This document shows, one piece after another, positions 1 to 64,000 of a stretch of 64,000 bases of DNA. The notes under the pieces were generated by a model. The model was not told where the DNA came from and did no database searches. It was given only the letters and a program-made list of their open reading frames with translations. The DNA lies in assembly GCA_965645245.1 (NCBI GenBank), contig OZ287067.1, forward strand, positions 992,001 to 1,056,000. Direction: 5' to 3'. Within the stretch, counting starts at the first letter, position 1. Each line of letters begins with the position of its first letter. The position numbers were made by a program, and so were the translations under genes. The stretch comes from Massalongia carnosa (Eukaryota).

Positions 1-2760
1 TTCACCAAGATAGACATCATCGCCGCCTTCAATATGCTCCGCATACGAGAAGGAGACGAAGAACTCACCGCTTTTCGCACTCGTTTCGGCCTTTTCGAGT
101 CCTTGGTCCTACCCTTCGGCCTATGCAACGGGCCCGCCTCATTTCAGCACTTCATCAACGATACGCTTCACGAGTATCTTGCTGACTTTTGCACTGCGTA
201 CCTAGATGATATCCTCATCTACAGTGACAATGAGCTGGAGCACGAGGTCCACGTCAAAAAAATCCTGTCTCGACTCCGAGATGCAGGCCTGCAAGCCGAC
301 ATCACCAAGTGCAAGTTCCATGTCACCGAAATTGCATACCTAGGGATGATCGTGACCACCGAAGGGATAAAAATGGACCCGGCCAAGGTGGAAACCGTCG
401 TCAATTGGCCAAACCTCGTCAATGTGAAAGATGTGCAAAGCTTTCTGGGTTTTGCTAACTTTTATAGACGATTCGTGTATGGGTTTAGCGACATAGCTGG
501 CCCCCTAACCAACCTGACCAAGAAGGAGACGGAATTCCTGTGGACTGACAAATGCCAATTGGCATTCGAAATGCTGAAAAAAGCTTTCACCTCCGATGTC
601 ATTCTCAGGCATTTCGACCCCGATCGTCCCATCATCGTCGAAACCGATGCCTCCGACTATGTTTCGGGGGGCATTCTTTCTCAATACGACGATGATGGGA
701 TACTTCACCCCGTCGCCTACTTCTCAAAGAAGCACAATCCCGCCGAGTGCAACTACGAGATCTATGACAAAGAACTGATGGCAATCGTTCGATGTTTTGA
801 AGAATGGCGACCCGAACTAGAAGGATCTGCCTTCCCCATCAGCGTCATATCCGACCACAAAAACCTGGAGTATTTTGCCTCCACCAAGCAGCTCAGCCGT
901 CGCCAAGCTAGATGGAGCGAATTTCTCTCTCGATTTGACTTCAAGATAGTCTATCGACCAGGAAAAGCCGGAGGAAAACCGGACGCTCTAACTCGTCGAT
1001 CGGGAGATCTTCCTAAAGAAGGGGATGATACGGACGAGCGAAGGAAATTTCAACACCAAACCATTTTGAAAACCGAAAACCTGGATGAGGAAGTCGCAAA
1101 AAGTTATTTGCGATCCATTCTTCTGGCACCAGCTTTCCTAGATGATGCAGATATCGAAGAAGCAGAACCTCAGCTAGATGAGGACCTCATCGATCCCGAT
1201 GAGGATATCTCCACGGAGCTCCTCTGGGAACAAGCCCTGACACGAGACCAATTCGCCCCCGAAGTCCTGGAAGCCCTTCGTAATAACGAGAGGCATCACA
1301 ATCGAATCCAATTAGCCGAATGCGAAGATAGGGACGGTATCTTGTATTTTCGAAACAAGAAATACGTACCTCGATCCGATCGTCTGAGGCTTCGTATCAT
1401 TCAACTCGCTCACGATAGCGTCGCCGGCGGACATCCGGGCCGTTCCAAATGCCATGAGTTGGTAAATCGATCCTACTGGTGGCCCAGCATGCATCAGTCC
1501 ATCAAGCGATTTATCCGAAACTGCCACACTTGCAGAAGATCAAAACCATCCCGCCAGCGCTATCAGGGCTGGCTACGCCCACTCCCCCCCCCCGAGCGCA
1601 GATGGCGGGATATTTCCATGGATTATGTAGGCCCCCTGACCCCCAGCACCTTCATGGGAATCACTTATCGCTACATCTTGGTGGTTATAGATCGCCTGTC
1701 CAAGATGCGACATTTCATTCCTATCACGTCCATGGAAGTTGAAGACGCCGCCGATGCGTTCTATCAGAATGTCTGGAAACTACATGGGCTTCCCGAAGCC
1801 ATGGTTTCTGATCGTGGCCCCCAATTCGTCTCCGATTTCTGGCAGCTCATGTGCAAGAGGCTGAAAATCGACGCCAATCTATCCACCGGATACCACCCGG
1901 AGACCGACGGGCAGACCGAGCGAGCCAACGCCACCATGGAGCACTACCTAAGGGCTTATGTCAACTACATGCAGGATGACTGGGCACAATGGCTTCCTGG
2001 CGCCGAATTCGCCAGCAATAACACCGATTCATCTAGTATCCTAGCCTCCCCCTTCCTAGCCAACTTCGGGCAACATCCCCGCATGGGATTTGAACCGGAG
2101 GAACCCCTGCCGCAAGACCTAACCGCTCAGGGCAGAGCAAACCTAGTTGCAGCCAATCAGTTCGTGAATAAGATGCAGGATATCGACACTCATCTTCGAG
2201 ACGAAATGCTGATGGCCCAAGCTTCGTACGAAGCAACTGCAAATGCTAACCGACGTCCCTGCCCCCGCTATTTCGTTGGCGATATGGTGTGGCTAAGCAC
2301 CAGAAATATCCAAACCGCTCGCCCCACAGTCAAGCTGGATGACCGAAATATCGGCCCCTACCGCGTCAGCAAGGTGTTTTCCAACCCCTTGATCGTACAG
2401 CTGGAGCTTCCCGATACCGTCAAAATCCATCCCGTCTTTCACGTCAATCTGTTGCAGCATGATGCCAATGACCCCCTCCCCGGGCAGAGACCGGAGCCTA
2501 GAGACCCCGTCATCGCCGAAGATGGCCAACGAGAATGGTATGTCAATAGGGTATTGAATTCCAAGCTCGACCGACGTTTTCAACCCCCGCTTCTGAAATA
2601 CCTAGTGGATTGGGAAGGGCATCCTTCCACCTGGGAGCCTTTCAACTATCTCATCAATTGTCAGCAAGTCATAGACGAATACCACCAAGCCTATCCCAAT
2701 GCGGCCGGCCCTCATCTAAACCCCTGTCAAATTCCCCGTTGCCAATGCCACGAGGCATAG
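1..2760 (+). CDS. pol: Pol, 3' part (RT, RNase H, integrase, chromodomain)
   Basis: YLDD, TDASD, H..H..CHTC zinc finger, SDRG/TDGQTER integrase core, EWYVNRVL..KYLVDWEG..TWEP chromodomain. Confidence 0.97.
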   Translation, partial: FTKIDIIAAFNMLRIREGDEELTAFRTRFGLFESLVLPFGLCNGPASFQHFINDTLHEYLADFCTAYLDDILIYSDNELEHEVHVKKILSRLRDAGLQADITKCKFHVTEIAYLGMIVTTEGIKMDPAKVETVVNWPNLVNVKDVQSFLGFANFYRRFVYGFSDIAGPLTNLTKKETEFLWTDKCQLAFEMLKKAFTSDVILRHFDPDRPIIVETDASDYVSGGILSQYDDDGILHPVAYFSKKHNPAECNYEIYDKELMAIVRCFEEWRPELEGSAFPISVISDHKNLEYFASTKQLSRRQARWSEFLSRFDFKIVYRPGKAGGKPDALTRRSGDLPKEGDDTDERRKFQHQTILKTENLDEEVAKSYLRSILLAPAFLDDADIEEAEPQLDEDLIDPDEDISTELLWEQALTRDQFAPEVLEALRNNERHHNRIQLAECEDRDGILYFRNKKYVPRSDRLRLRIIQLAHDSVAGGHPGRSKCHELVNRSYWWPSMHQSIKRFIRNCHTCRRSKPSRQRYQGWLRPLPPPERRWRDISMDYVGPLTPSTFMGITYRYILVVIDRLSKMRHFIPITSMEVEDAADAFYQNVWKLHGLPEAMVSDRGPQFVSDFWQLMCKRLKIDANLSTGYHPETDGQTERANATMEHYLRAYVNYMQDDWAQWLPGAEFASNNTDSSSILASPFLANFGQHPRMGFEPEEPLPQDLTAQGRANLVAANQFVNKMQDIDTHLRDEMLMAQASYEATANANRRPCPRYFVGDMVWLSTRNIQTARPTVKLDDRNIGPYRVSKVFSNPLIVQLELPDTVKIHPVFHVNLLQHDANDPLPGQRPEPRDPVIAEDGQREWYVNRVLNSKLDRRFQPPLLKYLVDWEGHPSTWEPFNYLINCQQVIDEYHQAYPNAAGPHLNPCQIPRCQCHEA

Positions 2761-2803
2761 ATAAGATGGCATCGCAGGAGCTCTGCCTTGAAGGGGGAGC
2801 TAC

Positions 2804-3290
2804 TGTCATGAAATGCCTCCGACCTCACCACGTGCCTCTATCACGTGCCTTGATCTGATGACTACTCACGGACGTCGTGCCATGCCTTCGGGACCCTCAT
2901 ATCATTCTTCGAATTCGCCGATTACTGATCATTAATCAGCCTCGCATTGATGATTTATTCCCGTCTTTCGACTATTATCATGTCTAATAGCTTCGCATTG
3001 ATGTTTGACATCTCCCGTCTCCTCGCTGACCCCATCGTGCTTATTGCCGCTATAATGCCCCTCATTCATCATCGCACTGACTAGACATCATTCGCCGCCA
3101 CCCTAGAAAGATGAATATGGGAGGACAAAGATATAAGAAAGAAGCCGAATCATGGAAGTTCTGATTCTTTGTCGAACGTCTTGAATAGCCAACCTAGCCT
3201 AGCCTAGATTCATAGCTATAGACTCAATCAATAAGCTTGACCATCAACCCACCTTGCCTTTGCCCTTGCCCTCGACCTGATTTCGTGACA
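2804..3290 (+). repeat. 3' LTR of A1 (487 bp)
   Basis: TG...CA ends; same sequence at 32196-32682 and 38390-38876. Confidence 0.97.
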
Positions 3291-4072
3291 ATTGCGCCAC
3301 CTGTCCTCCCGACCAAAAGGCACAATACTTAGTCCGCAGACCAAGCTCTATTCTACTATAACTGGGACTCCTGCTATGTTCGCTGTAGGTCCTGCTGTCG
3401 AGACTACGCATGGTCGAACCGTTACATCACGTTATAATCCCAAACATAAACCAAACACTTAATCAATCGAGTCTAAAGGATTCAAGAGCACATGAAGGTC
3501 AAGATATATGGGACGTGCGATGGGGGGGCGCTCTCGGTCGCAATACAAATAGACTCGGTTGGTTATATTAACCTGACAAATAGAGTCCACTACTTGATTT
3601 GTTCATCGGGATATAGATTACACATGCCACAACATCCTTCGTATCAAAGATAATATGGATGATCGTATCAATAGTGGACAAGAGGTGGCTTGGATGATAG
3701 TTAAAAGGTGGTATGGACGGTGGTCTGGATGGTGGTCAAAAGGTATTCTGAGTGGTGATCTGGATGGTAGATAAATGGTTGACGATAGATGGTCTAGATG
3801 ATGTTCAAAAGGTGGTATAAGAGGTGAACATTCAGTTCACGAAGAATGTGGCGAAGGGCCGTTGCGGAGCGTCGATGAGCAGGTCTGGGGCAGGAATCAG
3901 GCTTTTCGGGGGCGCTTACTATATTCAGTACTATCGTCTCCGCAAAGAACACTGTTGTCCTCTGCTATGTCCGCCGTTTTCAACGCTTCAGGTCTGAAGT
4001 GCCACGGACTCGTTGCCGCTTCCATGATACCTGGTAACTATTGTTACAGGTTAACGGATATCATTATACTAT

Positions 4073-4367
4073 CCCCCCCCTGAACAATCTTGAAAACATG
4101 GGATTTTGCAAGGGCGGTACGGGGGTATGTGTTAGGGTGAAAACGGGCGTGGATACAGGCTTGTCGCCAATCAGACAGTCGAATCTTCTGGATATTTGGG
4201 GACGGAGGTAAAATTACTAAGGGATTGCTGTAGGGCTGTACAGTAAAAAATATTCACATGTCCTGATTGGCTCGAAGCCCTGGTTTTCCACTCATGTGCT
4301 GTCAAGTCATCACTTCCGTCCTCCCCTTGCAAAAAACCCATGTTTTCAAGATTGTTCAGGGGGGGGG
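4073..4367. mobile_element. MITE-like element with ~40-bp terminal inverted repeats beginning with a C run
   Basis: Left CCCCCCCCTGAACAATCTTGAAAACATGGGATTTTGCAAGGG; right CCCCTTGCAAAAAACCCATGTTTTCAAGATTGTTCAGGGGGGGGG; AT on both flanks (possible 2-bp TSD); non-coding interior. Confidence 0.8.
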
Positions 4368-4851
4368 ATATGACATACTGAACCTTTACAGAGATGATCT
4401 ACGGTAAGCTAACACCAACTAACCCTAATCTAACAGCTAACAGGATTTTCTTGATCTAACAGGGGCTGTTTTAATTTAACAGGAACCGTTAGCATATCAT
4501 AACAAAGTCAACGATCCTAACACGCTAGATTTGGCTGCAATAGCAAACTTGGTCATTTTACTTTTCGCGTCGATCTCTTCTACTTTGCTCGTTTCCCAAA
4601 TCCACAGGTATTGCATATTCCTTGTTGCTTCTTTTTTTTCACTATGTCAACATCAAAGGCAACCACTATCAACAACCCACCAAGGATCACAATTGTACGA
4701 ACCTCCCCAGGATGTATAGAAACCAACGCGTATCGGCTGACTTTGCTTTTCCTTCGAGAACTCTCAGGATTTTGATGATTCGCCTTCCAAGGAAGACTTG
4801 CCTACATTGACATAACTAAAACGCTCTCGTGCACAATTTGATGGAAATAAC

Positions 4852-5106
4852 TGTCATGGTGTGAGCGCGAGATGCTCTGCTAAGCGATACCTCCCGACAC
4901 GCTAAATGTTTTAGGTATCGCGTTAGCCTTAGTGGGGAGCTAACCGCATTCAGGTAAGGAAATGGGTTCCGGGAGTTACATGGAAAATCTCTGCAGCAAT
5001 TGATGCTTTCTTCCTTGTGTTCGTCTTGTCTATCTAGTATAGTCATAGCTAGCAATGCCACCACCTTCACCACCTGAATAGGCCCCCCCGTTGCCGCCTC
5101 GTCACA
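4852..5106 (+). repeat. 5' LTR of B
   Basis: TGTCATGG...CGTCACA, repeated at 10449-10703. Confidence 0.97.
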
Positions 5107-5170
5107 TTACGAACACCTCACCCGTGTTCAGGTGGTGCTCCGTTCCTCGTTTCTCATTCACCTCTTTAGT

Positions 5171-6415
5171 ATGGCTTCCAGTTCCTCGTCCAAGATAGCC
5201 ACGCCCCGTTCCGAATCAAGTCCTGGCCTTTCCCCCCCAAGCTTCGATGACGAGGATTCTCTCGCCCCTCATGTTGCATCTATTGAGGCCTGGAGTCAAT
5301 CGGTCCAAAAATTCCCTCATGAATGGTATCATCAGGCCATTCAGTCCGCCAACCGATCAGCGACCCTTCAGGGCTTTCTAACGGAAAAATCAAATCAGTA
5401 TGACTTTCTGGAAGCTGAGCATAATAATATCCGTAGCCAGTTGCAGACCTCCAATAACGAGAACATCGCCTCTCGAGCCACCATCGCCAGCCTCCGTCAG
5501 CAGATCAGTGACCATCATCATCAACCCACCGCCCAGCGCGAGGCGCGCTCAGAGAAATTGCCGGACATCCCGAAGTTCTCGGGCAAGAAGGACGAGTTGC
5601 GCGAGTGGGTCACCCAGCTTAACCTGAAGCTCTTTGTGAATCAAGACCGTTTCACGAATCCCAAAGCCGGCCTTCTGTACGCCATCAGCCGCTTAGAGGG
5701 TCGTGCCATGGCGCAAGTGCAACCCTACGTCAAGTCTCACAACGAAGTGAGTATCCCCGATGTGGCAGGGTTATTGGCTATGTTGGAGAGGGCCTTTGGG
5801 GACCCGGACAAAAAGGCCACGGCACAGCGGGAACTGCGGTCCCTGCGCCAGGCCAATAAGGAATTCCATGTCTACCTCTCGGACTTCCAGCGTATTGCCC
5901 CGGATACCAATTTCGACGAGGAGGCAATGCGCTCAGCTCTGCTGGAAGGCATCAGTGACGAGCTGAAGCAGCTCATGGTTACCCAAATCACTCCCGAGGA
6001 CCTCGACGAACTGGTGACCCTCCTCCAACGGCTAGACACCCGCCAACGGAATGTCAATGCTTCCCTCCGGAAGCCATACCCCCCCCGGTCCGCCCCACCT
6101 TCTTCTGGTGTGGGGACCCCCCCTCATAACCCCCTGTCGGGAGGAGTCGCCCTCCCCCGATCCGTCTCTTCTTCCGCCGCCTCCCCGTCTCCCCTTCCGG
6201 CCGCCGAGCCAATGGACCTCTCCGCCACACACAGAGGTAAGTTACCTCAAGCAGAAGTCACCCGTCGGATGAACGAAGGGTTGTGCCGCTACTGTGGGGG
6301 GTCAGGACATTTTGCGGCCGTCTGCCCTCGAAAGGGAGAAACCAAGCCGCGAACCTCTCGGCTGAACGAGTCCTCTCTAGCTGAGGTCTCGGAAAACGCG
6401 TCGTCTTCGGGCTAA
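5171..6415 (+). CDS. gag: Gag of B
   Basis: EKLPDIPKFSG capsid-like start, PMDLS, zinc knuckle CRYCGGSGHFAAVC. Confidence 0.95.
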   Translation: MASSSSSKIATPRSESSPGLSPPSFDDEDSLAPHVASIEAWSQSVQKFPHEWYHQAIQSANRSATLQGFLTEKSNQYDFLEAEHNNIRSQLQTSNNENIASRATIASLRQQISDHHHQPTAQREARSEKLPDIPKFSGKKDELREWVTQLNLKLFVNQDRFTNPKAGLLYAISRLEGRAMAQVQPYVKSHNEVSIPDVAGLLAMLERAFGDPDKKATAQRELRSLRQANKEFHVYLSDFQRIAPDTNFDEEAMRSALLEGISDELKQLMVTQITPEDLDELVTLLQRLDTRQRNVNASLRKPYPPRSAPPSSGVGTPPHNPLSGGVALPRSVSSSAASPSPLPAAEPMDLSATHRGKLPQAEVTRRMNEGLCRYCGGSGHFAAVCPRKGETKPRTSRLNESSLAEVSENASSSG

Positions 6416-9400
6416 GTCGCCCCCGAAGACGTTCAGAAGGGGTCCCTGTGTCGATTTCAGCCTTTTCTCTCTCAGAAGATTCGTTAGACGGTAGACATTG
6501 TGTCATATCTATAGCACTCTCTGTGGAAAATCGAGTTATACACACCCATGCTTTGATTGATTGCGGTGCCTCGGGCTACGCATTCATTGATTCATCCTTC
6601 GCGCGAAACAATTCCCTGCCTTTCACCCCTCTTGTCCGTCCTCGTATCCTCGAAGTAGTCGATGGTCGCCCCGCGGCGGCCGGAAAACTTACTCATCTGA
6701 TCAAGTCAAGGATGCGAATAAACCGTCATTCCGAGCAAGGCTCGTTCTTAGTTACCCAACTGGGTCATTATCCTGTCGTCCTGGGAGTCAAGTGGCTTCA
6801 AATTCATGACCCCTCCGTCAGCTGGACTGAAAATACCCTGACCTTCTCGTCCACGTACTGTTTCCAGGAGTGTTTAGAGAATAAACACGTCCCTCTTGTC
6901 ATTTCTGGCCTTCCTGATCCATCTGAAGGGACTCCTGAGTCCGCTTCGTCCCTGTCCTTGAAAACCGTCGAATCACGCAAGAACGAGGTCTCTTGTATGA
7001 AAACTCCTGAAACCCTGAAAGTCAGTGAGAACAAGGTCTCTCGCTCGACTCCTAGAACTCTCGAAGTCAGTGTATTAAACGCTCCTTCAAGTCCTGAATC
7101 CCGAACACTTCTTGAGCCACCGATCTCGAACGCACGACCAATGACGGTCTGCACGGAATCTCCCGATCCCTCACCTATGAGCATTTACATGGTTGGAGCC
7201 GCTCCATTCTCGACCCTGATGAAGGACCGGAAGAACGAAATCTTCACCGCTTCCATGTATGAAATTGACAAAGCCCTTGAACAACTCAGAAATCCGAGAG
7301 AGAAAGTCAATCTCTCCGCCTCGTCCCTCGAAGATATCGCCAAGTCCTTGAAGCCCAAGAAAATCATCGATCCCGCCAGTATAGTGCCCGTGGAATTTCA
7401 CGATCTTCTAGACGTCTTCTCCAAGCAAGAAGCCGATAAACTACCCCCGCACCGCTCCTACGATCATAAAATCGTTCTCAAGGAAGGAGCCATACCCTCG
7501 TCAGGCCCGCTGTACAAGATGTCAGCTCCTGAACTACTAGTCTTGCAGAAATACTTGAAAGAAAACCTAGCCAAAGGATTTATTCGTGCCAGCTCCTCGC
7601 CCTGCTCCTCGCCCGTGTTATTCGCCCGAAAACCGTCGGGAGGACTGCGTTTCTGTGTAGACTATCGAGCTCTGAACGCGATCACGATCAAGAATCGCTA
7701 TCCAATACCACTGATTCAAGAAACACTAGATCGTCTTGCCAAGGCCATGATTTTCTCTAAGTTTGACATCATCGCGGCTTTCAACAAGCTACGAATGCAG
7801 AGCGGGCAAGAATGGATGACCGCTTTCAAGACCAGGTACGGTCTCTTCGAATATGAAGTATTGCCTTTCGGACTTTCAGGGGGGCCCGGCTCCTTTCAGC
7901 ACTATATCAACGACGTTCTTCGAGAATATTTAGATGCCTTTTGCACCGCCTATATCGACGACATTCTTGTATACAGTAAATCAAAGAAGGAACACAAGAT
8001 TCACGTAAGAAAAGTTCTTGAAGCTCTGAGGTCCGCAGGTCTGCAACTGGACATAGAAAAGTGTGAATTCTTCGTCACGGAAACCACTTACCTGGGACTT
8101 ATCATTTCGGACAAAGGAATCAAGATGGACCCACGAAAAGTTCAGACGATCAAGGACTGGATAACACCCAAGAACATTAAGGATATTCAAGCTTTCGTGG
8201 GCTTCGCAAATTTCTATAGACGCTTCGTCAAGGGTTTCTCAGCCATTGCCTCGCCCCTGATCAAACTGACGAAAAAGGGGACCGTGTTCTCTTGGAACTC
8301 CGAGTGTGAGGCCGCGTTTCAAAGGCTAAAAAACGCATTTGTTAGCGATCTCATTCTGATGCATTTCGATCCTGAAAAGAAAATCGTGGTAGAAGTTGAC
8401 GCTTCCGACTGGGTAGTGGGGGGTGTACTCTCACAGTACGATGACGAGGGAGTTCTACGCCCTGTAGCCTTCTTCTCGAAAAAACACGCCCCCGCGGAAA
8501 TCAATTACGAGATCTATGACAAGGAACTCATGGCCATCATTCGAGCTTTCGAGGAATGGAGATCCGAGCTCGAAGGAGCCGCCTTTCCTATTCAAGTCAT
8601 TTCTGATCATAAGAATCTCGAATACTTCATGACAACGAAACAGCTCAGTCGTCGTCAAGCACGCTGGTCCGAGTATCTCTCCCGCTTCGATTTCCAGATC
8701 ATGTACCGCCCAGGGAAAAGCGGTGGAAAACCCGACGCCCTGACTAGAAGGTCTCAAGACCTACCGAAGGGGGAGGATGATCCACGGATAAAAATTCAAC
8801 ATCAAGTGGTCTTGAAACCTCGAAATCTTGAACTTCTAGCGAACGGATTAGCAGATGAACCTCTCGAAGAAAATGTTGAAGCCTCGGAACAAAGTGAACC
8901 TCTGGAAATCGCCTCAGATCAGGATGAAATCAAGACCTTGGAAGAATTATGGCAAGAAGCATTGGAAAAGGACCTCTTTCCGATGAGAATTCTGGAATTA
9001 TTACGATCAGGTGCTAGACACTCCAAGGAAATCTCGCTGGCAGAGTGCACAGAGATGGATGGCCGACTGCACTATCGAGGAAAGATATACGTTCCGGACT
9101 CACACGCCCTGAAGATGAGACTTTGCAAGTCCGTTCACGATAGCCCTGTAGCCGGTCATCCCGGTCGAGCCAAGACCTTTGATCTTCTGCAACGTCACTA
9201 TTACTGGCCACGATTCTATCAGTTCGTAGCAAGGTACGTGCAACATTGTCAAGTTTGTGCAAGAAGCAAGCCCTCTCGTCAAGGAAAAATGGGAGTCTTG
9301 AAACCGTTACCCGTCCCGGAGCGCCGCTGGCAAGATATTTCGATGGACTTCGTGACTGGGCTTCCAGAAAGTAGTGGGTTCGACGCCATATTAGTGGTGG

Positions 9401-10392
9401 TCGATCGTCTATCGAAACGACGGCACTTCTCTCCATGCCTCACCACGATCAATGCTCAGGAACTGGCTGAACTCTTTCTTCGAGATATTTGGAAACTACA
9501 CGGGTTGCCGAGCACCGTAGTATCGGATCGTGGAGTGCTCTTTGTATCGGAATTTTGGAAAAAGCTCTGTCAACTACTGGGTATCAAGAGCCTGTTATCA
9601 ACGGCCTTCCATCCAGAAACGGACGGTCAAACCGAGCGAGTAAACGCCTCCATGGAACAATACCTTCGAAGCTACACGGACTATCTTCAAGACGATTGGG
9701 CAAGTTGGTTACCCATGGCAGAATTCACAGGGAACAATGTAGTGTCCGAGACGACTGGGTGCAGCCCATTCCTGGCCGAGATGGGATTTCATCCGAGAAT
9801 GGGATTCGAATCGATTGAGCCCTCTCGATCCCCAGCCAGTCTAAACGCAGGGGAGTTCGCCAAGAAGATGCAAGATATCTCGTCCGTGCTACAGGAAGAG
9901 ATGAAGTTCGCGCAAGCCAGGTACGAGACTGGAGCCAATGAACATCGTGTACCAGCACCAAGTTACCAAGCAGGAGACGAAGTATGGTTGAGTACTAAGA
10001 ACATCCGTACTCAAAGACCTGCTCGAAAGCTTGACTGGAAAAATCTGGGTCCATTCAAGATATCTAAGGTGGTAAGCAAATACGCGTATCAACTCGAGCT
10101 GCCCCCCGGCATGAAAATTCATCCTGTGTTCCACGTATCCCTTCTCTCGCCCGTGCCGCAACACCCTCATCCCGATCACATCCCCCCTCCCGCACCACCT
10201 ATTGAAGTCGAAGGCGAAGAAGAATACGAGGTTGAAGAAATTCTAGACTCCAAGAAATTTCGAAACCGCCTAAAGTACCTGGTGCAATGGACGGGCTGGA
10301 ACGACCCCACCTGGGAGTATGCTGAGTATGTTACTAACGCCAAGGAAAGGGTAGCAGAATTTCATCAACGATACCCAGCCAAGCCACGATAG
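6391..10392 (+). CDS. pol: Pol of B (PR-RT-RH-IN-chromodomain), probably expressed by -1 frameshift
   Basis: LIDCGAS, YIDD, VDASD, integrase, EYEVEEILDS..YLVQW chromodomain; pol is in the -1 frame relative to gag; G GAA AAC at 6391-6397. Confidence 0.95.
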   Translation, partial: GKRVVFGLSRPRRRSEGVPVSISAFSLSEDSLDGRHCVISIALSVENRVIHTHALIDCGASGYAFIDSSFARNNSLPFTPLVRPRILEVVDGRPAAAGKLTHLIKSRMRINRHSEQGSFLVTQLGHYPVVLGVKWLQIHDPSVSWTENTLTFSSTYCFQECLENKHVPLVISGLPDPSEGTPESASSLSLKTVESRKNEVSCMKTPETLKVSENKVSRSTPRTLEVSVLNAPSSPESRTLLEPPISNARPMTVCTESPDPSPMSIYMVGAAPFSTLMKDRKNEIFTASMYEIDKALEQLRNPREKVNLSASSLEDIAKSLKPKKIIDPASIVPVEFHDLLDVFSKQEADKLPPHRSYDHKIVLKEGAIPSSGPLYKMSAPELLVLQKYLKENLAKGFIRASSSPCSSPVLFARKPSGGLRFCVDYRALNAITIKNRYPIPLIQETLDRLAKAMIFSKFDIIAAFNKLRMQSGQEWMTAFKTRYGLFEYEVLPFGLSGGPGSFQHYINDVLREYLDAFCTAYIDDILVYSKSKKEHKIHVRKVLEALRSAGLQLDIEKCEFFVTETTYLGLIISDKGIKMDPRKVQTIKDWITPKNIKDIQAFVGFANFYRRFVKGFSAIASPLIKLTKKGTVFSWNSECEAAFQRLKNAFVSDLILMHFDPEKKIVVEVDASDWVVGGVLSQYDDEGVLRPVAFFSKKHAPAEINYEIYDKELMAIIRAFEEWRSELEGAAFPIQVISDHKNLEYFMTTKQLSRRQARWSEYLSRFDFQIMYRPGKSGGKPDALTRRSQDLPKGEDDPRIKIQHQVVLKPRNLELLANGLADEPLEENVEASEQSEPLEIASDQDEIKTLEELWQEALEKDLFPMRILELLRSGARHSKEISLAECTEMDGRLHYRGKIYVPDSHALKMRLCKSVHDSPVAGHPGRAKTFDLLQRHYYWPRFYQFVARYVQHCQVCARSKPSRQGKMGVLKPLPVPERRWQDISMDFVTGLPESSGFDAILVVVDRLSKRRHFSPCLTTINAQELAELFLRDIWKLHGLPSTVVSDRGVLFVSEFWKKLCQLLGIKSLLSTAFHPETDGQTERVNASMEQYLRSYTDYLQDDWASWLPMAEFTGNNVVSETTGCSPFLAEMGFHPRMGFESIEPSRSPASLNAGEFAKKMQDISSVLQEEMKFAQARYETGANEHRVPAPSYQAGDEVWLSTKNIRTQRPARKLDWKNLGPFKISKVVSKYAYQLELPPGMKIHPVFHVSLLSPVPQHPHPDHIPPPAPPIEVEGEEEYEVEEILDSKKFRNRLKYLVQWTGWNDPTWEYAEYVTNAKERVAEFHQRYPAKPR

Positions 10393-10448
10393 CTCACACC
10401 CTGAAGCTATAAAGCCTGCGTGGAAGCAGGCCTTGAAGGGGGAGCTAC

Positions 10449-10703
10449 TGTCATGGTGTGAGCGCGAGATGCTCTGCTAAGCGATACCTCCCGACACGCT
10501 AAATGTTTTAGGTATCGCGTTAGCCTTAGTGGGGAGCTAACCGCATTCAGGTAAGGAAATGGGTTCCGGGAGTTACATGGAAAATCTCTGCAGCAATTGA
10601 TGCTTTCTTCCTTGTGTTCGTCTTGTCTATCTAGTATAGTCATAGCTAGCAATGCCACCACCTTCACCACCTGAATAGGCCCCCCCGTTGCCGCCTCGTC
10701 ACA
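10449..10703 (+). repeat. 3' LTR of B
   Basis: Direct repeat of 4852-5106 followed by TSD ATAAC. Confidence 0.97.
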
Positions 10704-13329
10704 ATAACACTTACGGAGACAACAAACGCTCACATCGCCTGTCTTGTGTGGACGAGTTGGCTGAATCTAGTACTGGCAACGACTCAAGCGATGCGAGTTT
10801 CCAGCCGAGTGTAAATAGTACAGTCATGAATGCTGTATCGGGTTCTGACTTAGAACAGAAAACGCCGATAACTAAGTATGTGGCGAGGACATTACGGGCC
10901 GGCGCAGGCCGCGGTATTCAATACAGCTCAAGTTCTCCATGTCGAAGGAGCTCCTTACGAAGGGAAACGTTCCCCTCGTCTCCACCGAAAAACCCTTCCC
11001 GCGCGCTGGATAATATCTTGTCGCCTTCACAAATACGCATTCGTCGGGGTTTGCCTGCGACACTCTCCTCGCAAACTCTCGAGATCTCAAAGGTCCTCCC
11101 GATCAAGTCTACTTCCGGCACAAGGGCTGGCATAACGGAGGACGAGACAGTCTCCGAAATCAAAAAAAAAATAGATGCTTATCGTTTACTCTGGGGTGAC
11201 ATATCAAGGCGAACCAAGTTCAACTCTAGCCCTGCTCATCAACTAATACTACGTGCCATGATTCCTTTTTTCAACGCTCTGATAACGTCCGGACACGCGG
11301 TTGAATTATGTTCGCCTTGGGCGAACACACAGAAGCCTCGATTGAGCAAAGTAATGAGTCGTACTTGGCAGGACCTTGCGAAGCGTCTCGGTGACCTTCT
11401 TGGCAACCGGAACGTCGACGTAGCATAGCTTCCCACCGCCAAAGAGGCTCGCAGGGTAGGTGAGGTCTTGCTTTCAACGGATTTGTTCATATAAAAACTA
11501 ATCTGAGACTAGATTTATGATTCGACAACGGATTTTCGCTCAAATGTTGAGCAAAGTGAGATTGCTTGTGGCTAACGAATACCCGTTCTCAGTTCAGAGC
11601 GACTGTCGAATATTCGTGTCCACTTTGCTAGACGATCTTCATTTTCTGTGCGAAGATTTATCAACGGTTAATATGTCCTAGTTATCTTGATATAAAGTTT
11701 AACTAACTTGCGAGTAGGCTCCGAAAAACCAGTTTCTCGCGCCTATCTTGATAAAGGCAGTTACTCTGATATTCTTCAATAACGACAATGACTGCAGTTA
11801 TGGACGCAATATCGACACTGCGCATTTGTTCAATCCACTTCGAGGAGAAGTGATCGTATTGATAGCAACTCTGATTCAACATGCTATTGGAGAGTACGAA
11901 TACGGGCAAAAAAAGGTACAGGCTTTTGATGGGTCACAGCGAGAGAGTAAGTTTGTATCAATATAATCTTTGCTGAGTTGAGGCATTAATACTGAAAAGC
12001 AACCCATACTCGAATGACGAACACCTGAAATCAACAGTCCTCGGAGAGAAAGATGTTGTTACAAAGAAGCATTTATCGGCGGGTTATGCGTCAGACTGGA
12101 CAAAGAGATGAGGACTTTTCGGCGGTCACAAAAGCTGTCCACAATCCATTTGCCACTTCTATTGACGATCTTGTAGATCTTGATGCAGGAGATGAAATGA
12201 CAAAGTCGGTCAGGTCGACAACGCGGCTTTCTTCCTTGACATCTTCGTGTAGAACTTCGATCGTTCGTTGCGAGGAGGTGGATTCGGGGTTTTCGGTATG
12301 TCTTGATTGGTATTATGCTTTGGAATTATCAGTAACAACAATAGAAGGAAGCCTCTTCACCTAGACCGCCGCAGTTGACGAGCCACGAGGTATGTAATCT
12401 TATTAACCGCGTTCTAACGTGGTATTAACATCTCTCCTAGAATTCTTCGCAACGTGGACCCTCACAATTAAAGCACAGCGCATCAAGTTCATCCTTCGTA
12501 AGTATTCGCTTTGTTTGTAGAATATCTGTTAGTCTAACAGTTGCGTTGGAAACAGATTAACGACAAGATATCGTCAACTCCAACTCCACTCGCGCAAGAC
12601 GCAATCGTGACGACAGATTCGGGTCAAGAAGTTGCGGTAGATTACGATTTATGCATGGGGAAAGACTGGCGGATTCGGATGAGGTATGACGCAACGTGGA
12701 AGGAGTGGCAGACTGCTGTGGGAATGAAGGATGGAGAGTCGTTCTGGTATACTGTACCAACATTTCCCGAGGCCGTATTGAGCTTTGAGGAGGAATATAG
12801 TTCGTTTTTGGATCGGGTGGAACAGGTGCATAGAGTAATGATACGAAGAGGAAACTGGGCGCAATCTCAAGCAGATGAAGACTCTGCGAGGGAGGACGAC
12901 AATATGGGAGAACTCACATAACATTATTTAAACCAAATCTTGATAATATACTCGACTGGTGTGTCTTTATTGTCGTATCTTGCAGCATCAAGCACTCGAA
13001 AAGGAAACAAAAGCAGTGCATTTTGACATACGCAAGATTTGTTACAATCGTTACTAAAACAACAAGTTAATTAATGAAATTATTGGATTCAAATGCTTAT
13101 AATGACACAAAAGAGTCAATATAACAATTATCATCATTGGACAAAGAAAGGTAAAGGTAATCAATAGTCAAAGAGCAACTGTTTACACGTCAAATGTTCG
13201 ACTCTTCGTCAAGCGCCCATGTCAAACGTGGGCGCAATCGGCAGTACCTAGAACATTTCGGCTAATTGACTAATGTAGTCTATTAGTCGACCATTTGACC
13301 AATTCGCGGGTCCTCCCGATTTCCCGATG

Positions 13330-16300
13330 TTTCTTCAGATAAATTGTTTGTCGAAGAATTATGATTGATTTTTGAATGTTGACGTTCATCTCAATTCTCA
13401 AATAATGAGAAACTTTTTTCAAATTCGTCATGCGAAACCGAGACTTCAATTCGTGTTGCAATTGCTGCAATTTTGAAATATCTTTTTCGAAGATGAAAAG
13501 ATCGTCAACGTAAATCGCTATAAACATATTGTTCGAAACGAAAACTTCATGATTCGAATTTGTTCGTTTAAATTTCATTTTTTGCAGAAAATTCTGCAAG
13601 ATCTGATATCATACACGAAAAAATTGTTTCAGATCATATAAGTCTTTCGAAGTAAGCAGATCTTGTTCTTTTTTATTTCAAACAAGATGAATTGTATGAC
13701 GTATATAATTTCGTTCAAGAAGTCATATAGAAAAGCAGTCATCACGTTCATGTGATAAATGAATAATTTTCTTTTTACGTTAATTTTCATTAGCGTTTTG
13801 TAAAAAACTGATTTTATCATTGTAACAAAATGTCGAGATAATTCAGATCTTCTTTTTGTTTATAATCATGAATTATTCATTTTACTTTGTATTTCAGCAT
13901 TTTTTCATTTCTGTCTTTCTTTATTTTGAACATTCAGCGATCGATGATCATCTTTCGATCGAACGATGTTCTTTTTAATGTTCATGTTTCATTTTTCATT
14001 AAAAATTGATACTCGATTTTCATGATTTTTTTTCATTGTTCTTAGTGAGATGAGAACATTGTCTTCTTCAAAATCAGAAATTCATCGAGATTCTCGTTGT
14101 TCTCGTTTCTTGTCAGAATAATCAGCATTCGTATCATATGTACGTGAATTTTTGAAATCTGATCTGATTTAAATAAATTGATGCTGAATCGAATGTTCTT
14201 CAGCGTTCTTTGATTGAGAATTCTTATTCGTTCAAATTTTCGAAATTCGATGAATTGACGAAAAATGTTTTTCATTTCATCGAAGTCATTCTTCTTTTCA
14301 TTTTTCTCGATCTGATTTTTCTTCGAAGCATTTATTCTCATTTATTGAAACGTTATTCGTGATGTTGATGAAATCATTTCTGATTGAATTTTCGAATTTC
14401 TCGATATTTCAGAACTCGAAGTTATCGAAAATAAAGAAATTGAATGTTCGATTTCGTTTTTATCAACGAAGTCGTCTGAATCATCAAACAAATCGTCGTC
14501 GTTCTGCTTTCATGAAATGTCGACGAGATTTCAGACATTTTTGTCTTTGAAATCATATACATTGCCTTCATCGACAGTGATATCGCGACAAACATGAATC
14601 TTTTCGATAAAAGAATCGTAAATTCGAAATTGATTGTTTTCATCGTATTCGACAAATATTTTTTGTCAAAAACGATCATTCAGTTTCTTTCTTTTCTTCT
14701 TTGAAATGTGTATTCACGTTTTCGTCTCGATCGTTCTGATATGATCGAAAAAGAATTTCGCATCGTTCATGCGTTCATATGAAGTGATTTCGTCAATCTC
14801 GAGATTTCTATTCTTGATGTATTCGATCGTTTTCAGAATCTCTTTTCAAAATGATTTTGAAAATTTTTTAACTTTCATCATGAATCGAATGAGAATCATG
14901 AAAATATAATTTTGTTTTTCGATTTTTTCATTCTGTTCAGACACATTTGATGCTCGAATCTTTCATTGAATTCTTTTCTTTTTCAGGAATTTCTGAAAAT
15001 CGTCATTGATGTACTCTTCTTCTTCATCAATTCGAAGACTCTTCATTTTCTTTTTCGATTGATTTTTTATTCATGTTTTGAACTGCTTGAAACATTCAAA
15101 GATTTGATCTTTTGTTTTCATCAAATAAATTCAAATTATCTCGAAATAATCGTCTTTTATTGTAACATAAAAGCGTTCGTCAAATCTTGTCAGCGAGAAT
15201 GATTCTTTCAAATCGTTTTGCAGTAGATTCAAAAATTCTGTTGCTCGAATTCTTGAAGTGCGATTTATTATTCGTTGTTGTCTGCTCATCTTGCATGAGT
15301 CGCATATTTTTTTCGATATGAATTCTTCAATGATGACTTCTTTGATTAAATGATTTAATTTTAAAAATTTGAAATAATTGAAGTGATCAAGTCGTTCGTG
15401 TCATGTTTGAATAGAAATCTTTGTCGAATTTGTGATGACGAGGATTCGTGTCTTGATAAAGCTGATAATGATTGTTTGCAAAACATACTGATCGTTTATT
15501 GTTTTGATCAATTCAATCATTCTTTTTTTGTATATCAATTGAGCGAATTTATCATTCGTTTTTAAATACGTTGATATGTTCTTTTTTTCGAATTGTATTG
15601 TGCTGATGAAATTGAATTTTAAATCGAGAACGAAAAGAACGTTGATTAAAATGAGATTCGTTGCGCTTTCATTTTCATCGTTTATTGACAGAAACAGAAA
15701 ATCTCTTTCTTTCGTTGACAAAATCTCTTCGAAATCTGTTTTCATGTGATTGTGTTCGATTCGAAAAATTTTTTCTTGAAAAAGAATTTTATTGCAAACA
15801 ATGTGCGCGATGACATCGAAATCGATCAACAAATCGTGAGTGTTTTTGAAGTCTCGATACAGATTTGTGAAACAAATAAACGATGTTTTTTGAATCGTTG
15901 TTCGAAAACATTTCTTTATCGTACAGATTATTTGAAATTTTGAGATTTCATTATCTTTTTTGCTTTTACAAACGCGTTTCAAATGATCAATCTTATTACA
16001 CTTTCTGCATATAGCGTTGTTATGTCTGCATTTTTCGAAATGATTATAATCACAGCATTTGCATTTCTTATTTTCTTCGATGAGAGTTTTCTTTTTCTTT
16101 GTCTTCAGCATATTAATTACGACGACAGAATCTTGACGCATACGAGTCTTCTCGTTCCTCAGGTTTTTCAGTAGATCATTCAGTGTCGAAAATTTGTTTT
16201 CTCGTCGAGTCTGTTCATTCAAAATGATCAAATAAATGTTGAATGAACTGTCGAGTTCATTGAGAAGCTTGGGCATTACAATGTGTTCAACGATCAAAAT

Positions 16301-17295
16301 CATGTCGATGATTTCGAACTTGATGTTTCTGATTAAATTATCATACTTCTCGATGATCTTGCATTTTTCATAATTTATTTTCTTCAGTCGATTGAATGTG
16401 CTTTATTTCGCATTTCAATTTTTGAAGATGTATCGAATTTTTAAATGTTCTCAAAGATTCTTCGAATTTCAAATACTTTCATTGATTAAATCTTTCATCG
16501 ACAAGAATTCCTGTTGCACGTCATTCGTGCACATCTTGTTTATTTTATCAATTATTCTTTTTTGTTTTTTCGAGAACTTTAAACGTTCAAGATTTCTTTT
16601 GTCTCGTTTTTTTAACTGTTTCTCTGTTTTCTTCGAGAATGTCTCATCAATTTTCTGAAATGAAGAAGAAATTTCTCGAGACATTTTTCGAGCGTCGATC
16701 ACATAATTTCAAAGTTTCGTCTTCTGCAGAACGAAAGTCATGTCTCTGAATCATTTTTTATAATTTTCACTCCTCATCAGTTTGAAGAATGTGTATAAAC
16801 TCTTTTTCTTGATCATTTTTTATATTGAATTCACACAGAGAATTTTGATGATACATCGTGAAAATGTAAAAACAATGAAGAGTAGATGACGACGTTTTTT
16901 CGAGAATTGAAAAGGAGTATATATATTTAATATAGAATGAGATAGATAGAAGAGATGAAGATGAGTTTGACAATCAATGTGAAGACTTATTCAGACGCAG
17001 TAGAAGTAAGTCGAGCTCATAATCTAATAAAGGATAAATTCACGTGTAGATGTTATAGCATGATTGTCATTGAAGGTAATTATCTATGTGGGCTATTTGT
17101 CTGTTTTATATAGCAGTCACAAAGCAGTCACATCTAGGAGCCCGAACGGTCAGACCTTGTCCCCCCATATCTGCTTGTTTAGGCACCCTGACGGTCAGAC
17201 CTAGGCTCCCATATCTGCTTGTTCTGGCACTTTGCCAGGCACCCCCCGGGGCTCATGATGGATGCCTTTATTGATGATGGCCTCATCATCTGACA
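13330..17295 (-). mobile_element. Ty1/copia retrotransposon copy 1, RIP-degenerate, truncated within RT
   Basis: Minus-strand fragments: knuckle CRKCNKIDHLKRVC, protease LLIDFDVIAH (from DSGA), integrase, RT MNVMTAFL and AIYVDDL; order gag-PR-IN-RT; 5' LTR 17025-17295 next to a mutated GGTTATGAGCCC-type PBS. Confidence 0.9.
17025..17295 (-). repeat. 5' LTR of copia copy 1
   Basis: Homologous to 31588-31801, with an internal tandem duplication (ACGGTCAGACCT..CCCATATCTGCTTGTT). Confidence 0.85.
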
Positions 17296-17327
17296 TCGAG
17301 TGCCTTTTTCATGTCATTTTCTTCGAG

Positions 17328-17730
17328 TCAAATTGTGTCAATGCTTGCGTTGTCGTTGAGATCTGCTCTTCTCGAAATCTCAAGAGTATTCAGAAATTCA
17401 ATGAAGTCTCGAACATAAGCACGCTCTTGCTTCAGCGATTTCTCGATTGCTTTGTGACAGCTGAACTCGTGATTCAGGAATTGTGTCACAAGAGCGCGCT
17501 TTCTTTTCTTCAACTTCAGTGTCTTCTGCTGAATTGCAAATGCTTTTTGATAGTTGCTTACGATCTCTTTCAATTTTGCGGCTTCTTCGCTTTGTGCATT
17601 GAAGAATTTCATGCGGATTTCGTTGAATTGATTGACTTGATCGACTTCGAAAAGCCGCTGATGCAGTATGACATTCTCATTTTCGAGCGCACTCTTCTTT
17701 CAGCGAAGTTTTTCGTGAGAGATTAGCTCA
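17328..17730 (-). pseudogene. RIP-degenerate coiled-coil ORF fragment
   Basis: 94-aa K/E/Q-rich ORF in mutated, TC/GA-rich sequence; no recognisable family. Confidence 0.3.
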
Positions 17731-19287
17731 ACATCGCACGTGTGACAGATGGCTTGACTAGACTGTTGCTAATGTCAATATTCGTTCGTTCAAGTCGTGA
17801 GACTTCTTATACCACTCGGGAAAATTGAAACAGTGCACTTCCACCTTGCGTTGTCATGATGATCAAAGCGAATGTTATAACGGGAAGGTGAGGATGTGGT
17901 GACGGGAATGTGAGAATGTGGTGACTGCTTTGAATGATTCGAGTAACTGGATCGTTTGAGACAAGCGATCGAAGAAGCCGTATTTTATACATTGTTCGAA
18001 CTCTGAAACAATGTTACTAGACCAGTCCATCACTGAGCCACCCTCAACGATACCCAGTGCTACTTTCGCTGACGCTTGTACAATCCTTCAGGTACCCCGG
18101 GATTACATTTTCATCCAGTCGATTTATGAATGAATGGGCGCAAAGAGCAAGAATGCACTGAAGTCATCCACGCGCTTCGACCGCCGTCAAGTATACTCAA
18201 GTCACGCTTGCGGCGGGACTTTTTACAGCAAAAGGATGGGGCTATACGAATGGATTTCAATCCATGTCCTCATCCTGCACTTCCTTGGTATCGCTTTTTG
18301 CTTTCACAATAAGGAATCATGACTAGAATCAATGAGACTGCTCGAGCAGGATGATTGGCTATCCTAAGATCAATGAGCTTTAGCGCTTGGCAATTCTGCG
18401 TTGCTTATGCAAGTCATCACACCTGTCAGGAGGATGCGCGGCACAATTGCTGATGTGCATAGGGCTTATGCGTGCTGAGCCAGCTTGTGGGGTAAATCCT
18501 TCGAGCTCCAGCGATATGACTGGTTCACATTCAATGCTTCATTAATGGCACCCTTTTGCGCCAGAATTGGATACACTGTTGTATCGGGATTTAAAAGGGA
18601 ACAGCGATGCGTGAATGTCGGTGTATCATACTTGCACGCATTTCTCGTCATGACTAATTTTTTCGATGAACAGTATCCCGAAAATGGATGAAGCGAGTTC
18701 ATCAACAGCAACTACGCGACTGGCTGTGAAGACCCGACATTGTTCTCATCCTTGGATTATTTTGTTAGTCATGGTCTCTTGAAGCTCAATCATCGACTGA
18801 TCACATTCTTTTAAGATCTTTCAGCCGGAAACCCGCACGCAGATCGAATCTCTATCTCGACGTGAATCGATCATGTCGATCTGCAGAATTCGCTCGAAGG
18901 TCAAGATTCCGGCGTTAAAGCAGGGGAGAGGAGATCGAAATATAAAGAGATCAAGGCATTGTATGAAGAGAATGCTGTGATCTCAACATTGCTAATGTCT
19001 GTTTAGAATCGAGGAAAATTCAAGGTATTTCGATAAAGCAAATCAACGAAAAGTATTAACATTGACGAAAGACAGATAAATCAACTGGGTCAACACGTCG
19101 AAGCGTTGCATTTCTATTTCGAAGCAATGAGATCGACACAGAAAGATTTGACAGAGCAAGTCAATCGACAGTGAGTGGTAAAAACATTCATAACTACTTT
19201 CTCAAAGAGAGAAGACGATTCGAGTCAGGAAGTCAATTCAGGTAAAGTCAACAAGGGCGAGATCGTCAGCGATGAGCGAAGGGGAAG

Positions 19288-19832
19288 TTAGAGAATTTTG
19301 AAATTTACAGCCTTCAGGCATTTGAGACAGACTCCACTGATTCTTGTAATGCTATTAGTCGTACTTTGCTGGAATTTTCTTTCGGAAACTGTAATGGCTC
19401 TTAAGCGTTTGTGCTCCGGTCTAATAAAACCGGAGCGAAGAGCGGATCCTTGCCCAATAGAAATCCTCATTTTATCCACCTTACTTAAAAGCTCACGAAC
19501 GCATAGAACATCGCCTTGTTGGCGATGTTCGATAGCGAGTCAATGAGACAACACCTGTCACCGAAGGAGATCAACACGTCAAAGAAATTTGGCAAGAGGG
19601 ACGATGGCAAGTTCCGACATAGATGCGGCAACATCTCATGTAATCATAAAGGCAGTTCTATCAAGGATTGGTACGGCGTCAATATCCGTCTCCTCCAGCT
19701 GACAAATCGTGGTGGGATTCCCATGTAATTGCCGTGGTAATTCGGTCAGAAGTTCGACCACGGAGTACGACCAAGAGAGCTCAGCCCCTGCTGTGCCAGA
19801 AGCTTCGCTCGTTACCTGAAGCATGGGCGCCC
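19288..19832 (-). pseudogene. Decayed ORF truncated by element C
   Basis: ORF pieces 19288-19479 and 19636-19824 share a frame, separated by stops; the frame runs up to the C LTR. Confidence 0.3.
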
Positions 19833-20862
19833 TGTAATACGGATGGCGCTAGAGGGATACGTGATCGCCTATGGCGGTTGCGGGATTAACTAGCGTGGAC
19901 CATGCCGTAGTACGAAGTCGCATAAGCCGTCGAGGCTGACACACTGCCATCTTGCCCCGAAACTTCGGAGTTATTGTTATCACGTTCTTGACTACTTACA
20001 GATCAAACACCTGTCGAGGCCGTGGTGGTAGATTGCCATGGAGTGTAAGGCGGACTCCTGTGGAGACGCCAAGGAACTCTATATGGGATCTACTGGCCTA
20101 CTCGGAGCTACTGGATCTCTTGATGGTTCAAGAGAGGTAGCAGGAGGCACGGCTCGCTGGACGCAGCTTGAGCTAGGCTCCCTGGTGTAAACTTCAGCTT
20201 CAACCTTTATTACTACGTTGGTAGTGATGTCGGCTGAATGAACCTACATGACCTCGTTGTCTAGACCTTGTGTTTAGAGGCAGGTCCGCAGTGTAGCGAG
20301 GTATTCAGTCGGAGGTAACCTTCCATCACTAGGTAGTGGTGACGGCGAAATGAAGCTACATAGCCTGAGGCATGTAGTGAGGGATCTAGCCGGGGGTAGA
20401 ATTGTTCTACCTTGCAAGGGAAGGTCTAGAAGGCTGCTCGAGGCTGACTAGATGATCCAGCGAACGCCGAGTTCGTGGATGGATCCTGAGGGATGGTTGG
20501 ATGTAATGCGATAAAGTCGGATGTGGATTGCAAGGCTGTAATGCTCGCAAGACTCCCAAGGCTTGCAAGGCTCCTAAGGTTCCAAGGCTCCCAAGGCTAT
20601 AGGCTTGGGGTGAGTAGGATAAATATCAGAACGAATCTTGTAGTATTCGTTAGCAATTAGTCTTTATTCTATGAACAACCTACGTTTGGGTCTCGGACGA
20701 GATCTCTTGGTCTAAGCACTTCCACATCCATTAGTTCTTTGGATCACGTATACTCTCGGAGACTAGCACGTAGTAGCTATCTTCCTCCTCTCACGCTGAG
20801 CATTTCCCCTTTCGAGATCAGTGTTGCTCGTGATAAGCTTACTGGTCTCGTAGCCCATTACA
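19833..20862 (+). repeat. 5' LTR of C
   Basis: TGTAAT...ATTACA; internal CAAGGCT tandem motifs. Confidence 0.97.
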
Positions 20863-20952
20863 ATTCTAATTGCTCTCATACCCTACGGGTCAGCCAGCCC
20901 GTTTGGAGGAAGCTTAGCTAGTGGAGCCATCTGTTCTTGAACTCCGCAGACG

Positions 20953-22104
20953 ATGTCTTCAAGCTCTCGCCCTCGCAGGAATGTCCGGCAAGGTCCAACA
21001 AGATCTCCCCAGGCAGAAGATACTTCAAGGCCTTCGGAAGAGACACCGGCACCAAGTACTGAGGAAGCTACGGGCCCTGCCAAATACACCGAGGAAGATC
21101 TGCAGAGAATCACAAAGCTCTGCATGGAGTCGTTCCTCCAGGCACAAGGCAGTCGACATGAAGGCCCCCGAGAAGGTCAGTTGAAAGCTCGGTTCCCGGA
21201 TCTCTACTATGGGAAGTCCCATATGGAGTGTTACCATTTCTGCCAACAATGCGAAGACCACTTTGACACCGCCGGCGCCACTGGGTCTAACCGTACACCC
21301 TTTGCCGCATCTTTCCTTCGTGGCCGGATCAGCTTTCGTTGGCACCAGCACAAACGTCGAAGCCAAGGCGAAGAGGTAGGACCTTTGTCTTGGATCGAGT
21401 TCAAGGCTTTCCTTCGGAAGAATCTTGGAGACTCTAGGGCTTTTGTGGACGCAACCTGGAGTAGGATCAAGCGGGACTCCCAGTACCAACAAGAAGAAGT
21501 TCAGGATTGGGCTTCTCACCTGGAACATTTGCAATCGATACTCCTGGAGTTTGATGCTGAGGGAGCTCCAGAGGAGTCGGACCTTATTCGGTACTTTCGT
21601 GAAGGCCTCAAGCCTTCGATAAAGGCCCAGATGGAACAACGAGGAAGGGAACTAGACAGTTGGGAGGAGCTGGTCGAAAAAGCGATCGATGCTGAGGCAA
21701 AAGCTAGCCTGCAGCCGCAATCGATCCTTCGTGAGATGGATCAGCGTTGTCCACATGGAAACCGGCTCGCTCATGCCACTGTGGCCAAACCCCAGACCTC
21801 TACTCGAGACCCTCGAGACGAGCCTAGCGAAAAGCCCAAAACGTCGGGTCCGAAGCAACCAAACTCCTCGCGCCCAGAGAACAGCGAGATTGCCGACAAG
21901 AAAGCTCGGAGAGAAAAGAAAAGGCAGCGACGTCTTGATCAAGCTCGAGATCGGAAAGGCTCGGAGTCGACTCCGGCCACCGGTGCCAACACTTCCAATG
22001 GCACCAGCAGGGACGTGTCCCAAATCACCTGCTTCAACTGCAACAAGAAGGGACACTACGCAAGCACTTGTCGCGAGTCCAAGAAGGACGCTTCAAAAAA
22101 CTAG
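20953..22104 (+). CDS. gag: Gag of C
   Basis: Retrotransposon gag core, zinc knuckle CFNCNKKGHYASTC; ends A AAA AAC TAG. Confidence 0.95.
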   Translation: MSSSSRPRRNVRQGPTRSPQAEDTSRPSEETPAPSTEEATGPAKYTEEDLQRITKLCMESFLQAQGSRHEGPREGQLKARFPDLYYGKSHMECYHFCQQCEDHFDTAGATGSNRTPFAASFLRGRISFRWHQHKRRSQGEEVGPLSWIEFKAFLRKNLGDSRAFVDATWSRIKRDSQYQQEEVQDWASHLEHLQSILLEFDAEGAPEESDLIRYFREGLKPSIKAQMEQRGRELDSWEELVEKAIDAEAKASLQPQSILREMDQRCPHGNRLAHATVAKPQTSTRDPRDEPSEKPKTSGPKQPNSSRPENSEIADKKARREKKRQRRLDQARDRKGSESTPATGANTSNGTSRDVSQITCFNCNKKGHYASTCRESKKDASKN

Positions 22105-25100
22105 TATCGGTCTTGGCAACCTCCGCGCCTTTGACTGAAACTAGTAAGGAGGCTAATCTTGAGCGGGTTCCTTGTATTCGATATCCGGTCCGTTTGAGGA
22201 AGGATCAAGACGAGGTAGAAGCTTTGATAGATTCCGGCAGCGAGGTCAATGCAATGCACCCCGCTTATGCCGCGAAACTAGGGCTTCGTGTTAGGGAAAC
22301 AGATGTTGGGGCGCAGAAGATTGATGGATCTCACCTGGATACCTTCGGTATGGTTATCGCAGGGTTCTCGGTCGAGGATAAGCTAGGGAAGGTTCGATTC
22401 TTCCAGGAAACCTTCTTGTTGGCTAATATTAGCCTGGAGGTGGTCCTGGGAATGCCTTTTCTTACACTCAGCAGTGTGGATATACGGTTTCTAGAGCGAG
22501 AGCTTGCCTGGAGAACTTACACAGCTGCCGAGGCTTTACCAACAACCAGACGTGTGGAGATCATCGATAAGGAAGAGTTCGCGGAGACGGTCCTTGGAGG
22601 AGACGATGAGGCATATGTGGTGCATGTAATGGCCGTAAGCAAGCCATCGTCCATGCCGATCCACGCCTCTCGCCAGGCCCAAGTAGCCTCGCTAGTGAGC
22701 GAGGAGGCCAATATCCCCGTTGAATATTCCGACTTCTCTGACGTTTTCTCCCCTGACTCTGCAGCGGAACTACCGGAGCACACCGGCTTTAACGACCATC
22801 CTATCGATCTAGTAGATGGTAAGCAGCCACCTTATGGCCCAATCTACAGCCTAGGTCCTATGGAACTAGAGACACTGAAAACCTATATTGAAACCAACCT
22901 AGCCAGCGGTTTTATTAGGCCTTCTCAATCTCCGGCTGGTGCTCCTATACTGTTCATCCGCAAAAAGGACGGTAGTCTCCGCCTGTGTGTGGATTATCGA
23001 GGACTCAATACCCTGACAATCAAGAATCGGTACCCGTTGCCCTTGATTGGAGAGTCGCTTGATCGACTAGGCCGTGCCAAGCGATTTACGCAGCTAGATC
23101 TCACGAACGCGTATCATCGGATGCGAATTCGAGAGGGTGATGAATGGAAGACAGCCTTTAGGACTCGATATGGTCACTTCGAGTATCAGGTTATGCCCTT
23201 CGGCCTTTCCAATGCCCCAGCTAGTTTCCAGGGCTATATCAACAAAATTCTAGCAGAGAAACTCGACGTCTTTGTCATCGTATACTTAGATGACATCCTG
23301 ATCTATACCGAGGACGTAGGTCAAGGCCATGTTGAGGCTGTTAAGTGGGTCTTGGAGAATCTCCGAAAAAACGGACTCTTTGCCAATCTAAAGAAGTGCC
23401 GTTTTCATCAAGATGAGGTTCGCTTCCTAGGCTACGTTGTCTCTGGCCAAGGAATTCGTATGGAAGAGGAAAGGATTGAAGCTGTCACGAACTGGCCAGA
23501 ACCCAAGTCAGTACGAGACGTCCAGGTGTTTATGGGATTCGCCAAATTCTACCGGCGGTTCATCCGGGGGTTCAGCAAGATTGCTGCTCCACTCACCTCA
23601 ATGCTTAAAACGAACTTGGTCGCCAACACTGGGCCATCCCCAAAGGCGAGGCGCGGAGCGGAAGAATCTTGTTTTCTAACTCCTGCCGCTGAGTTAGCCT
23701 TTGCCCAATTAAAGCAGGCGTTCACTGAAGCACCGATCCTCCGACATTTTGACCCTGAGCGCCACATCCGACTTGAGACGGACGCCTCGGGTTACGCCAT
23801 AGGTGGCGTTCGCGTTCTTAGCCAGCTGGATATCGAAACCGGCCAATGGCACCCAGTAGCGTATTTTTCTCGGAAAATGATTCCTGCGGAAACTCGTTAC
23901 GAAACTCACGATGGAGAACTACTAGCCATCGTTGAAGCCTTTAAGAATTGGAGGCATTATCTCGAAGGTTGTAAGCATGAAGTCCTCGTGCTTACAGACC
24001 ACAACAACCTGCGGCGATTTATGGATACGAAGAGTTTAAGCCCCCGCCAGGTTCGCTGGGCGCAAGAACTCTCTCGTTAGAATTTCCGCATCGATTATCG
24101 TCAAGGCAAGGCTAATGGAGCTGCCGATGCTTTATCTCGCTATCCTCAGAGGAGCCAAGGCGAAGAGGAAGTGCTTCGAGCTGAGAATACTCGAATCCTT
24201 CACCGACTGCAGTCCTCGCTGACCAGCGCCAGCATCTCTGGTATCACTAGTACTCAGCATCTCACCCCTCCACACCACATCATTATCTGTGGAACGCACG
24301 TCTTCCCTCAACTACGTCAGTTTTGGGATACGCTCCGCCAAGACTTGACCTCTGAAGGTCCTTACAAAGTCAGCATTGGTGGCATGAGGTTGAGGTTGCA
24401 GGAGTTGCAGGAGGAAGATACCCAAGCTCAGATGATCAGAGCAGAGAAGCTTGGAAAAGATGGCTGGGAAGACGCCGATGAGATTTTGCACTATCAAAGC
24501 CTGCCTTATGTCCCTGAGATCCTCAGAACTGAGCTAATCAGTAGGCATCATGATGATCCATTAGCAGGACACTTCGGCATCGAAAAGACGCGAGAACTCA
24601 TTGCGAGAAAGTACTTCTGGGAGACTCTCCGTCGCGATGTTGAGAGCTATGTCAAGGGTTGCGACGTCTGCTTATCTTCTAAAGCGGTCAGACACAAGCC
24701 TTACGGAGACCTACAGTCACTGCCAGTGCCAACTCATCGCTGGAAAGACTTGTCTATGGATTTCGTGACGGGGTTGCCTGAATCTGCGGATTGGAAGCGC
24801 GACAGTTACGATTCGATCCTGGTTATCGTCGACCGGCTTACGAAGATGGTGCACTATGAGCCAGTGCTAACAACGATCACTGCGCCATTGCTAGCAGAGG
24901 TAATCATAGACGTGGTAGTTCGTCACCACGGCTTGCCCGACTCTATCGTCAGCGACCGCGGCTCAGTTTTCACTTCTAAGTTCTGGTCTTCCTTGTGCTA
25001 CTTTTTAGGCATCAAGCGACGCCTCTCTACTGCGTTCCATCCACAGACCGATGGGCAGACCGAACGTCAGAACAGCACCATGGAAGCCTATCTTAGGGCG

Positions 25101-25961
25101 TTCGTCAACTACGAACAAGACGACTGGGCGCGCCTGCTTCCGATGGCTGAGTTCGCGTACAACAATGCGAAAAACGCGAGTACTGGGCATACGCCGTTCG
25201 AGCTCAACTGTGGCTACCACCCCCGTGTCTCATATGAGGAAGACATCGACCCCCGTTCCAGGTCCAAGTCAGCAAATGAACTAGCTGCAGAACTAAAGGA
25301 CTTGATGGCTATCTGTAAGGAAAACCTTCAGCACGCACAAGAATGGCAGACAAAGGCCCACAACAAAGGAACCAAGCCACGGAGCTATGCACCTGGCGAT
25401 AAAGTTTGGTTGAACAGCAAATATATTAAGACCAAACGCAATCGCAAGCTAGAGGCTAAGTTCTTTGGGCCATTCCGTGTCTTGCAACCAGTGGGCAAGC
25501 AAGCCTACAAGCTGGAGCTTCCAAAGCGGTGGCGCATCCATGATGTCTTTCATGTATCACTGCTGGAGCAGGACACCACAAGGAAGGGGCGGGTGGACGA
25601 GAAGATCGCGGAACAGCTGGAATTCGAAGCTGGTAACGATGAGGAGTACGAGGTTGAAGGCATTTTGGATAGCGCGGTCTACGCCAAGGAGTCAGAAGCT
25701 GGCCACCTACCAGGCCTCTACTATCTGGTCTCCTGGAAGGGCTATCCAGAGGATGAAAGTACGTGGGAACCGGCGGCAGCGATCAAACACCTACGGAAGA
25801 TCGTCAAAGCCTACCATGAGGGTAACCCCACCAAGCCGACAGCAACCTCTCCTCCTATTGACACCGCACCGCCAATGGCTAAGCCAGCCGTTAAGCCTCA
25901 AGGCAAGAGGAAACGCGGCCGAACAGCTACCAGTACTCGGAGCAAGAAGGCGAAGAAGTAG
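22095..25961 (+). pseudogene. pol: Pol of C, interrupted by TAG at 24078-24080
   Basis: LIDSGSEVN, YLDD, TDASG, integrase, chromodomain; the frame continues after the stop (ELSR*NFRIDYRQG, where Y or F is expected). Confidence 0.92.
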
Positions 25962-26003
25962 AAGCCTCGGGGTTTCTCTCCTGCCACATGCTATGGAATC
26001 CAG

Positions 26004-26243
26004 GATCGGTTTTCCCTTCGTTTTCCCGTTATCTTATCAGGGTTTAAGGGTTTTTCATCGATCTTGAGAAGTCGGTTTTCCCTACGTTCTCCCATTGTCT
26101 TATCAGGGTTTTAGGGTTTTTCATCGATTTCGATAAAGTCGGTTTTCCTCCTCAGTTCCCACTGGGTTAGGAGGTTTTTCATTGACTTCGGAGGCCGGTT
26201 TTCCTCCTTGCTATCATACAAGGAAGGAGGTTTTTCACCGCCT
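26004..26243 (+). other. Four tandem ENE-like (U-rich internal loop) RNA elements in the 3' UTR of C
   Basis: Units 26004-26063, 26069-26130, 26136-26188 and 26192-26243 each read lower stem-TTTT-upper stem...upper stem'-TTTTT-CA-lower stem', with covarying upper stems. Confidence 0.85.
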
Positions 26244-26328
26244 GCCATACACATCATACCACCCACCTAACGTGTCGTTACTATCTACTACACGCTCGGC
26301 GGAGCTCGCGTCCTAGAGGGGAGGCAAT

Positions 26329-27358
26329 TGTAATACGGATGGCGCTAGAGGGATACGTGATCGCCTATGGCGGTTGCGGGATTAACTAGCGTGGACCATG
26401 CCGTAGTACGAAGTCGCATAAGCCGTCGAGGCTGACACACTGCCATCTTGCCCCGAAACTTCGGAGTTATTGTTATCACGTTCTTGACTACTTACAGATC
26501 AAACACCTGTCGAGGCCGTGGTGGTAGATTGCCATGGAGTGTAAGGCGGACTCCTGTGGAGACGCCAAGGAACTCTATATGGGATCTACTGGCCTACTCG
26601 GAGCTACTGGATCTCTTGATGGTTCAAGAGAGGTAGCAGGAGGCACGGCTCGCTGGACGCAGCTTGAGCTAGGCTCCCTGGTGTAAACTTCAGCTTCAAC
26701 CTTTATTACTACGTTGGTAGTGATGTCGGCTGAATGAACCTACATGACCTCGTTGTCTAGACCTTGTGTTTAGAGGCAGGTCCGCAGTGTAGCGAGGTAT
26801 TCAGTCGGAGGTAACCTTCCATCACTAGGTAGTGGTGACGGCGAAATGAAGCTACATAGCCTGAGGCATGTAGTGAGGGATCTAGCCGGGGGTAGAATTG
26901 TTCTACCTTGCAAGGGAAGGTCTAGAAGGCTGCTCGAGGCTGACTAGATGATCCAGCGAACGCCGAGTTCGTGGATGGATCCTGAGGGATGGTTGGATGT
27001 AATGCGATAAAGTCGGATGTGGATTGCAAGGCTGTAATGCTCGCAAGACTCCCAAGGCTTGCAAGGCTCCTAAGGTTCCAAGGCTCCCAAGGCTATAGGC
27101 TTGGGGTGAGTAGGATAAATATCAGAACGAATCTTGTAGTATTCGTTAGCAATTAGTCTTTATTCTATGAACAACCTACGTTTGGGTCTCGGACGAGATC
27201 TCTTGGTCTAAGCACTTCCACATCCATTAGTTCTTTGGATCACGTATACTCTCGGAGACTAGCACGTAGTAGCTATCTTCCTCCTCTCACGCTGAGCATT
27301 TCCCCTTTCGAGATCAGTGTCGCTCGTGATAAGCTTACTGGTCTCGTAGCCCATTACA
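26329..27358 (+). repeat. 3' LTR of C
   Basis: Direct repeat of 19833-20862. Confidence 0.97.
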
Positions 27359-30300
27359 AATTCAGATCTTTCTTTTGTTTATAATCATGAATTACTCATC
27401 TTGCTTTGTATTTCAGCACTTTTTAATTTCTGTCTTTCTTTATTTTGAACATTCAGCGATCGATGATCATCTTTCGATCGAACGATGCTCTTTTTAATGT
27501 TCATGTTTCATTTTTCATTAAAAATTGATACTCGATCTTCATGATCTTTTTTTATTGTTCTCAATGAGATGAGAACATTGTCTTCTTCAGAATCAGAGAT
27601 TCATCGAGATTCTCGTTGTTCTCGTTTCTTGTCAGAATAATCAACACTCGTATCATATGTACGTGAATTTTTGAAATCTGATCTGATTTAAATAAATTGA
27701 TGCTGAATCGAATGTTCTTCAACGTTCTTTGACTGAGAATTCTTATTCGTTCAGATTTTCGAGACTCGATAAGCTGACGAGAAATGTTCTTCACTTCATC
27801 GAAGTCATTCTTCTTTTCATTCTTCTCAATTTGATTTCTTTTCGAAGCATTTACTCTCATTGATTGAAGCGTTATTCGTGATGCTGATGAGATCATTTCT
27901 GATTGAACTTTCGAATTTCTCGATATTTCAGAGCTCGAAGTTATCGAAAATAAAGAAATTGAATGTTCGATTTCGTTTTTATCAACGAAGTCGTCTGAAT
28001 CATCAAACAAATCATCGTCGTTCTGCTTTCATGAAATGTCGACGAGATTTCAGACATTTTTGTTTTTGAGATCATATACATTGTCTTCATCGACAGTGAT
28101 ATCGCGACAAACATGAATCTTTTCGATAAAAGAATCGTAGATTCGAAATTGATTGTTTTCATCGTACTCGACAAATATTTTCTGTCAAAAACGATCATTC
28201 AGCTTCTTTTTTTTCTTCTTTGAGATGTGTATTCACGTTCTCGTTTCGATCGTTCTCATATGATCGAGAAAAAATTTCGCATCGTTCATGCGTTCATATA
28301 AAGTGATCTCGTCAATCTCGAGATTTTTATTCTTGATGTATTCGATCGTTTTCAGAATTTCTTTTCAAAGTGACTTTGAAAGTTTTTTAACTTTTATCAT
28401 GAATCGAATGAAAATCATGAAAATATAATTTTGTTTTTCGATCTTTTCATTCTGTTCAGACACATTTGATGCTCGAGTCTTTCATTGAATTTCTTTTTTC
28501 TTCAGAAATTTCTGAAAATCGTCATTGATGTACTTCTCTTCTTCATCAGCTCGAAGACTCTTCATTTTCTTTCTCGATTGATTTTTTATTCATGTTTTGA
28601 ACTGCTTGAAACATTCAAAAATTTGATCTTTTGTTTTCATCAAATAAATTCAAATTATCTCGAAATAATCGTCTATTATTGTAACATAAAAGCGTTCGTC
28701 AAATCTTGTCAGCGAGAATGATCTTCTCAAATCGCTATGCAGTAAATTCAGAAATCCTGTTGCTCGAATTCTTGAAATGCGATTTATTTTTCGTTGTTGT
28801 CTGTTCATCATGCATGAATCGCATACTTCTTTCGATATGAATTCTTCAATGATGATTTCTTTGATTAAATGATTTAATTTTAGAAGATTGAGATAACTGA
28901 AATGATCATGTCGTTCGTGTCATGTTTGGATAGAGACTTTTGTCGAATTTGTGATGACGAGAACTCGTGTCTCGATAAAGCTGATAATGATTGTCTGCAA
29001 AACATATTGATCGTTTATTGTTTTGATCAGTTCAATCATTCTTTCTTTATAAATCAATTGAGCGAGCTTGTCATTCGCTTTCAAATACGTTGATATGTTC
29101 TTCTTGTCGAATTGAATTGTGCTGATCAGATTGAATTTTAAATCGAAAATCAAAAGAACGTTGATCAAAATGAGATTCGTTACACTTTCATTTTCATTGT
29201 CGAGTGATACGAGCAGAGAATCTTTTTTTTCTGTTGATAACATCTTTTCGAAGCCTGTTTTCAAGCGATTGTTTTCATTTCGAAAAGTTTCTTCTTGAAA
29301 AAGGTCATTGTTGCATATAATGTGCGCGATGACATCGAAATCGATCAACAGATCGTGAGCATTCTTGAAATCTCGATACAGATTTGTCATACAAATAAGC
29401 GATGTCTTCTGAATTTTTTTCTTGAAGCATTTTCTTATTGTACAAACTATTTGAGATTTTGAGATTTCATTATCTTTTTTGCTTTCACAAACGCGTTTCA
29501 GATGATCAATCTTATTACACTTTTTACATGTAGCGTTGCTATGCCTGCATTTTTCGAAATGATTATAATCACAGCATTTACATTTGTTCTTATTCTCTTC
29601 GATGAGATTCTTCTTTTTCTTTGTTTTCAGCATGTTAGCTACGACGACAGGATTCTGACGCATACGAGTCTTTTCGTTCTTCAGGTTTTTTAATAAGTCG
29701 TTCAACGTCGAAAATTTGTTTTCTCGTCGAGCTTGTTCGTTCAGAATGATCAAATAAATGTTGAATGAACTGTCGAGTTCATTGAGAAGTTTGAGCACTA
29801 CAATGTGCTCAACGATCAAAATCATGTCGATGATTTCGAACTTGATGTTTCTGATTAGATTATCATACTTCTCGATGATCTTGCATTTTTCATAATTTAT
29901 TTTTTTCATTCGATTAAATGTGCTTCATTTCGCACTTCAATTTCTGAAAATGTATCGAATTTTCAGATGTTCTCAAAGATTCTTCGAGTCTCAAATGTTT
30001 TCATTGATTAAATCTCTCATCGACAAGAATTCCTGTTGCACGTCATTCGTGCACATTTTGTTTATTTTATCAATTACTCTTTTTTGTTTTTTCGAGAACT
30101 TTAGACGTTCAAGATTTCGTTTGTTTCGTTTTTTTAACTGTTTCTCTGTTTTCTTCGAGAATGTCTCATCAGCTTTTTGAAATGAAGAAAAAATTTCTCG
30201 AGACATTTTTCGAGCATCAGTCACGTAGTTTCAAAGTTTCGTCTTCTGCAGAGCGAAGATCATGTCTCTGAATCATTTCTTATAGTTTTCACTCCTCATT

Positions 30301-31801
30301 AGCTTTGAGAATGTGTATAAATTCTCTTCTCTGATCATGATGCCTTCGAGGTCGTTGAAGAGGAATGTAATGGGCTACGAGACCAGTAAGCTAATCACGA
30401 GCGACACTGATCTCGAAAGGGGAAATGCTCAGCGTGAGAGGTGGAAGATAGCTTCTACGTGCTGGTCTCCGAGAGTATACGTGATCCAAAGAACTAATGG
30501 ATGTGAAAGTGCTTAGACCAAGAGATCTCGTCCGAGACCCAAACGTAGGTTGTTCATAGAATAAAGACTAATTGCTAACGAATACTACAGGATTCGTTCT
30601 GGTATTTATCCTACTCACCCCAAGCCTATAGCCTTGGGAGCCTTGGAACCTTAGGAGCCTTGCAACCCACATCTGACCTTATCGCCTTACATCTAACCAT
30701 CCCTCAGGATCCATCTACGAACTCGGCGTTCGCTGGATCATCTAGTCAGCCTCGAGCAGCCTTCTAGACCTTCCCTTGCAAGGTAGAACACTTCTACCTC
30801 CGGCTAGATCTCTCGCCACATTGCTAGCCCGCCTCTAAACAGAAAGTCTAGACGCCGAGGCTACGTAGCTTCATTTCGCCGTCACCACTACCAACGTAGC
30901 GGTGGAAGGTTACCTCCGACTGAATCTCTGTCTACACTGCGGACCTGCCTCTAGACACAAGGTCTAGACCACAAGGTCATGTAGGTTCACTCAGTCGACA
31001 TCACTACCAACGTAGCAATAAAGGTGGAAGCTGAAGTTTACACCGGGGAGGCCGAGCTCAAGCTGCGTCCAGCTAGCCGTGCCTCCTGCTACAACTCTTG
31101 ATCCATCAAGAGATCGTGTAGCTCCGAGTAGGCCAGTAGATTCCATATAGAGTTCACGGCTAGTCTCCACAGGAGTTCGCCTTACACTCCATGGCAATCT
31201 ACCACCGCGGCCTCGACAGGTGTTTGATCTGTAAGCAGTCTAGAACGTAGTAACAACTAATCCGAAGTTGTGTGGCAAGGTGGCGTTGTGGCAAGATAGC
31301 GATGTGTCAAGGTGGCGATGTGGCAACCTCGACGGCTATGCTACTTCGTACTACGGCTTGGCTCATGCTAGTTAATCCCGCAACCGCCCTAGGCGATCAC
31401 GTATCCCTCTAGCGCCATCCGTATTACAAGGAAAGAGTTCTTTCGTTGAACGAAGCTTTGAAATAAATGAGAAGTATATGTATATATAATATAGGATGGA
31501 GTAGATGAGAGAGATGAAGGTGAGTTTGTTTGACAATCAATGTGGGGGCTTAATCAGACGTAGTAGAAGTAAGCCGGGCTCATAACCTAATAAATGATAA
31601 ATTCACGTGTAGGTGTTATAGCATGATTGTCATTGAAGGTGATTATCTATGTGGGCTATTTGTCTGCTTATATAGCAGTCACAAAACAGTTACACCTAGG
31701 AGCCTAAACAGTCATACTGTAGGCCTTCCATATCTGCCTATTAGACACCTCCCGAGACTCATGATGGATGCCTATATTGATGATGGCCTCATCATCTGAC
31801 A
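27359..31801 (-). mobile_element. Ty1/copia copy 2, RIP-degenerate, 3' part lost at element C
   Basis: Colinear with copy 1 from 13840 onward; PBS GGTTATGAGCCCGG (minus, 31574-31587); 5' LTR 31588-31801. Confidence 0.9.
30366..31428 (-). repeat. Solo LTR of a C-family variant, inserted in copia copy 2
   Basis: Diverged reverse complement of the C LTR with 5-bp TSD AGGAA (30361-30365, 31429-31433). Confidence 0.93.
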
Positions 31802-32154
31802 TTATAAACGAGGCTTGTCGAATTATCGTGTTCGTAGGCGTCGAGATTAGTACTAATTGCGATATATCGATGAATATTGATCTCTATCTTTGATCATCTT
31901 TAGATAACAATTATTCAGAACTTTCGATCTGAGACTGATCTTCACAAGACGAATCGAGATCTTTTCGAGAGAAAAGTGCTCGATGACGAAGAAAGAAGGA
32001 AAGAATTGTATAAATGCTTGATCGAAATAAGAAACAAAGCGATATTCGAAGACCTGATTCAGACGAATACGCATCGATTTTTTCAAATTCTTCAAAGATT
32101 CGAAAAGCTTCAAAGATGCTATACTCAGAATCTGAATGAACTGAAGACAAGAAC
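31802..32154 (+). pseudogene. Sirtuin (Hst3/Hst4-like) gene, 5' part, RIP-degenerate
   Basis: RIIVFVGVEISTNCDIS (from GAGIS..GIP), intron, NFRSETDL (from DFRS..GL), THRFFQIL..KLQRCYTQNLNELK (from YTQNIDGLE). Confidence 0.85.
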
Positions 32155-32758
32155 TGTGAGGACTGAATACGAACAGTGTGACTATATGGCGTCTATGTCA
32201 TGAAATGCCTCCGACCTCACCACGTGCCTCTATCACGTGCCTTGATCTGATGACTACTCACGGACGTCGTGCCATGCCTTCGGGACCCTCATATCATTCT
32301 TCGAATTCGCCGATTACTGATCATTAATCAGCCTCGCATTGATGATTTATTCCCGTCTTTCGACTATTATCATGTCTAATAGCTTCGCATTGATGTTTGA
32401 CATCTCCCGTCTCCTCGCTGACCCCATCGTGCTTATTGCCGCTATAATGCCCCTCATTCATCATCGCACTGACTAGACATCATTCGCCGCCACCCTAGAA
32501 AGATGAATATGGGAGGACAAAGATATAAGAAAGAAGCCGAATCATGGAAGTTCTGATTCTTTGTCGAACGTCTTGAATAGCCAACCTAGCCTAGCCTAGA
32601 TTCATAGCTATAGACTCAATCAATAAGCTTGACCATCAACCCACCTTGCCTTTGCCCTTGCCCTCGACCTGATTTCGTGACATTACGTTCGACCAACATT
32701 CAAAAGTGCCTTCCATAGCATTTTCCCTCATCTCCCTTTATCTCATTCCCCCTCAATC

Positions 32759-33901
32759 ATGTCTTCAGCAGAAGAGAACCTCTCCGAGCTGGATAAGCGT
32801 ATTCGATTCATTCAGGAACGTCTTCAGGCAGACCCTCAGCAATTCCTGAGTCAAATGGACAACCTAGAAGCCGAAGTAAACCAACTTCGCAACAATGCCA
32901 ATACCCCTTCTATTTCCGAGCCCATACCTATCTCAAATCCACCCCCCCCTACCTTGGATCCGCAAATCATGGCCATGATGCAGCTGCTCCTGGCGTCAAA
33001 AAACTCCCTCATCCGCTCCGAAAAGCTCCCGGACATCACGGAGTATGAGGGCGAAGAAGTCAAGCTGGATGCGTGGGAGCAGTCCCTGATTCAAAGAATG
33101 CATGTCAACAATGATCGATACCCGTTCGATCAAGCCAAAATTGCCTATGCCGAAAGCCGACTCACCATAGGCAAAAAGGCTCATAACCTAATGAATGCGT
33201 ACAGGGTCGATGGCCTTTGCGTACTCACCTCATTTGCTGAATGGCGATCAGCCCTCCGCCGCGCATGCGGAAATCCCTACGAGCAGGAGGATGCTCGCAA
33301 ATACCTTCGCGATATCCTCAAACAGGGAAGTAGTAGCTTCGAGGAGTACTACAACCTTTTTGCGCAGAAAAAAGACCGGTCCAAGATGGAAGATGCCAGC
33401 CTGATCGATGCCATGAAGGCAAATGTGAATTATTCAACCCAGACCGCAGCCCTAATGTATAGGGTCCCCGGAACCCAAAGGCAACCAACCACCTTCGACG
33501 AGCACGTCACCATGTGGTTGGAGACAGATCGTGGCCTTCGGCAGATCCGCCACATTGCCCCAAAGGCGAACACCACCACTATCACCCCGACACCGAAAAA
33601 GCCAAACCCGTTATCAGCACTTCCCCCGACAGTCGCTCCCGCTGCCAAAGCACCTGTCGCTTCTCCCGCCTCCCCTGCGCTGCTCATTGGCGACCCCATG
33701 GACCTAAGCTCTGCCATGGCAGCGGTGAAAGGCCAATCGCTCAAAACCGAGGGGGTCCGCAAAATCTGCGAAGACTGGAAGTTGTGTTTCTACTGCAAAT
33801 TGCAGCATCCAGGGAAGTCAGCAACTGACTGTCCCAACAAGCGAACCAACCTTCGGAGCATGGAGCTCGAAGCCCCTGATATTGAGCAGGGAAAAGCCTA
33901 G
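32759..33901 (+). CDS. gag: Gag of A2
   Basis: EKLPDITEYEG, DPMDLS, variant knuckle CFYCKLQHPGKSATDC; ends G GGA AAA GCC TAG. Confidence 0.95.
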   Translation: MSSAEENLSELDKRIRFIQERLQADPQQFLSQMDNLEAEVNQLRNNANTPSISEPIPISNPPPPTLDPQIMAMMQLLLASKNSLIRSEKLPDITEYEGEEVKLDAWEQSLIQRMHVNNDRYPFDQAKIAYAESRLTIGKKAHNLMNAYRVDGLCVLTSFAEWRSALRRACGNPYEQEDARKYLRDILKQGSSSFEEYYNLFAQKKDRSKMEDASLIDAMKANVNYSTQTAALMYRVPGTQRQPTTFDEHVTMWLETDRGLRQIRHIAPKANTTTITPTPKKPNPLSALPPTVAPAAKAPVASPASPALLIGDPMDLSSAMAAVKGQSLKTEGVRKICEDWKLCFYCKLQHPGKSATDCPNKRTNLRSMELEAPDIEQGKA

Positions 33902-36900
33902 TCTCTGCACATCGTCGCGTGCAGGGACTCCCCCCCCTTCTCATTTCCTCATGTTTGATGGCCAGTTTTTCCCCCTCTTTGAGATCCAATACGCGATTTT
34001 CCGCAGCCTCCGCTTTGGAGCTGTTTGAATCAGATAAGACGTTCAGAGACAGTCACATGGTGATGACAGGTATCTTGCGATTATCTAGATCTAGGATTAG
34101 AACGTATAATCTAATTGATTGTGGTGCATCTGGCTTTTCATTCATCGATGAGAAATTTGCGCATACTAACCAAATTCCCCTTCATCTTCTCAAATATCCC
34201 CGCCGGCTCGAAGGATTCGACGGCCAAAGGGCTCTATCCGGCAATATCACTCATGTGGCCGAAATCACCATGGATCTAGAAGGTCATGTAGAAAAACTCT
34301 TTCTATATGTCACCGGGTTAAAAAATTATCCCATTATCCTGGGCCATCCATGGCTCCGCCGGCATAACGCCATAGCCGATTTTGGGCATAATACGCTCAC
34401 CTTTGCCTCCCCCTACTGCCTCACTCACTGTTGCCCCCACCCCGTCAAGCTTCAAGCCGTTGAGGAAGAATTCCTCACCCCAGCCGAGAGTCGAAAAATC
34501 TGGGATGAAGAGATCCTCGAAGACGCCCTAGGAAAAGTTATCAATCAAGACACGTCTATCAGAACGTCGATAACTTCTCTAGAAGAGGGGGAAGAAATTC
34601 CCACAATCAAAAATTCTATTCCTGACAATCCCGTCAAAATCGAGGAATCCATCCCTTTGTTCAAAACCGCGCAGCGCGATTTCACCTTAATCAAACCCGA
34701 AATTAATGAACCCGAACCCCAGCCTCAAAACCCCACCGATGAACCCAGTCGCATTGAAAATGCAATCCAGCAAGGGCTTCCCCCCCCGAAAATCCGATAC
34801 CGAAGCCCGTCCAAATTGCGGACATCCACCCAAAGACGTGCTCATCAAGCAGCACGCAAAACCACCCCGCAGATGAATGTCTGCGAAATCGGAGCTATCT
34901 CCTTCAATCGACTGACTCGGAAGAAAAACCACGATAGTTTCGCCCTGTCCATGAAAGAAATTGACCTCTTTCTAGGAAAAACCAACCCCGAACCTCTAGT
35001 AATGAAAGCCTCACCTAGTTCAGCCCCCGATTTGATCGAAAAAGCCAAAAAACCCAGCCCAGCCTACCAACCATTGCCATCTGGAGCAAGCCCGCACGAG
35101 AAAGAAATCCACCTAGCCTTATTTAAGATGAATAAGGCCCTAACCCTAGCCACCGCCGTGACTCGTGAAGAGTTAGACGCTTACCGAGAAAGTAAGAACG
35201 TCGACCCAGCCCCCCTTCTGCCAAAGCAATACCACGAATTCCTAGATGTCTTCTCGAAGAAGAAATCCGAAGACTTGCCCCCCCGCCGTCCCTACGATCA
35301 TGCCATAAACCTGAAAGAAGGTACGCAGGCCCCTAGTCAGGCCCTGTATGGTATGAGTCGTACCGAAATCGAGGAGCTCCGCCGCTACCTCGACGAAAAT
35401 CTAGCCAAGGGATTTATTCGGGCTAGTCGCTCCCACGCCGCCTCCCCGGTGATGTTCGTGAAAAAGCCAGGTGGGGGACTTCGATTTTGCGTGGATTATC
35501 GTGCTCTGAATGCCATCACGATTAAGGATCGCTATCCGCTGCCCTTGATCGCCGAGACCCTGCACCAATTAATCAAAGCCAAGATATTCACCAAGATAGA
35601 CATCATCGCCGCCTTCAATATGCTCCGCATACGAGAAGGAGACGAAGAACTCACCGCTTTTCGCACTCGTTTCGGCCTTTTCGAGTCCTTGGTCCTACCC
35701 TTCGGCCTATGCAACGGGCCCGCCTCATTTCAGCACTTCATCAACGATACGCTTCACGAGTATCTTGCTGACTTTTGCACTGCGTACCTAGATGATATCC
35801 TCATCTACAGTGACAATGAGCTGGAGCACGAGGTCCACGTCAAAAAAATCCTGTCTCGACTCCGAGATGCAGGCCTGCAAGCCGACATCACCAAGTGCAA
35901 GTTCCATGTCACCGAAATTGCATACCTAGGGATGATCGTGACCACCGAAGGGATAAAAATGGACCCGGCCAAGGTGGAAACCGTCGTCAATTGGCCAAAC
36001 CTCGTCAATGTGAAAGATGTGCAAAGCTTTCTGGGTTTTGCTAACTTTTATAGACGATTCGTGTATGGGTTTAGCGACATAGCTGGCCCCCTAACCAACC
36101 TGACCAAGAAGGAGACGGAATTCCTGTGGACTGACAAATGCCAATTGGCATTCGAAATGCTGAAAAAAGCTTTCACCTCCGATGTCATTCTCAGGCATTT
36201 CGACCCCGATCGTCCCATCATCGTCGAAACCGATGCCTCCGACTATGTTTCGGGGGGCATTCTTTCTCAATACGACGATGATGGGATACTTCACCCCGTC
36301 GCCTACTTCTCAAAGAAGCACAATCCCGCCGAGTGCAACTACGAGATCTATGACAAAGAACTGATGGCAATCGTTCGATGTTTTGAAGAATGGCGACCCG
36401 AACTAGAAGGATCTGCCTTCCCCATCAGCGTCATATCCGACCACAAAAACCTGGAGTATTTTGCCTCCACCAAGCAGCTCAGCCGTCGCCAAGCTAGATG
36501 GAGCGAATTTCTCTCTCGATTTGACTTCAAGATAGTCTATCGACCAGGAAAAGCCGGAGGAAAACCGGACGCTCTAACTCGTCGATCGGGAGATCTTCCT
36601 AAAGAAGGGGATGATACGGACGAGCGAAGGAAATTTCAACACCAAACCATTTTGAAAACCGAAAACCTGGATGAGGAAGTCGCAAAAAGTTATTTGCGAT
36701 CCATTCTTCTGGCACCAGCTTTCCTAGATGATGCAGATATCGAAGAAGCAGAACCTCAGCTAGATGAGGACCTCATCGATCCCGATGAGGATATCTCCAC
36801 GGAGCTCCTCTGGGAACAAGCCCTGACACGAGACCAATTCGCCCCCGAAGTCCTGGAAGCCCTTCGTAATAACGAGAGGCATCACAATCGAATCCAATTA

Positions 36901-38346
36901 GCCGAATGCGAAGATAGGGACGGTATCTTGTATTTTCGAAACAAGAAATACGTACCTCGATCCGATCGTCTGAGGCTTCGTATCATTCAACTCGCTCACG
37001 ATAGCGTCGCCGGCGGACATCCGGGCCGTTCCAAATGCCATGAAGTGGTAAATCGATCCTACTGGTGGCCCAGCATGCATCAGTCCATCAAGCGATTTAT
37101 CCGAAACTGCCACACTTGCAGAAGATCAAAACCATCCCGCCAGCGCTATCAGGGCTGGCTACGCCCACTCCCCCCCCCCGAGCGCAGATGGCGGGATATT
37201 TCCATGGATTATGTAGGCCCCCTGACCCCCAGCACCTTCATGGGAATCACTTATCGCTACATCTTGGTGGTTATAGATCGCCTGTCCAAGATGCGACATT
37301 TCATTCCTATCACGTCCATGGAAGTTGAAGACGCCGCCGATGCGTTCTATCAGAATGTCTGGAAACTACATGGGCTTCCCGAAGCCATGGTTTCTGATCG
37401 TGGCCCCCAATTCGTCTCCGATTTCTGGCAGCTCATGTGCAAGAGGCTGAAAATCGACGCCAAGCTATCCACCGGATACCACCCGGAGACCGACGGGCAG
37501 ACCGAGCGAGCCAACGCCACCATGGAGCACTACCTAAGGGCTTATGTCAACTACATGCAGGATGACTGGGCACAATGGCTTCCTGGCGCCGAATTCGCCA
37601 GCAATAACACCGATTCATCTAGTATCCTGGCCTCCCCCTTCCTAGCCAACTTCGGGCAACATCCCCGCATGGGATTTGAACCGGAGGAACCCCTGCCGCA
37701 AGACCTAACCGCTCAGGGCAGAGCAAACCTAGTTGCAGCCAATCAGTTCGTGAATAAGATGCAGGATATCGACACTCATCTTCGAGACGAAATGCTGATG
37801 GCCCAAGCTTCGTACGAAGCAACTGCAAATGCTAACCGACGTCCCTGCCCCCGCTATTTCGTTGGCGATATGGTGTGGCTAAGCACCAGAAATATCCAAA
37901 CCGCTCGCCCCACAGTCAAGCTGGATGACCGAAATATCGGCCCCTACCGCGTCAGCAAGGTGTTTTCCAACCCCTTGATCGTACAGCTGGAGCTTCCCGA
38001 TACCGTCAAAATCCATCCCGTCTTTCACGTCAATCTGTTGCAGCATGATGCCAATGACCCCCTCCCCGGGCAGAGACCGGAGCCTAGAGACCCCGTCATC
38101 GCCGAAGATGGCCAACGAGAATGGTATGTCAATAGGGTATTGAATTCCAAGCTCGACCGACGTTTTCAACCCCCGCTTCTGAAATACCTAGTGGATTGGG
38201 AAGGGCATCCTTCCACCTGGGAGCCTTTCAACTATCTCATCAATTGTCAGCAAGTCATAGACGAATACCACCAAGCCTATCCCAATGCGGCCGGCCCTCA
38301 TCTAAACCCCTGTCAAATTCCCCGTTGCCAATGCCACGAGGCATAG
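33889..38346 (+). CDS. pol: Pol of A2 (PR-RT-RH-IN-chromodomain), probably via -1 frameshift
   Basis: LIDCGAS, YLDD, integrase, chromodomain; open throughout; -1 frame relative to gag. Confidence 0.96.
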   Translation, partial: GKSLVSAHRRVQGLPPLLISSCLMASFSPSLRSNTRFSAASALELFESDKTFRDSHMVMTGILRLSRSRIRTYNLIDCGASGFSFIDEKFAHTNQIPLHLLKYPRRLEGFDGQRALSGNITHVAEITMDLEGHVEKLFLYVTGLKNYPIILGHPWLRRHNAIADFGHNTLTFASPYCLTHCCPHPVKLQAVEEEFLTPAESRKIWDEEILEDALGKVINQDTSIRTSITSLEEGEEIPTIKNSIPDNPVKIEESIPLFKTAQRDFTLIKPEINEPEPQPQNPTDEPSRIENAIQQGLPPPKIRYRSPSKLRTSTQRRAHQAARKTTPQMNVCEIGAISFNRLTRKKNHDSFALSMKEIDLFLGKTNPEPLVMKASPSSAPDLIEKAKKPSPAYQPLPSGASPHEKEIHLALFKMNKALTLATAVTREELDAYRESKNVDPAPLLPKQYHEFLDVFSKKKSEDLPPRRPYDHAINLKEGTQAPSQALYGMSRTEIEELRRYLDENLAKGFIRASRSHAASPVMFVKKPGGGLRFCVDYRALNAITIKDRYPLPLIAETLHQLIKAKIFTKIDIIAAFNMLRIREGDEELTAFRTRFGLFESLVLPFGLCNGPASFQHFINDTLHEYLADFCTAYLDDILIYSDNELEHEVHVKKILSRLRDAGLQADITKCKFHVTEIAYLGMIVTTEGIKMDPAKVETVVNWPNLVNVKDVQSFLGFANFYRRFVYGFSDIAGPLTNLTKKETEFLWTDKCQLAFEMLKKAFTSDVILRHFDPDRPIIVETDASDYVSGGILSQYDDDGILHPVAYFSKKHNPAECNYEIYDKELMAIVRCFEEWRPELEGSAFPISVISDHKNLEYFASTKQLSRRQARWSEFLSRFDFKIVYRPGKAGGKPDALTRRSGDLPKEGDDTDERRKFQHQTILKTENLDEEVAKSYLRSILLAPAFLDDADIEEAEPQLDEDLIDPDEDISTELLWEQALTRDQFAPEVLEALRNNERHHNRIQLAECEDRDGILYFRNKKYVPRSDRLRLRIIQLAHDSVAGGHPGRSKCHEVVNRSYWWPSMHQSIKRFIRNCHTCRRSKPSRQRYQGWLRPLPPPERRWRDISMDYVGPLTPSTFMGITYRYILVVIDRLSKMRHFIPITSMEVEDAADAFYQNVWKLHGLPEAMVSDRGPQFVSDFWQLMCKRLKIDAKLSTGYHPETDGQTERANATMEHYLRAYVNYMQDDWAQWLPGAEFASNNTDSSSILASPFLANFGQHPRMGFEPEEPLPQDLTAQGRANLVAANQFVNKMQDIDTHLRDEMLMAQASYEATANANRRPCPRYFVGDMVWLSTRNIQTARPTVKLDDRNIGPYRVSKVFSNPLIVQLELPDTVKIHPVFHVNLLQHDANDPLPGQRPEPRDPVIAEDGQREWYVNRVLNSKLDRRFQPPLLKYLVDWEGHPSTWEPFNYLINCQQVIDEYHQAYPNAAGPHLNPCQIPRCQCHEA

Positions 38347-39056
38347 ATAAGATGGCATCGCAGGAGCTCTGCCTTGAAGGGGGAGCTACTGTCATGAAAT
38401 GCCTCCGACCTCACCACGTGCCTCTATCACGTGCCTTGATCTGATGACTACTCACGGACGTCGTGCCATGCCTTCGGGACCCTCATATCATTCTTCGAAT
38501 TCGCCGATTACTGATCATTAATCAGCCTCGCATTGATGATTTATTCCCGTCTTTCGACTATTATCATGTCTAATAGCTTCGCATTGATGTTTGACATCTC
38601 CCGTCTCCTCGCTGACCCCATCGTGCTTATTGCCGCTATAATGCCCCTCATTCATCATCGCACTGACTAGACATCATTCGCCGCCACCCTAGAAAGATGA
38701 ATATGGGAGGACAAAGATATAAGAAAGAAGCCGAATCATGGAAGTTCTGATTCTTTGTCGAACGTCTTGAATAGCCAACCTAGCCTAGCCTAGATTCATA
38801 GCTATAGACTCAATCAATAAGCTTGACCATCAACCCACCTTGCCTTTGCCCTTGCCCTCGACCTGATTTCGTGACAGTCTATGTAGCTGTTGCTGGGCAA
38901 TAGCAAGGCAGTCACTGGGGGAAAGCAGTGTAGGGGGGTTGATCAAGTAGATTGATCAGTGGCCTTCGAAAGAGGTGGGCGATAGGTCCTTTATCCTATA
39001 GTCCCACCTCGATCAGGCCACGTCTATCATACTAGTTACTACTACATGATTGACTC

Positions 39057-41439
39057 TGTAGAGGGGTGGAGTGGAACTCCACCGGGTCGGTGGCAAGTGA
39101 GGTGATGAGTCAGGTGATTGGTCATGTGGTCGGGTGCTGGCGTCTTGGCGTTCCGGTTATATGAGTCTTTTTCTCAAACTTTCCTTCTCATCTTTCGGGA
39201 TATCCATCTTCGGATCATACTGCTATCAACACATACAGCTATCATAGACACTTTCATTCATACAGCTAGTCGGCCATTGATGGGCATGACGATTAATTCA
39301 TCGATGCAGTGAGGCTCTGTTGATTCGGTCATTTGTTTGTTTGTTTCATCCTTCTATCGTTCGCCACCACCCAGTTTATCCCTTCACATTTGGCGACCAC
39401 GGTGCGATCGGAAGTAGTAGGACCTGAGCAAGAACATTTGAACATCATTAACCTCTTAAGCACGAGCACGAGGCTAGAAATTGAGCACTGAACACGAGGC
39501 ACGAGACACGAGACACGAGCACGAGCACTGAGACTGCGACCGAGACCGAGTACGCGACAGTGTATAAAATTGAGCACTGGGCCGAGCACACGATGGCCCC
39601 AATTTATCTTTCCCTTTTAATCACCGCGACCACCACCACCACCACCATTCTATCACCGACGACCTGCCAACCAGATGTACATTCCTGGGACTGGCTTATC
39701 CTCATCCTTGCTGCACTGACGGCCGTCACCTCGTGCATCACCTTCTGCTGCTGGGCAAGTGCGGCTGCGACCGCGAACAGGGCAGCAACGTCATCATCCG
39801 ACTCGTGTGCCTTAGTGGCACCTATCATATCTGTTGCGAACATGGAGGAATGGTTGAACAACTGCCAAGCAGCGTCCATGACACCACCCACCACTAGTCC
39901 GCCGCCGACCGAGCCTGTGACCGAGCCACATGACACCGTGTCAATCACCGAGTCTTCTGCGTCTGAGCTGGAAAGGCCAAAAATGGCATATTCGTATTCA
40001 GACTCTGATTTAGGTGCTGCACTAGCGCGGGCCGAAGAGGACCGGATGACCGACATCAACCCTGACGTCTGTGAGACTTCTGGTGCTCAGCCTATTGATT
40101 CACCTGTCACCGTTCCAGCCACCAATTCTGCCATGCCTGCACCGATCATCATGCCTGATTCATCATCTTCTGATCAATCAGCTTCGTCTTCGCCCGCTGT
40201 CGACACCGTAATATTCTCGCTGATGCTTGATTATCTTCTAATCAAGGCCATGGCGCTAGTTACTCCGATAAGCCGAATGACGGAGATGTCGGTCATTGAA
40301 GCCCTGATGCATTTAGACCCGCTCTTGGCAAAATTTATGCTAGAAACGGACGAGGGAGCAAAGATTTTGCTAGAACTTAAGAATCAGGTGCTTCAACGTC
40401 GCATGCAGACCGATCGTGACAAGGCTCATGATACACGTGGTTCAGCTAGCCCATCTCCTCCACCCCGCTCTGAAGCCTCTGTTTCAGCCAACCGTGTGAC
40501 CCATTCACCAAGCGGACGACTAGCAAGCAGAGCACCACCGAGCAAGACTTCCGGGCCCACGCCCCCTCTTCGTCGGACAGCTGCTCCGCTCCCATCGGGG
40601 CCATGGCAGTCGGAACGCGCCAGGCAGGCAAGAGTGGACCGTCGGCAACAGCAACAGCAGAGATCATGGCCGGAACAAAGTAGCTCCACTCCATTTAACA
40701 GGCCCGGCCTGTTAAATCAGCAGTCAACAACATCTCCGACCCCGATACCTCAACGCAGCGTATTCGGACCTTTGCTTATGGGCCCTGACCAACCGCGACA
40801 GACGGGTGCGTACGTACCACCTCACCTACGAGCTAACTACAAGCAGTCAGAGCAGGACTGCTCGGCCAATCAGAAGAGGTTTGTACGATATGTTTCAACT
40901 CCTGAGGGCTGGAAACAAATTGCTAGTGTCATGAATAACGTTAGCAAATTGACAGGTGTTGAGGTCAATCATGCTTGGGGATTCGACACAGCGGTCATGA
41001 GCTAGAACAGACAAGAACGTCTAATGGACTAGCTGAAAGGAGAAATGCGGGGGAGCGAAGTCTAGACTCGGTGTCATGGGACGACACCTATGTCAACCGG
41101 GGACCTATGTAGAGGGGTGGAGTGGAACTCCACCGGGTCGGTGGCAAGTGAGGTGATGAGTCAGGTGATTGGTCATGTGGTCGGGTGCTGGCGTCTTGGC
41201 GTTCCGGTTATATGAGTCTTTTTCTCAAACTTTCCTTCTCATCTTTCGGGATATCCATCTTCGGATCATACTGCTATCAACACATACAGCTATCATAGAC
41301 ACTTTCATTCATACAGCTAGTCGGCCATTGATGGGCATGACGATTAATTCATCGATGCAGTGAGGCTCTGTTGATTCGGTCATTTGTTTGTTTGTTTCAT
41401 CCTTCTATCGTTCGCCACCACCCAGTTTATCCCTTCACA
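39057..41439 (+). mobile_element. Non-autonomous LTR element G (2383 bp) with a single non-gag/pol ORF
   Basis: 332-bp LTRs 39057-39388 and 41108-41439, identical by eye, TG...CA; 4-bp TSD ACTC; PBS-like TGGCGACCACGG at 39391. Confidence 0.93.
39593..41005 (+). CDS. 470-aa hypothetical protein: N-terminal hydrophobic/TM segments, S/P/T-rich linkers, helical core, YVPPHLR motif
   Basis: Uninterrupted, intron-less ORF filling most of G's interior; WLILILAALTAVTSCITFCCW hydrophobic helix; no RT, IN or zinc-knuckle motifs. Confidence 0.75.
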   Translation: MAPIYLSLLITATTTTTTILSPTTCQPDVHSWDWLILILAALTAVTSCITFCCWASAAATANRAATSSSDSCALVAPIISVANMEEWLNNCQAASMTPPTTSPPPTEPVTEPHDTVSITESSASELERPKMAYSYSDSDLGAALARAEEDRMTDINPDVCETSGAQPIDSPVTVPATNSAMPAPIIMPDSSSSDQSASSSPAVDTVIFSLMLDYLLIKAMALVTPISRMTEMSVIEALMHLDPLLAKFMLETDEGAKILLELKNQVLQRRMQTDRDKAHDTRGSASPSPPPRSEASVSANRVTHSPSGRLASRAPPSKTSGPTPPLRRTAAPLPSGPWQSERARQARVDRRQQQQQRSWPEQSSSTPFNRPGLLNQQSTTSPTPIPQRSVFGPLLMGPDQPRQTGAYVPPHLRANYKQSEQDCSANQKRFVRYVSTPEGWKQIASVMNNVSKLTGVEVNHAWGFDTAVMS

Positions 41440-41879
41440 ACTCGATTGAGGCTCCCTCATGGACGCTATTCCGCGCGCATCCCTTGCATGAAGTGAGCGG
41501 TTGTTATATGAAGACCTGTTCTGACAGTACCCTTCTCCTAGGGCTCATGTCCTCATGAACTTGAATTGATTTCTGTATAGCCTCAATCTATTTTCTTTCG
41601 AACTTCCGTCGTCTGTCATACTATAAGATTTCGAGATATCGAACATGATTCCTGTTCTGATCTTGCAACATGCATTTGCGATCGTACTTGTATCTTTTCT
41701 TGTGTCTAGCAAGCGTTTTTCAGCGAACGAATGAGTTGAGGCTGCTTGCAGTGAATGATAGCGAGTTTGTGAATTCAGTTTTTTGTGAATTTAGTAACGT
41801 GAATTCAACTGAGATTTCTTCTCATCATAAGTATCAGCGTTTTCTGTTTCTTTCTTTCTTTTTTACAATCATAATCATA

Positions 41880-43030
41880 ATGGCTCAACGATATTTTAAA
41901 ACACTCGATCGCTCTTCTTCTGTTGTCTCTTTCTCTTTCTCTGATGAACTTGAAGATAACTCATCACTACCTCGCAATAGTGATAGAAAATTGCCGTCTT
42001 TCGATCTGAGGGAAGTGCGTGTTCTCAACGAGTCCTCATCTGTTGCTCGGTCTTCTGAGGCTGTCATCTCGATTTTCTCGCGCTCTGTCTTGTCTTCTGT
42101 CTCTTCTTCTTCTTCTTCTCGATCTATTTTCTTGCGATCTGCTGACCCCTCGGTGCGGTTTGCCTCTGTGAGTGACCTAGGGTCACTCATGTCTAGTCAT
42201 CGTTCTTCTGAGAGCGAGAGTTCTATTAGTCTTTTCGTTGGGGATGAATCCTCAAGTGTGCGCTCGCCCTTCGGTTCGCCGGCTTCTCGTGGGCCTTCAG
42301 GTGCTGCTTTCCGTGCTTCTGCTTCCTCTGTCCTCGGGGGTTCTTCGGCCGCTCGCGCGTCTCGCGCGCCTGATGATCCTGTTCTTGTCGCCCCTTCAAT
42401 GTGGGTTCGGCTCATTTCAGATTCATGATATTGTATGCGCTGTATAAAGCGGCTGATTATTCATGATCAGCTCTGCGAGTAAGATCAAAACAAGTCATTT
42501 AAATGTGATTATTATGTGCAGCAAGGAAAATCTTGCTATCCTGTAAGTCGTGTATATTAATGCTGATAATTGATCACTAATGTGAAGGTATAAGATTCTC
42601 GCTCGTTTTCATCGCTTTGCGATGAATATTTTGATTCAGATAGAGTTCTTGATTGATGATGATTCTAACATTTCGCTCATTTATGAGCGTTTCAATTTTC
42701 TTCTGAAACGCATCTCTATATACGAGCAGAATATTATCAAGCGGGCTCGTCAGGGCACTCGAGCTCTTTTGAAGTTTTTGAATAATTTGAAGAGGATCAC
42801 GGTCGAGAACACGGCGCTATTGCGCTATCAGATAGTTGTGATTATTCTAAGCTATTGCGCTTGCTAATGTTTCTAAATAAGGCTTTCGATATTGACTCCT
42901 TCTCACGAGGACAGGTGACAGAAGTGAGAAGGTGTCGACCTCGACTCTTATAAGAGGAACGATTAATCTGATTTTCTTTGACGTTTGACAGGAGATTCGG
43001 CGGGCGTTGACTGAAGGTTCGACGAGTTAG
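41880..43030 (+). pseudogene. Antisense accessory gene of F with a Zn2Cys6-like motif, RIP-degenerate
   Basis: Ser-rich ORF from ATG 41880, then CMRCIKRLIIHDQLCE*DQNKSFKCDYYVQQGKSC; intron 42543-42594 joins in frame to ORF 42622; 3' end approximate. Confidence 0.6.
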
Positions 43031-43072
43031 ATAGAGTGTGTTTTTTTAGATGAATTTCTTTTCAATCTTCTT

Positions 43073-46000
43073 TCACTTCTTACTTCTTCGCCTTCTTTTC
43101 TTGACGTGAGATTCATCAATCTTTTCTGAATATTGCTGATGATACGATTTAATCAGGTTCTGTGAATTCTTCATGTCTTTCATCAGTAATCATTGATTAT
43201 TTATGTCTGAATAATCTAATCATTTGATTAAATATTGAAGTTTGTCATAATGAATTCTACTATTTAGGATCTTCTTTACTTTTCATTGTTCTTCTTCAGC
43301 AATTTCAATGATTGAAGGCTGCTCTTGAGCTTTTGTAGGATCAATGATATAGAGTTTTAGCAAGAAGACATGAAACACATTGTGAACGCTCTTAAGTAGA
43401 TCGAAAAGTCGCAGACGATAAGCATTCTTTTTCACGAAATTTGTTATCTCGTATGATTCATAGTATTTATAATTTAGTTTCTTAAATGATCTGATAGGTT
43501 TGATGTTTTTGACATTTAGCAGGACTTTGTCGCTCACTTTATATGTCTTAAATATGTGAGTTCTATTATAAAACTTGATTTGAGAATCGACAGCCTTGCT
43601 GAGAAGTTTTTGAAATCTCTTTCTTTTTTTTAGCATATTTGTTGCTCGAAGGCGAGTCGCGGAATTCTCGTCGTTCTTTCGCTCGAGAATATTATCTTCT
43701 CATTTTGAAGCTTCTTCGAACATTGCTTCGAAAGATGTCATGTTAATGACGCTGTGTAGACTGTTGTTATAAGCAAACTCGATCATAAGCAATCAATATA
43801 TTCAATCATTCTGCTAATAGTTGACATAGCATTTTAAATATTGTTCTAGAATTTGATTTTGTTTCTTCGTCTGCTCGTCGATTTGTGAATGAAAGGCTGT
43901 GTTATAATTGAATCGTACACGAAGATAAAAACAGAAGTGCGATCAGAATTTCGATGTGAAAAGACTTTCTCGATCTGTTACGATCGAAATCGACATGTCA
44001 AACTTGATAAAGATTTCTTCGACAAGAACATCGCTCATATTCTCAGCTTCTCAGTTCTTTCGTGTTGATATATATCGAGAATATTTGATATACCTGTCTA
44101 CTGTTACAAGAATGAAGTCATATACTTGTCCTCGACGAATGCTAGGCGAGAGATCGATGATAAAGTTCATGATTCAATTCTGTCTGAGCTCATTCGAGAC
44201 TGACAGTGACATCAAATCTTCATAAGGCTTATGTCTTGAAGTCTTGATTAAATGACATCGAGTGCAGATTTCGACATAATTTTTGATGTCTTCATACATC
44301 TTAGGTCAGTAGTATTTCCGCTGAATCAGCTCTACTGTTCGCTTAATTTCAAAGTGACCCGCGTTGAGATCATCATGATTCTGTCGCAGTAGCACTTCTC
44401 TTAAGATTCCTGAAGGTACGTATCATTTATTGTCTTTACACAAGAGTTCGTCTTTTATATGTCAAAGGTTTTCTTTGTTTCTAAGCTCACTTCGCGATTT
44501 TTTTTCGTGTGCCTGAGAATGGTTCTGCGAATCGCTCTGAACATTTTTGTTGATTACTAGCCCTTCATGCATACTCTTTCTCTTGTGTTGCTCTCACTGT
44601 GTCGACGAAGCGACAAGAGATCGTCTCTGCTGCGCGAGCTGATCAGACTCTTGCAGTGTCAAGAAAACGATGCGTAACTCGAGCGATGAGGCAGCAAAAG
44701 CTGAATCTTTCTTCGAAACTTTCTTTAGTTGTTTTAGAGAAATTTGAGACTTCTTTTCGAATGTCTTCACGAGTTGAAACTCTGTAGGCTTTGAAGTAGC
44801 CTTTTTCTCGTTTAATTTAAATGAAGGTTTTTTCTTCTTCTTAACTCTTCTTACGATCGCGAAAACGTCGAGACTTTCTGTCTTCGTTTCATCAGCGATT
44901 CGCAAGAAACGCGCGCATGAGTTTTTTCGAACCTCATCAACGAAAGAGTTTCTCGACTCATCGTCGATTTCGTTCACGTATTCGAATTTTACAAATCCTA
45001 GCACATTTGTGCTATCAACAGTGAGCTCTCATTTCATGACGTTTTCTTCAGAAGCAGTCACAAGGACACTGATTATTGAAGCAATCACTCATCTCTTCGT
45101 CTCGAAGTTTCTTTCAAGATACTCTGTTCTTCGTCGAATTCTCGACGATCTTCTTGGTTCACGAGAAACTACTGCATCGACTTGATGAGACAAGTTGAAT
45201 TCATTTTCAATATAATCTGAACGCCTTGAGAACTCGTCTGCAGGATTGTAGCCTCTCGATCGATATTCTATTATCAGATTAAAACTAGAGAATCTCTTTC
45301 ATCATTTAATCTTTCTTCGTGATAGATTTTTGATGATGAGAAATATACGAAGATTGCAGTGATCGATGATCACACGAATGAGATATGTCGTTTTTTCAAG
45401 ATAATGTCGTCATTGCTTGCATGCTTCGACGATCGTTAACATCTCAATCTCGTCTACTTCATAATTGAGTTCAGCTGAGGTCATTTTTCTTGATCAAAAG
45501 GCGATAGAATGTCAACGTTCGATCTTTTCGACTAATTGTGATATTATTTCAGAAATCGCGATTCCTGAGACATTCGTTTTTAGGTGGATTTTCCTCTTCG
45601 AATCGAAGTGCAATAGCATGAGAATCGTGATAAAGACATGTTTCAACTTATCGAAGAATTCTTTGATCTTCTTTGCGAATGTAAATTGATTCTCGAATTT
45701 TTTCTTTTTTTTCTCTTTTAACAGAATGATTAGGACAATTATTATTCGAGAAAATTCGTCTATAAATCGTCTGTAGAAATTCGCAAAATTCAGAAAGACT
45801 TGTACATCTCTGTGATTTTTTGATTCAGATCAGTTCATGATTGTTAATATACGAGATGAGTTCATTCTGATGTCTGTTGAAGTCAGGATAAATTCTAGAA
45901 ATTCGATTTCGAACTTGTCAAATAGACACTTGAAGAGCTTCGCATGCAAATTATATTTTCGAAGCTTTTCGAGTATCATTCGAACGTGATTCGCATGCTG

Positions 46001-47240
46001 CTCGATTTTTCTGAAGAATATCAAAATATCGTTCAGATACATCATTACGAATTGATCTAGATATTCTTTTAAAGCATCGTGAATATACGTCTGAAACGTG
46101 ACAGATGCATTCGCTAATTCAAAAGACATTATTAAATATTCGAAATGATCGTATTTGCATCTGAACGCGATTTTTCATTCGTCGTCGACTTTTATGCGAA
46201 TAGAGTTAAAAGCATTTCGAATATCGAATTTGATAAAGACAATCGCTTCTATTAATACTTCGATTAATTCCTGTATCAACGAAAGTGAATAGCGATTTTT
46301 GATCGTCACTGCATTAAGATCTCGATAATCAACACAGAGTCGCAAGTCATCATCTTTTTTCTTTACGAATAGAATTGATGCATCGATCGAAGATTTGCTT
46401 GAGACTATATAATTCTTAATTAACTGCTCGTTCAGATACTCACGTAATGCATTTAATTTTGTCATCGATAGATTATAAATAGATTCAAAGAGGATATTTT
46501 CTTCTGTCTCGATAGCATGATCGTGAAATTCATGTTGTGATAACTCGTGTGCTTTTTCTTTGAAAAACACATCGTTATATTCGACGTACTTGAAGAAGAT
46601 TTCACTTGATATTTCAGTCACTGAATCAATCACGATTCTCGTTTGATCAAGATCTTGAACATTCAAAAGAAATGCTTGTATTCTCTTCTCTGCGCATAAT
46701 CGTCGAATCTTTTTCGAATCGACTGTCGCTATATTCGAATGATTACTGAAAGTAATACTTCGAGGAACTTGCGTTTTTTCGATTACAGGCTCATCAGTCT
46801 TAAGATCATAGATCTCATGCAAACACGTCTGATCGTTCTTCTTTTCAGAAGAGCGAACATGAAACAATTTGCGCTCATGTCAGCGGATAATCGAATCAAC
46901 CTGATCTAGTCAAGGCATTTTCAAAATCATATCAACGTCAAACATGTCAGCACTCACGAACGTTTGATTCGCTCGTATCTCTACTCTCTTATCATCAACA
47001 ACTTCAACTTGTAGAGAATGACTGTGATAAGTTTGTAGAGGCGTTTCATTCAGTGTCTTCATGTTCGATAAGAGTGATGACTCGACGAGGATTTGCAAGT
47101 CAATCTCCTTAATCTTTATTTGAGAAAGAAAGTTTCATGTTGATTCGCAGTCGATCATCGCGCGTATTTGTAATAGTGCCTGTTCAATGTAAAGTGTCAT
47201 CACAGTAAACATGTGTCTTATCGCTTCATTTCTTCGTCTA
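43073..47240 (-). pseudogene. pol: Pol of F (RIP-degenerate)
   Basis: KKDDDLRLCVDYRDLN..NRYSLS, MSFELANAS, YLNDIL, HNVFHVFLLK, chromodomain remnant. Confidence 0.93.
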
Positions 47241-47274
47241 CGAGTCAATACGATCGAGGCTACATCGATCGACT

Positions 47275-48402
47275 CTAAACTTTTCTCGACTTTCGAGATG
47301 ATGCTCTACATTTCGAACGTTTGTGATCTTTCTTGTTACAGTTTCAACATGTAAATTTAGAGATATCGAAATTTTCATTTCGTGATCTCTTGAAATTAGA
47401 TGACGTAACAAGAGCTTGCGTGATGTCAGCATTTTTAGGCTCATTAGATTTGAAAGAGATAATAGTTCTCGTATAAATGAAGGATCGCCGAGCATACGAC
47501 GATCGTGAGAAATTCTCTTTCTTTTCAGAACGCGATTGAGTCCTGATGAATGAGATGCGAAGAAAGTCGAGTTTCGATTTCACTCGCTCGATCACTCGTG
47601 CTGCTTCGATCAGCTTCACACGATTCTTGTTCTGAAAGTTGACGCGAATGATAACTTTCTGCAGATAGTCGTGTAGGAAATGTAGAAGGTTATTATGTTT
47701 TTGCATTTTCGAAGATCTTTCTGACAGTTGATCTTCGAGGCTTTTCAAATAGAAGATCAATTTCGACACGATTTGATCTGAACGTTGTTTGAGTTTTTTC
47801 AACTGTTCGTCAATATTTAATAGTCGAAGGTGCTTTGATTTCAATTTCTTCTGTAAGAAATCAGTCATATGTTTTCAGATATAAAAGAAATTATTTGAAG
47901 CTGATCTTTCGCGATGTCAATCATTCGCTGAAGTTTCGTCGATGAAGTTCTCGACATATAGAATCTTCGCTCTATCAGCAGCATAAGTAATAAGTTTAAT
48001 ATCGAATGTTCGTTGACATTCTCTAATAAATGTCTCGTAGTTCTTTTGATTAGTACTCGTGTAAAGCTTTGAATCAGCAACTTTGAAAGACTTTTCGAGA
48101 CTAAGAGAATCTATTTCCTTTGATCTAATAGACATTGTCATGATAGACGATTCTGTTGAAAACTCAGCGTCTCTATCGACTCTGATCTTTTCGAGGATTG
48201 CGATCAATTGAGCTAGAACGCGTTGCTCATTGGTTTCCTTCAACTTCTTTCGCATTTTTTTCATAACTGTGAGTTCTCGATCATTAGACGGCGATTCGCC
48301 GGCGAAACGCGTAGCGAAAGAATCATATAACTCGTCAGCTTCCTCAGATTGAGTAACAGAATTACCTCTGATAACTGCAGCAGGACGTTCGCGTGATGTC
48401 AT
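47275..48402 (-). pseudogene. gag: Gag of F (RIP-degenerate)
   Basis: Gag-like ORF pieces 47917-48402 and 47344-47868 ending at a knuckle remnant (FTC*NCNKKDH). Confidence 0.85.
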
Positions 48403-48443
48403 TTCGTAATCGGATCGTTCTTCAATTTAAAGACTGATCAATA

Positions 48444-48742
48444 TGTGAGGACTGAATACGAACAGTGTGACTATATGACGTCTATGTAGCTGTTGCTGGG
48501 CAATAGCAAGGCAGTCACTGAGGAAAAGCAGTGTAGGAGGATGGATCAAGTAGATTGATCAGTGGCCTTCGAAAGAGGTGGGCGATAGGTCCTTTATCCT
48601 ATAGCCTCACCTCGATCAGGCCACGTCTATCATACTAGTTACCACTACATGATAGGCTCGGTTGAGGCCCCCCCATGGACGCTATCCCGCGCGCATCCCT
48701 TGCATGGAGTGAGCGGTTGTTATATGAAGACCTGTCCTGACA
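48444..48742 (-). repeat. 5' LTR of F
   Basis: Matches 32155-32195 + 38882-39056 + 41444-41526 after removing A2 and G. Confidence 0.95.
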
Positions 48743-48747
48743 AGAAC

Positions 48748-51300
48748 TGATTTGAATGCTGATATCGAATTCAAAGACTGCGACGTGATTCAGCTGCATG
48801 ATAATCTTGACTTCTTCAGATGCTCTTATTGCAGTCATTTCACAAACTGAAATAGCGTGCGCGAGATCGTTCTTGCTTTCGAAGAGATCGTGTTATGTTC
48901 TGAATGCGCATCGAGAGTAAAAGAACGACGAAAAAGAAAAGAAAGAACGAACATTCACGTTGAACATTTGCGATTCAATATTGTTTTTTATCACGATATT
49001 GACGATCTTCTGAACGAGACGAAAGCGAGAATCATCGATAAAGACGCGGACTCAACGTCTGAAATCCTATTAATCATTGATACATCATTGATCATCGACG
49101 ACTCGAGATATGAGTTCAAGAACAAGCTGATTCCCGCGATACGTCGAAATGATGAGAAGATGATATACGTCAACAACAATTCTTTCTCGAAAGCATTTTT
49201 CAAGCTCGTGATCGATTACATATTCGAAATAAACTGCGATTACTGAGTGCGAGAACTTGTCGCACGCGAATCTTTCTTGCGAGAAAACGAGACGAGACAC
49301 AGTTCTCAACGACTCTTCTGTGACTTCGACTTTCAGTCAAAAGCGAAGACTGTTGATGAAATGATCAAAGAGACTGAGCTTAAACTGATCTTCATTGATG
49401 ATTATTCCGATGTGCAGTTCAGGATCAGAATGAAGAAAGAAGTGAGAGAAGACTTGAGTTCTTTTCTACCTTCGAACTGACTTTCGACGTCCTCGCTTAT
49501 GTGTGTTTTATCGCTTTTCGAATGAGGCGAATCTACGACAGTTCTACACAGTAAGCATACGGAATTCGATATGAATGACGTCGAAAAGAGAATGAAGATG
49601 CTGAACGAGCCTGTATGATCAATCGAACGAAAACATACTCGCATAATCATTTCGCACAATTTCAGCGATCATTGAATCTTGATCGTGATGAATGTTCCGC
49701 TTCGAATTATAAGTTATTACAGTTCACTGTCTGAATATCATCTGAGCGATTGTTGTGAATTTGTAGAGGCGCAAATGAAGCGGGTCGATGAGAAACTCGA
49801 TCAAGAGTATTCCGATTGAAATCCTCTTCTTGAAGGCGTAAATACACTTTCTTCTTTCACAAGTTCAGTTAGCTTATGACTTTATAGAGTTCATATCAAC
49901 AGACGAATGACTCGAACTGTGGAATATATCTTTTGAAGAATGCGAGACGTTTCAGTCAAGGCGAGGTCGTCAACGGAGCGTCAATCGAGGCGGATAGCTT
50001 AAGGGTTTTTTATGTCGAATTATTACTAGCGAGGTCTCTTCACGAAGCTGACGAGTAGACGATGCTGAAGAGCGTGCTATATTCGGAAATCTCAAGATCA
50101 TGACAGGTTGATACTGCGCTTCGCTTCTACGTATTCAATCTCGACTCTACACGAGCGAAACGGAGGAAATTGCAGATTGAAGAGGTCGAAGCTCAAACTA
50201 CTCGCGTTGATAAAGACGACTCTGATGAGAATGAAGATAGCGCTCGACGACTGAATCTCGCGATCATAAAGATCAACATCTCAATTCTCTTCAAGTCGTT
50301 CTCGTCGTGCTCATGAATGAAATACTTAGAGCGCTTCGTCAACTGTCATCTTCAAAGAAGCAAAGTCTCAGTGAGATATACGCGGGCTTCTAGTCTTCTC
50401 GAAATGATGACGGCGTTTGCTTGTCTCGAACATTTTGTCGCCTTAAAGGGCGCTGTCGCTCACTACCGCGTGCTAGCATCAGAAGAAGTTATTCAGGCAT
50501 CACTTGACCTATCAAGTCATCTGTACACGGTAGGCGTTTGAACAGAACGTCTCGGGCTAATCAACGTCATCCTTCAACGCTGCGTGCGTGCTTATTTTAT
50601 CTCACTAATCGATGAAGGGACACACCTTTTTCAAGATCGAGCTGAGCACATGATGATTCAGAACGGCTGTGCAGTAATCAGATCCGTCAAAGCTACGATG
50701 ATCAAAATATATTCAAAGATGAAAGAATGAAACTCATTCTCCGATTCTGTCGAGAGATTCGCGTTTTCGAAAGTTCAGCGCAATCTGAGAAGGTGAAGAC
50801 ATGAGAGAGTTATTTGATCTTCAATTCAAAATCGATTCTTCTCTCTCTCTCTTCTCGCTCTGATGTCGCATCATGTTCGAATACTGCCTGCTTCTCAGAG
50901 CATTTCGGGATTTTCGTAAGTGTTGACGATGAGGTTTGATCGACATCGACTGATCTGCGATAGCTTTCAAATCGAAATTTCACGTGACGCTCGAGCTCTC
51001 TTTGTTGAAGCTCTCGTCGAGCTTCGCCCACATCTATGAAGCTATGTATCTAAGCTGACACATCTCTTCGATATCCTATCTAGCTCAAGCAAGCTGAAGA
51101 CCCGTCAATTCAAGATAGAACTGATCATCGACGATGATATTCGAAGTGTCGCTCCGGGTTCAACACTGCTGATAAATGCTTTCGATTACGTGAACGAAGG
51201 AAAGAACGAGCTACTCTCTATATCAGTGATATAACTAAGTCTCTATTGATAGCATTTCAATCTTAGCACAGCTAGATTCCCTGCATTCAGAAAGAAAGAT
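48748..51300 (+). pseudogene. Sirtuin 3' part fused in frame to a Ulp1/C48 peptidase-like domain plus further C-terminal sequence, RIP-degenerate
   Basis: VIQLHDNL..CSYC..CSEC..LRFNIVFY..LLIIDTSL..IYVNN; same frame (TGA at W sites) continues LPSN*LST..SDH*ILIV..YYSSL; after an intron, QQTNDSNCGIYLL; 3' end approximate. Confidence 0.75.
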
Positions 51301-53205
51301 CAATGCGATCAAGCTTCCCGTGAGCGATTTGCGAGTGTCAAACCACTTAGTCCCGGAAAAGAAGGATTTTGCGATTAAGACCTAAATGTTCTAAGAACAG
51401 GCGATCCTCAAGCCATTTGAGATGAAAGCCCTGCCACGTTGAAGGAATCGCATCCGAATTTGACTCCCATTCAGATGTGACTCTTGACTCTGATTTCAAA
51501 AGTCCCATCGCTCTTTCTGTTTCAATGTCTCATTGAGTTGTTTATCAAAATGTTGTGATGAATCGCGGAGATCTTATATTTAATTTTCAAGTTTTCAGAA
51601 TCAGTGTCAAGAGTTAATATATATATAGTGAAGTGACAACGTAGACACGGCTATGAAGTTGTCCAAGTTCAAGAGGATGTTCCAGAACATACCTGAATGT
51701 CGAACCATACTCATACGCTGCCTCTCGGGCGCCAATTTGTTCGCACTGCGGCGGGCGGTCGACTTCTGACTATCGAATAGAAAAAAGAGAGCACATCTGA
51801 GCTTGCTATGAGACGTGTTCGAGCACATGAAATGAAGTGAGGACATGAGAGAGATCACCATGATGAAACGAGGCCTTGACTTCCGCAGAGTTGAAGCACT
51901 CATGCGAGAATCTGCTATCATGCACTCGAAAAAAGTGATCCCTTTTATAATTATGATTCGACCATCTTTCGATTACGAGAACCTCGTTCCCTGAAGCAAG
52001 CAGGCCTTGTTGAGTATAACGCGTTCTACTAAAATGACGATCACGAAAGCGGCTGAACGTTCAAGCTTTTGAGATACGACGCTCATTGTCATCATTGAAG
52101 GGCTCGCAGCTGGTGACGAGATATTCATTTCAATTACGACTTTGACACAAGAGGCACCTCAAAGTCAGCTAGGTCATGCTATCATCGACAGAGCTGCTGT
52201 CATGTCTATCTTTCAGCCTGTGCTTAACGATGCTACTCGAATCGCAATCGTGAAAGTAGAATTGAACTCTGTTAGATACGAGACGAGTAATGTCGCAGCC
52301 TACAAGACTAACGATACTTTCAGCATATGCATGTTTGGATTTCAGTACATGATCAACGTCTCACTTATACACAAAACATCTTCAGAAGGATCAAGATGCG
52401 ATTGACCTGATAGTCCTCAGGTTGTCACGCGAGTGATCAATATCTACTCATCTAAAGAGCCAGACTCGGTTCATGCTTCTTGACAAAGGAGGAATGCACT
52501 TCAAGGATGGTAAGCATCTTTTCTGATATCGCATCATTTGCAAGAAGGGTGTATTGCAAAGGTGTTTTGCAATTTTCCTGTGAGAAGATGGGTGACGACG
52601 CCTAGCCTTTTGGGTAGTTCCTTAGCTATGCTTGACTTAGAATTCTATTCGCCGCTATACAGTTCTTCTCTATTTCTTTGCTGGTTGGCAATATCGCCGT
52701 CTCCTGCAATCCTACTTCTCCACCTACTGTCACCCTGCTCCAATTCTGGCGCCCTGCTCCAGTCCTGGCTCCCTGCTTCAACTCAGGAACCTTGCCCTTC
52801 AATTCCCGCTTCCATTTGGCACAGCGGATTGGAGCGGTTCGCTGCCTGATTCCGCCTCTCCTAGGAAGTTTGTCCCAGGAGGATTCTCCTGGGCTGAAGA
52901 GGCATCCAGGATGAGCCGGTATTGGGTCAAGCGGTGTTAATGGTCCTGGGAAAATCGGCTCAGGACAGATCTCCTAGGACATCAACCAATTCTGGCACCT
53001 AGCTCCAATTCTGGACCCCCTGATAAATGAGCCAGTATTGGATCCGGATGATTCAATGTTATTTAAAGCTCTTGGAACAATTGACTTAGGAGACTTTCCC
53101 CAGGGAACACGGTGGCAGTCGGTGAGCTCTTATCACCATCAGGAACAATCCATAAGGCTTACGTCCCTTCTACTCTGATCCTTAATCGCATCGATTTATT
53201 TCAGC

Positions 53206-56200
53206 ATGGAAGAATACGCGAACGAAGAGGAAGCCTCTGACGGTGAAGTCTACAGGAAGATACGCAACTGTCAGTCCCAAAAGCAGTCCAGTTTGGAAAT
53301 GCGATGGTGGACTCTTCTCTCTCCACATAGGGCCAGGAATTTAAAACAACTACTTCGGCACAGGGAATTCACCCTTGCCTTTGATGCTTTCTTGGAGATA
53401 TCTGCGCTCTTAACAGGGATGAGACTTAGTACCCTACATAAGATATTCGCGATTAGATGCGATGAGGTAAATGTTTCGTCGTCGATCGTATGAATGCGCT
53501 CATCGATTGCTAGGAAATCATACATTACCTTCAATACATCAAGCAATTCTGATCTGACCTGCTTCAGCAAGACAAGATCGCGATGATCAAGATAGATCAA
53601 GTCATCGTGGAAGCGTTACAGTTCATCGCGTCATGACAATCAACACTAGATGCTCAAAATCTACGTGATAAAATGCTGAGCGAGGAAATCTTTGACAATT
53701 TTAGTCAACATGAACGCGAGGGAATCTGGATTAGGCTACAGTTCTTTAAAGGTCTGATTCCTTCTCTGTTCGAGTTCTTTGAGAACGCTAAATGCCTTGA
53801 GGCATGAGTCGACTGTGTAAAATGACTGATATGCCTAGGTCCTCGGGAAACGCTGTCCACGGCAATGAAGAAGATCTATACTGATATAAATCAGAGCGTA
53901 GACTCGACTCTGATGCAGGAAAATGAGACAACGTTCGAGTCTATGTCAGCAAACTTCACTCGTCGAATTGATCTAGAATATCGACAACTACACGCCTTTG
54001 CTATGCGTTATCACTGCGAAATTCTCAGAAAGCCTAGCGGGAAGGATCTTTTGACAAAGTCAAGGGTCAGGTTAAACACAATGAGGTTGCGTCAGATGAC
54101 TGATCTTGTCAATCATTTGAGATTCGAGTCGTTCGAGATCATCGTCTTAACGCAGTTTTCAAAGTCAACAGATCCAATGATAGTAAGAGAAAATGAAAAG
54201 CCTGCGATAGTCACGAATGATTCAGGGAAGATTAGAAAGGACAGATGTGAAATGCCACATACTCAAAATTACGAAGAGGATCGCAAATTTCTATTCATCA
54301 CACATTTACATGACGATAGAGATGAACAATTCGAGGAAATCACGTTCTACTTCAGGCTAAGATTCACGTACTTGAAGTTTTATGAGATGTCGAACGGCTT
54401 CAATTCACAACAGAATCTCACTACAGCGACAGGAGAATTATTATCCTCAGCTTTTCGTCTGACTCGATCGACTTATTCGCCAAGAGAAGATCAGGCACGA
54501 GAGGCTGAGCATATGAAGGTGGACGGGGAATCAACAGAAGACACAGTGATGCAGGATGGAGAGGGAGAAGGAGAGGAAGAGGAACAAAGACCTCCATTCC
54601 AAGCAGAAGGTACTTTTGCACAAGAACCAACGATGCAGCGACAAAAGCTCTTGTCTGAAGCAAGCGTGCTTGGAAAAAAGGAGTATGAGCAAGAGCAATA
54701 TCGGCAGAAGCTTGTGGAGGACGCAAATGCTCTCGTGGAAGAGGATCAAAGACTGGAACAAAAACGACAAAAGCTCTTGTCCGACGCAAGCACACTTGAA
54801 AAACAGGAGCAAGAGCAAGAACTTCATCGGCAGCAACTCGTATGGGATGCAGGTACAATCAGAGAACAAGAGCAGGAGCAAGGGCAGCGACGACAAAAGC
54901 TCTTGTCTCATACAAACATACTTGAAAAGCAAGGACAAGAACAAGAGCAGTACCTGCAGAAGCTTTTAAGAGATACAAGCGCGTTCGGAGAACAGGATCA
55001 GGAAAAGGAACAACAACGTCAAAAACTCTTGTCCGATGTAAGCACGCTTGAAAAGGAAGAGCAAGAGCAAGAGCAATACCAGCAGAGGCTTATAAGGGAC
55101 GCAATCGCACTCAAAGAACAAGAGCAAGAACAAGAGCGACGAAGACAAAAGCTCATCTCAGACGAAAGCGCGCTAAAAGAAGGCGAGCAAGAGCAAGAAC
55201 AAATGTATCAAAAGCTTACGAGGGACGCCAGTGCCCTTAGAGAGCAAGAGCAAAAGCGAGAGAAACAACGTCAAACTCTTGCGAGAGAAGAAAAAGAGCT
55301 ATTGAATCGAAAACAAAGGCAGAAGGAACAACGAGAAACACTCGCAGCGGACGCAAGCAAGCTAGTTTTACAAGAGAAAAAGCAGGAGGAACGAAGAAAC
55401 ATTCTCGCAGCCGTCGCGGATGAGCTCGTGAATCAAGAGCAAAGGCAAAAAGAACAGCGACAAAAGCTTGCGGAGTACGCAAGTCATCTTGAGAAACAAG
55501 AACTGAGGCAAAAAGAACAACGAAAAAAGCTTACGACAGACACTAGCGAGCTGCACAAACAAGAGAAACGCCTTAAGAAGTTAAAGAAGGATAAATTGAA
55601 GCAGAAACGAGAGCAAAAGAGCGTGAAGTCAAAGATATTGAGGAGTAAGCCGAATGAGTCAGGAACAATTCAGGAGCGAGACGAGCGAGACGTGATGAAG
55701 CTACAAAGACAAGGTCAAGAAGAACTGACAGATCTTAAACTGCCATCTTCCTTAAAGCTCGAGTATGAAGGAATAGATGTCGATCGAAGTGTACCTGAAG
55801 TACGAGCGCAGAACTATTCAATGGATGCAGTCCAGAAAAGTGATACTAAAGTGAGTGTTTCAGCACTCAAAGGTAAAAACAGTCCGGCACAAGAGCACGA
55901 ATCACAACGAGATAGAGCACAAGTGAAGGGCCAAAAGGAGAGGCTAATCGAGGAAGCCCATGAGCCTGAGGCTCAAGAGAGGGGCCAAAAGCATGAAGTG
56001 CAAGAGCGGAGGCATGAGCATCAAACGCAAGAGAACGAGCAAGAAGATAGAGCCCACGAGGATGAAGCATGTGAGGATGCAGCACATAATGATAAGGTCC
56101 AACGCGGTAGGCAAGCGGACGAAGCCCAAGAGGTTATGCAGGAGGATAAGGCACATGGGAAAGGGCAAGATGGTGGTGCGCAAGAGGATAAAGTACGAGA

Positions 56201-56546
56201 GTATCGACAAAGGAAGCGCCGACTGATGACTGAAGAGAGTGACGATGGTGCAGCACTTCGAGCACAACAGGTACGGGAAGGGCGAAAACCTGTGGAAAAG
56301 GGCAAGTATCAACGGCTTAACAGATTTGGGTTATCGAACTATAATACGAACGAGGAAGATGGAATGTCAATGGATGACACTGAAGAGAGGGTGTCTACTA
56401 TCATGCCAAGGAAAAAGCAGCCAAGGCAGGGTCTGCAGGCACAGAAAAGGGCTGGAGCAATGTCGGCCGAAAAGTTGGACGGTTCAACGGGGCTTACTTC
56501 TGAGTTTACTTATGAAGCCCCACAAGCGCCATCTCGCACTACATAA
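53206..56546 (+). pseudogene. DUF3723-family gene with a long coiled-coil repeat region, partly RIP-damaged
   Basis: EEYANEEEASDGEVYRKIR..RWW..LHK..RCDE and LIPSLFEFFEN motifs; intron from 53467; TGA at W positions near 53634, 53805, 53823; 893-aa ORF downstream. Confidence 0.8.
54630..55570 (+). repeat. Coding tandem repeat, ~63 bp / 21 aa (QKLLSDASTLEKQEQEQE..)
   Basis: More than a dozen imperfect units visible in the 893-aa translation. Confidence 0.85.
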
Positions 56547-56910
56547 TTTGCAATATCAAATGGGATGAGGCATGTTATGAATCTTCTTTATATCGCAAAT
56601 ACCTCGCGATCACGCCTTCGATGACTGTCTATTCTCAGCTGTAAATGAGCAGACTGCAATACCCGATCAACTCTCCAGCTACTCCGAAAAAGAAAAGGGG
56701 ACATCTCAACATATCCGGATATAGCCAAAGTCGTGCAGCTTCTAGTAGAACAATGAGATTCAAATGGTTTTAGCTTGAATTGATATATCTCGATTGCGAA
56801 AGAGGACTATCTAATTAGATGCAAGATGGCATGAACATAATAACTCTCTCTTCGGACGATCCAACGCTGCTGCCCCGCAGCTCGTAGTTTCAAGGCTTTG
56901 GTCCTTTTCG

Positions 56911-57407
56911 CTACTGCGGCTGCATATACACCATCGGTGGCTGCTGCTCTGGAGCAACGTGATTCTTGTCTTTCTCTTCCGCCTTCACCTCCTTATCCTC
57001 CTGTACTAGGGCGCAGCAACCACAAAATCCGGAAATAAGGCAGTCGGTGCAGCCGTTGCCCTTAATGCCATATTGGTGGCGCAACTTGCTCCGGCTGATC
57101 ATTTGGCTTATCCATTGAAATTGGCAAAGTGAGAGGGTGCACCAGCCCATACACTTAAAGCAGGAGTTAGAAGGGTATGATTCGTAAAGTGTAAGAAAAT
57201 GAATCATACCCTGCCGTTACAACACGAGGCTTCGGGGTCGCCATCCCTACGAGCCTGTGTTTTACCATAAAGAATACATGGGCACCAGGTAGCGAGGCAG
57301 CCTAATGTTTCTATGTTAGAGTACTATATTTTCGATAAAGTTAGGGTCTCACATGTGCCGATAGGATCGAAGCAGCCAAATAGCTTATGGTTCCATGACT
57401 TCGACAT
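56911..57407 (-). CDS. PLAC8-family Cys-rich protein, 3 exons (57407-57353, 57301-57210, 57153-56911)
   Basis: MSKSWNHKLFGCFDPIGTCCLATWCPCILYGKT...RSKLRHQYGIKGNGCTDCLISGFCGCCALVQEDKEV; canonical splice sites; intact. Confidence 0.9.
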
Positions 57408-58023
57408 CGCTGATAATTCGATCGGTATTGCTTTAGAAATCACGGAAAATAAATCACTTAAAATGTTTAGAAAAGATTGAAAACCAAAATTCAGTCAAAT
57501 CAGAGAGGGATCAAATATATAGATCCAGTATATGTCTCAATTCCTAGCTCCTGCTCTCCAGTTCTGGCTTATCGCTCCAATTCTGGCTCCCGTGCATCAG
57601 AAATGGCTCCTTTGTTCCAGAATCGGCTCCATGGTGTCCAACAGGGCTCTCTGCTCCAAAAGTTGATCCCTTGCTCTAGGTTTAACGCCCCACACTTGGT
57701 TATGTACTGTTCAATGACTGACATTCCGCGCAACTAGCTGGCTATAACATTGCATTCCAGAGATATATGTAGAAGTCATGAGCCAACGACAACATTGAAG
57801 ATAATACTTAGGTTAGCTCGACATGATATCGAGAATGCAAATCTTTGCTTTCACCTAGCGTCAACAATTTGGCTTCTAGTTCGTTAAGTCTTTGCAATTG
57901 TATTTTAAGCCGTTCTGATAGCTTATTGACTTAAACCATCGGCGTATGCTGGAGGAGGATCGAAGATATTGTACTCTATTGCAAGGCAATAAGCCATGGC
58001 AATCCAGTGATAGCCGGTAGGTT

Positions 58024-58900
58024 TTAACTTTTTTTAAAAAATTTGAGGGCATTGAGCCGGTGGAATGGACTTTCGTGGTCGTAAGTCACGAACGGAATAT
58101 CTAGCGGCATGGCGTTAGCCAACCCGATAATCATTTTTATGACCTTGAAGTGACAGTGTTCACGGCGCGATATCTTCTCTCGCAACGCAGCCAACCGAAG
58201 ACAACCCTCATTTGAAACAGCATCCAGAGGGTAGGATACTCGACTGAGATAAAAGGTAATCTCTGACATAATCTCGGTTTGTCTCCTTACGTACGCAGCG
58301 CGGCTGTCACGCATCCGGGCAAAATCTGATTTGGTCATGGAGTAAAGGATGAAGACCTCCAGAACGGTGCGAATATATGAGAACTCATCCTCGCTTTCGG
58401 AAATGCATATCTTATTCGTAAGGAGCGTGATGGTGGATCGGTCAAGATGGAGCGCCATTTATCCACACTTTTGTCTTTACGCAGGAGAGAACGCCAAATC
58501 TGTCGGAATGCGGACATGGTCCGGGCTGTCTTATATGACTTCGTCGTAAGAGTGCTCTTATACCTGAAGGTTAGTCAGTATGACTAATTCTAGTATTCTT
58601 CGTACAGTAACCTTTTGCCGATGTTCTCTTTCGCGTATTGATCCCTATATAAGAACTCCAAATTTTTAAGGGGGCTATTTCTGGAGCACTCGTGTAAAAG
58701 TCATTGTTGGAGTACTGTCGAGAGTCGTGCGTACGTCGTTGATCGAGGTTGCCTTGGCAGATGATTTGCTGAAAAAAGCCAGAATTGGATGCTCGATGGT
58801 GTTGCTCTCGCTTTCACGTTATGCCCTGATCTTCTCTCACTTCCTTCTTCTCAAGTCCTTAAGAATTTCAATAAATTTCCGCCGCCACCTCTCCTGTCCC
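58024..58900 (-). CDS. Hypothetical multi-exon protein
   Basis: ORF 58024-58458 extends upstream; intron-like segment near 58567-58611; basic N-terminal region; start uncertain. Confidence 0.4.
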
Positions 58901-59522
58901 TCTTTTGTCTAATGTACGCGTTAATTCCACAGAACGGGCTAAAATATACTATTGGGGTGACTCAGGACACAGAATAAGACATGAACTGATTCTATTGCTA
59001 TAGACGTGTGCGTAAACAAGAATGATCTCTACCAATACAATCCCATACCTCAGCCGTCAAAACATCCAAACCCCAACCCTTATGCCCATACCTTGACGAT
59101 CGAATGACCGCTCAACACCCTAGTCCAATCGAATGCTAATCTAACTTATGAAAGGATCTCTCTGAAGTATATGGAGGAGCTCTTTCGTTTGTTTGGGGAG
59201 CCACAGTGAAAATTGCTTCCTCACTTCCCCGAATGGGCAGATCTGTAGTAGCGACATCGAGTGGCGATGGTTGAGACGGCTTATCGGAAAGCATGTCGTA
59301 GTCGTTAAAAAGGTGTGGGAATTTGCGGCGCAGTCATCTGCCCAACGGACTTTTAAAAGGCTGGGGAGGGCGTTGGTTGTAAGGCCTTGGTCGAATAATA
59401 ATGATAAGGCACATGTTTCTTGAGTCAATTTCACTATTATCTCAATCGACAGCTCTGACACCATTGCTATTATGAGCGGGACTTGCCAAAATATATAACG
59501 ACTCATGGGTGCCGGCAATTCT

Positions 59523-59590
59523 GGATGCCGCTAGTTGTGGATGTTGCCGGATGCCGCCAGTTGTGGATGCCGCCAGTTGTGGATGCCGCT
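59523..59590. repeat. 16-bp tandem repeat GGATGCCGCCAGTTGT
   Basis: About four imperfect copies, ~140 bp upstream of the MADS-box ATG. Confidence 0.85.
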
Positions 59591-59730
59591 ATCTGGTTCA
59601 CCTTTTAATAATGCAGACAATTCCGAAGTGCTTGACAATAGTCCTTAACTGTTGCATATCAAACCATCCTAGAGACATTGCACGAGGTTATCGACTTTCC
59701 TATCAGAAAGAGCAACAGTATTCAAAAAGC

Positions 59731-60249
59731 ATGACGATAGTGAAGAGTGAACGGCTTCTTCGAGAAAAGCTTCGCAAGCGAAGGACAAATCTGTTCAAGA
59801 AAGCGAACGAATTAGCTCGGATGACCAGCTCGAAAATATACGTAGTCGTTCAGCATGACGACAAATATTATACATATAAATCAACGGAAGAATTAAACTG
59901 GCCACCTTCCGAAAGAGAAATTGTGAGTACGTCTGATCTATTACGCTCAGACCATTACTAAGGATGACAGGGGATTCACGACCACAAGTACCATAGACGT
60001 CCTGCAGATTTTCACAGTCTTAAATCACAGGAGACTCAGAGGATGCGAAAAGCCAGTCAGCCCGATAAAGGCCAAGTCGGATTCAGGTTTCCAAAGGAGG
60101 CGGAACACAATGGAGATCGCGCCCTTGCTAGCAGACGTACCTTGACTGCAGCCCAGAACAAGTCCGTACTACGAGGTGGGTTGGAAGGCGTGAAATTTCC
60201 GATGATAATGTGGCTGGGCTATATAATAGGCTTGCAACGGGGAGTTTGA
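59731..60249 (+). CDS. Small MADS-box (SRF-TF-like) protein, 2 exons (59731-59922, 59971-60249)
   Basis: EKLRKRRTNLFKKANELARMTSSKIYVVV..YYTY..WPPS; intron GTGAGT...CTAA..CAG keeps the frame. Confidence 0.8.
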
Positions 60250-60404
60250 AAGAAGTCTTGGTGTGGCGGTAGATATCTAGGAATTATGCTAGAATTACCT
60301 TGAAAACGTCGATTGCAAAACCTTTAATCTCCCTAACTTTATGGTCAAGGCCGTCTCAAGAGGGACTTGTGAAGAAATACTCCCTCGTTTCCCCAACGAT
60401 GCAA

Positions 60405-62131
60405 TTACTTCTTGCCTCTCCCCTTTGGTTTCTTGAACACAGGTTCAGACGTCTGAGATGACAGGAGTTCCTCTTCTGTCTGTTGTGAGTATGAGGTGGT
60501 CAACTGGCTATCGTTCTGTTGGAAGGACCCAAGAGCTGATTGCTGCGAGAAAGACTCTACATCGAAGTCTTCTGGGTTGGGTAGCTGATCAATGGCGGAA
60601 CAGATTCTTTCGTGATGGATTGGATAGAACATGTCATAGACGTTCTTTGTAAATATCTGTGGGATCCACTTCTCTTCCTTGGTTGTGAAATAACACTTTT
60701 TGATTGGATCACGGTACCACACAGTATGGTTTCCCTCGATCAACGCATAATGACCGAACATTCTTACGGCCTCATTGTCGTGTGAGATTGAGTAGGTAAG
60801 GATTTTCCGGTTGAGCTCGTCTTGACGCGACACCAATCTATACAACTCGACGACAGCATTCGCCGCAACGGCGGCGCTATGAGCGTTCTGTCGCTCCGCG
60901 ATATGGAGTGCTTCGTTGCCACATTTTACTTCCGCCGTCAAGAATGGGAAAAACATCTCATCCGTGGCCACCAAACGAGACGTCGTCTGCCAATCACCAA
61001 TAGACGGTTGCAATTTCTTGAGTTGGTCAGCAGTGAATGCAGATGATCTGAGTCCGACGGCAAAGTCAGGCTGTGGGCGAGGACCTTTGATGAGAGGTAT
61101 GGATTTGATCCAACTTTCATCGACGGTTTCGATCAAGTGCTTGAGGTGTGTAGCACCATACATCGTCAAAGTTTCTGGAGAAGGCACTAGCAATCGACCA
61201 ATATCTTGAATGACTCTAGCCTCATTTTTGTTTCTTATATTGTCACAAGCCGTTTCGAAGAGGTCATCTCGAAAGATTGTGTCCTTAGGAGTGGATTGCT
61301 CAGTATGAAGCAAGGCCTGGTAGAGGCTTTTGCACTCATTTGTAGGAGGCATCTCAGGCTTGCCCATATAGATTCCAGCAGATGCAAGAACGGTCTCATA
61401 GCGCCGGCTCTTGACGAGAGGATTCTTTCCTTCTCTGAGAGAAACACCACTTATATCTGATTCATGTTTGCTGAGAGACGGAGTTGACCTCTTCCGAGTA
61501 AGTGTATGAGCCATATTGCTGTCTCGGTTGAAATTTCCTCCAGACCAGCTTCCTTCTTCGATCCAACGCTGGATGGGGTTGACGTCACGGTGCTTGGTAT
61601 CACTACGAAGGTCTGTACGTGTTGCAACAGCACGGTTTGCAGGTGAGGTTCGTTGACGTTTTCGGATAGGGCTTTCTCGGCGTTGGGAAGGTGTACAGGC
61701 AGCTCTTTTGGCCTCAGGTGTGTAATTCTGTCCAAGCTCTTCACTCCGTTTCCGTTTCCGCTTTCGATCTAGATTGGAATGGTTGATTGATTCCTGTGGA
61801 CGCTTTGGCCTAAGTCAGTGGTCGCAGTTGTACGCCGAGGGATTGTAGTATATACCTCTTTGTCAGGCGTGAGACTGGTCGGAGAAGGAAGTTGCAATAG
61901 TCGTTCTTGAATCTCCGGTTGTTGACAAAGGCGTTTTCCCTCTTGTAGACGTGCGCTCTTACGAATAGGCGTAATCGACTTTATTCGTTTGATACCGCGC
62001 GATTGTGCTGCTATAGGTTGTCAGCTGAGGGACGGTTTGGGATTTATGGTGGCTATTTTACCTTGGCTTTTCAGCAAAGGTTGCCGCCCATATCTCTTAA
62101 CATCCGATTTTGCTCGTGGTGGGGACATCAT
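60405..62131 (-). CDS. Fungal PD-(D/E)xK-like (DUF7924-type) protein, multi-exon
   Basis: NEARVIQDI, PRPQPDFAVG, FPFLTAEVKCG, AERQNAHS; frame stays open upstream of 61514 to an acceptor at ~61810; start approximate. Confidence 0.7.
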
Positions 62132-63457
62132 GATTGGGAATGAGGGGACAGGAGGCATTCGTCTTTATTGCCGCTTGGTGCACTGTAGGATGGTGTTACG
62201 AATAACACCGACGGAAGGTGTGGTGGTTGGCAGGCAACGAAGCCTTGGCGGCGGCATAATTTTGGCTGCTACAGTAGCCTAATTGGTCCATGAGTCATCG
62301 GACAATTCGGCCCGTCCGCCTGAAACATATCGTTCTATGCAGCTGAACACAGCGCTCACAGATCCAATGCAACCATTCACAGCCACTGCGAGAGCCGCTA
62401 ATGGCGGGCCGGTGTTTCCGCTGCGCTATCAGATACCATTTTATGCACGATTTACTAATTTCGGCATGGTAGCCTACGCTGTTAGCTATAGTGAGCTAAC
62501 AGGTCCAATGTAGAAGGCTAGCACGGAATAATTGTTGCTCTAGCAATTCATGTATAAGAACACTGCTAAATACCTGCTTCATCACCGTATTTTCATTGCC
62601 TTACCCAACGCATTCTGATCTCAGTCTTAGGCTTCCCTCCACAATACCCACCTGCTGCAAGAAATCCCATTTTGCAAACCCACTTGTGGTGCTTTTCCCG
62701 GAAAAAGTATGGCTAGTAACCGAATTCTTGATAAAGTGGTTCTAGCCACGATTCAAAAGGCTTCTCAGCGGTTTGTACTTGAGGCAGCGACAGAGACACA
62801 AACATTTCAACGAACCGAGGAGCATGTCAATGCCGCCAAAGCCAGAATAATCGGTATTGTCCAGGGCAGTGATAAGATGTTGCCTGCAAATACGGCGAAA
62901 GCGGTTGTGCGGTGAGTGCTCAGCCAAGATGCCGGATATAGACATAGCTCTGAACTTCGACGAAGCGAATTTGAACATGGAGCCGATAATCATATCGACG
63001 TGGTCTGCCTTGATAAGGATGGCAAATACATTAAGACCGAGCATATTATACCAAAGAAATGAGACTCGACGGGTTGACTGTTACAGGCGGGCATGAATCG
63101 TAGGTATTTTGGGGCTGCCTTGATCTTGATTTGTAAATTGGGTTAGACGGAGAGCAAGCCTTGACTCTAGAGCTAGATGGGAAGCATTTAGATACAATCA
63201 GAAAAGTGTTGGACATCGACATAGGTGGGGGAGTATGGTACTATATTATGTTCCGTGCAAAGTCAGGCCACATGTTGTAGAGACAGTGCTAGTAATGATC
63301 CACGTAAGCTGCTGCGTCAGTCCTTCACGATGAAAGAAGCTGATTAGCGTTGAACGGCTGCTGAGCACCATTTTAAGCTGCAATTCTAGCATTACAAGAC
63401 CAGGCATATTCTTGATTTCCATAGAAAAAGAACCTGAGATGAAAGTAATGCGAGATG

Positions 63458-64000
63458 CTAATCCGCAACGCCCGAAAGCCATCGGTCCTGCAGAAGGTCT
63501 TGGGCTGATGGTCGATCTCTCGGGTCAAGCTTCATTAATCTATCAAGGAAAGCCATGGTCTCCTTACAGAAATGAATAGCAAGTGTATTTCTGTATTTCC
63601 TTCTCCCTCCTTTTTGAGTAACAAGCCCCTCAATACCGTGGAGGTATTCTGCCGTGACGGTGTCTGAAAGTTCCACGTATTTGTCTGGAAAAGGTCCAAA
63701 ATAAGCACATTGAAGCGTAAGGACCATAACCGGATATATCTCATCTTTCTCATCCACTCCAAGCGGACTAAACAATCTGGCTCCGGTTAGAGCCCACGTT
63801 ATCTACGCTTAAAATTAATATGCTTGTCTTGCTTTCACTGGTAATCATGGTTGCCACATACCAGCGTGCCAAGAGCCCATAGATCCACTTTTGTTGTCCA
63901 GGGCAGTCCAAACAACCCTTCGGGTGCGCGATACGTCGGATGAGTAAAGATATGGTGTGTAGCCGGCTCTATTCTGATGGAATCACCCAGGTCGATCAGT
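63458..64000 (-). CDS. Ser/Thr protein kinase, C-terminal lobe (partial)
   Basis: LIDLGDS..YRAPE..VDLWALG, intron, then FGPFP..LMKLDPRDRPSAQDLLQDRWL. Confidence 0.85.

Follow-up and report, generated by a model that had tools for sequence, protein, structure and literature searches.

A tandem array of four hairpins in the 3' UTR of a Ty3/gypsy retrotransposon of Massalongia carnosa is probably a set of four single-domain, PAN-type ENEs that, by analogy with ENEs of established function, would clamp the poly(A) tail and slow deadenylation. The DNA analysed, referred to below as the window, is a 64,000-nt stretch (assembly GCA_965645245.1, contig OZ287067.1, positions 992,001 to 1,056,000 of the forward strand), and all coordinates given without a locus name refer to it. 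The array lies on the + strand between the pol stop and the PPT (48 nt 3' of the one and 71 nt 5' of the other), just where a sequence-only reading of this DNA had placed it. That reading also took the units for ENEs, and in this respect it is supported: the ENE-like design, the sense 3' UTR position and the stabilising role agree with the anatomy of the units, with two sister families and with the literature on the Arabidopsis element Evade; its label of double ENE (dENE) is not. ENEs in fungal LTR elements are already established, and they are readily found in relatives of this element. The unusual part is the presence of four units in tandem; our literature search found no tandem ENE arrays in fungal elements and no mention of arrays of four in the reviews consulted, a statement on which the supplementary ENE lists of a 2016 survey (referred to below) may bear.

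The host element

The element that carries the array (element C) is a 7.5-kb Ty3/gypsy chromovirus in which LTRs, gag, the PR-RT-RH-IN order, the chromodomain and the PPT are all present. Its type and its neighbours point to a fungal host.

19833-20862, + strand: 5' LTR, 1030 bp, TG...CA, one mismatch relative to the 3' LTR
20953-22104, + strand: gag ORF, 383 aa, with a weak Retrotrans_gag match and a zinc knuckle
22068-25961, + strand: pol, encoding protease, RT, RNase H, integrase, SH3 and chromodomain; final stop at 25959-25961
26315-26324, + strand: PPT, 4 nt 5' of the 3' LTR
26329-27358, + strand: 3' LTR, carrying the inferred poly(A) site
27114-27121, + strand: TATA-like 8-mer at LTR position 786

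The pol frame of the window copy is broken by one in-frame stop (24078-24080). Neither AATAAA nor ATTAAA occurs in the LTR; should the TATA-like 8-mer act as promoter, both R and the poly(A) site would lie downstream of it, ~0.9-1.1 kb past the array. The window copy has no target-site duplication (the flanking 5-mers at 19828-19832 and 27359-27363 differ) yet its LTRs are nearly identical, unlike the situation in nine other young copies, and it may have arisen by recombination or lost one flank. The 64-kb window contains no tRNA genes.

Searching the genome (52 Mb in 25 contigs) yields 40 matches to the 3' end of element C, and the array is present in all of the best 30 of these 40, the window copy included (one array is shortened in unit 4). 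Nine of the 12 youngest other copies have two LTRs with 0-1 mismatches between them and a matching 5-bp target duplication, and six of the 12 have an intact pol frame. Near-identical LTRs, target duplications and intact pol in young copies show that family C has spread very recently. Pattern counts in the same genome (99 matches against 11 for the control) do not constitute independent evidence for the motif, since 97 of the 99 are family-C copies; a looser pattern adds ten further places, none of which passes the motif descriptor described below. Some copies are irregular in structure. One of them (L301; G000 C3:186122-189417) is interrupted by ~2.7 kb of foreign DNA and has, after the break, only three units, with units 1 and 2 fused as a hybrid. 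In two others (L289 and L292, on G000 C12 and C22) the 3' LTR runs straight into the element's own leader, that is, they are head-to-tail copies near contig ends.

Anatomy and folding of the four units

26004-26063, + strand: unit 1, with a 6-bp lower stem, U4, a 5-bp stem and U5-CA
within 26004-26063, + strand: inner loop of unit 1, CG-U4 / U3, closed by three C-G pairs
26069-26130, + strand: unit 2, a tandem duplicate of unit 1 (88%), with inner loop CG-UUCU / U3
26136-26188, + strand: unit 3, with a 7-bp lower stem, U4, a 6-bp stem and U5-CA; inner loop only U2/U2
26192-26243, + strand: unit 4, with a lower stem containing a 1-nt bulge, U4, a 7-bp stem and U5-CA

Read 5' to 3', each unit consists of lower stem, U4, C-rich upper stem, an apical part, G-rich upper stem, U5, CA and the other half of the lower stem, so that an asymmetric U-rich internal loop separates two stems in all four. 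The upper stem starts with two C-G pairs in every unit; a G-C pair is found within the first two pairs of the lower stem in three of the four, while unit 3 begins G-U, G-U, C-G. Thus G-C pairs, the A-minor receptors of a single-domain ENE, flank the U loop. The stem sequences quoted in the sequence-only reading are right for all units. So is the nested inner U loop that it described in units 1 and 2, except that the inner loop of unit 2 has U3, not U4, on its 3' side, because the fourth T belongs to the stem. Its statement that structure rather than sequence is conserved has to be given up: the units are tandem duplicates, and sequence is therefore kept as well as structure (pairwise identity of 69-88%, or 12-31% divergence, and 21 of 66 columns invariant across the four).

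Folded singly, as had been suggested, every unit gives the expected hairpin, with z scores from -2.4 to -3.8 and 0-7 of 200 shuffles as good; unit 4 is the most stable. The four hairpins also form when the 271-nt region is folded as a whole (z -3.4, 0/200 shuffles as good). In seven longer folding contexts the stems of units 1 and 2 retain mean pair probabilities of 0.97-0.98 and 0.89-0.99, respectively, throughout. Unit 4 keeps at least 0.87 in six of the seven, and unit 3 at least 0.5 in six of the seven, being lost when pairing to coding sequence 300 nt upstream is allowed. The sense strand folds better than the antisense strand in all four units, which is due to G-U pairs. In ViennaRNA predictions the A of CA is paired to the leading U of U4 (p ~0.9 in units 1, 2 and 4), so that the free loop may be U3/U5-C.

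The motif descriptor is post hoc, having been composed once the motif was known. With that proviso, it matches the UTR four times, with a maximum of two matches in any of 2000 dinucleotide shuffles, and matches the whole window, both strands, eight times, four of these being the array. An Rfam scan of 25000-27500 yielded no family match, its single hit, to the L20 leader, being at chance level (E 3.3). A bacterial terminator or promoter was also considered and rejected, a search for such sites having predicted none.

Which kind of ENE?

A single-domain ENE is described as a stem-loop whose U-rich internal loop, lying beside G-C pairs, captures the poly(A) tail in U-A-U and A-minor triples and needs no protein to block deadenylation (PMC7583470); for the ENE of KSHV PAN RNA with oligo(A), five U-A-U and three A-minor triples are reported (PMC7583470). 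The C units share with the PAN ENE the succession of stem, U-rich internal loop and stem, with G-C pairs beside the loop. They differ in having U4/U5 tracts, which would accommodate at most four triples, in occurring four in tandem, and in being part of a coding retroelement RNA at ~1 kb from its inferred tail. In addition, pairing is kept through sequence change between units and between families, as is characteristic of a single-domain ENE. The array belongs to the class of plant and fungal transposon ENEs of Tycowski, Shu and Steitz (2016), whose ~200 predicted ENEs are described as occurring mostly in plants and fungi and as strongly tied to LTR retrotransposons (PMC12501189). A functional precedent is the ENE of Evade (Copia93), which is reported to lie in the spacer between ORF and 3' LTR, to form a triplex with A20, and to raise RNA stability, copy number and transposition (PMC12501189). 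The family-C array likewise lies between ORF and 3' LTR, but Evade is a plant Ty1 element with four U tracts in one fold-back (a double loop), whereas in the fungal Ty3 element C eight main U tracts are distributed over four separate hairpins.

Units 1 and 2 had been read as double ENEs, a class in which, as published, a PAN-like domain stands above a lower one that has a 3-4-nt bulge and an interrupted stem (PMC7583470), and which also has an adenosine triad and a 3'-end pocket motif (PMC13541005). Like double ENEs of the TWIFB1 type, units 1 and 2 have two U-rich loops on one hairpin, but the order is reversed: the PAN-like domain is basal, with a 2-nt bulge (CA) and an unbroken stem of 6-7 bp, which does not fit a dENE lower domain, and the upper loop, which has extra bases on its 5' side and sits on U-A or A-U pairs, is not PAN-like. 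This inner loop is broken by a C in unit 2, reduced to U2/U2 in unit 3 and absent in unit 4. A second covariance model, built from eight fungal-type dENEs (see below), picks up the units of family E at E 0.006-0.02 and has no match to any C unit or to family D. The dENE label must accordingly be dropped for units 1 and 2, whose inner U loop may at most be a minor or atypical second site. A blunt triplex of the MALAT1 type was considered separately: MALAT1 and MEN-beta likewise have a U-rich internal loop, but they need a genomic A-rich tract, which is not present downstream here (the longest A run in 26244-27358 is 3), and that assignment was rejected.

Sister families and other Ty3 elements of the genome

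The closest families to C, designated D and E, are 65-68% identical to it over the C-terminal part of integrase, and the three form one integrase clade (support 100/99). Both have hairpins of C-like design, made of other stem sequences, between stop and PPT.

L047 / L049:5284-5466: family E, two units, between stop and PPT
L031:5574-5632: family D, one unit, between stop and PPT

These units are nearly invariant across 14-15 copies (part is missing in one D copy). Those of family E look like the lower domain of a double ENE on its own. Eight units from four families were compared in a table anchored on the U tracts, because the MAFFT alignment mis-registers the lower stems of D and E. The first three upper-stem and first two lower-stem pairs are kept in 8/8, and G-C pairs are flipped to C-G between families. 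In a separate pair count on the alignment itself 75.9% of cells are paired, against 61.5% in shuffles, and two-sided change is seen at 8 of 11 pairs, figures that are inflated by taking the reference structure from unit 1 and by the relatedness of the rows; the shuffle count is not a probability. A covariance model made from the four C units alone is too narrow for the sister families: family E is reached only at E 0.29, family D is missed altogether, and unit 4 itself is absent from its match list, probably because of a 1-base overlap with unit 3.

For more distantly related Ty3 families of this genome 43 stretches (31-47% identical) were examined, none of which has a descriptor match between stop and PPT, so that not every family requires the element; one of the 43 (L234) has a weak model match with short U tracts. 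The sequence-only reading saw no such units in families A and B, and none is there: only ~30 nt separate stop and PPT, without a match. A third element in the window (39054-41404), a 2.4-kb stretch with direct repeats and one 481-aa ORF that has no Pfam match, is likewise free of descriptor and model matches.

More distant relatives

Closer integrase relatives number 120 (59-88% identical) and were compared at the protein level; the UTR comparison covers a more distant set, made up of 79 metagenome loci (40-50% identical) and 11 stray contigs in prokaryote bins. In this set antisense matches outnumber sense matches for both the strict descriptor (7 to 3) and the relaxed one (15 to 10), which means that descriptors alone are noisy and that several of the distant examples rest on inspection and position. 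Weak matches of the four-unit model cluster on the sense strand within 300 nt past the stop (5/16, where 3% is expected). Inspection brings to light textbook-like double ENEs, most of them at the pol stop or just past it, in the Ty3 elements listed here, together with one in a Ty1/copia-like element and a tandem pair of different units.

L093:2315-2376: candidate double ENE, Ty3 3' UTR, overlapping the stop codon
L094:3459-3519: candidate double ENE, Ty3 3' UTR
L097:1961-2016: candidate double ENE, Ty3 3' UTR
L098:3421-3481: candidate double ENE, Ty3 3' UTR
L104:3437-3502: candidate double ENE, Ty3 3' UTR
L119:1439-1500: candidate double ENE, Ty3 3' UTR
L303:3478-3532: candidate double ENE, Ty3 3' UTR
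L307:3404-3458: candidate double ENE, Ty3 3' UTR
L161:4024-4098, - strand: candidate double ENE, Ty1/copia-like 3' UTR, 138 nt past the stop and ~50 nt before the PPT
L095:3448-3579: tandem pair of differing ENE-like units, one C-type and one E-type, directly at the stop

Single ENE-like hairpins are seen in L112 and L304, and L096 and L105 also have ENE-like hairpins (that of L105 is cut by the contig end). The Ty1/copia-like element of L161 is nested in opposite orientation to the Ty3 match; the element in L095 is decayed and matches C best, followed by E and D. Outside its training set the dENE model matches L094, L096, L105, L095, L304 and both family E units. As judged from these sequences, the ENE class appears to be common in such fungal-type LTR elements, and tandem pairs appear to occur elsewhere; the four units of family C are the most in any one array among the elements examined. 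Viral contigs contain no protein relative, and none of their 18 pattern matches passes the descriptor.

Two further features of the distant set can be recorded here. Eukaryote-type Ty3 integrase sequences in prokaryote genome bins (L302-L312, two of them in a 6.6-Mb "chromosome" record) are probably contaminating contigs. The spacers between pol stop and PPT are 1.2-1.8 kb long in L093, L104, L303, L307, L096 and L105, and four of the six contain an antisense ORF of 150-380 codons.

Variation among family-C copies

In the site and codon comparisons that follow, codons and sites of sub-threshold coverage were dropped and indels are uncounted. Among 19 TC-type copies, the pol changes that are shared are mostly synonymous (99 synonymous, 42 nonsynonymous) when set against private changes (78 and 118; p 5e-8), and shared changes in these copies therefore record active lineages. 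Shared variants occupy 3 of 240 array sites, in comparison with 41 of 466 fourfold sites (p 2e-5), 5 of 76 fourfold sites in the nearby 600 nt (p 0.02) and 5 of 114 sites elsewhere in the UTR (p 0.12, not significant), all of these being counts of linked, and hence not independent, sites. Within the array unpaired positions (0/72) vary no more than stems and U tracts (3/168), so that the constraint is not structure-specific. For the 13 youngest copies the array does not differ from nearby fourfold sites (p 1.0), local fourfold diversity being low.

The sequence-only reading called the units covarying and proposed a test across C copies. The term holds between units and between families, but among family-C copies only two two-sided changes were found, both in one copy of 29. 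A second group of copies instead has common pair-breaking changes in units 1-3: two shared breaks in the lower stem of unit 1 (11/29 copies), three in unit 2 (6-10 copies each, one of them in the U5 tract, 10/29) and one in the upper stem of unit 3 (9 copies); unit 4 has no break common to more than three copies. All 15 copies of the break-sharing group are found no more than 116 kb from a contig end, as against 5 of 18 others, most of them are truncated, and their shared pol changes (11 synonymous, 22 nonsynonymous) are like private ones (p 0.54). The group thus looks dead, which fits multiplication of dead copies near chromosome ends. Alternatively, units 1-3 may be dispensable in an active lineage, the breaks preceding inactivation; the tree of 18 copies is unrooted and sets no order between AA and TC types. 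(L292, a near-duplicate of L289, was left out of the AA codon test.)

A proposed mechanism and its rivals

Polyadenylated in the 3' LTR ~1 kb downstream, the RNA would fold its tail back to the array and thread it through a U-rich loop, forming up to 3-4 U-A-U triples and making A-minor contacts with the neighbouring G-C pairs. The clamp would hide the tail end from deadenylases, so that the protected, unspliced genomic RNA could persist long enough for translation, packaging and copying. More tentatively, four units might provide avidity or redundancy, acting as several short clamps or offering a new clamp to a shortening tail. Multiple copies of the PAN ENE are reported to be needed for an effect on reporter nuclear retention (PMC4246217), a hint that ENE number may matter here too. 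If the proposal is correct, a mechanism demonstrated in vivo for one plant element would extend to a fungal Ty3 retrotransposon. The genome would then also offer a compact natural test set, with three sister families bearing one, two or four clamps side by side and with decayed copies whose clamps are broken; such a set could show whether RNA lifetime scales with the number of ENEs, whether a tail can be clamped at a distance of 1 kb, and whether an ENE placed at the stop codon protects against nonsense-mediated decay (NMD). The 240-nt four-clamp cassette might also serve as an RNA stabiliser for fungal expression.

Placement near the stop codon suggests an extended, though unlikely, version of the poly(A) clamp, in which an ENE at the stop codon folds the tail back and so both blocks deadenylation and makes a 3' UTR of 1-3 kb look short to NMD; the four-unit array would then be a high-avidity form and the families with one, two and four units a dose series. 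It draws support from the model-match enrichment after the stop mentioned above, from the suppression of NMD by artificial tail fold-back reported in engineered RNAs (PMC2689704), and from the position of the first U tract less than 70 nt from the stop in ten elements (C, E, L093, L095, L097, L098, L104, L119, L303 and L304), a set found in part by reading just after the stop; in four of the ten more than 1.2 kb lies between that tract and the PPT. Counting against it, the units of L112, D, L096 and L105 are farther from the stop, and the long spacers may have been inserted later and bring poly(A) sites of their own. The same placement, with an array that starts 48 nt past the stop in element C and a 3' UTR of more than 1 kb, could be explained by recruitment of a U- or pyrimidine-binding protein to the loops as an NMD shield that involves no triplex, and the Rous sarcoma virus stability element is reported to counter NMD in just this way, through PTBP1 (PMC5031192). 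This we consider very unlikely, in view of the short facing U tracts, the asymmetric loop and the G-C flanks kept in 8/8 units, features required for a triplex but not for a protein that binds single strands, and also in view of the hairpins of L096 and L105, at ~1.26 kb from the stop.

It can also be asked whether all four units work. One functional ENE with passengers, the extra units being neutral duplications that are invariant through a recent sweep, would be compatible with the one or two units of the sister families, with shared breaks that fall in units 1-3 of older copies and largely spare unit 4, with the three-unit copy on contig C3 and its unit 1/2 hybrid, and with low fourfold diversity near the array in young copies. 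Against this, all four units, although 12-31% diverged, retain the two U tracts, the CA and both stems, and the upper stem has undergone two-sided changes; neutral duplicates of that age should have lost pairing, and we rate this explanation as somewhat harder to credit than the protein shield. Repeated retroelement hairpins at such positions can recruit export factors or Gag (CTE- and DR-type), and the array could on that account be an export, packaging or dimerisation signal. The site between last ORF and PPT and the tandem repetition are the same, and constraint on loop sequence (no shared variants at 72 unpaired positions) is what protein recognition predicts. But the apical loops vary from unit to unit and show no self-complementarity on inspection, the part common to the families is the U-tract loop and not a purine-rich one, and Rfam, apart from the chance-level hit already mentioned, recognises no family; of all the alternatives this appears the least probable.

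Other features of the window

The window contains two features unrelated to the array. AT-rich copies of another repeat, 91-94% alike, occupy 13840-17296 and 27359-31802, the second abutting the 3' LTR of element C; the pair looks to have been mutated by a repeat-targeting process. At 54639-55268, four to five 126-nt tandem repeats lie within an 893-aa ORF that starts with DUF3723.

Follow-up and report, generated by a model that had tools for sequence, protein, structure and literature searches.

The window analysed here, a 64,000-nucleotide stretch of DNA from Massalongia carnosa, carries a mini LTR element of 2383 bp at positions 39057-41439, whose architecture on the + strand is LTR, a putative primer-binding site (PBS), one open reading frame (ORF), a candidate polypurine tract (PPT) and LTR. 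The 5′ LTR (39057..39388) and the 3′ LTR (41108..41439) are direct repeats of 332 bp (TGTAG...TCACA, with TG..CA ends) that differ by 0 mismatches, and identity ceases exactly at either edge, which confirmed the extent of the element and the identical LTRs given in the original prediction. ACTC was found on both sides (39053..39056 and 41440..41443, + strand). Comparison of the flanks with an empty paralogue of the insertion site, 94% identical and located at 48476-48742, revealed that the paralogue crosses the insertion point unbroken (uninterrupted at 48620..48700, + strand) and holds a single tetranucleotide there, GCTC. The predicted 4-bp target-site duplication (TSD) was thereby verified, since one tetranucleotide in the empty paralogue indicates a TSD of 4 bp and not 5; before the insertion, the element's own site would have read TGACTC/GATTGAGG, with the slash at the point of insertion.

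Within the 5′ LTR lies a TATA-like hexamer, TATATG, at 39158. The leader contains degenerate ACACGAG / CGAGAC short tandem repeats (39492..39550, + strand) whose length differs among copies, and contigs from public runs showed leader indels at 39486-39513 and 39558. A TATAAAA at about 39563 might accompany a subgenomic start. Folding of the leader RNA (39389-39600) was no better than that of shuffles (z 0.10), and the dinucleotide indices of the mini element and of the AT-rich blocks displayed no RIP signature. The weak purine tract noticed earlier before the 3′ LTR is present as CAACCGGGGACCTA (41094..41107, + strand), adjoining the LTR, and its longest purine run is only 5 (GGGGA). Other copies of the element possess ACTGAGGGGAGCTA at this place, with a PPT core (GAGGGGAGCTA) resembling that of the chromoviruses E2 and E4 (GAAGGGGGAGCTAC).

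The 5′ LTR is followed, after a TT spacer of 2 nt, by the PBS TGGCGACCACGG, which begins with TGG. This PBS probably extends to 18 nt (TGGCGACCACGGTGCGAT, 39391..39408, + strand); contigs with another internal sequence match the mini element as far as 39408/39409. Its first 11 nt are identical to the HERV9 PBS given in PMC4724089, and the published PBS matching these 11 nt has been assigned to tRNA-Arg or tRNA-Trp. The TGG start 2 nt past the LTR agrees with the tRNA type proposed for this PBS and with a putative tRNA primer. ARAGORN detected no tRNA gene in the window. The PBS has no complement of at least 9 nt inside the element's own LTR, the longest self-complement to the LTR being 7 nt and situated upstream of its TATA-like hexamer.

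The chromoviruses E1 (1-3290), E2 (4850-10706), E3 (19833-27359) and E4 (32196-38876), all of the Tf1/Ty3 type, resemble the mini element in having near-identical LTRs and in being nested in the same repeat-rich region. The two contrasts predicted between them were supported: at an offset of +2 past the LTR, 9 nt of E3 and of E4 are complementary to the element's own LTR, whereas the PBS of the mini element is putatively of the tRNA type, and the TSDs of E4 (GTCTA) and E2 (ATAAC) are 5 bp each, against 4 bp in the mini element (E3 was not scorable). BLASTN and tblastx comparisons with the window elements E1-E4 revealed neither LTR nor internal similarity, and when the internal region was searched by tblastx against the remainder of the window, no match was better than E=0.009. 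Given this lack of similarity and the other priming type and TSD length, we rejected the mini element as a deletion derivative of a window chromovirus.

The only long sense ORF of the mini element (39593-41005, + strand) encodes 470 aa plus a stop codon, belongs to no known family and lies in a stop-free frame of 506 codons (39485-41005). It begins 184 nt past the PBS, stops 102 nt short of the 3′ LTR and, read in sense, makes up 82% of the sequence between the LTRs; no poly(A) remnant was found downstream. As originally described, the ORF is intact and has a hydrophobic N-terminus with a TM-like helix: the strongest 19-residue hydrophobic window (aa 35-53, Kyte-Doolittle 2.41) falls within the predicted transmembrane helix WLILILAALTAVTSCITFCCWASAA (codons 33-57; 39689..39763, + strand), which is conserved in the relative P0007 and helical in both AlphaFold2 models. 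The next-best window (aa 205-223, Kyte-Doolittle 1.92) lies inside a helical block. The predicted layout comprises an N-terminal hydrophobic segment and one TM helix, a long acidic Ser/Thr/Pro-rich linker after this helix, a helical block at aa ~201-283, an arginine-rich helix at aa ~337-357 and a short helical C-terminal block at aa ~410-454. AlphaFold2 gave no compact fold, with pLDDT of 48 for the single sequence and a worse value, 36.5, with a 12-row alignment. The product is predicted to be an orphan protein, N-terminally membrane-anchored and mostly disordered. The GC content by codon position is flat (0.547/0.545/0.526; GC2 of the pol genes is about 0.40), which fits a low-complexity protein and equally a weakly constrained one.

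Pfam returned 0 families at E<=10 for the 470-aa ORF, and at E<=1 the 12 family members gave three single-member matches (E 0.049-0.23), none of them Gag-related. No Retrotrans_gag, UBN2 or zinc knuckle was found in the ORF by Pfam, and when hhalign compared the ORF with the three Gags that the window's chromoviruses encode, the probability was 0.15%. Reverse transcriptase, protease, RNase H and integrase are absent from the mini element according to Pfam and to tblastx within the window, so the stated lack of zinc knuckle, PR, RT and IN motifs was borne out. The best PDB rows by sequence (Rev peptide and mL55) had E=3-7 only and were taken as noise, Foldseek with the pLDDT-48 model found no match below E=8.8, and ESM Atlas gave no usable match, whether queried with the full-length protein or with aa 200-470.

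A phmmer search of 1.84 billion representative proteins led to only three accepted relatives, P0005 (an 81% copy of the ORF, which represents a subfamily at that identity), P0006 (a 38% C-terminal relative) and P0007 (a 46% N-terminal relative). P0008, an 857-aa repetitive protein in which the TM segment alone matched (7 stretches), was judged spurious by eye. No long protein with a related segment was detected by phmmer at any length, nor by a profile search of proteins of 824-2350 aa, the latter being weak evidence. P0006, P0007 and P0010-P0014 constitute a second, multi-copy subfamily that is ~35% identical to the ORF and includes at least 7 gene calls, partly truncated, on Mb-sized contigs of six different sizes, some of which may be one chromosome in separate assemblies. 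This subfamily retains frames of 217-304 aa. Conservation between the subfamilies is a mosaic, in which the N-terminal/TM block (aa 1-57) shows 26/56 identities to P0007, aa 286-335 show 13/18 and the Arg-rich block shows 11-12/22, while the linker has no alignment; the motifs VSANRV, SGPWQSxRAR, STPFxRPGL and RFxxxVSTPEGW stand out. The protein block STPFNRPGLLN coincides with a perfect palindrome or hairpin, TTTAACAGGCC-C-GGCCTGTTAAA (40694..40716, + strand, codons F368-N375), that has an 11-bp stem and a z of -2.97, and the apparent conservation at this block could partly be RNA or DNA constraint. Contig depth is 5- to 16-fold higher over 35 bp at 40685-40719, with unrelated flanks.

Comparing the window copy with the X5 copy, which comes from a lichen-metagenome run and has the premature stops W32* and W34*, revealed that 17 of 28 listed ORF substitutions are non-synonymous, where 20.0 would be expected at random (P=0.15). 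For codons 88-470 the count is 10 of 19 against 13.7 expected (P=0.049), a result weakened by N90D, an extra non-synonymous change in P0003 only. The pN/pS between these two copies is not clearly below neutral, and one gene call of the ORF family starts only at M96. The original prediction had named two outcomes that would tell against it. A known Gag or deleted gag-pol was not recovered by Pfam, hhalign or profile searches, and the other outcome, broken copies with neutral dN/dS, is partly touched by the two stops of X5 and by the pN/pS that is not clearly below neutral.

Copies of the ORF with 97-100% identity were found on contigs of 2.85, 1.69 and 2.44 Mb and on a 2,023-bp Logan contig. 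In each of four public runs, which come from three studies, 4 to 14 contigs exit the LTR end at 39388 into differing sequences, and further contigs reach 39056/39057 from differing sequences; the LTR is joined to at least 10-14 distinct flanks. Contig depth in the LTR bins is ~6 to 60 times that in the internal bins, a depth that is not copy number. Other internal sequences were also found behind the same LTR and PBS in these contigs. In runs X1 and X5, one contig each runs from the PBS (to 39408) directly into the 38 nt that precede the 3′ LTR, which suggests that a short form may exist that lacks the ORF but shares the ends of the mini element. Scanning the genome contigs for the LTR end plus PBS gave 0 matches, and a protein-pattern scan of the same contigs gave 175 pattern matches with 0 confirmed. 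A metagenome scan for CA-NN-18-nt PBS returned 4 loci (L001-L004), of which three represent alleles of a single non-repeated locus beside a membrane-transporter-like ORF and the fourth is unrelated; all 4 were set aside, as they have no LTR or ORF likeness to the mini element, and ARAGORN found no tRNA gene in them.

Very probably, the mini element is a non-autonomous LTR retrotransposon whose copies have multiplied. The absence of RT, PR and IN and the presence of multiple copies at different sites support the non-autonomous nature claimed for it; that it was recently mobile is suggested by the identical LTRs. Lacking copying enzymes, the element would have to borrow them in trans. The best overall explanation, to which we give about an even chance, is a non-autonomous, trans-mobilised LTR element with a Gag-substitute protein. 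Transcription would start from the 5′ LTR, and a host tRNA on the 18-nt PBS would prime reverse transcription. Reverse transcriptase, RNase H and integrase would be supplied by a separate, unseen LTR lineage with the same kind of primer and 4-bp duplications, and not by the neighbouring self-priming chromoviruses with their 5-bp TSDs. The ORF, in the position of gag and of Gag size, would be the element's own long-kept protein and would most likely serve the element's own RNA in place of a Gag: the basic segment may bind this RNA and the anchor may hold it at an internal membrane where the particles of the partner assemble. A Gag-like role for the ORF protein, judged by itself, is a tentative assignment that falls somewhat short of even. 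A transmembrane anchor is unusual for Gag, and the lack of Gag likeness, the poor fold, the flat codon-position GC, the stops, the pN/pS not clearly below neutral and the weak PPT all count against the Gag-substitute explanation.

The closest known systems are the TR-GAG elements of plants (Chaparro et al. 2015, PMC4350172). TR-GAG elements share with the mini element a short length (<4 kb), TG..CA LTRs, a TSD, a tRNA-type PBS and a PPT (both putative in the mini element), one ORF of Gag size (433 aa in TR-GAG, 470 aa here) without pol, and many copies at different sites with no autonomous partner found. TR-GAG elements also have a shorter, ORF-less TRIM relative with matching ends, which here is suggested by the X1 and X5 contigs. 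They differ in TSD length (5 bp in TR-GAG, 4 bp in the mini element), in host (plant and fungus, respectively) and above all in the protein, since the TR-GAG ORF displays clear Gag signatures (UBN2 and zf-CCHC) whereas the ORF of the mini element has none and possesses an N-terminal membrane anchor instead. With TRIM and LARD elements the mini element shares LTRs, a TSD, the absence of an enzymatic ORF and a need for movement in trans, and its putative PBS and candidate PPT correspond to theirs. The internal regions of TRIM and LARD have no coding capacity, in contrast to the 470-codon frame with diverged relatives kept here. The ORF3 types of bdelloid rotifers (PMC5408684) likewise place an unrelated, sometimes membrane-directed protein between LTRs, but there the extra ORF joins gag and pol in autonomous elements whereas the ORF of the mini element stands alone.

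It is also conceivable, though unlikely, that the ORF is a passenger, i.e. a lineage-specific host gene carried as intron-less cDNA in a TRIM-like LTR vehicle with no role in transposition. Signatures of Gag, Pol and Env are all missing from the ORF, N-terminal membrane anchors are typical of cellular proteins and the suggested ORF-less short form of the X1 and X5 contigs could be the ancestral vehicle. This reading has to contend with the absence of a single-copy cellular homologue, every relative being multi-copy and partly truncated, with the missing poly(A) remnant and with a sense-oriented ORF covering 82% of the element's interior. Moreover, both ~35%-identical subfamilies look repeated, so the association would be old.

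We attach a similarly low probability to a small parasite of the LARD/TRIM type with no working protein, whose frame would be a relic still unbroken in young copies and for which only cis signals would matter (LTR ends, PBS, PPT and perhaps the internal hairpin). A 506-codon stop-free frame and second-subfamily frames of 217-304 aa that persist at ~35% identity with block-wise conservation argue against it, because diverged frames with block conservation are hard to obtain without protein selection along active lineages. It draws its support from the lack of a confident AlphaFold2 fold, the flat codon-position GC, the premature stops of X5 and the truncated gene calls, the pN/pS not clearly under neutral and the overlap of STPFNRPGLLN with the perfect hairpin.

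No more probable than these two is an accessory ORF, membrane-directed and env-like or ORF3-like, left behind after an autonomous ancestor lost gag-pol, the protein of which would serve particle trafficking or cell-to-cell passage. The N-terminal hydrophobic segment and TM helix are conserved, the same LTR and PBS carry another internal sequence, and LTR elements acquire varied extra ORFs, some of them small with TM domains (PMC5408684). However, the lone TM sits N-terminally, and the single strong hydrophobic segment (aa 33-57 by hydropathy) does not match a retroviral-type Env, which combines a signal peptide and a large ectodomain with a membrane span near the C-terminus. The remainder is predicted to be disordered or to form helices, and no further hydrophobic segment in it exceeds the TM; the searches for a long protein with a related segment (phmmer, and weakly the profile search of 824-2350 aa) came back empty. 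As for the captured gene raised in the original prediction, it is unlikely that a conserved host gene was acquired recently, because the relatives recovered from the 1.84 billion representatives were without exception further copies of a multi-copy, partly decayed kind.

Plants are known to have non-autonomous LTR elements that retain a single protein, and there the protein is plainly Gag. The fungal element has the same one-protein architecture with a protein of no detectable Gag kinship, a conserved predicted membrane anchor and relatives only among other repeated copies, and no description of a non-autonomous LTR element whose single ORF is transmembrane turned up in a literature search. 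Should movement require the protein, a parasite can swap a capsid-type Gag for a membrane-tethered RNA handler, which bears on how retroelement RNA is sorted to assembly sites; if it is a passenger, the element provides a clear fungal example of an LTR vehicle transducing a gene. On either reading, copies of the family appear sufficiently young and intact for testing, and the mini element points to an undescribed LTR lineage in this genome that would make 4-bp duplications and is putatively tRNA-primed.

A more specific proposal, slightly less probable than any of the three alternatives weighed above, joins the anchor and the hairpin in a fungal 'TR-ORF' class with an Arg-rich, membrane-anchored Gag substitute and hairpin-dependent mobilisation. 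Such elements would be lineage-restricted parasites whose sole protein is unrelated to capsid proteins and whose mobilisation relies on a structured RNA module within the coding region, the hairpin at 40694-40716. The exact 35-bp core would be common to a 5- to 16-fold more abundant repeat, possibly the autonomous partner, and by mimicking a packaging or dimerisation signal the hairpin would admit the parasite to the partner's particles. A compensatory change, judged at the protein level only, seems to preserve the hairpin across the two subfamilies: N369 is replaced by D (AAC to GAC) and L374 by S (TTA to TCA), and these changes, with codons inferred, fall at the paired stem positions 4 and 20.

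The mini element (39057-41439, 2383 bp) is a real, well-formed feature, bounded by a 5′ LTR at 39057-39388 and a 3′ LTR at 41108-41439, each of 332 bp, starting with TGTAG and ending with TCACA. As the original prediction had stated, the LTRs are identical (0 differences), and pairwise comparison revealed that this identity stops precisely at both borders. ACTC stands on each side of the element, whose flanks are part of an older repeat. Since a paralogue of this repeat (48476-48742, 94% identical) is uninterrupted across the insertion point and has a single copy of the tetranucleotide, the element represents a single insertion whose target-site duplication (TSD) is 4 bp long, confirming that claim as well. 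The 5′ LTR is followed by TT and then TGGCGACCACGGTGCGAT, the primer-binding site (PBS), and in the window copy CAACCGGGGACCTA directly precedes the 3′ LTR. The sole sense ORF of the 1719-bp internal region (39593-41005, 470 codons) is enclosed in a stop-free frame of 506 codons. Searching the window with the element by BLASTN returned itself and one 25-nt inverted self-match, and no other copy. The absence of differences over 332 bp bounds the age of the insertion only loosely, and the neighbouring elements, with their nearly identical LTR pairs, are about as young. The older repeat also contains, immediately to the right of the element, a Ser-rich ORF of 252 aa (41670-42428) that starts with a hydrophobic stretch and for which no Pfam match was found.

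Nested in the window are Ty3/gypsy elements that carry a chromodomain and in which Pfam identifies complete gag and pol, namely E1 (1-3290, partial), E2 (4850-10706, 5-bp TSD ATAAC), E3 (19833-27359) and E4 (32196-38876, 5-bp TSD GTCTA). In E3 and E4, 9 nt beginning 2 nt downstream of the 5′ LTR can pair with a site in the element's own LTR (20866-20874 with 20652-20660, and 32683-32693 with 32563-32571, respectively), which fits self-priming of the Tf1 type. For the mini element, the best self-complement spans 7 nt and is located upstream of the TATATG. The 5-bp TSDs and apparent self-priming of the chromoviruses are in line with the original prediction. The mini element and its neighbours therefore differ in both primer type and TSD length, and neither BLASTN nor tblastx detected LTR or coding similarity between it and E1-E4.

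Other features of the window were recorded alongside. E1 and E4, as copies of a single chromovirus family, are 99.88% identical across 3290 bp; E4 is complete (6681 bp), its two 487-bp LTRs are identical, and its gag (32681-33901) and pol (33886-38346) frames are open. Two AT-rich copies of ~3 kb (13840-16816 and 27359-30338; 91% identical, GC 0.30-0.38), one of which holds a copia-type Pol_BBD remnant, have dinucleotide indices unlike RIP (TpA/ApT 0.32-0.34), and the second starts at the final base of the 3′ LTR of E3. A 906-codon open frame at 53826-56546 matches DUF3723 (E 7e-16) and contains four to five 126-bp tandem repeats (54636-55275) and has a strong A-over-T skew. A 469-codon frame on the reverse strand (60405-61814) matches DUF7924 over its full length (E 3e-90); both domains are fungal in distribution.

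The internal region of the mini element is present in five sequencing runs from three studies, one run being labelled lichen metagenome. Taken with the Mb-sized contigs of the protein matches and the nearby DUF3723 and DUF7924, this points to a lichen-forming fungus as the probable host. When contigs of four runs (X1, X2, X4 and X5) were aligned to 38900-41107, the summed contig depth of LTR bins, which is not copy number, was ~6- to 60-fold that of internal bins. Beyond the LTR end at 39388, contigs continue into dissimilar sequences (10 in X1, 14 in X2, 4 each in X4 and X5), and others enter at 39056/39057 from dissimilar sequences, so that many different LTR-flank junctions are represented; the expected internal-to-LTR joint is also present. 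In variant copies the 14 nt leading into the 3′ LTR are ACTGAGGGGAGCTA, a better purine tract, close to the GAAGGGGGAGCTAC of the chromoviruses. X1 and X5 each contain one contig joining the PBS to 41070, probably the same contig as the ACTGAGGGGAGCTA variant because the depths are equal; such a join, possibly with extra letters between, would represent a short form lacking the ORF. Some LTR variants have internal deletions, and X1 and X4 have a different internal start after 39409. Every contig of the four runs departs from the window copy, which has Y5 against H (39605) and I235 against N (40296) and lacks an AG in the leader (39558); the window's own variant is therefore absent from these runs.

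Read against general tRNA architecture, the reversed 18-nt PBS would correspond in turn to CCA, discriminator, 7-nt acceptor strand, 5-nt T-stem strand and T-loop end. Run contigs with another internal part match the mini element to 39408/39409 and then diverge, in apparent agreement with an 18-nt site. The site opens with TGG, which would suit the proposed tRNA type, and the window contains no tRNA gene. Over the first 11 nt, the PBS matches exactly the HERV9 PBS quoted in PMC4724089, according to which the original authors assigned that site to tRNA-Arg and a tRNA database to tRNA-Trp. The 18-nt sequence, preceded by CATC, also occurs in a non-repeated metagenome locus present in three allelic versions (L001, L002 and L004), where a membrane-transporter-like ORF adjoins it and neither LTR nor tRNA was seen.

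The ORF is old and lineage-restricted, and its protein is of no known family. It matched no Pfam family at E≤10, no ESM Atlas entry and, by sequence, no PDB entry. Consistent with the claim that it is not a known Gag, the only Pfam matches across the 12 family members at E≤1 were three single-member ones (E 0.049-0.23), none of them Gag-related, and comparison of the family profile with that of the window's three Gags gave a probability of 0.15%. The proposed structural check by AlphaFold2 yielded mean pLDDT values of 48 (single sequence) and 36.5 (family alignment), and Foldseek returned no match to the model. Hydropathy, composition and helices common to both models suggest a moderately hydrophobic segment (aa 1-20) and a strongly hydrophobic helix (aa 33-57, KD 2.41), in line with the hydrophobic N-terminus and TM-like helix described originally, followed by an acidic region with 39% Ser/Thr/Pro (aa 67-200), predicted helices (aa ~201-283), a basic region (aa 286-405, 16 K+R versus 5 D+E) with a predicted Arg-rich helix at ~337-357, and two predicted helices (aa ~410-454).

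The 90% protein cluster holding the ORF consists of four gene calls, located on three large contigs (2.85, 1.69 and 2.44 Mb) and one of 2,023 bp; two are intact at 470 aa and 2 residues apart, P0002 being the window's own, and two are N-terminally shorter (383 and 375 aa). When 1.84 billion representatives were searched exhaustively with phmmer, four matches emerged: P0005 (81% over aa 1-245), P0006 (38% over aa 327-460), P0007 (46% over aa 1-64) and P0008, discounted as a repetitive protein. P0007 and P0006 share one contig. The second subfamily, represented by P0006, has at least 7 partly truncated gene calls, mutually 85-90% identical, on Mb-sized contigs of six different sizes, two of which (2,433,384 and 2,436,195 bp) may represent a single chromosome from separate assemblies. 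Profile searches at 75-823 and 824-2350 aa found no further relatives and no gag-pol fusion, the latter range being weak evidence. Conservation between the subfamilies is block-wise, with 26/56 identities in the N-terminal and TM block, 13/18 in aa 286-335, 11-12/22 in the Arg-rich block and 13-15/37 in the C-terminal block, while the linkers do not align.

Selection was assessed between the 2,023-bp X5 contig and the window, for which 34 of the 37 mismatches were listed, with expected counts from placing the same kinds of change randomly in the ORF. The whole ORF has 28 substitutions, 11 synonymous and 17 non-synonymous (including W32* and W34*) versus 20.0 expected (P 0.15), with pN/pS ~0.5 (1061 and 349 sites). 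Codons 88-470 have 19, of which 10 are non-synonymous versus 13.7 expected (P 0.049), a figure weakened by N90D, an extra non-synonymous change in P0003 only. Constraint is not demonstrated between these young copies, as expected if copies decay freely after insertion. Broken, neutrally evolving copies, which the original prediction named as counter-evidence, have a partial counterpart in X5. The frames kept across ~35% divergence between subfamilies argue for a working protein.

The mini element is an LTR retrotransposon without enzymes that has been amplified to many sites, in keeping with the non-autonomous part of the original proposal; mobilisation in trans would be by an unseen tRNA-primed lineage making 4-bp TSDs. 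The ORF protein may act much as a Gag does, handling RNA while tethered to a membrane. Among known kinds, the TR-GAG of plants comes closest; PMC4350172 describes it as ~2.5 kb long, with a single ORF of 433 aa and a TRIM relative whose ends are the same, its autonomous partner being given there as not found. The mini element resembles it in architecture, but is not classed with it because the defining Gag signature is absent from its ORF. In a limited literature search, no account of an element like this one came up for fungi or lichens. Its interest lies in an unexplained protein and a family that looks young enough to test.

Codons 368-375 of the ORF (FNRPGLLN) form a perfect palindrome, TTTAACAGGCC-C-GGCCTGTTAAA, which folds with an 11-bp stem (z -2.97). 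In 4/4 runs, 40685-40719 (35 bp) has 5- to 16-fold the depth of neighbouring bins, and the contigs behind it have unrelated flanks on both sides, so the exact 35-bp core is common to an unrelated, more abundant repeat. In the second subfamily, 3/5 members covering the site read FDRPGLSN. At stem position 4, the N to D replacement requires A to G, and at the paired position 20, L(TTA) to S(TCA) would amount to T to C; judged from the protein sequences, these changes look compensatory.
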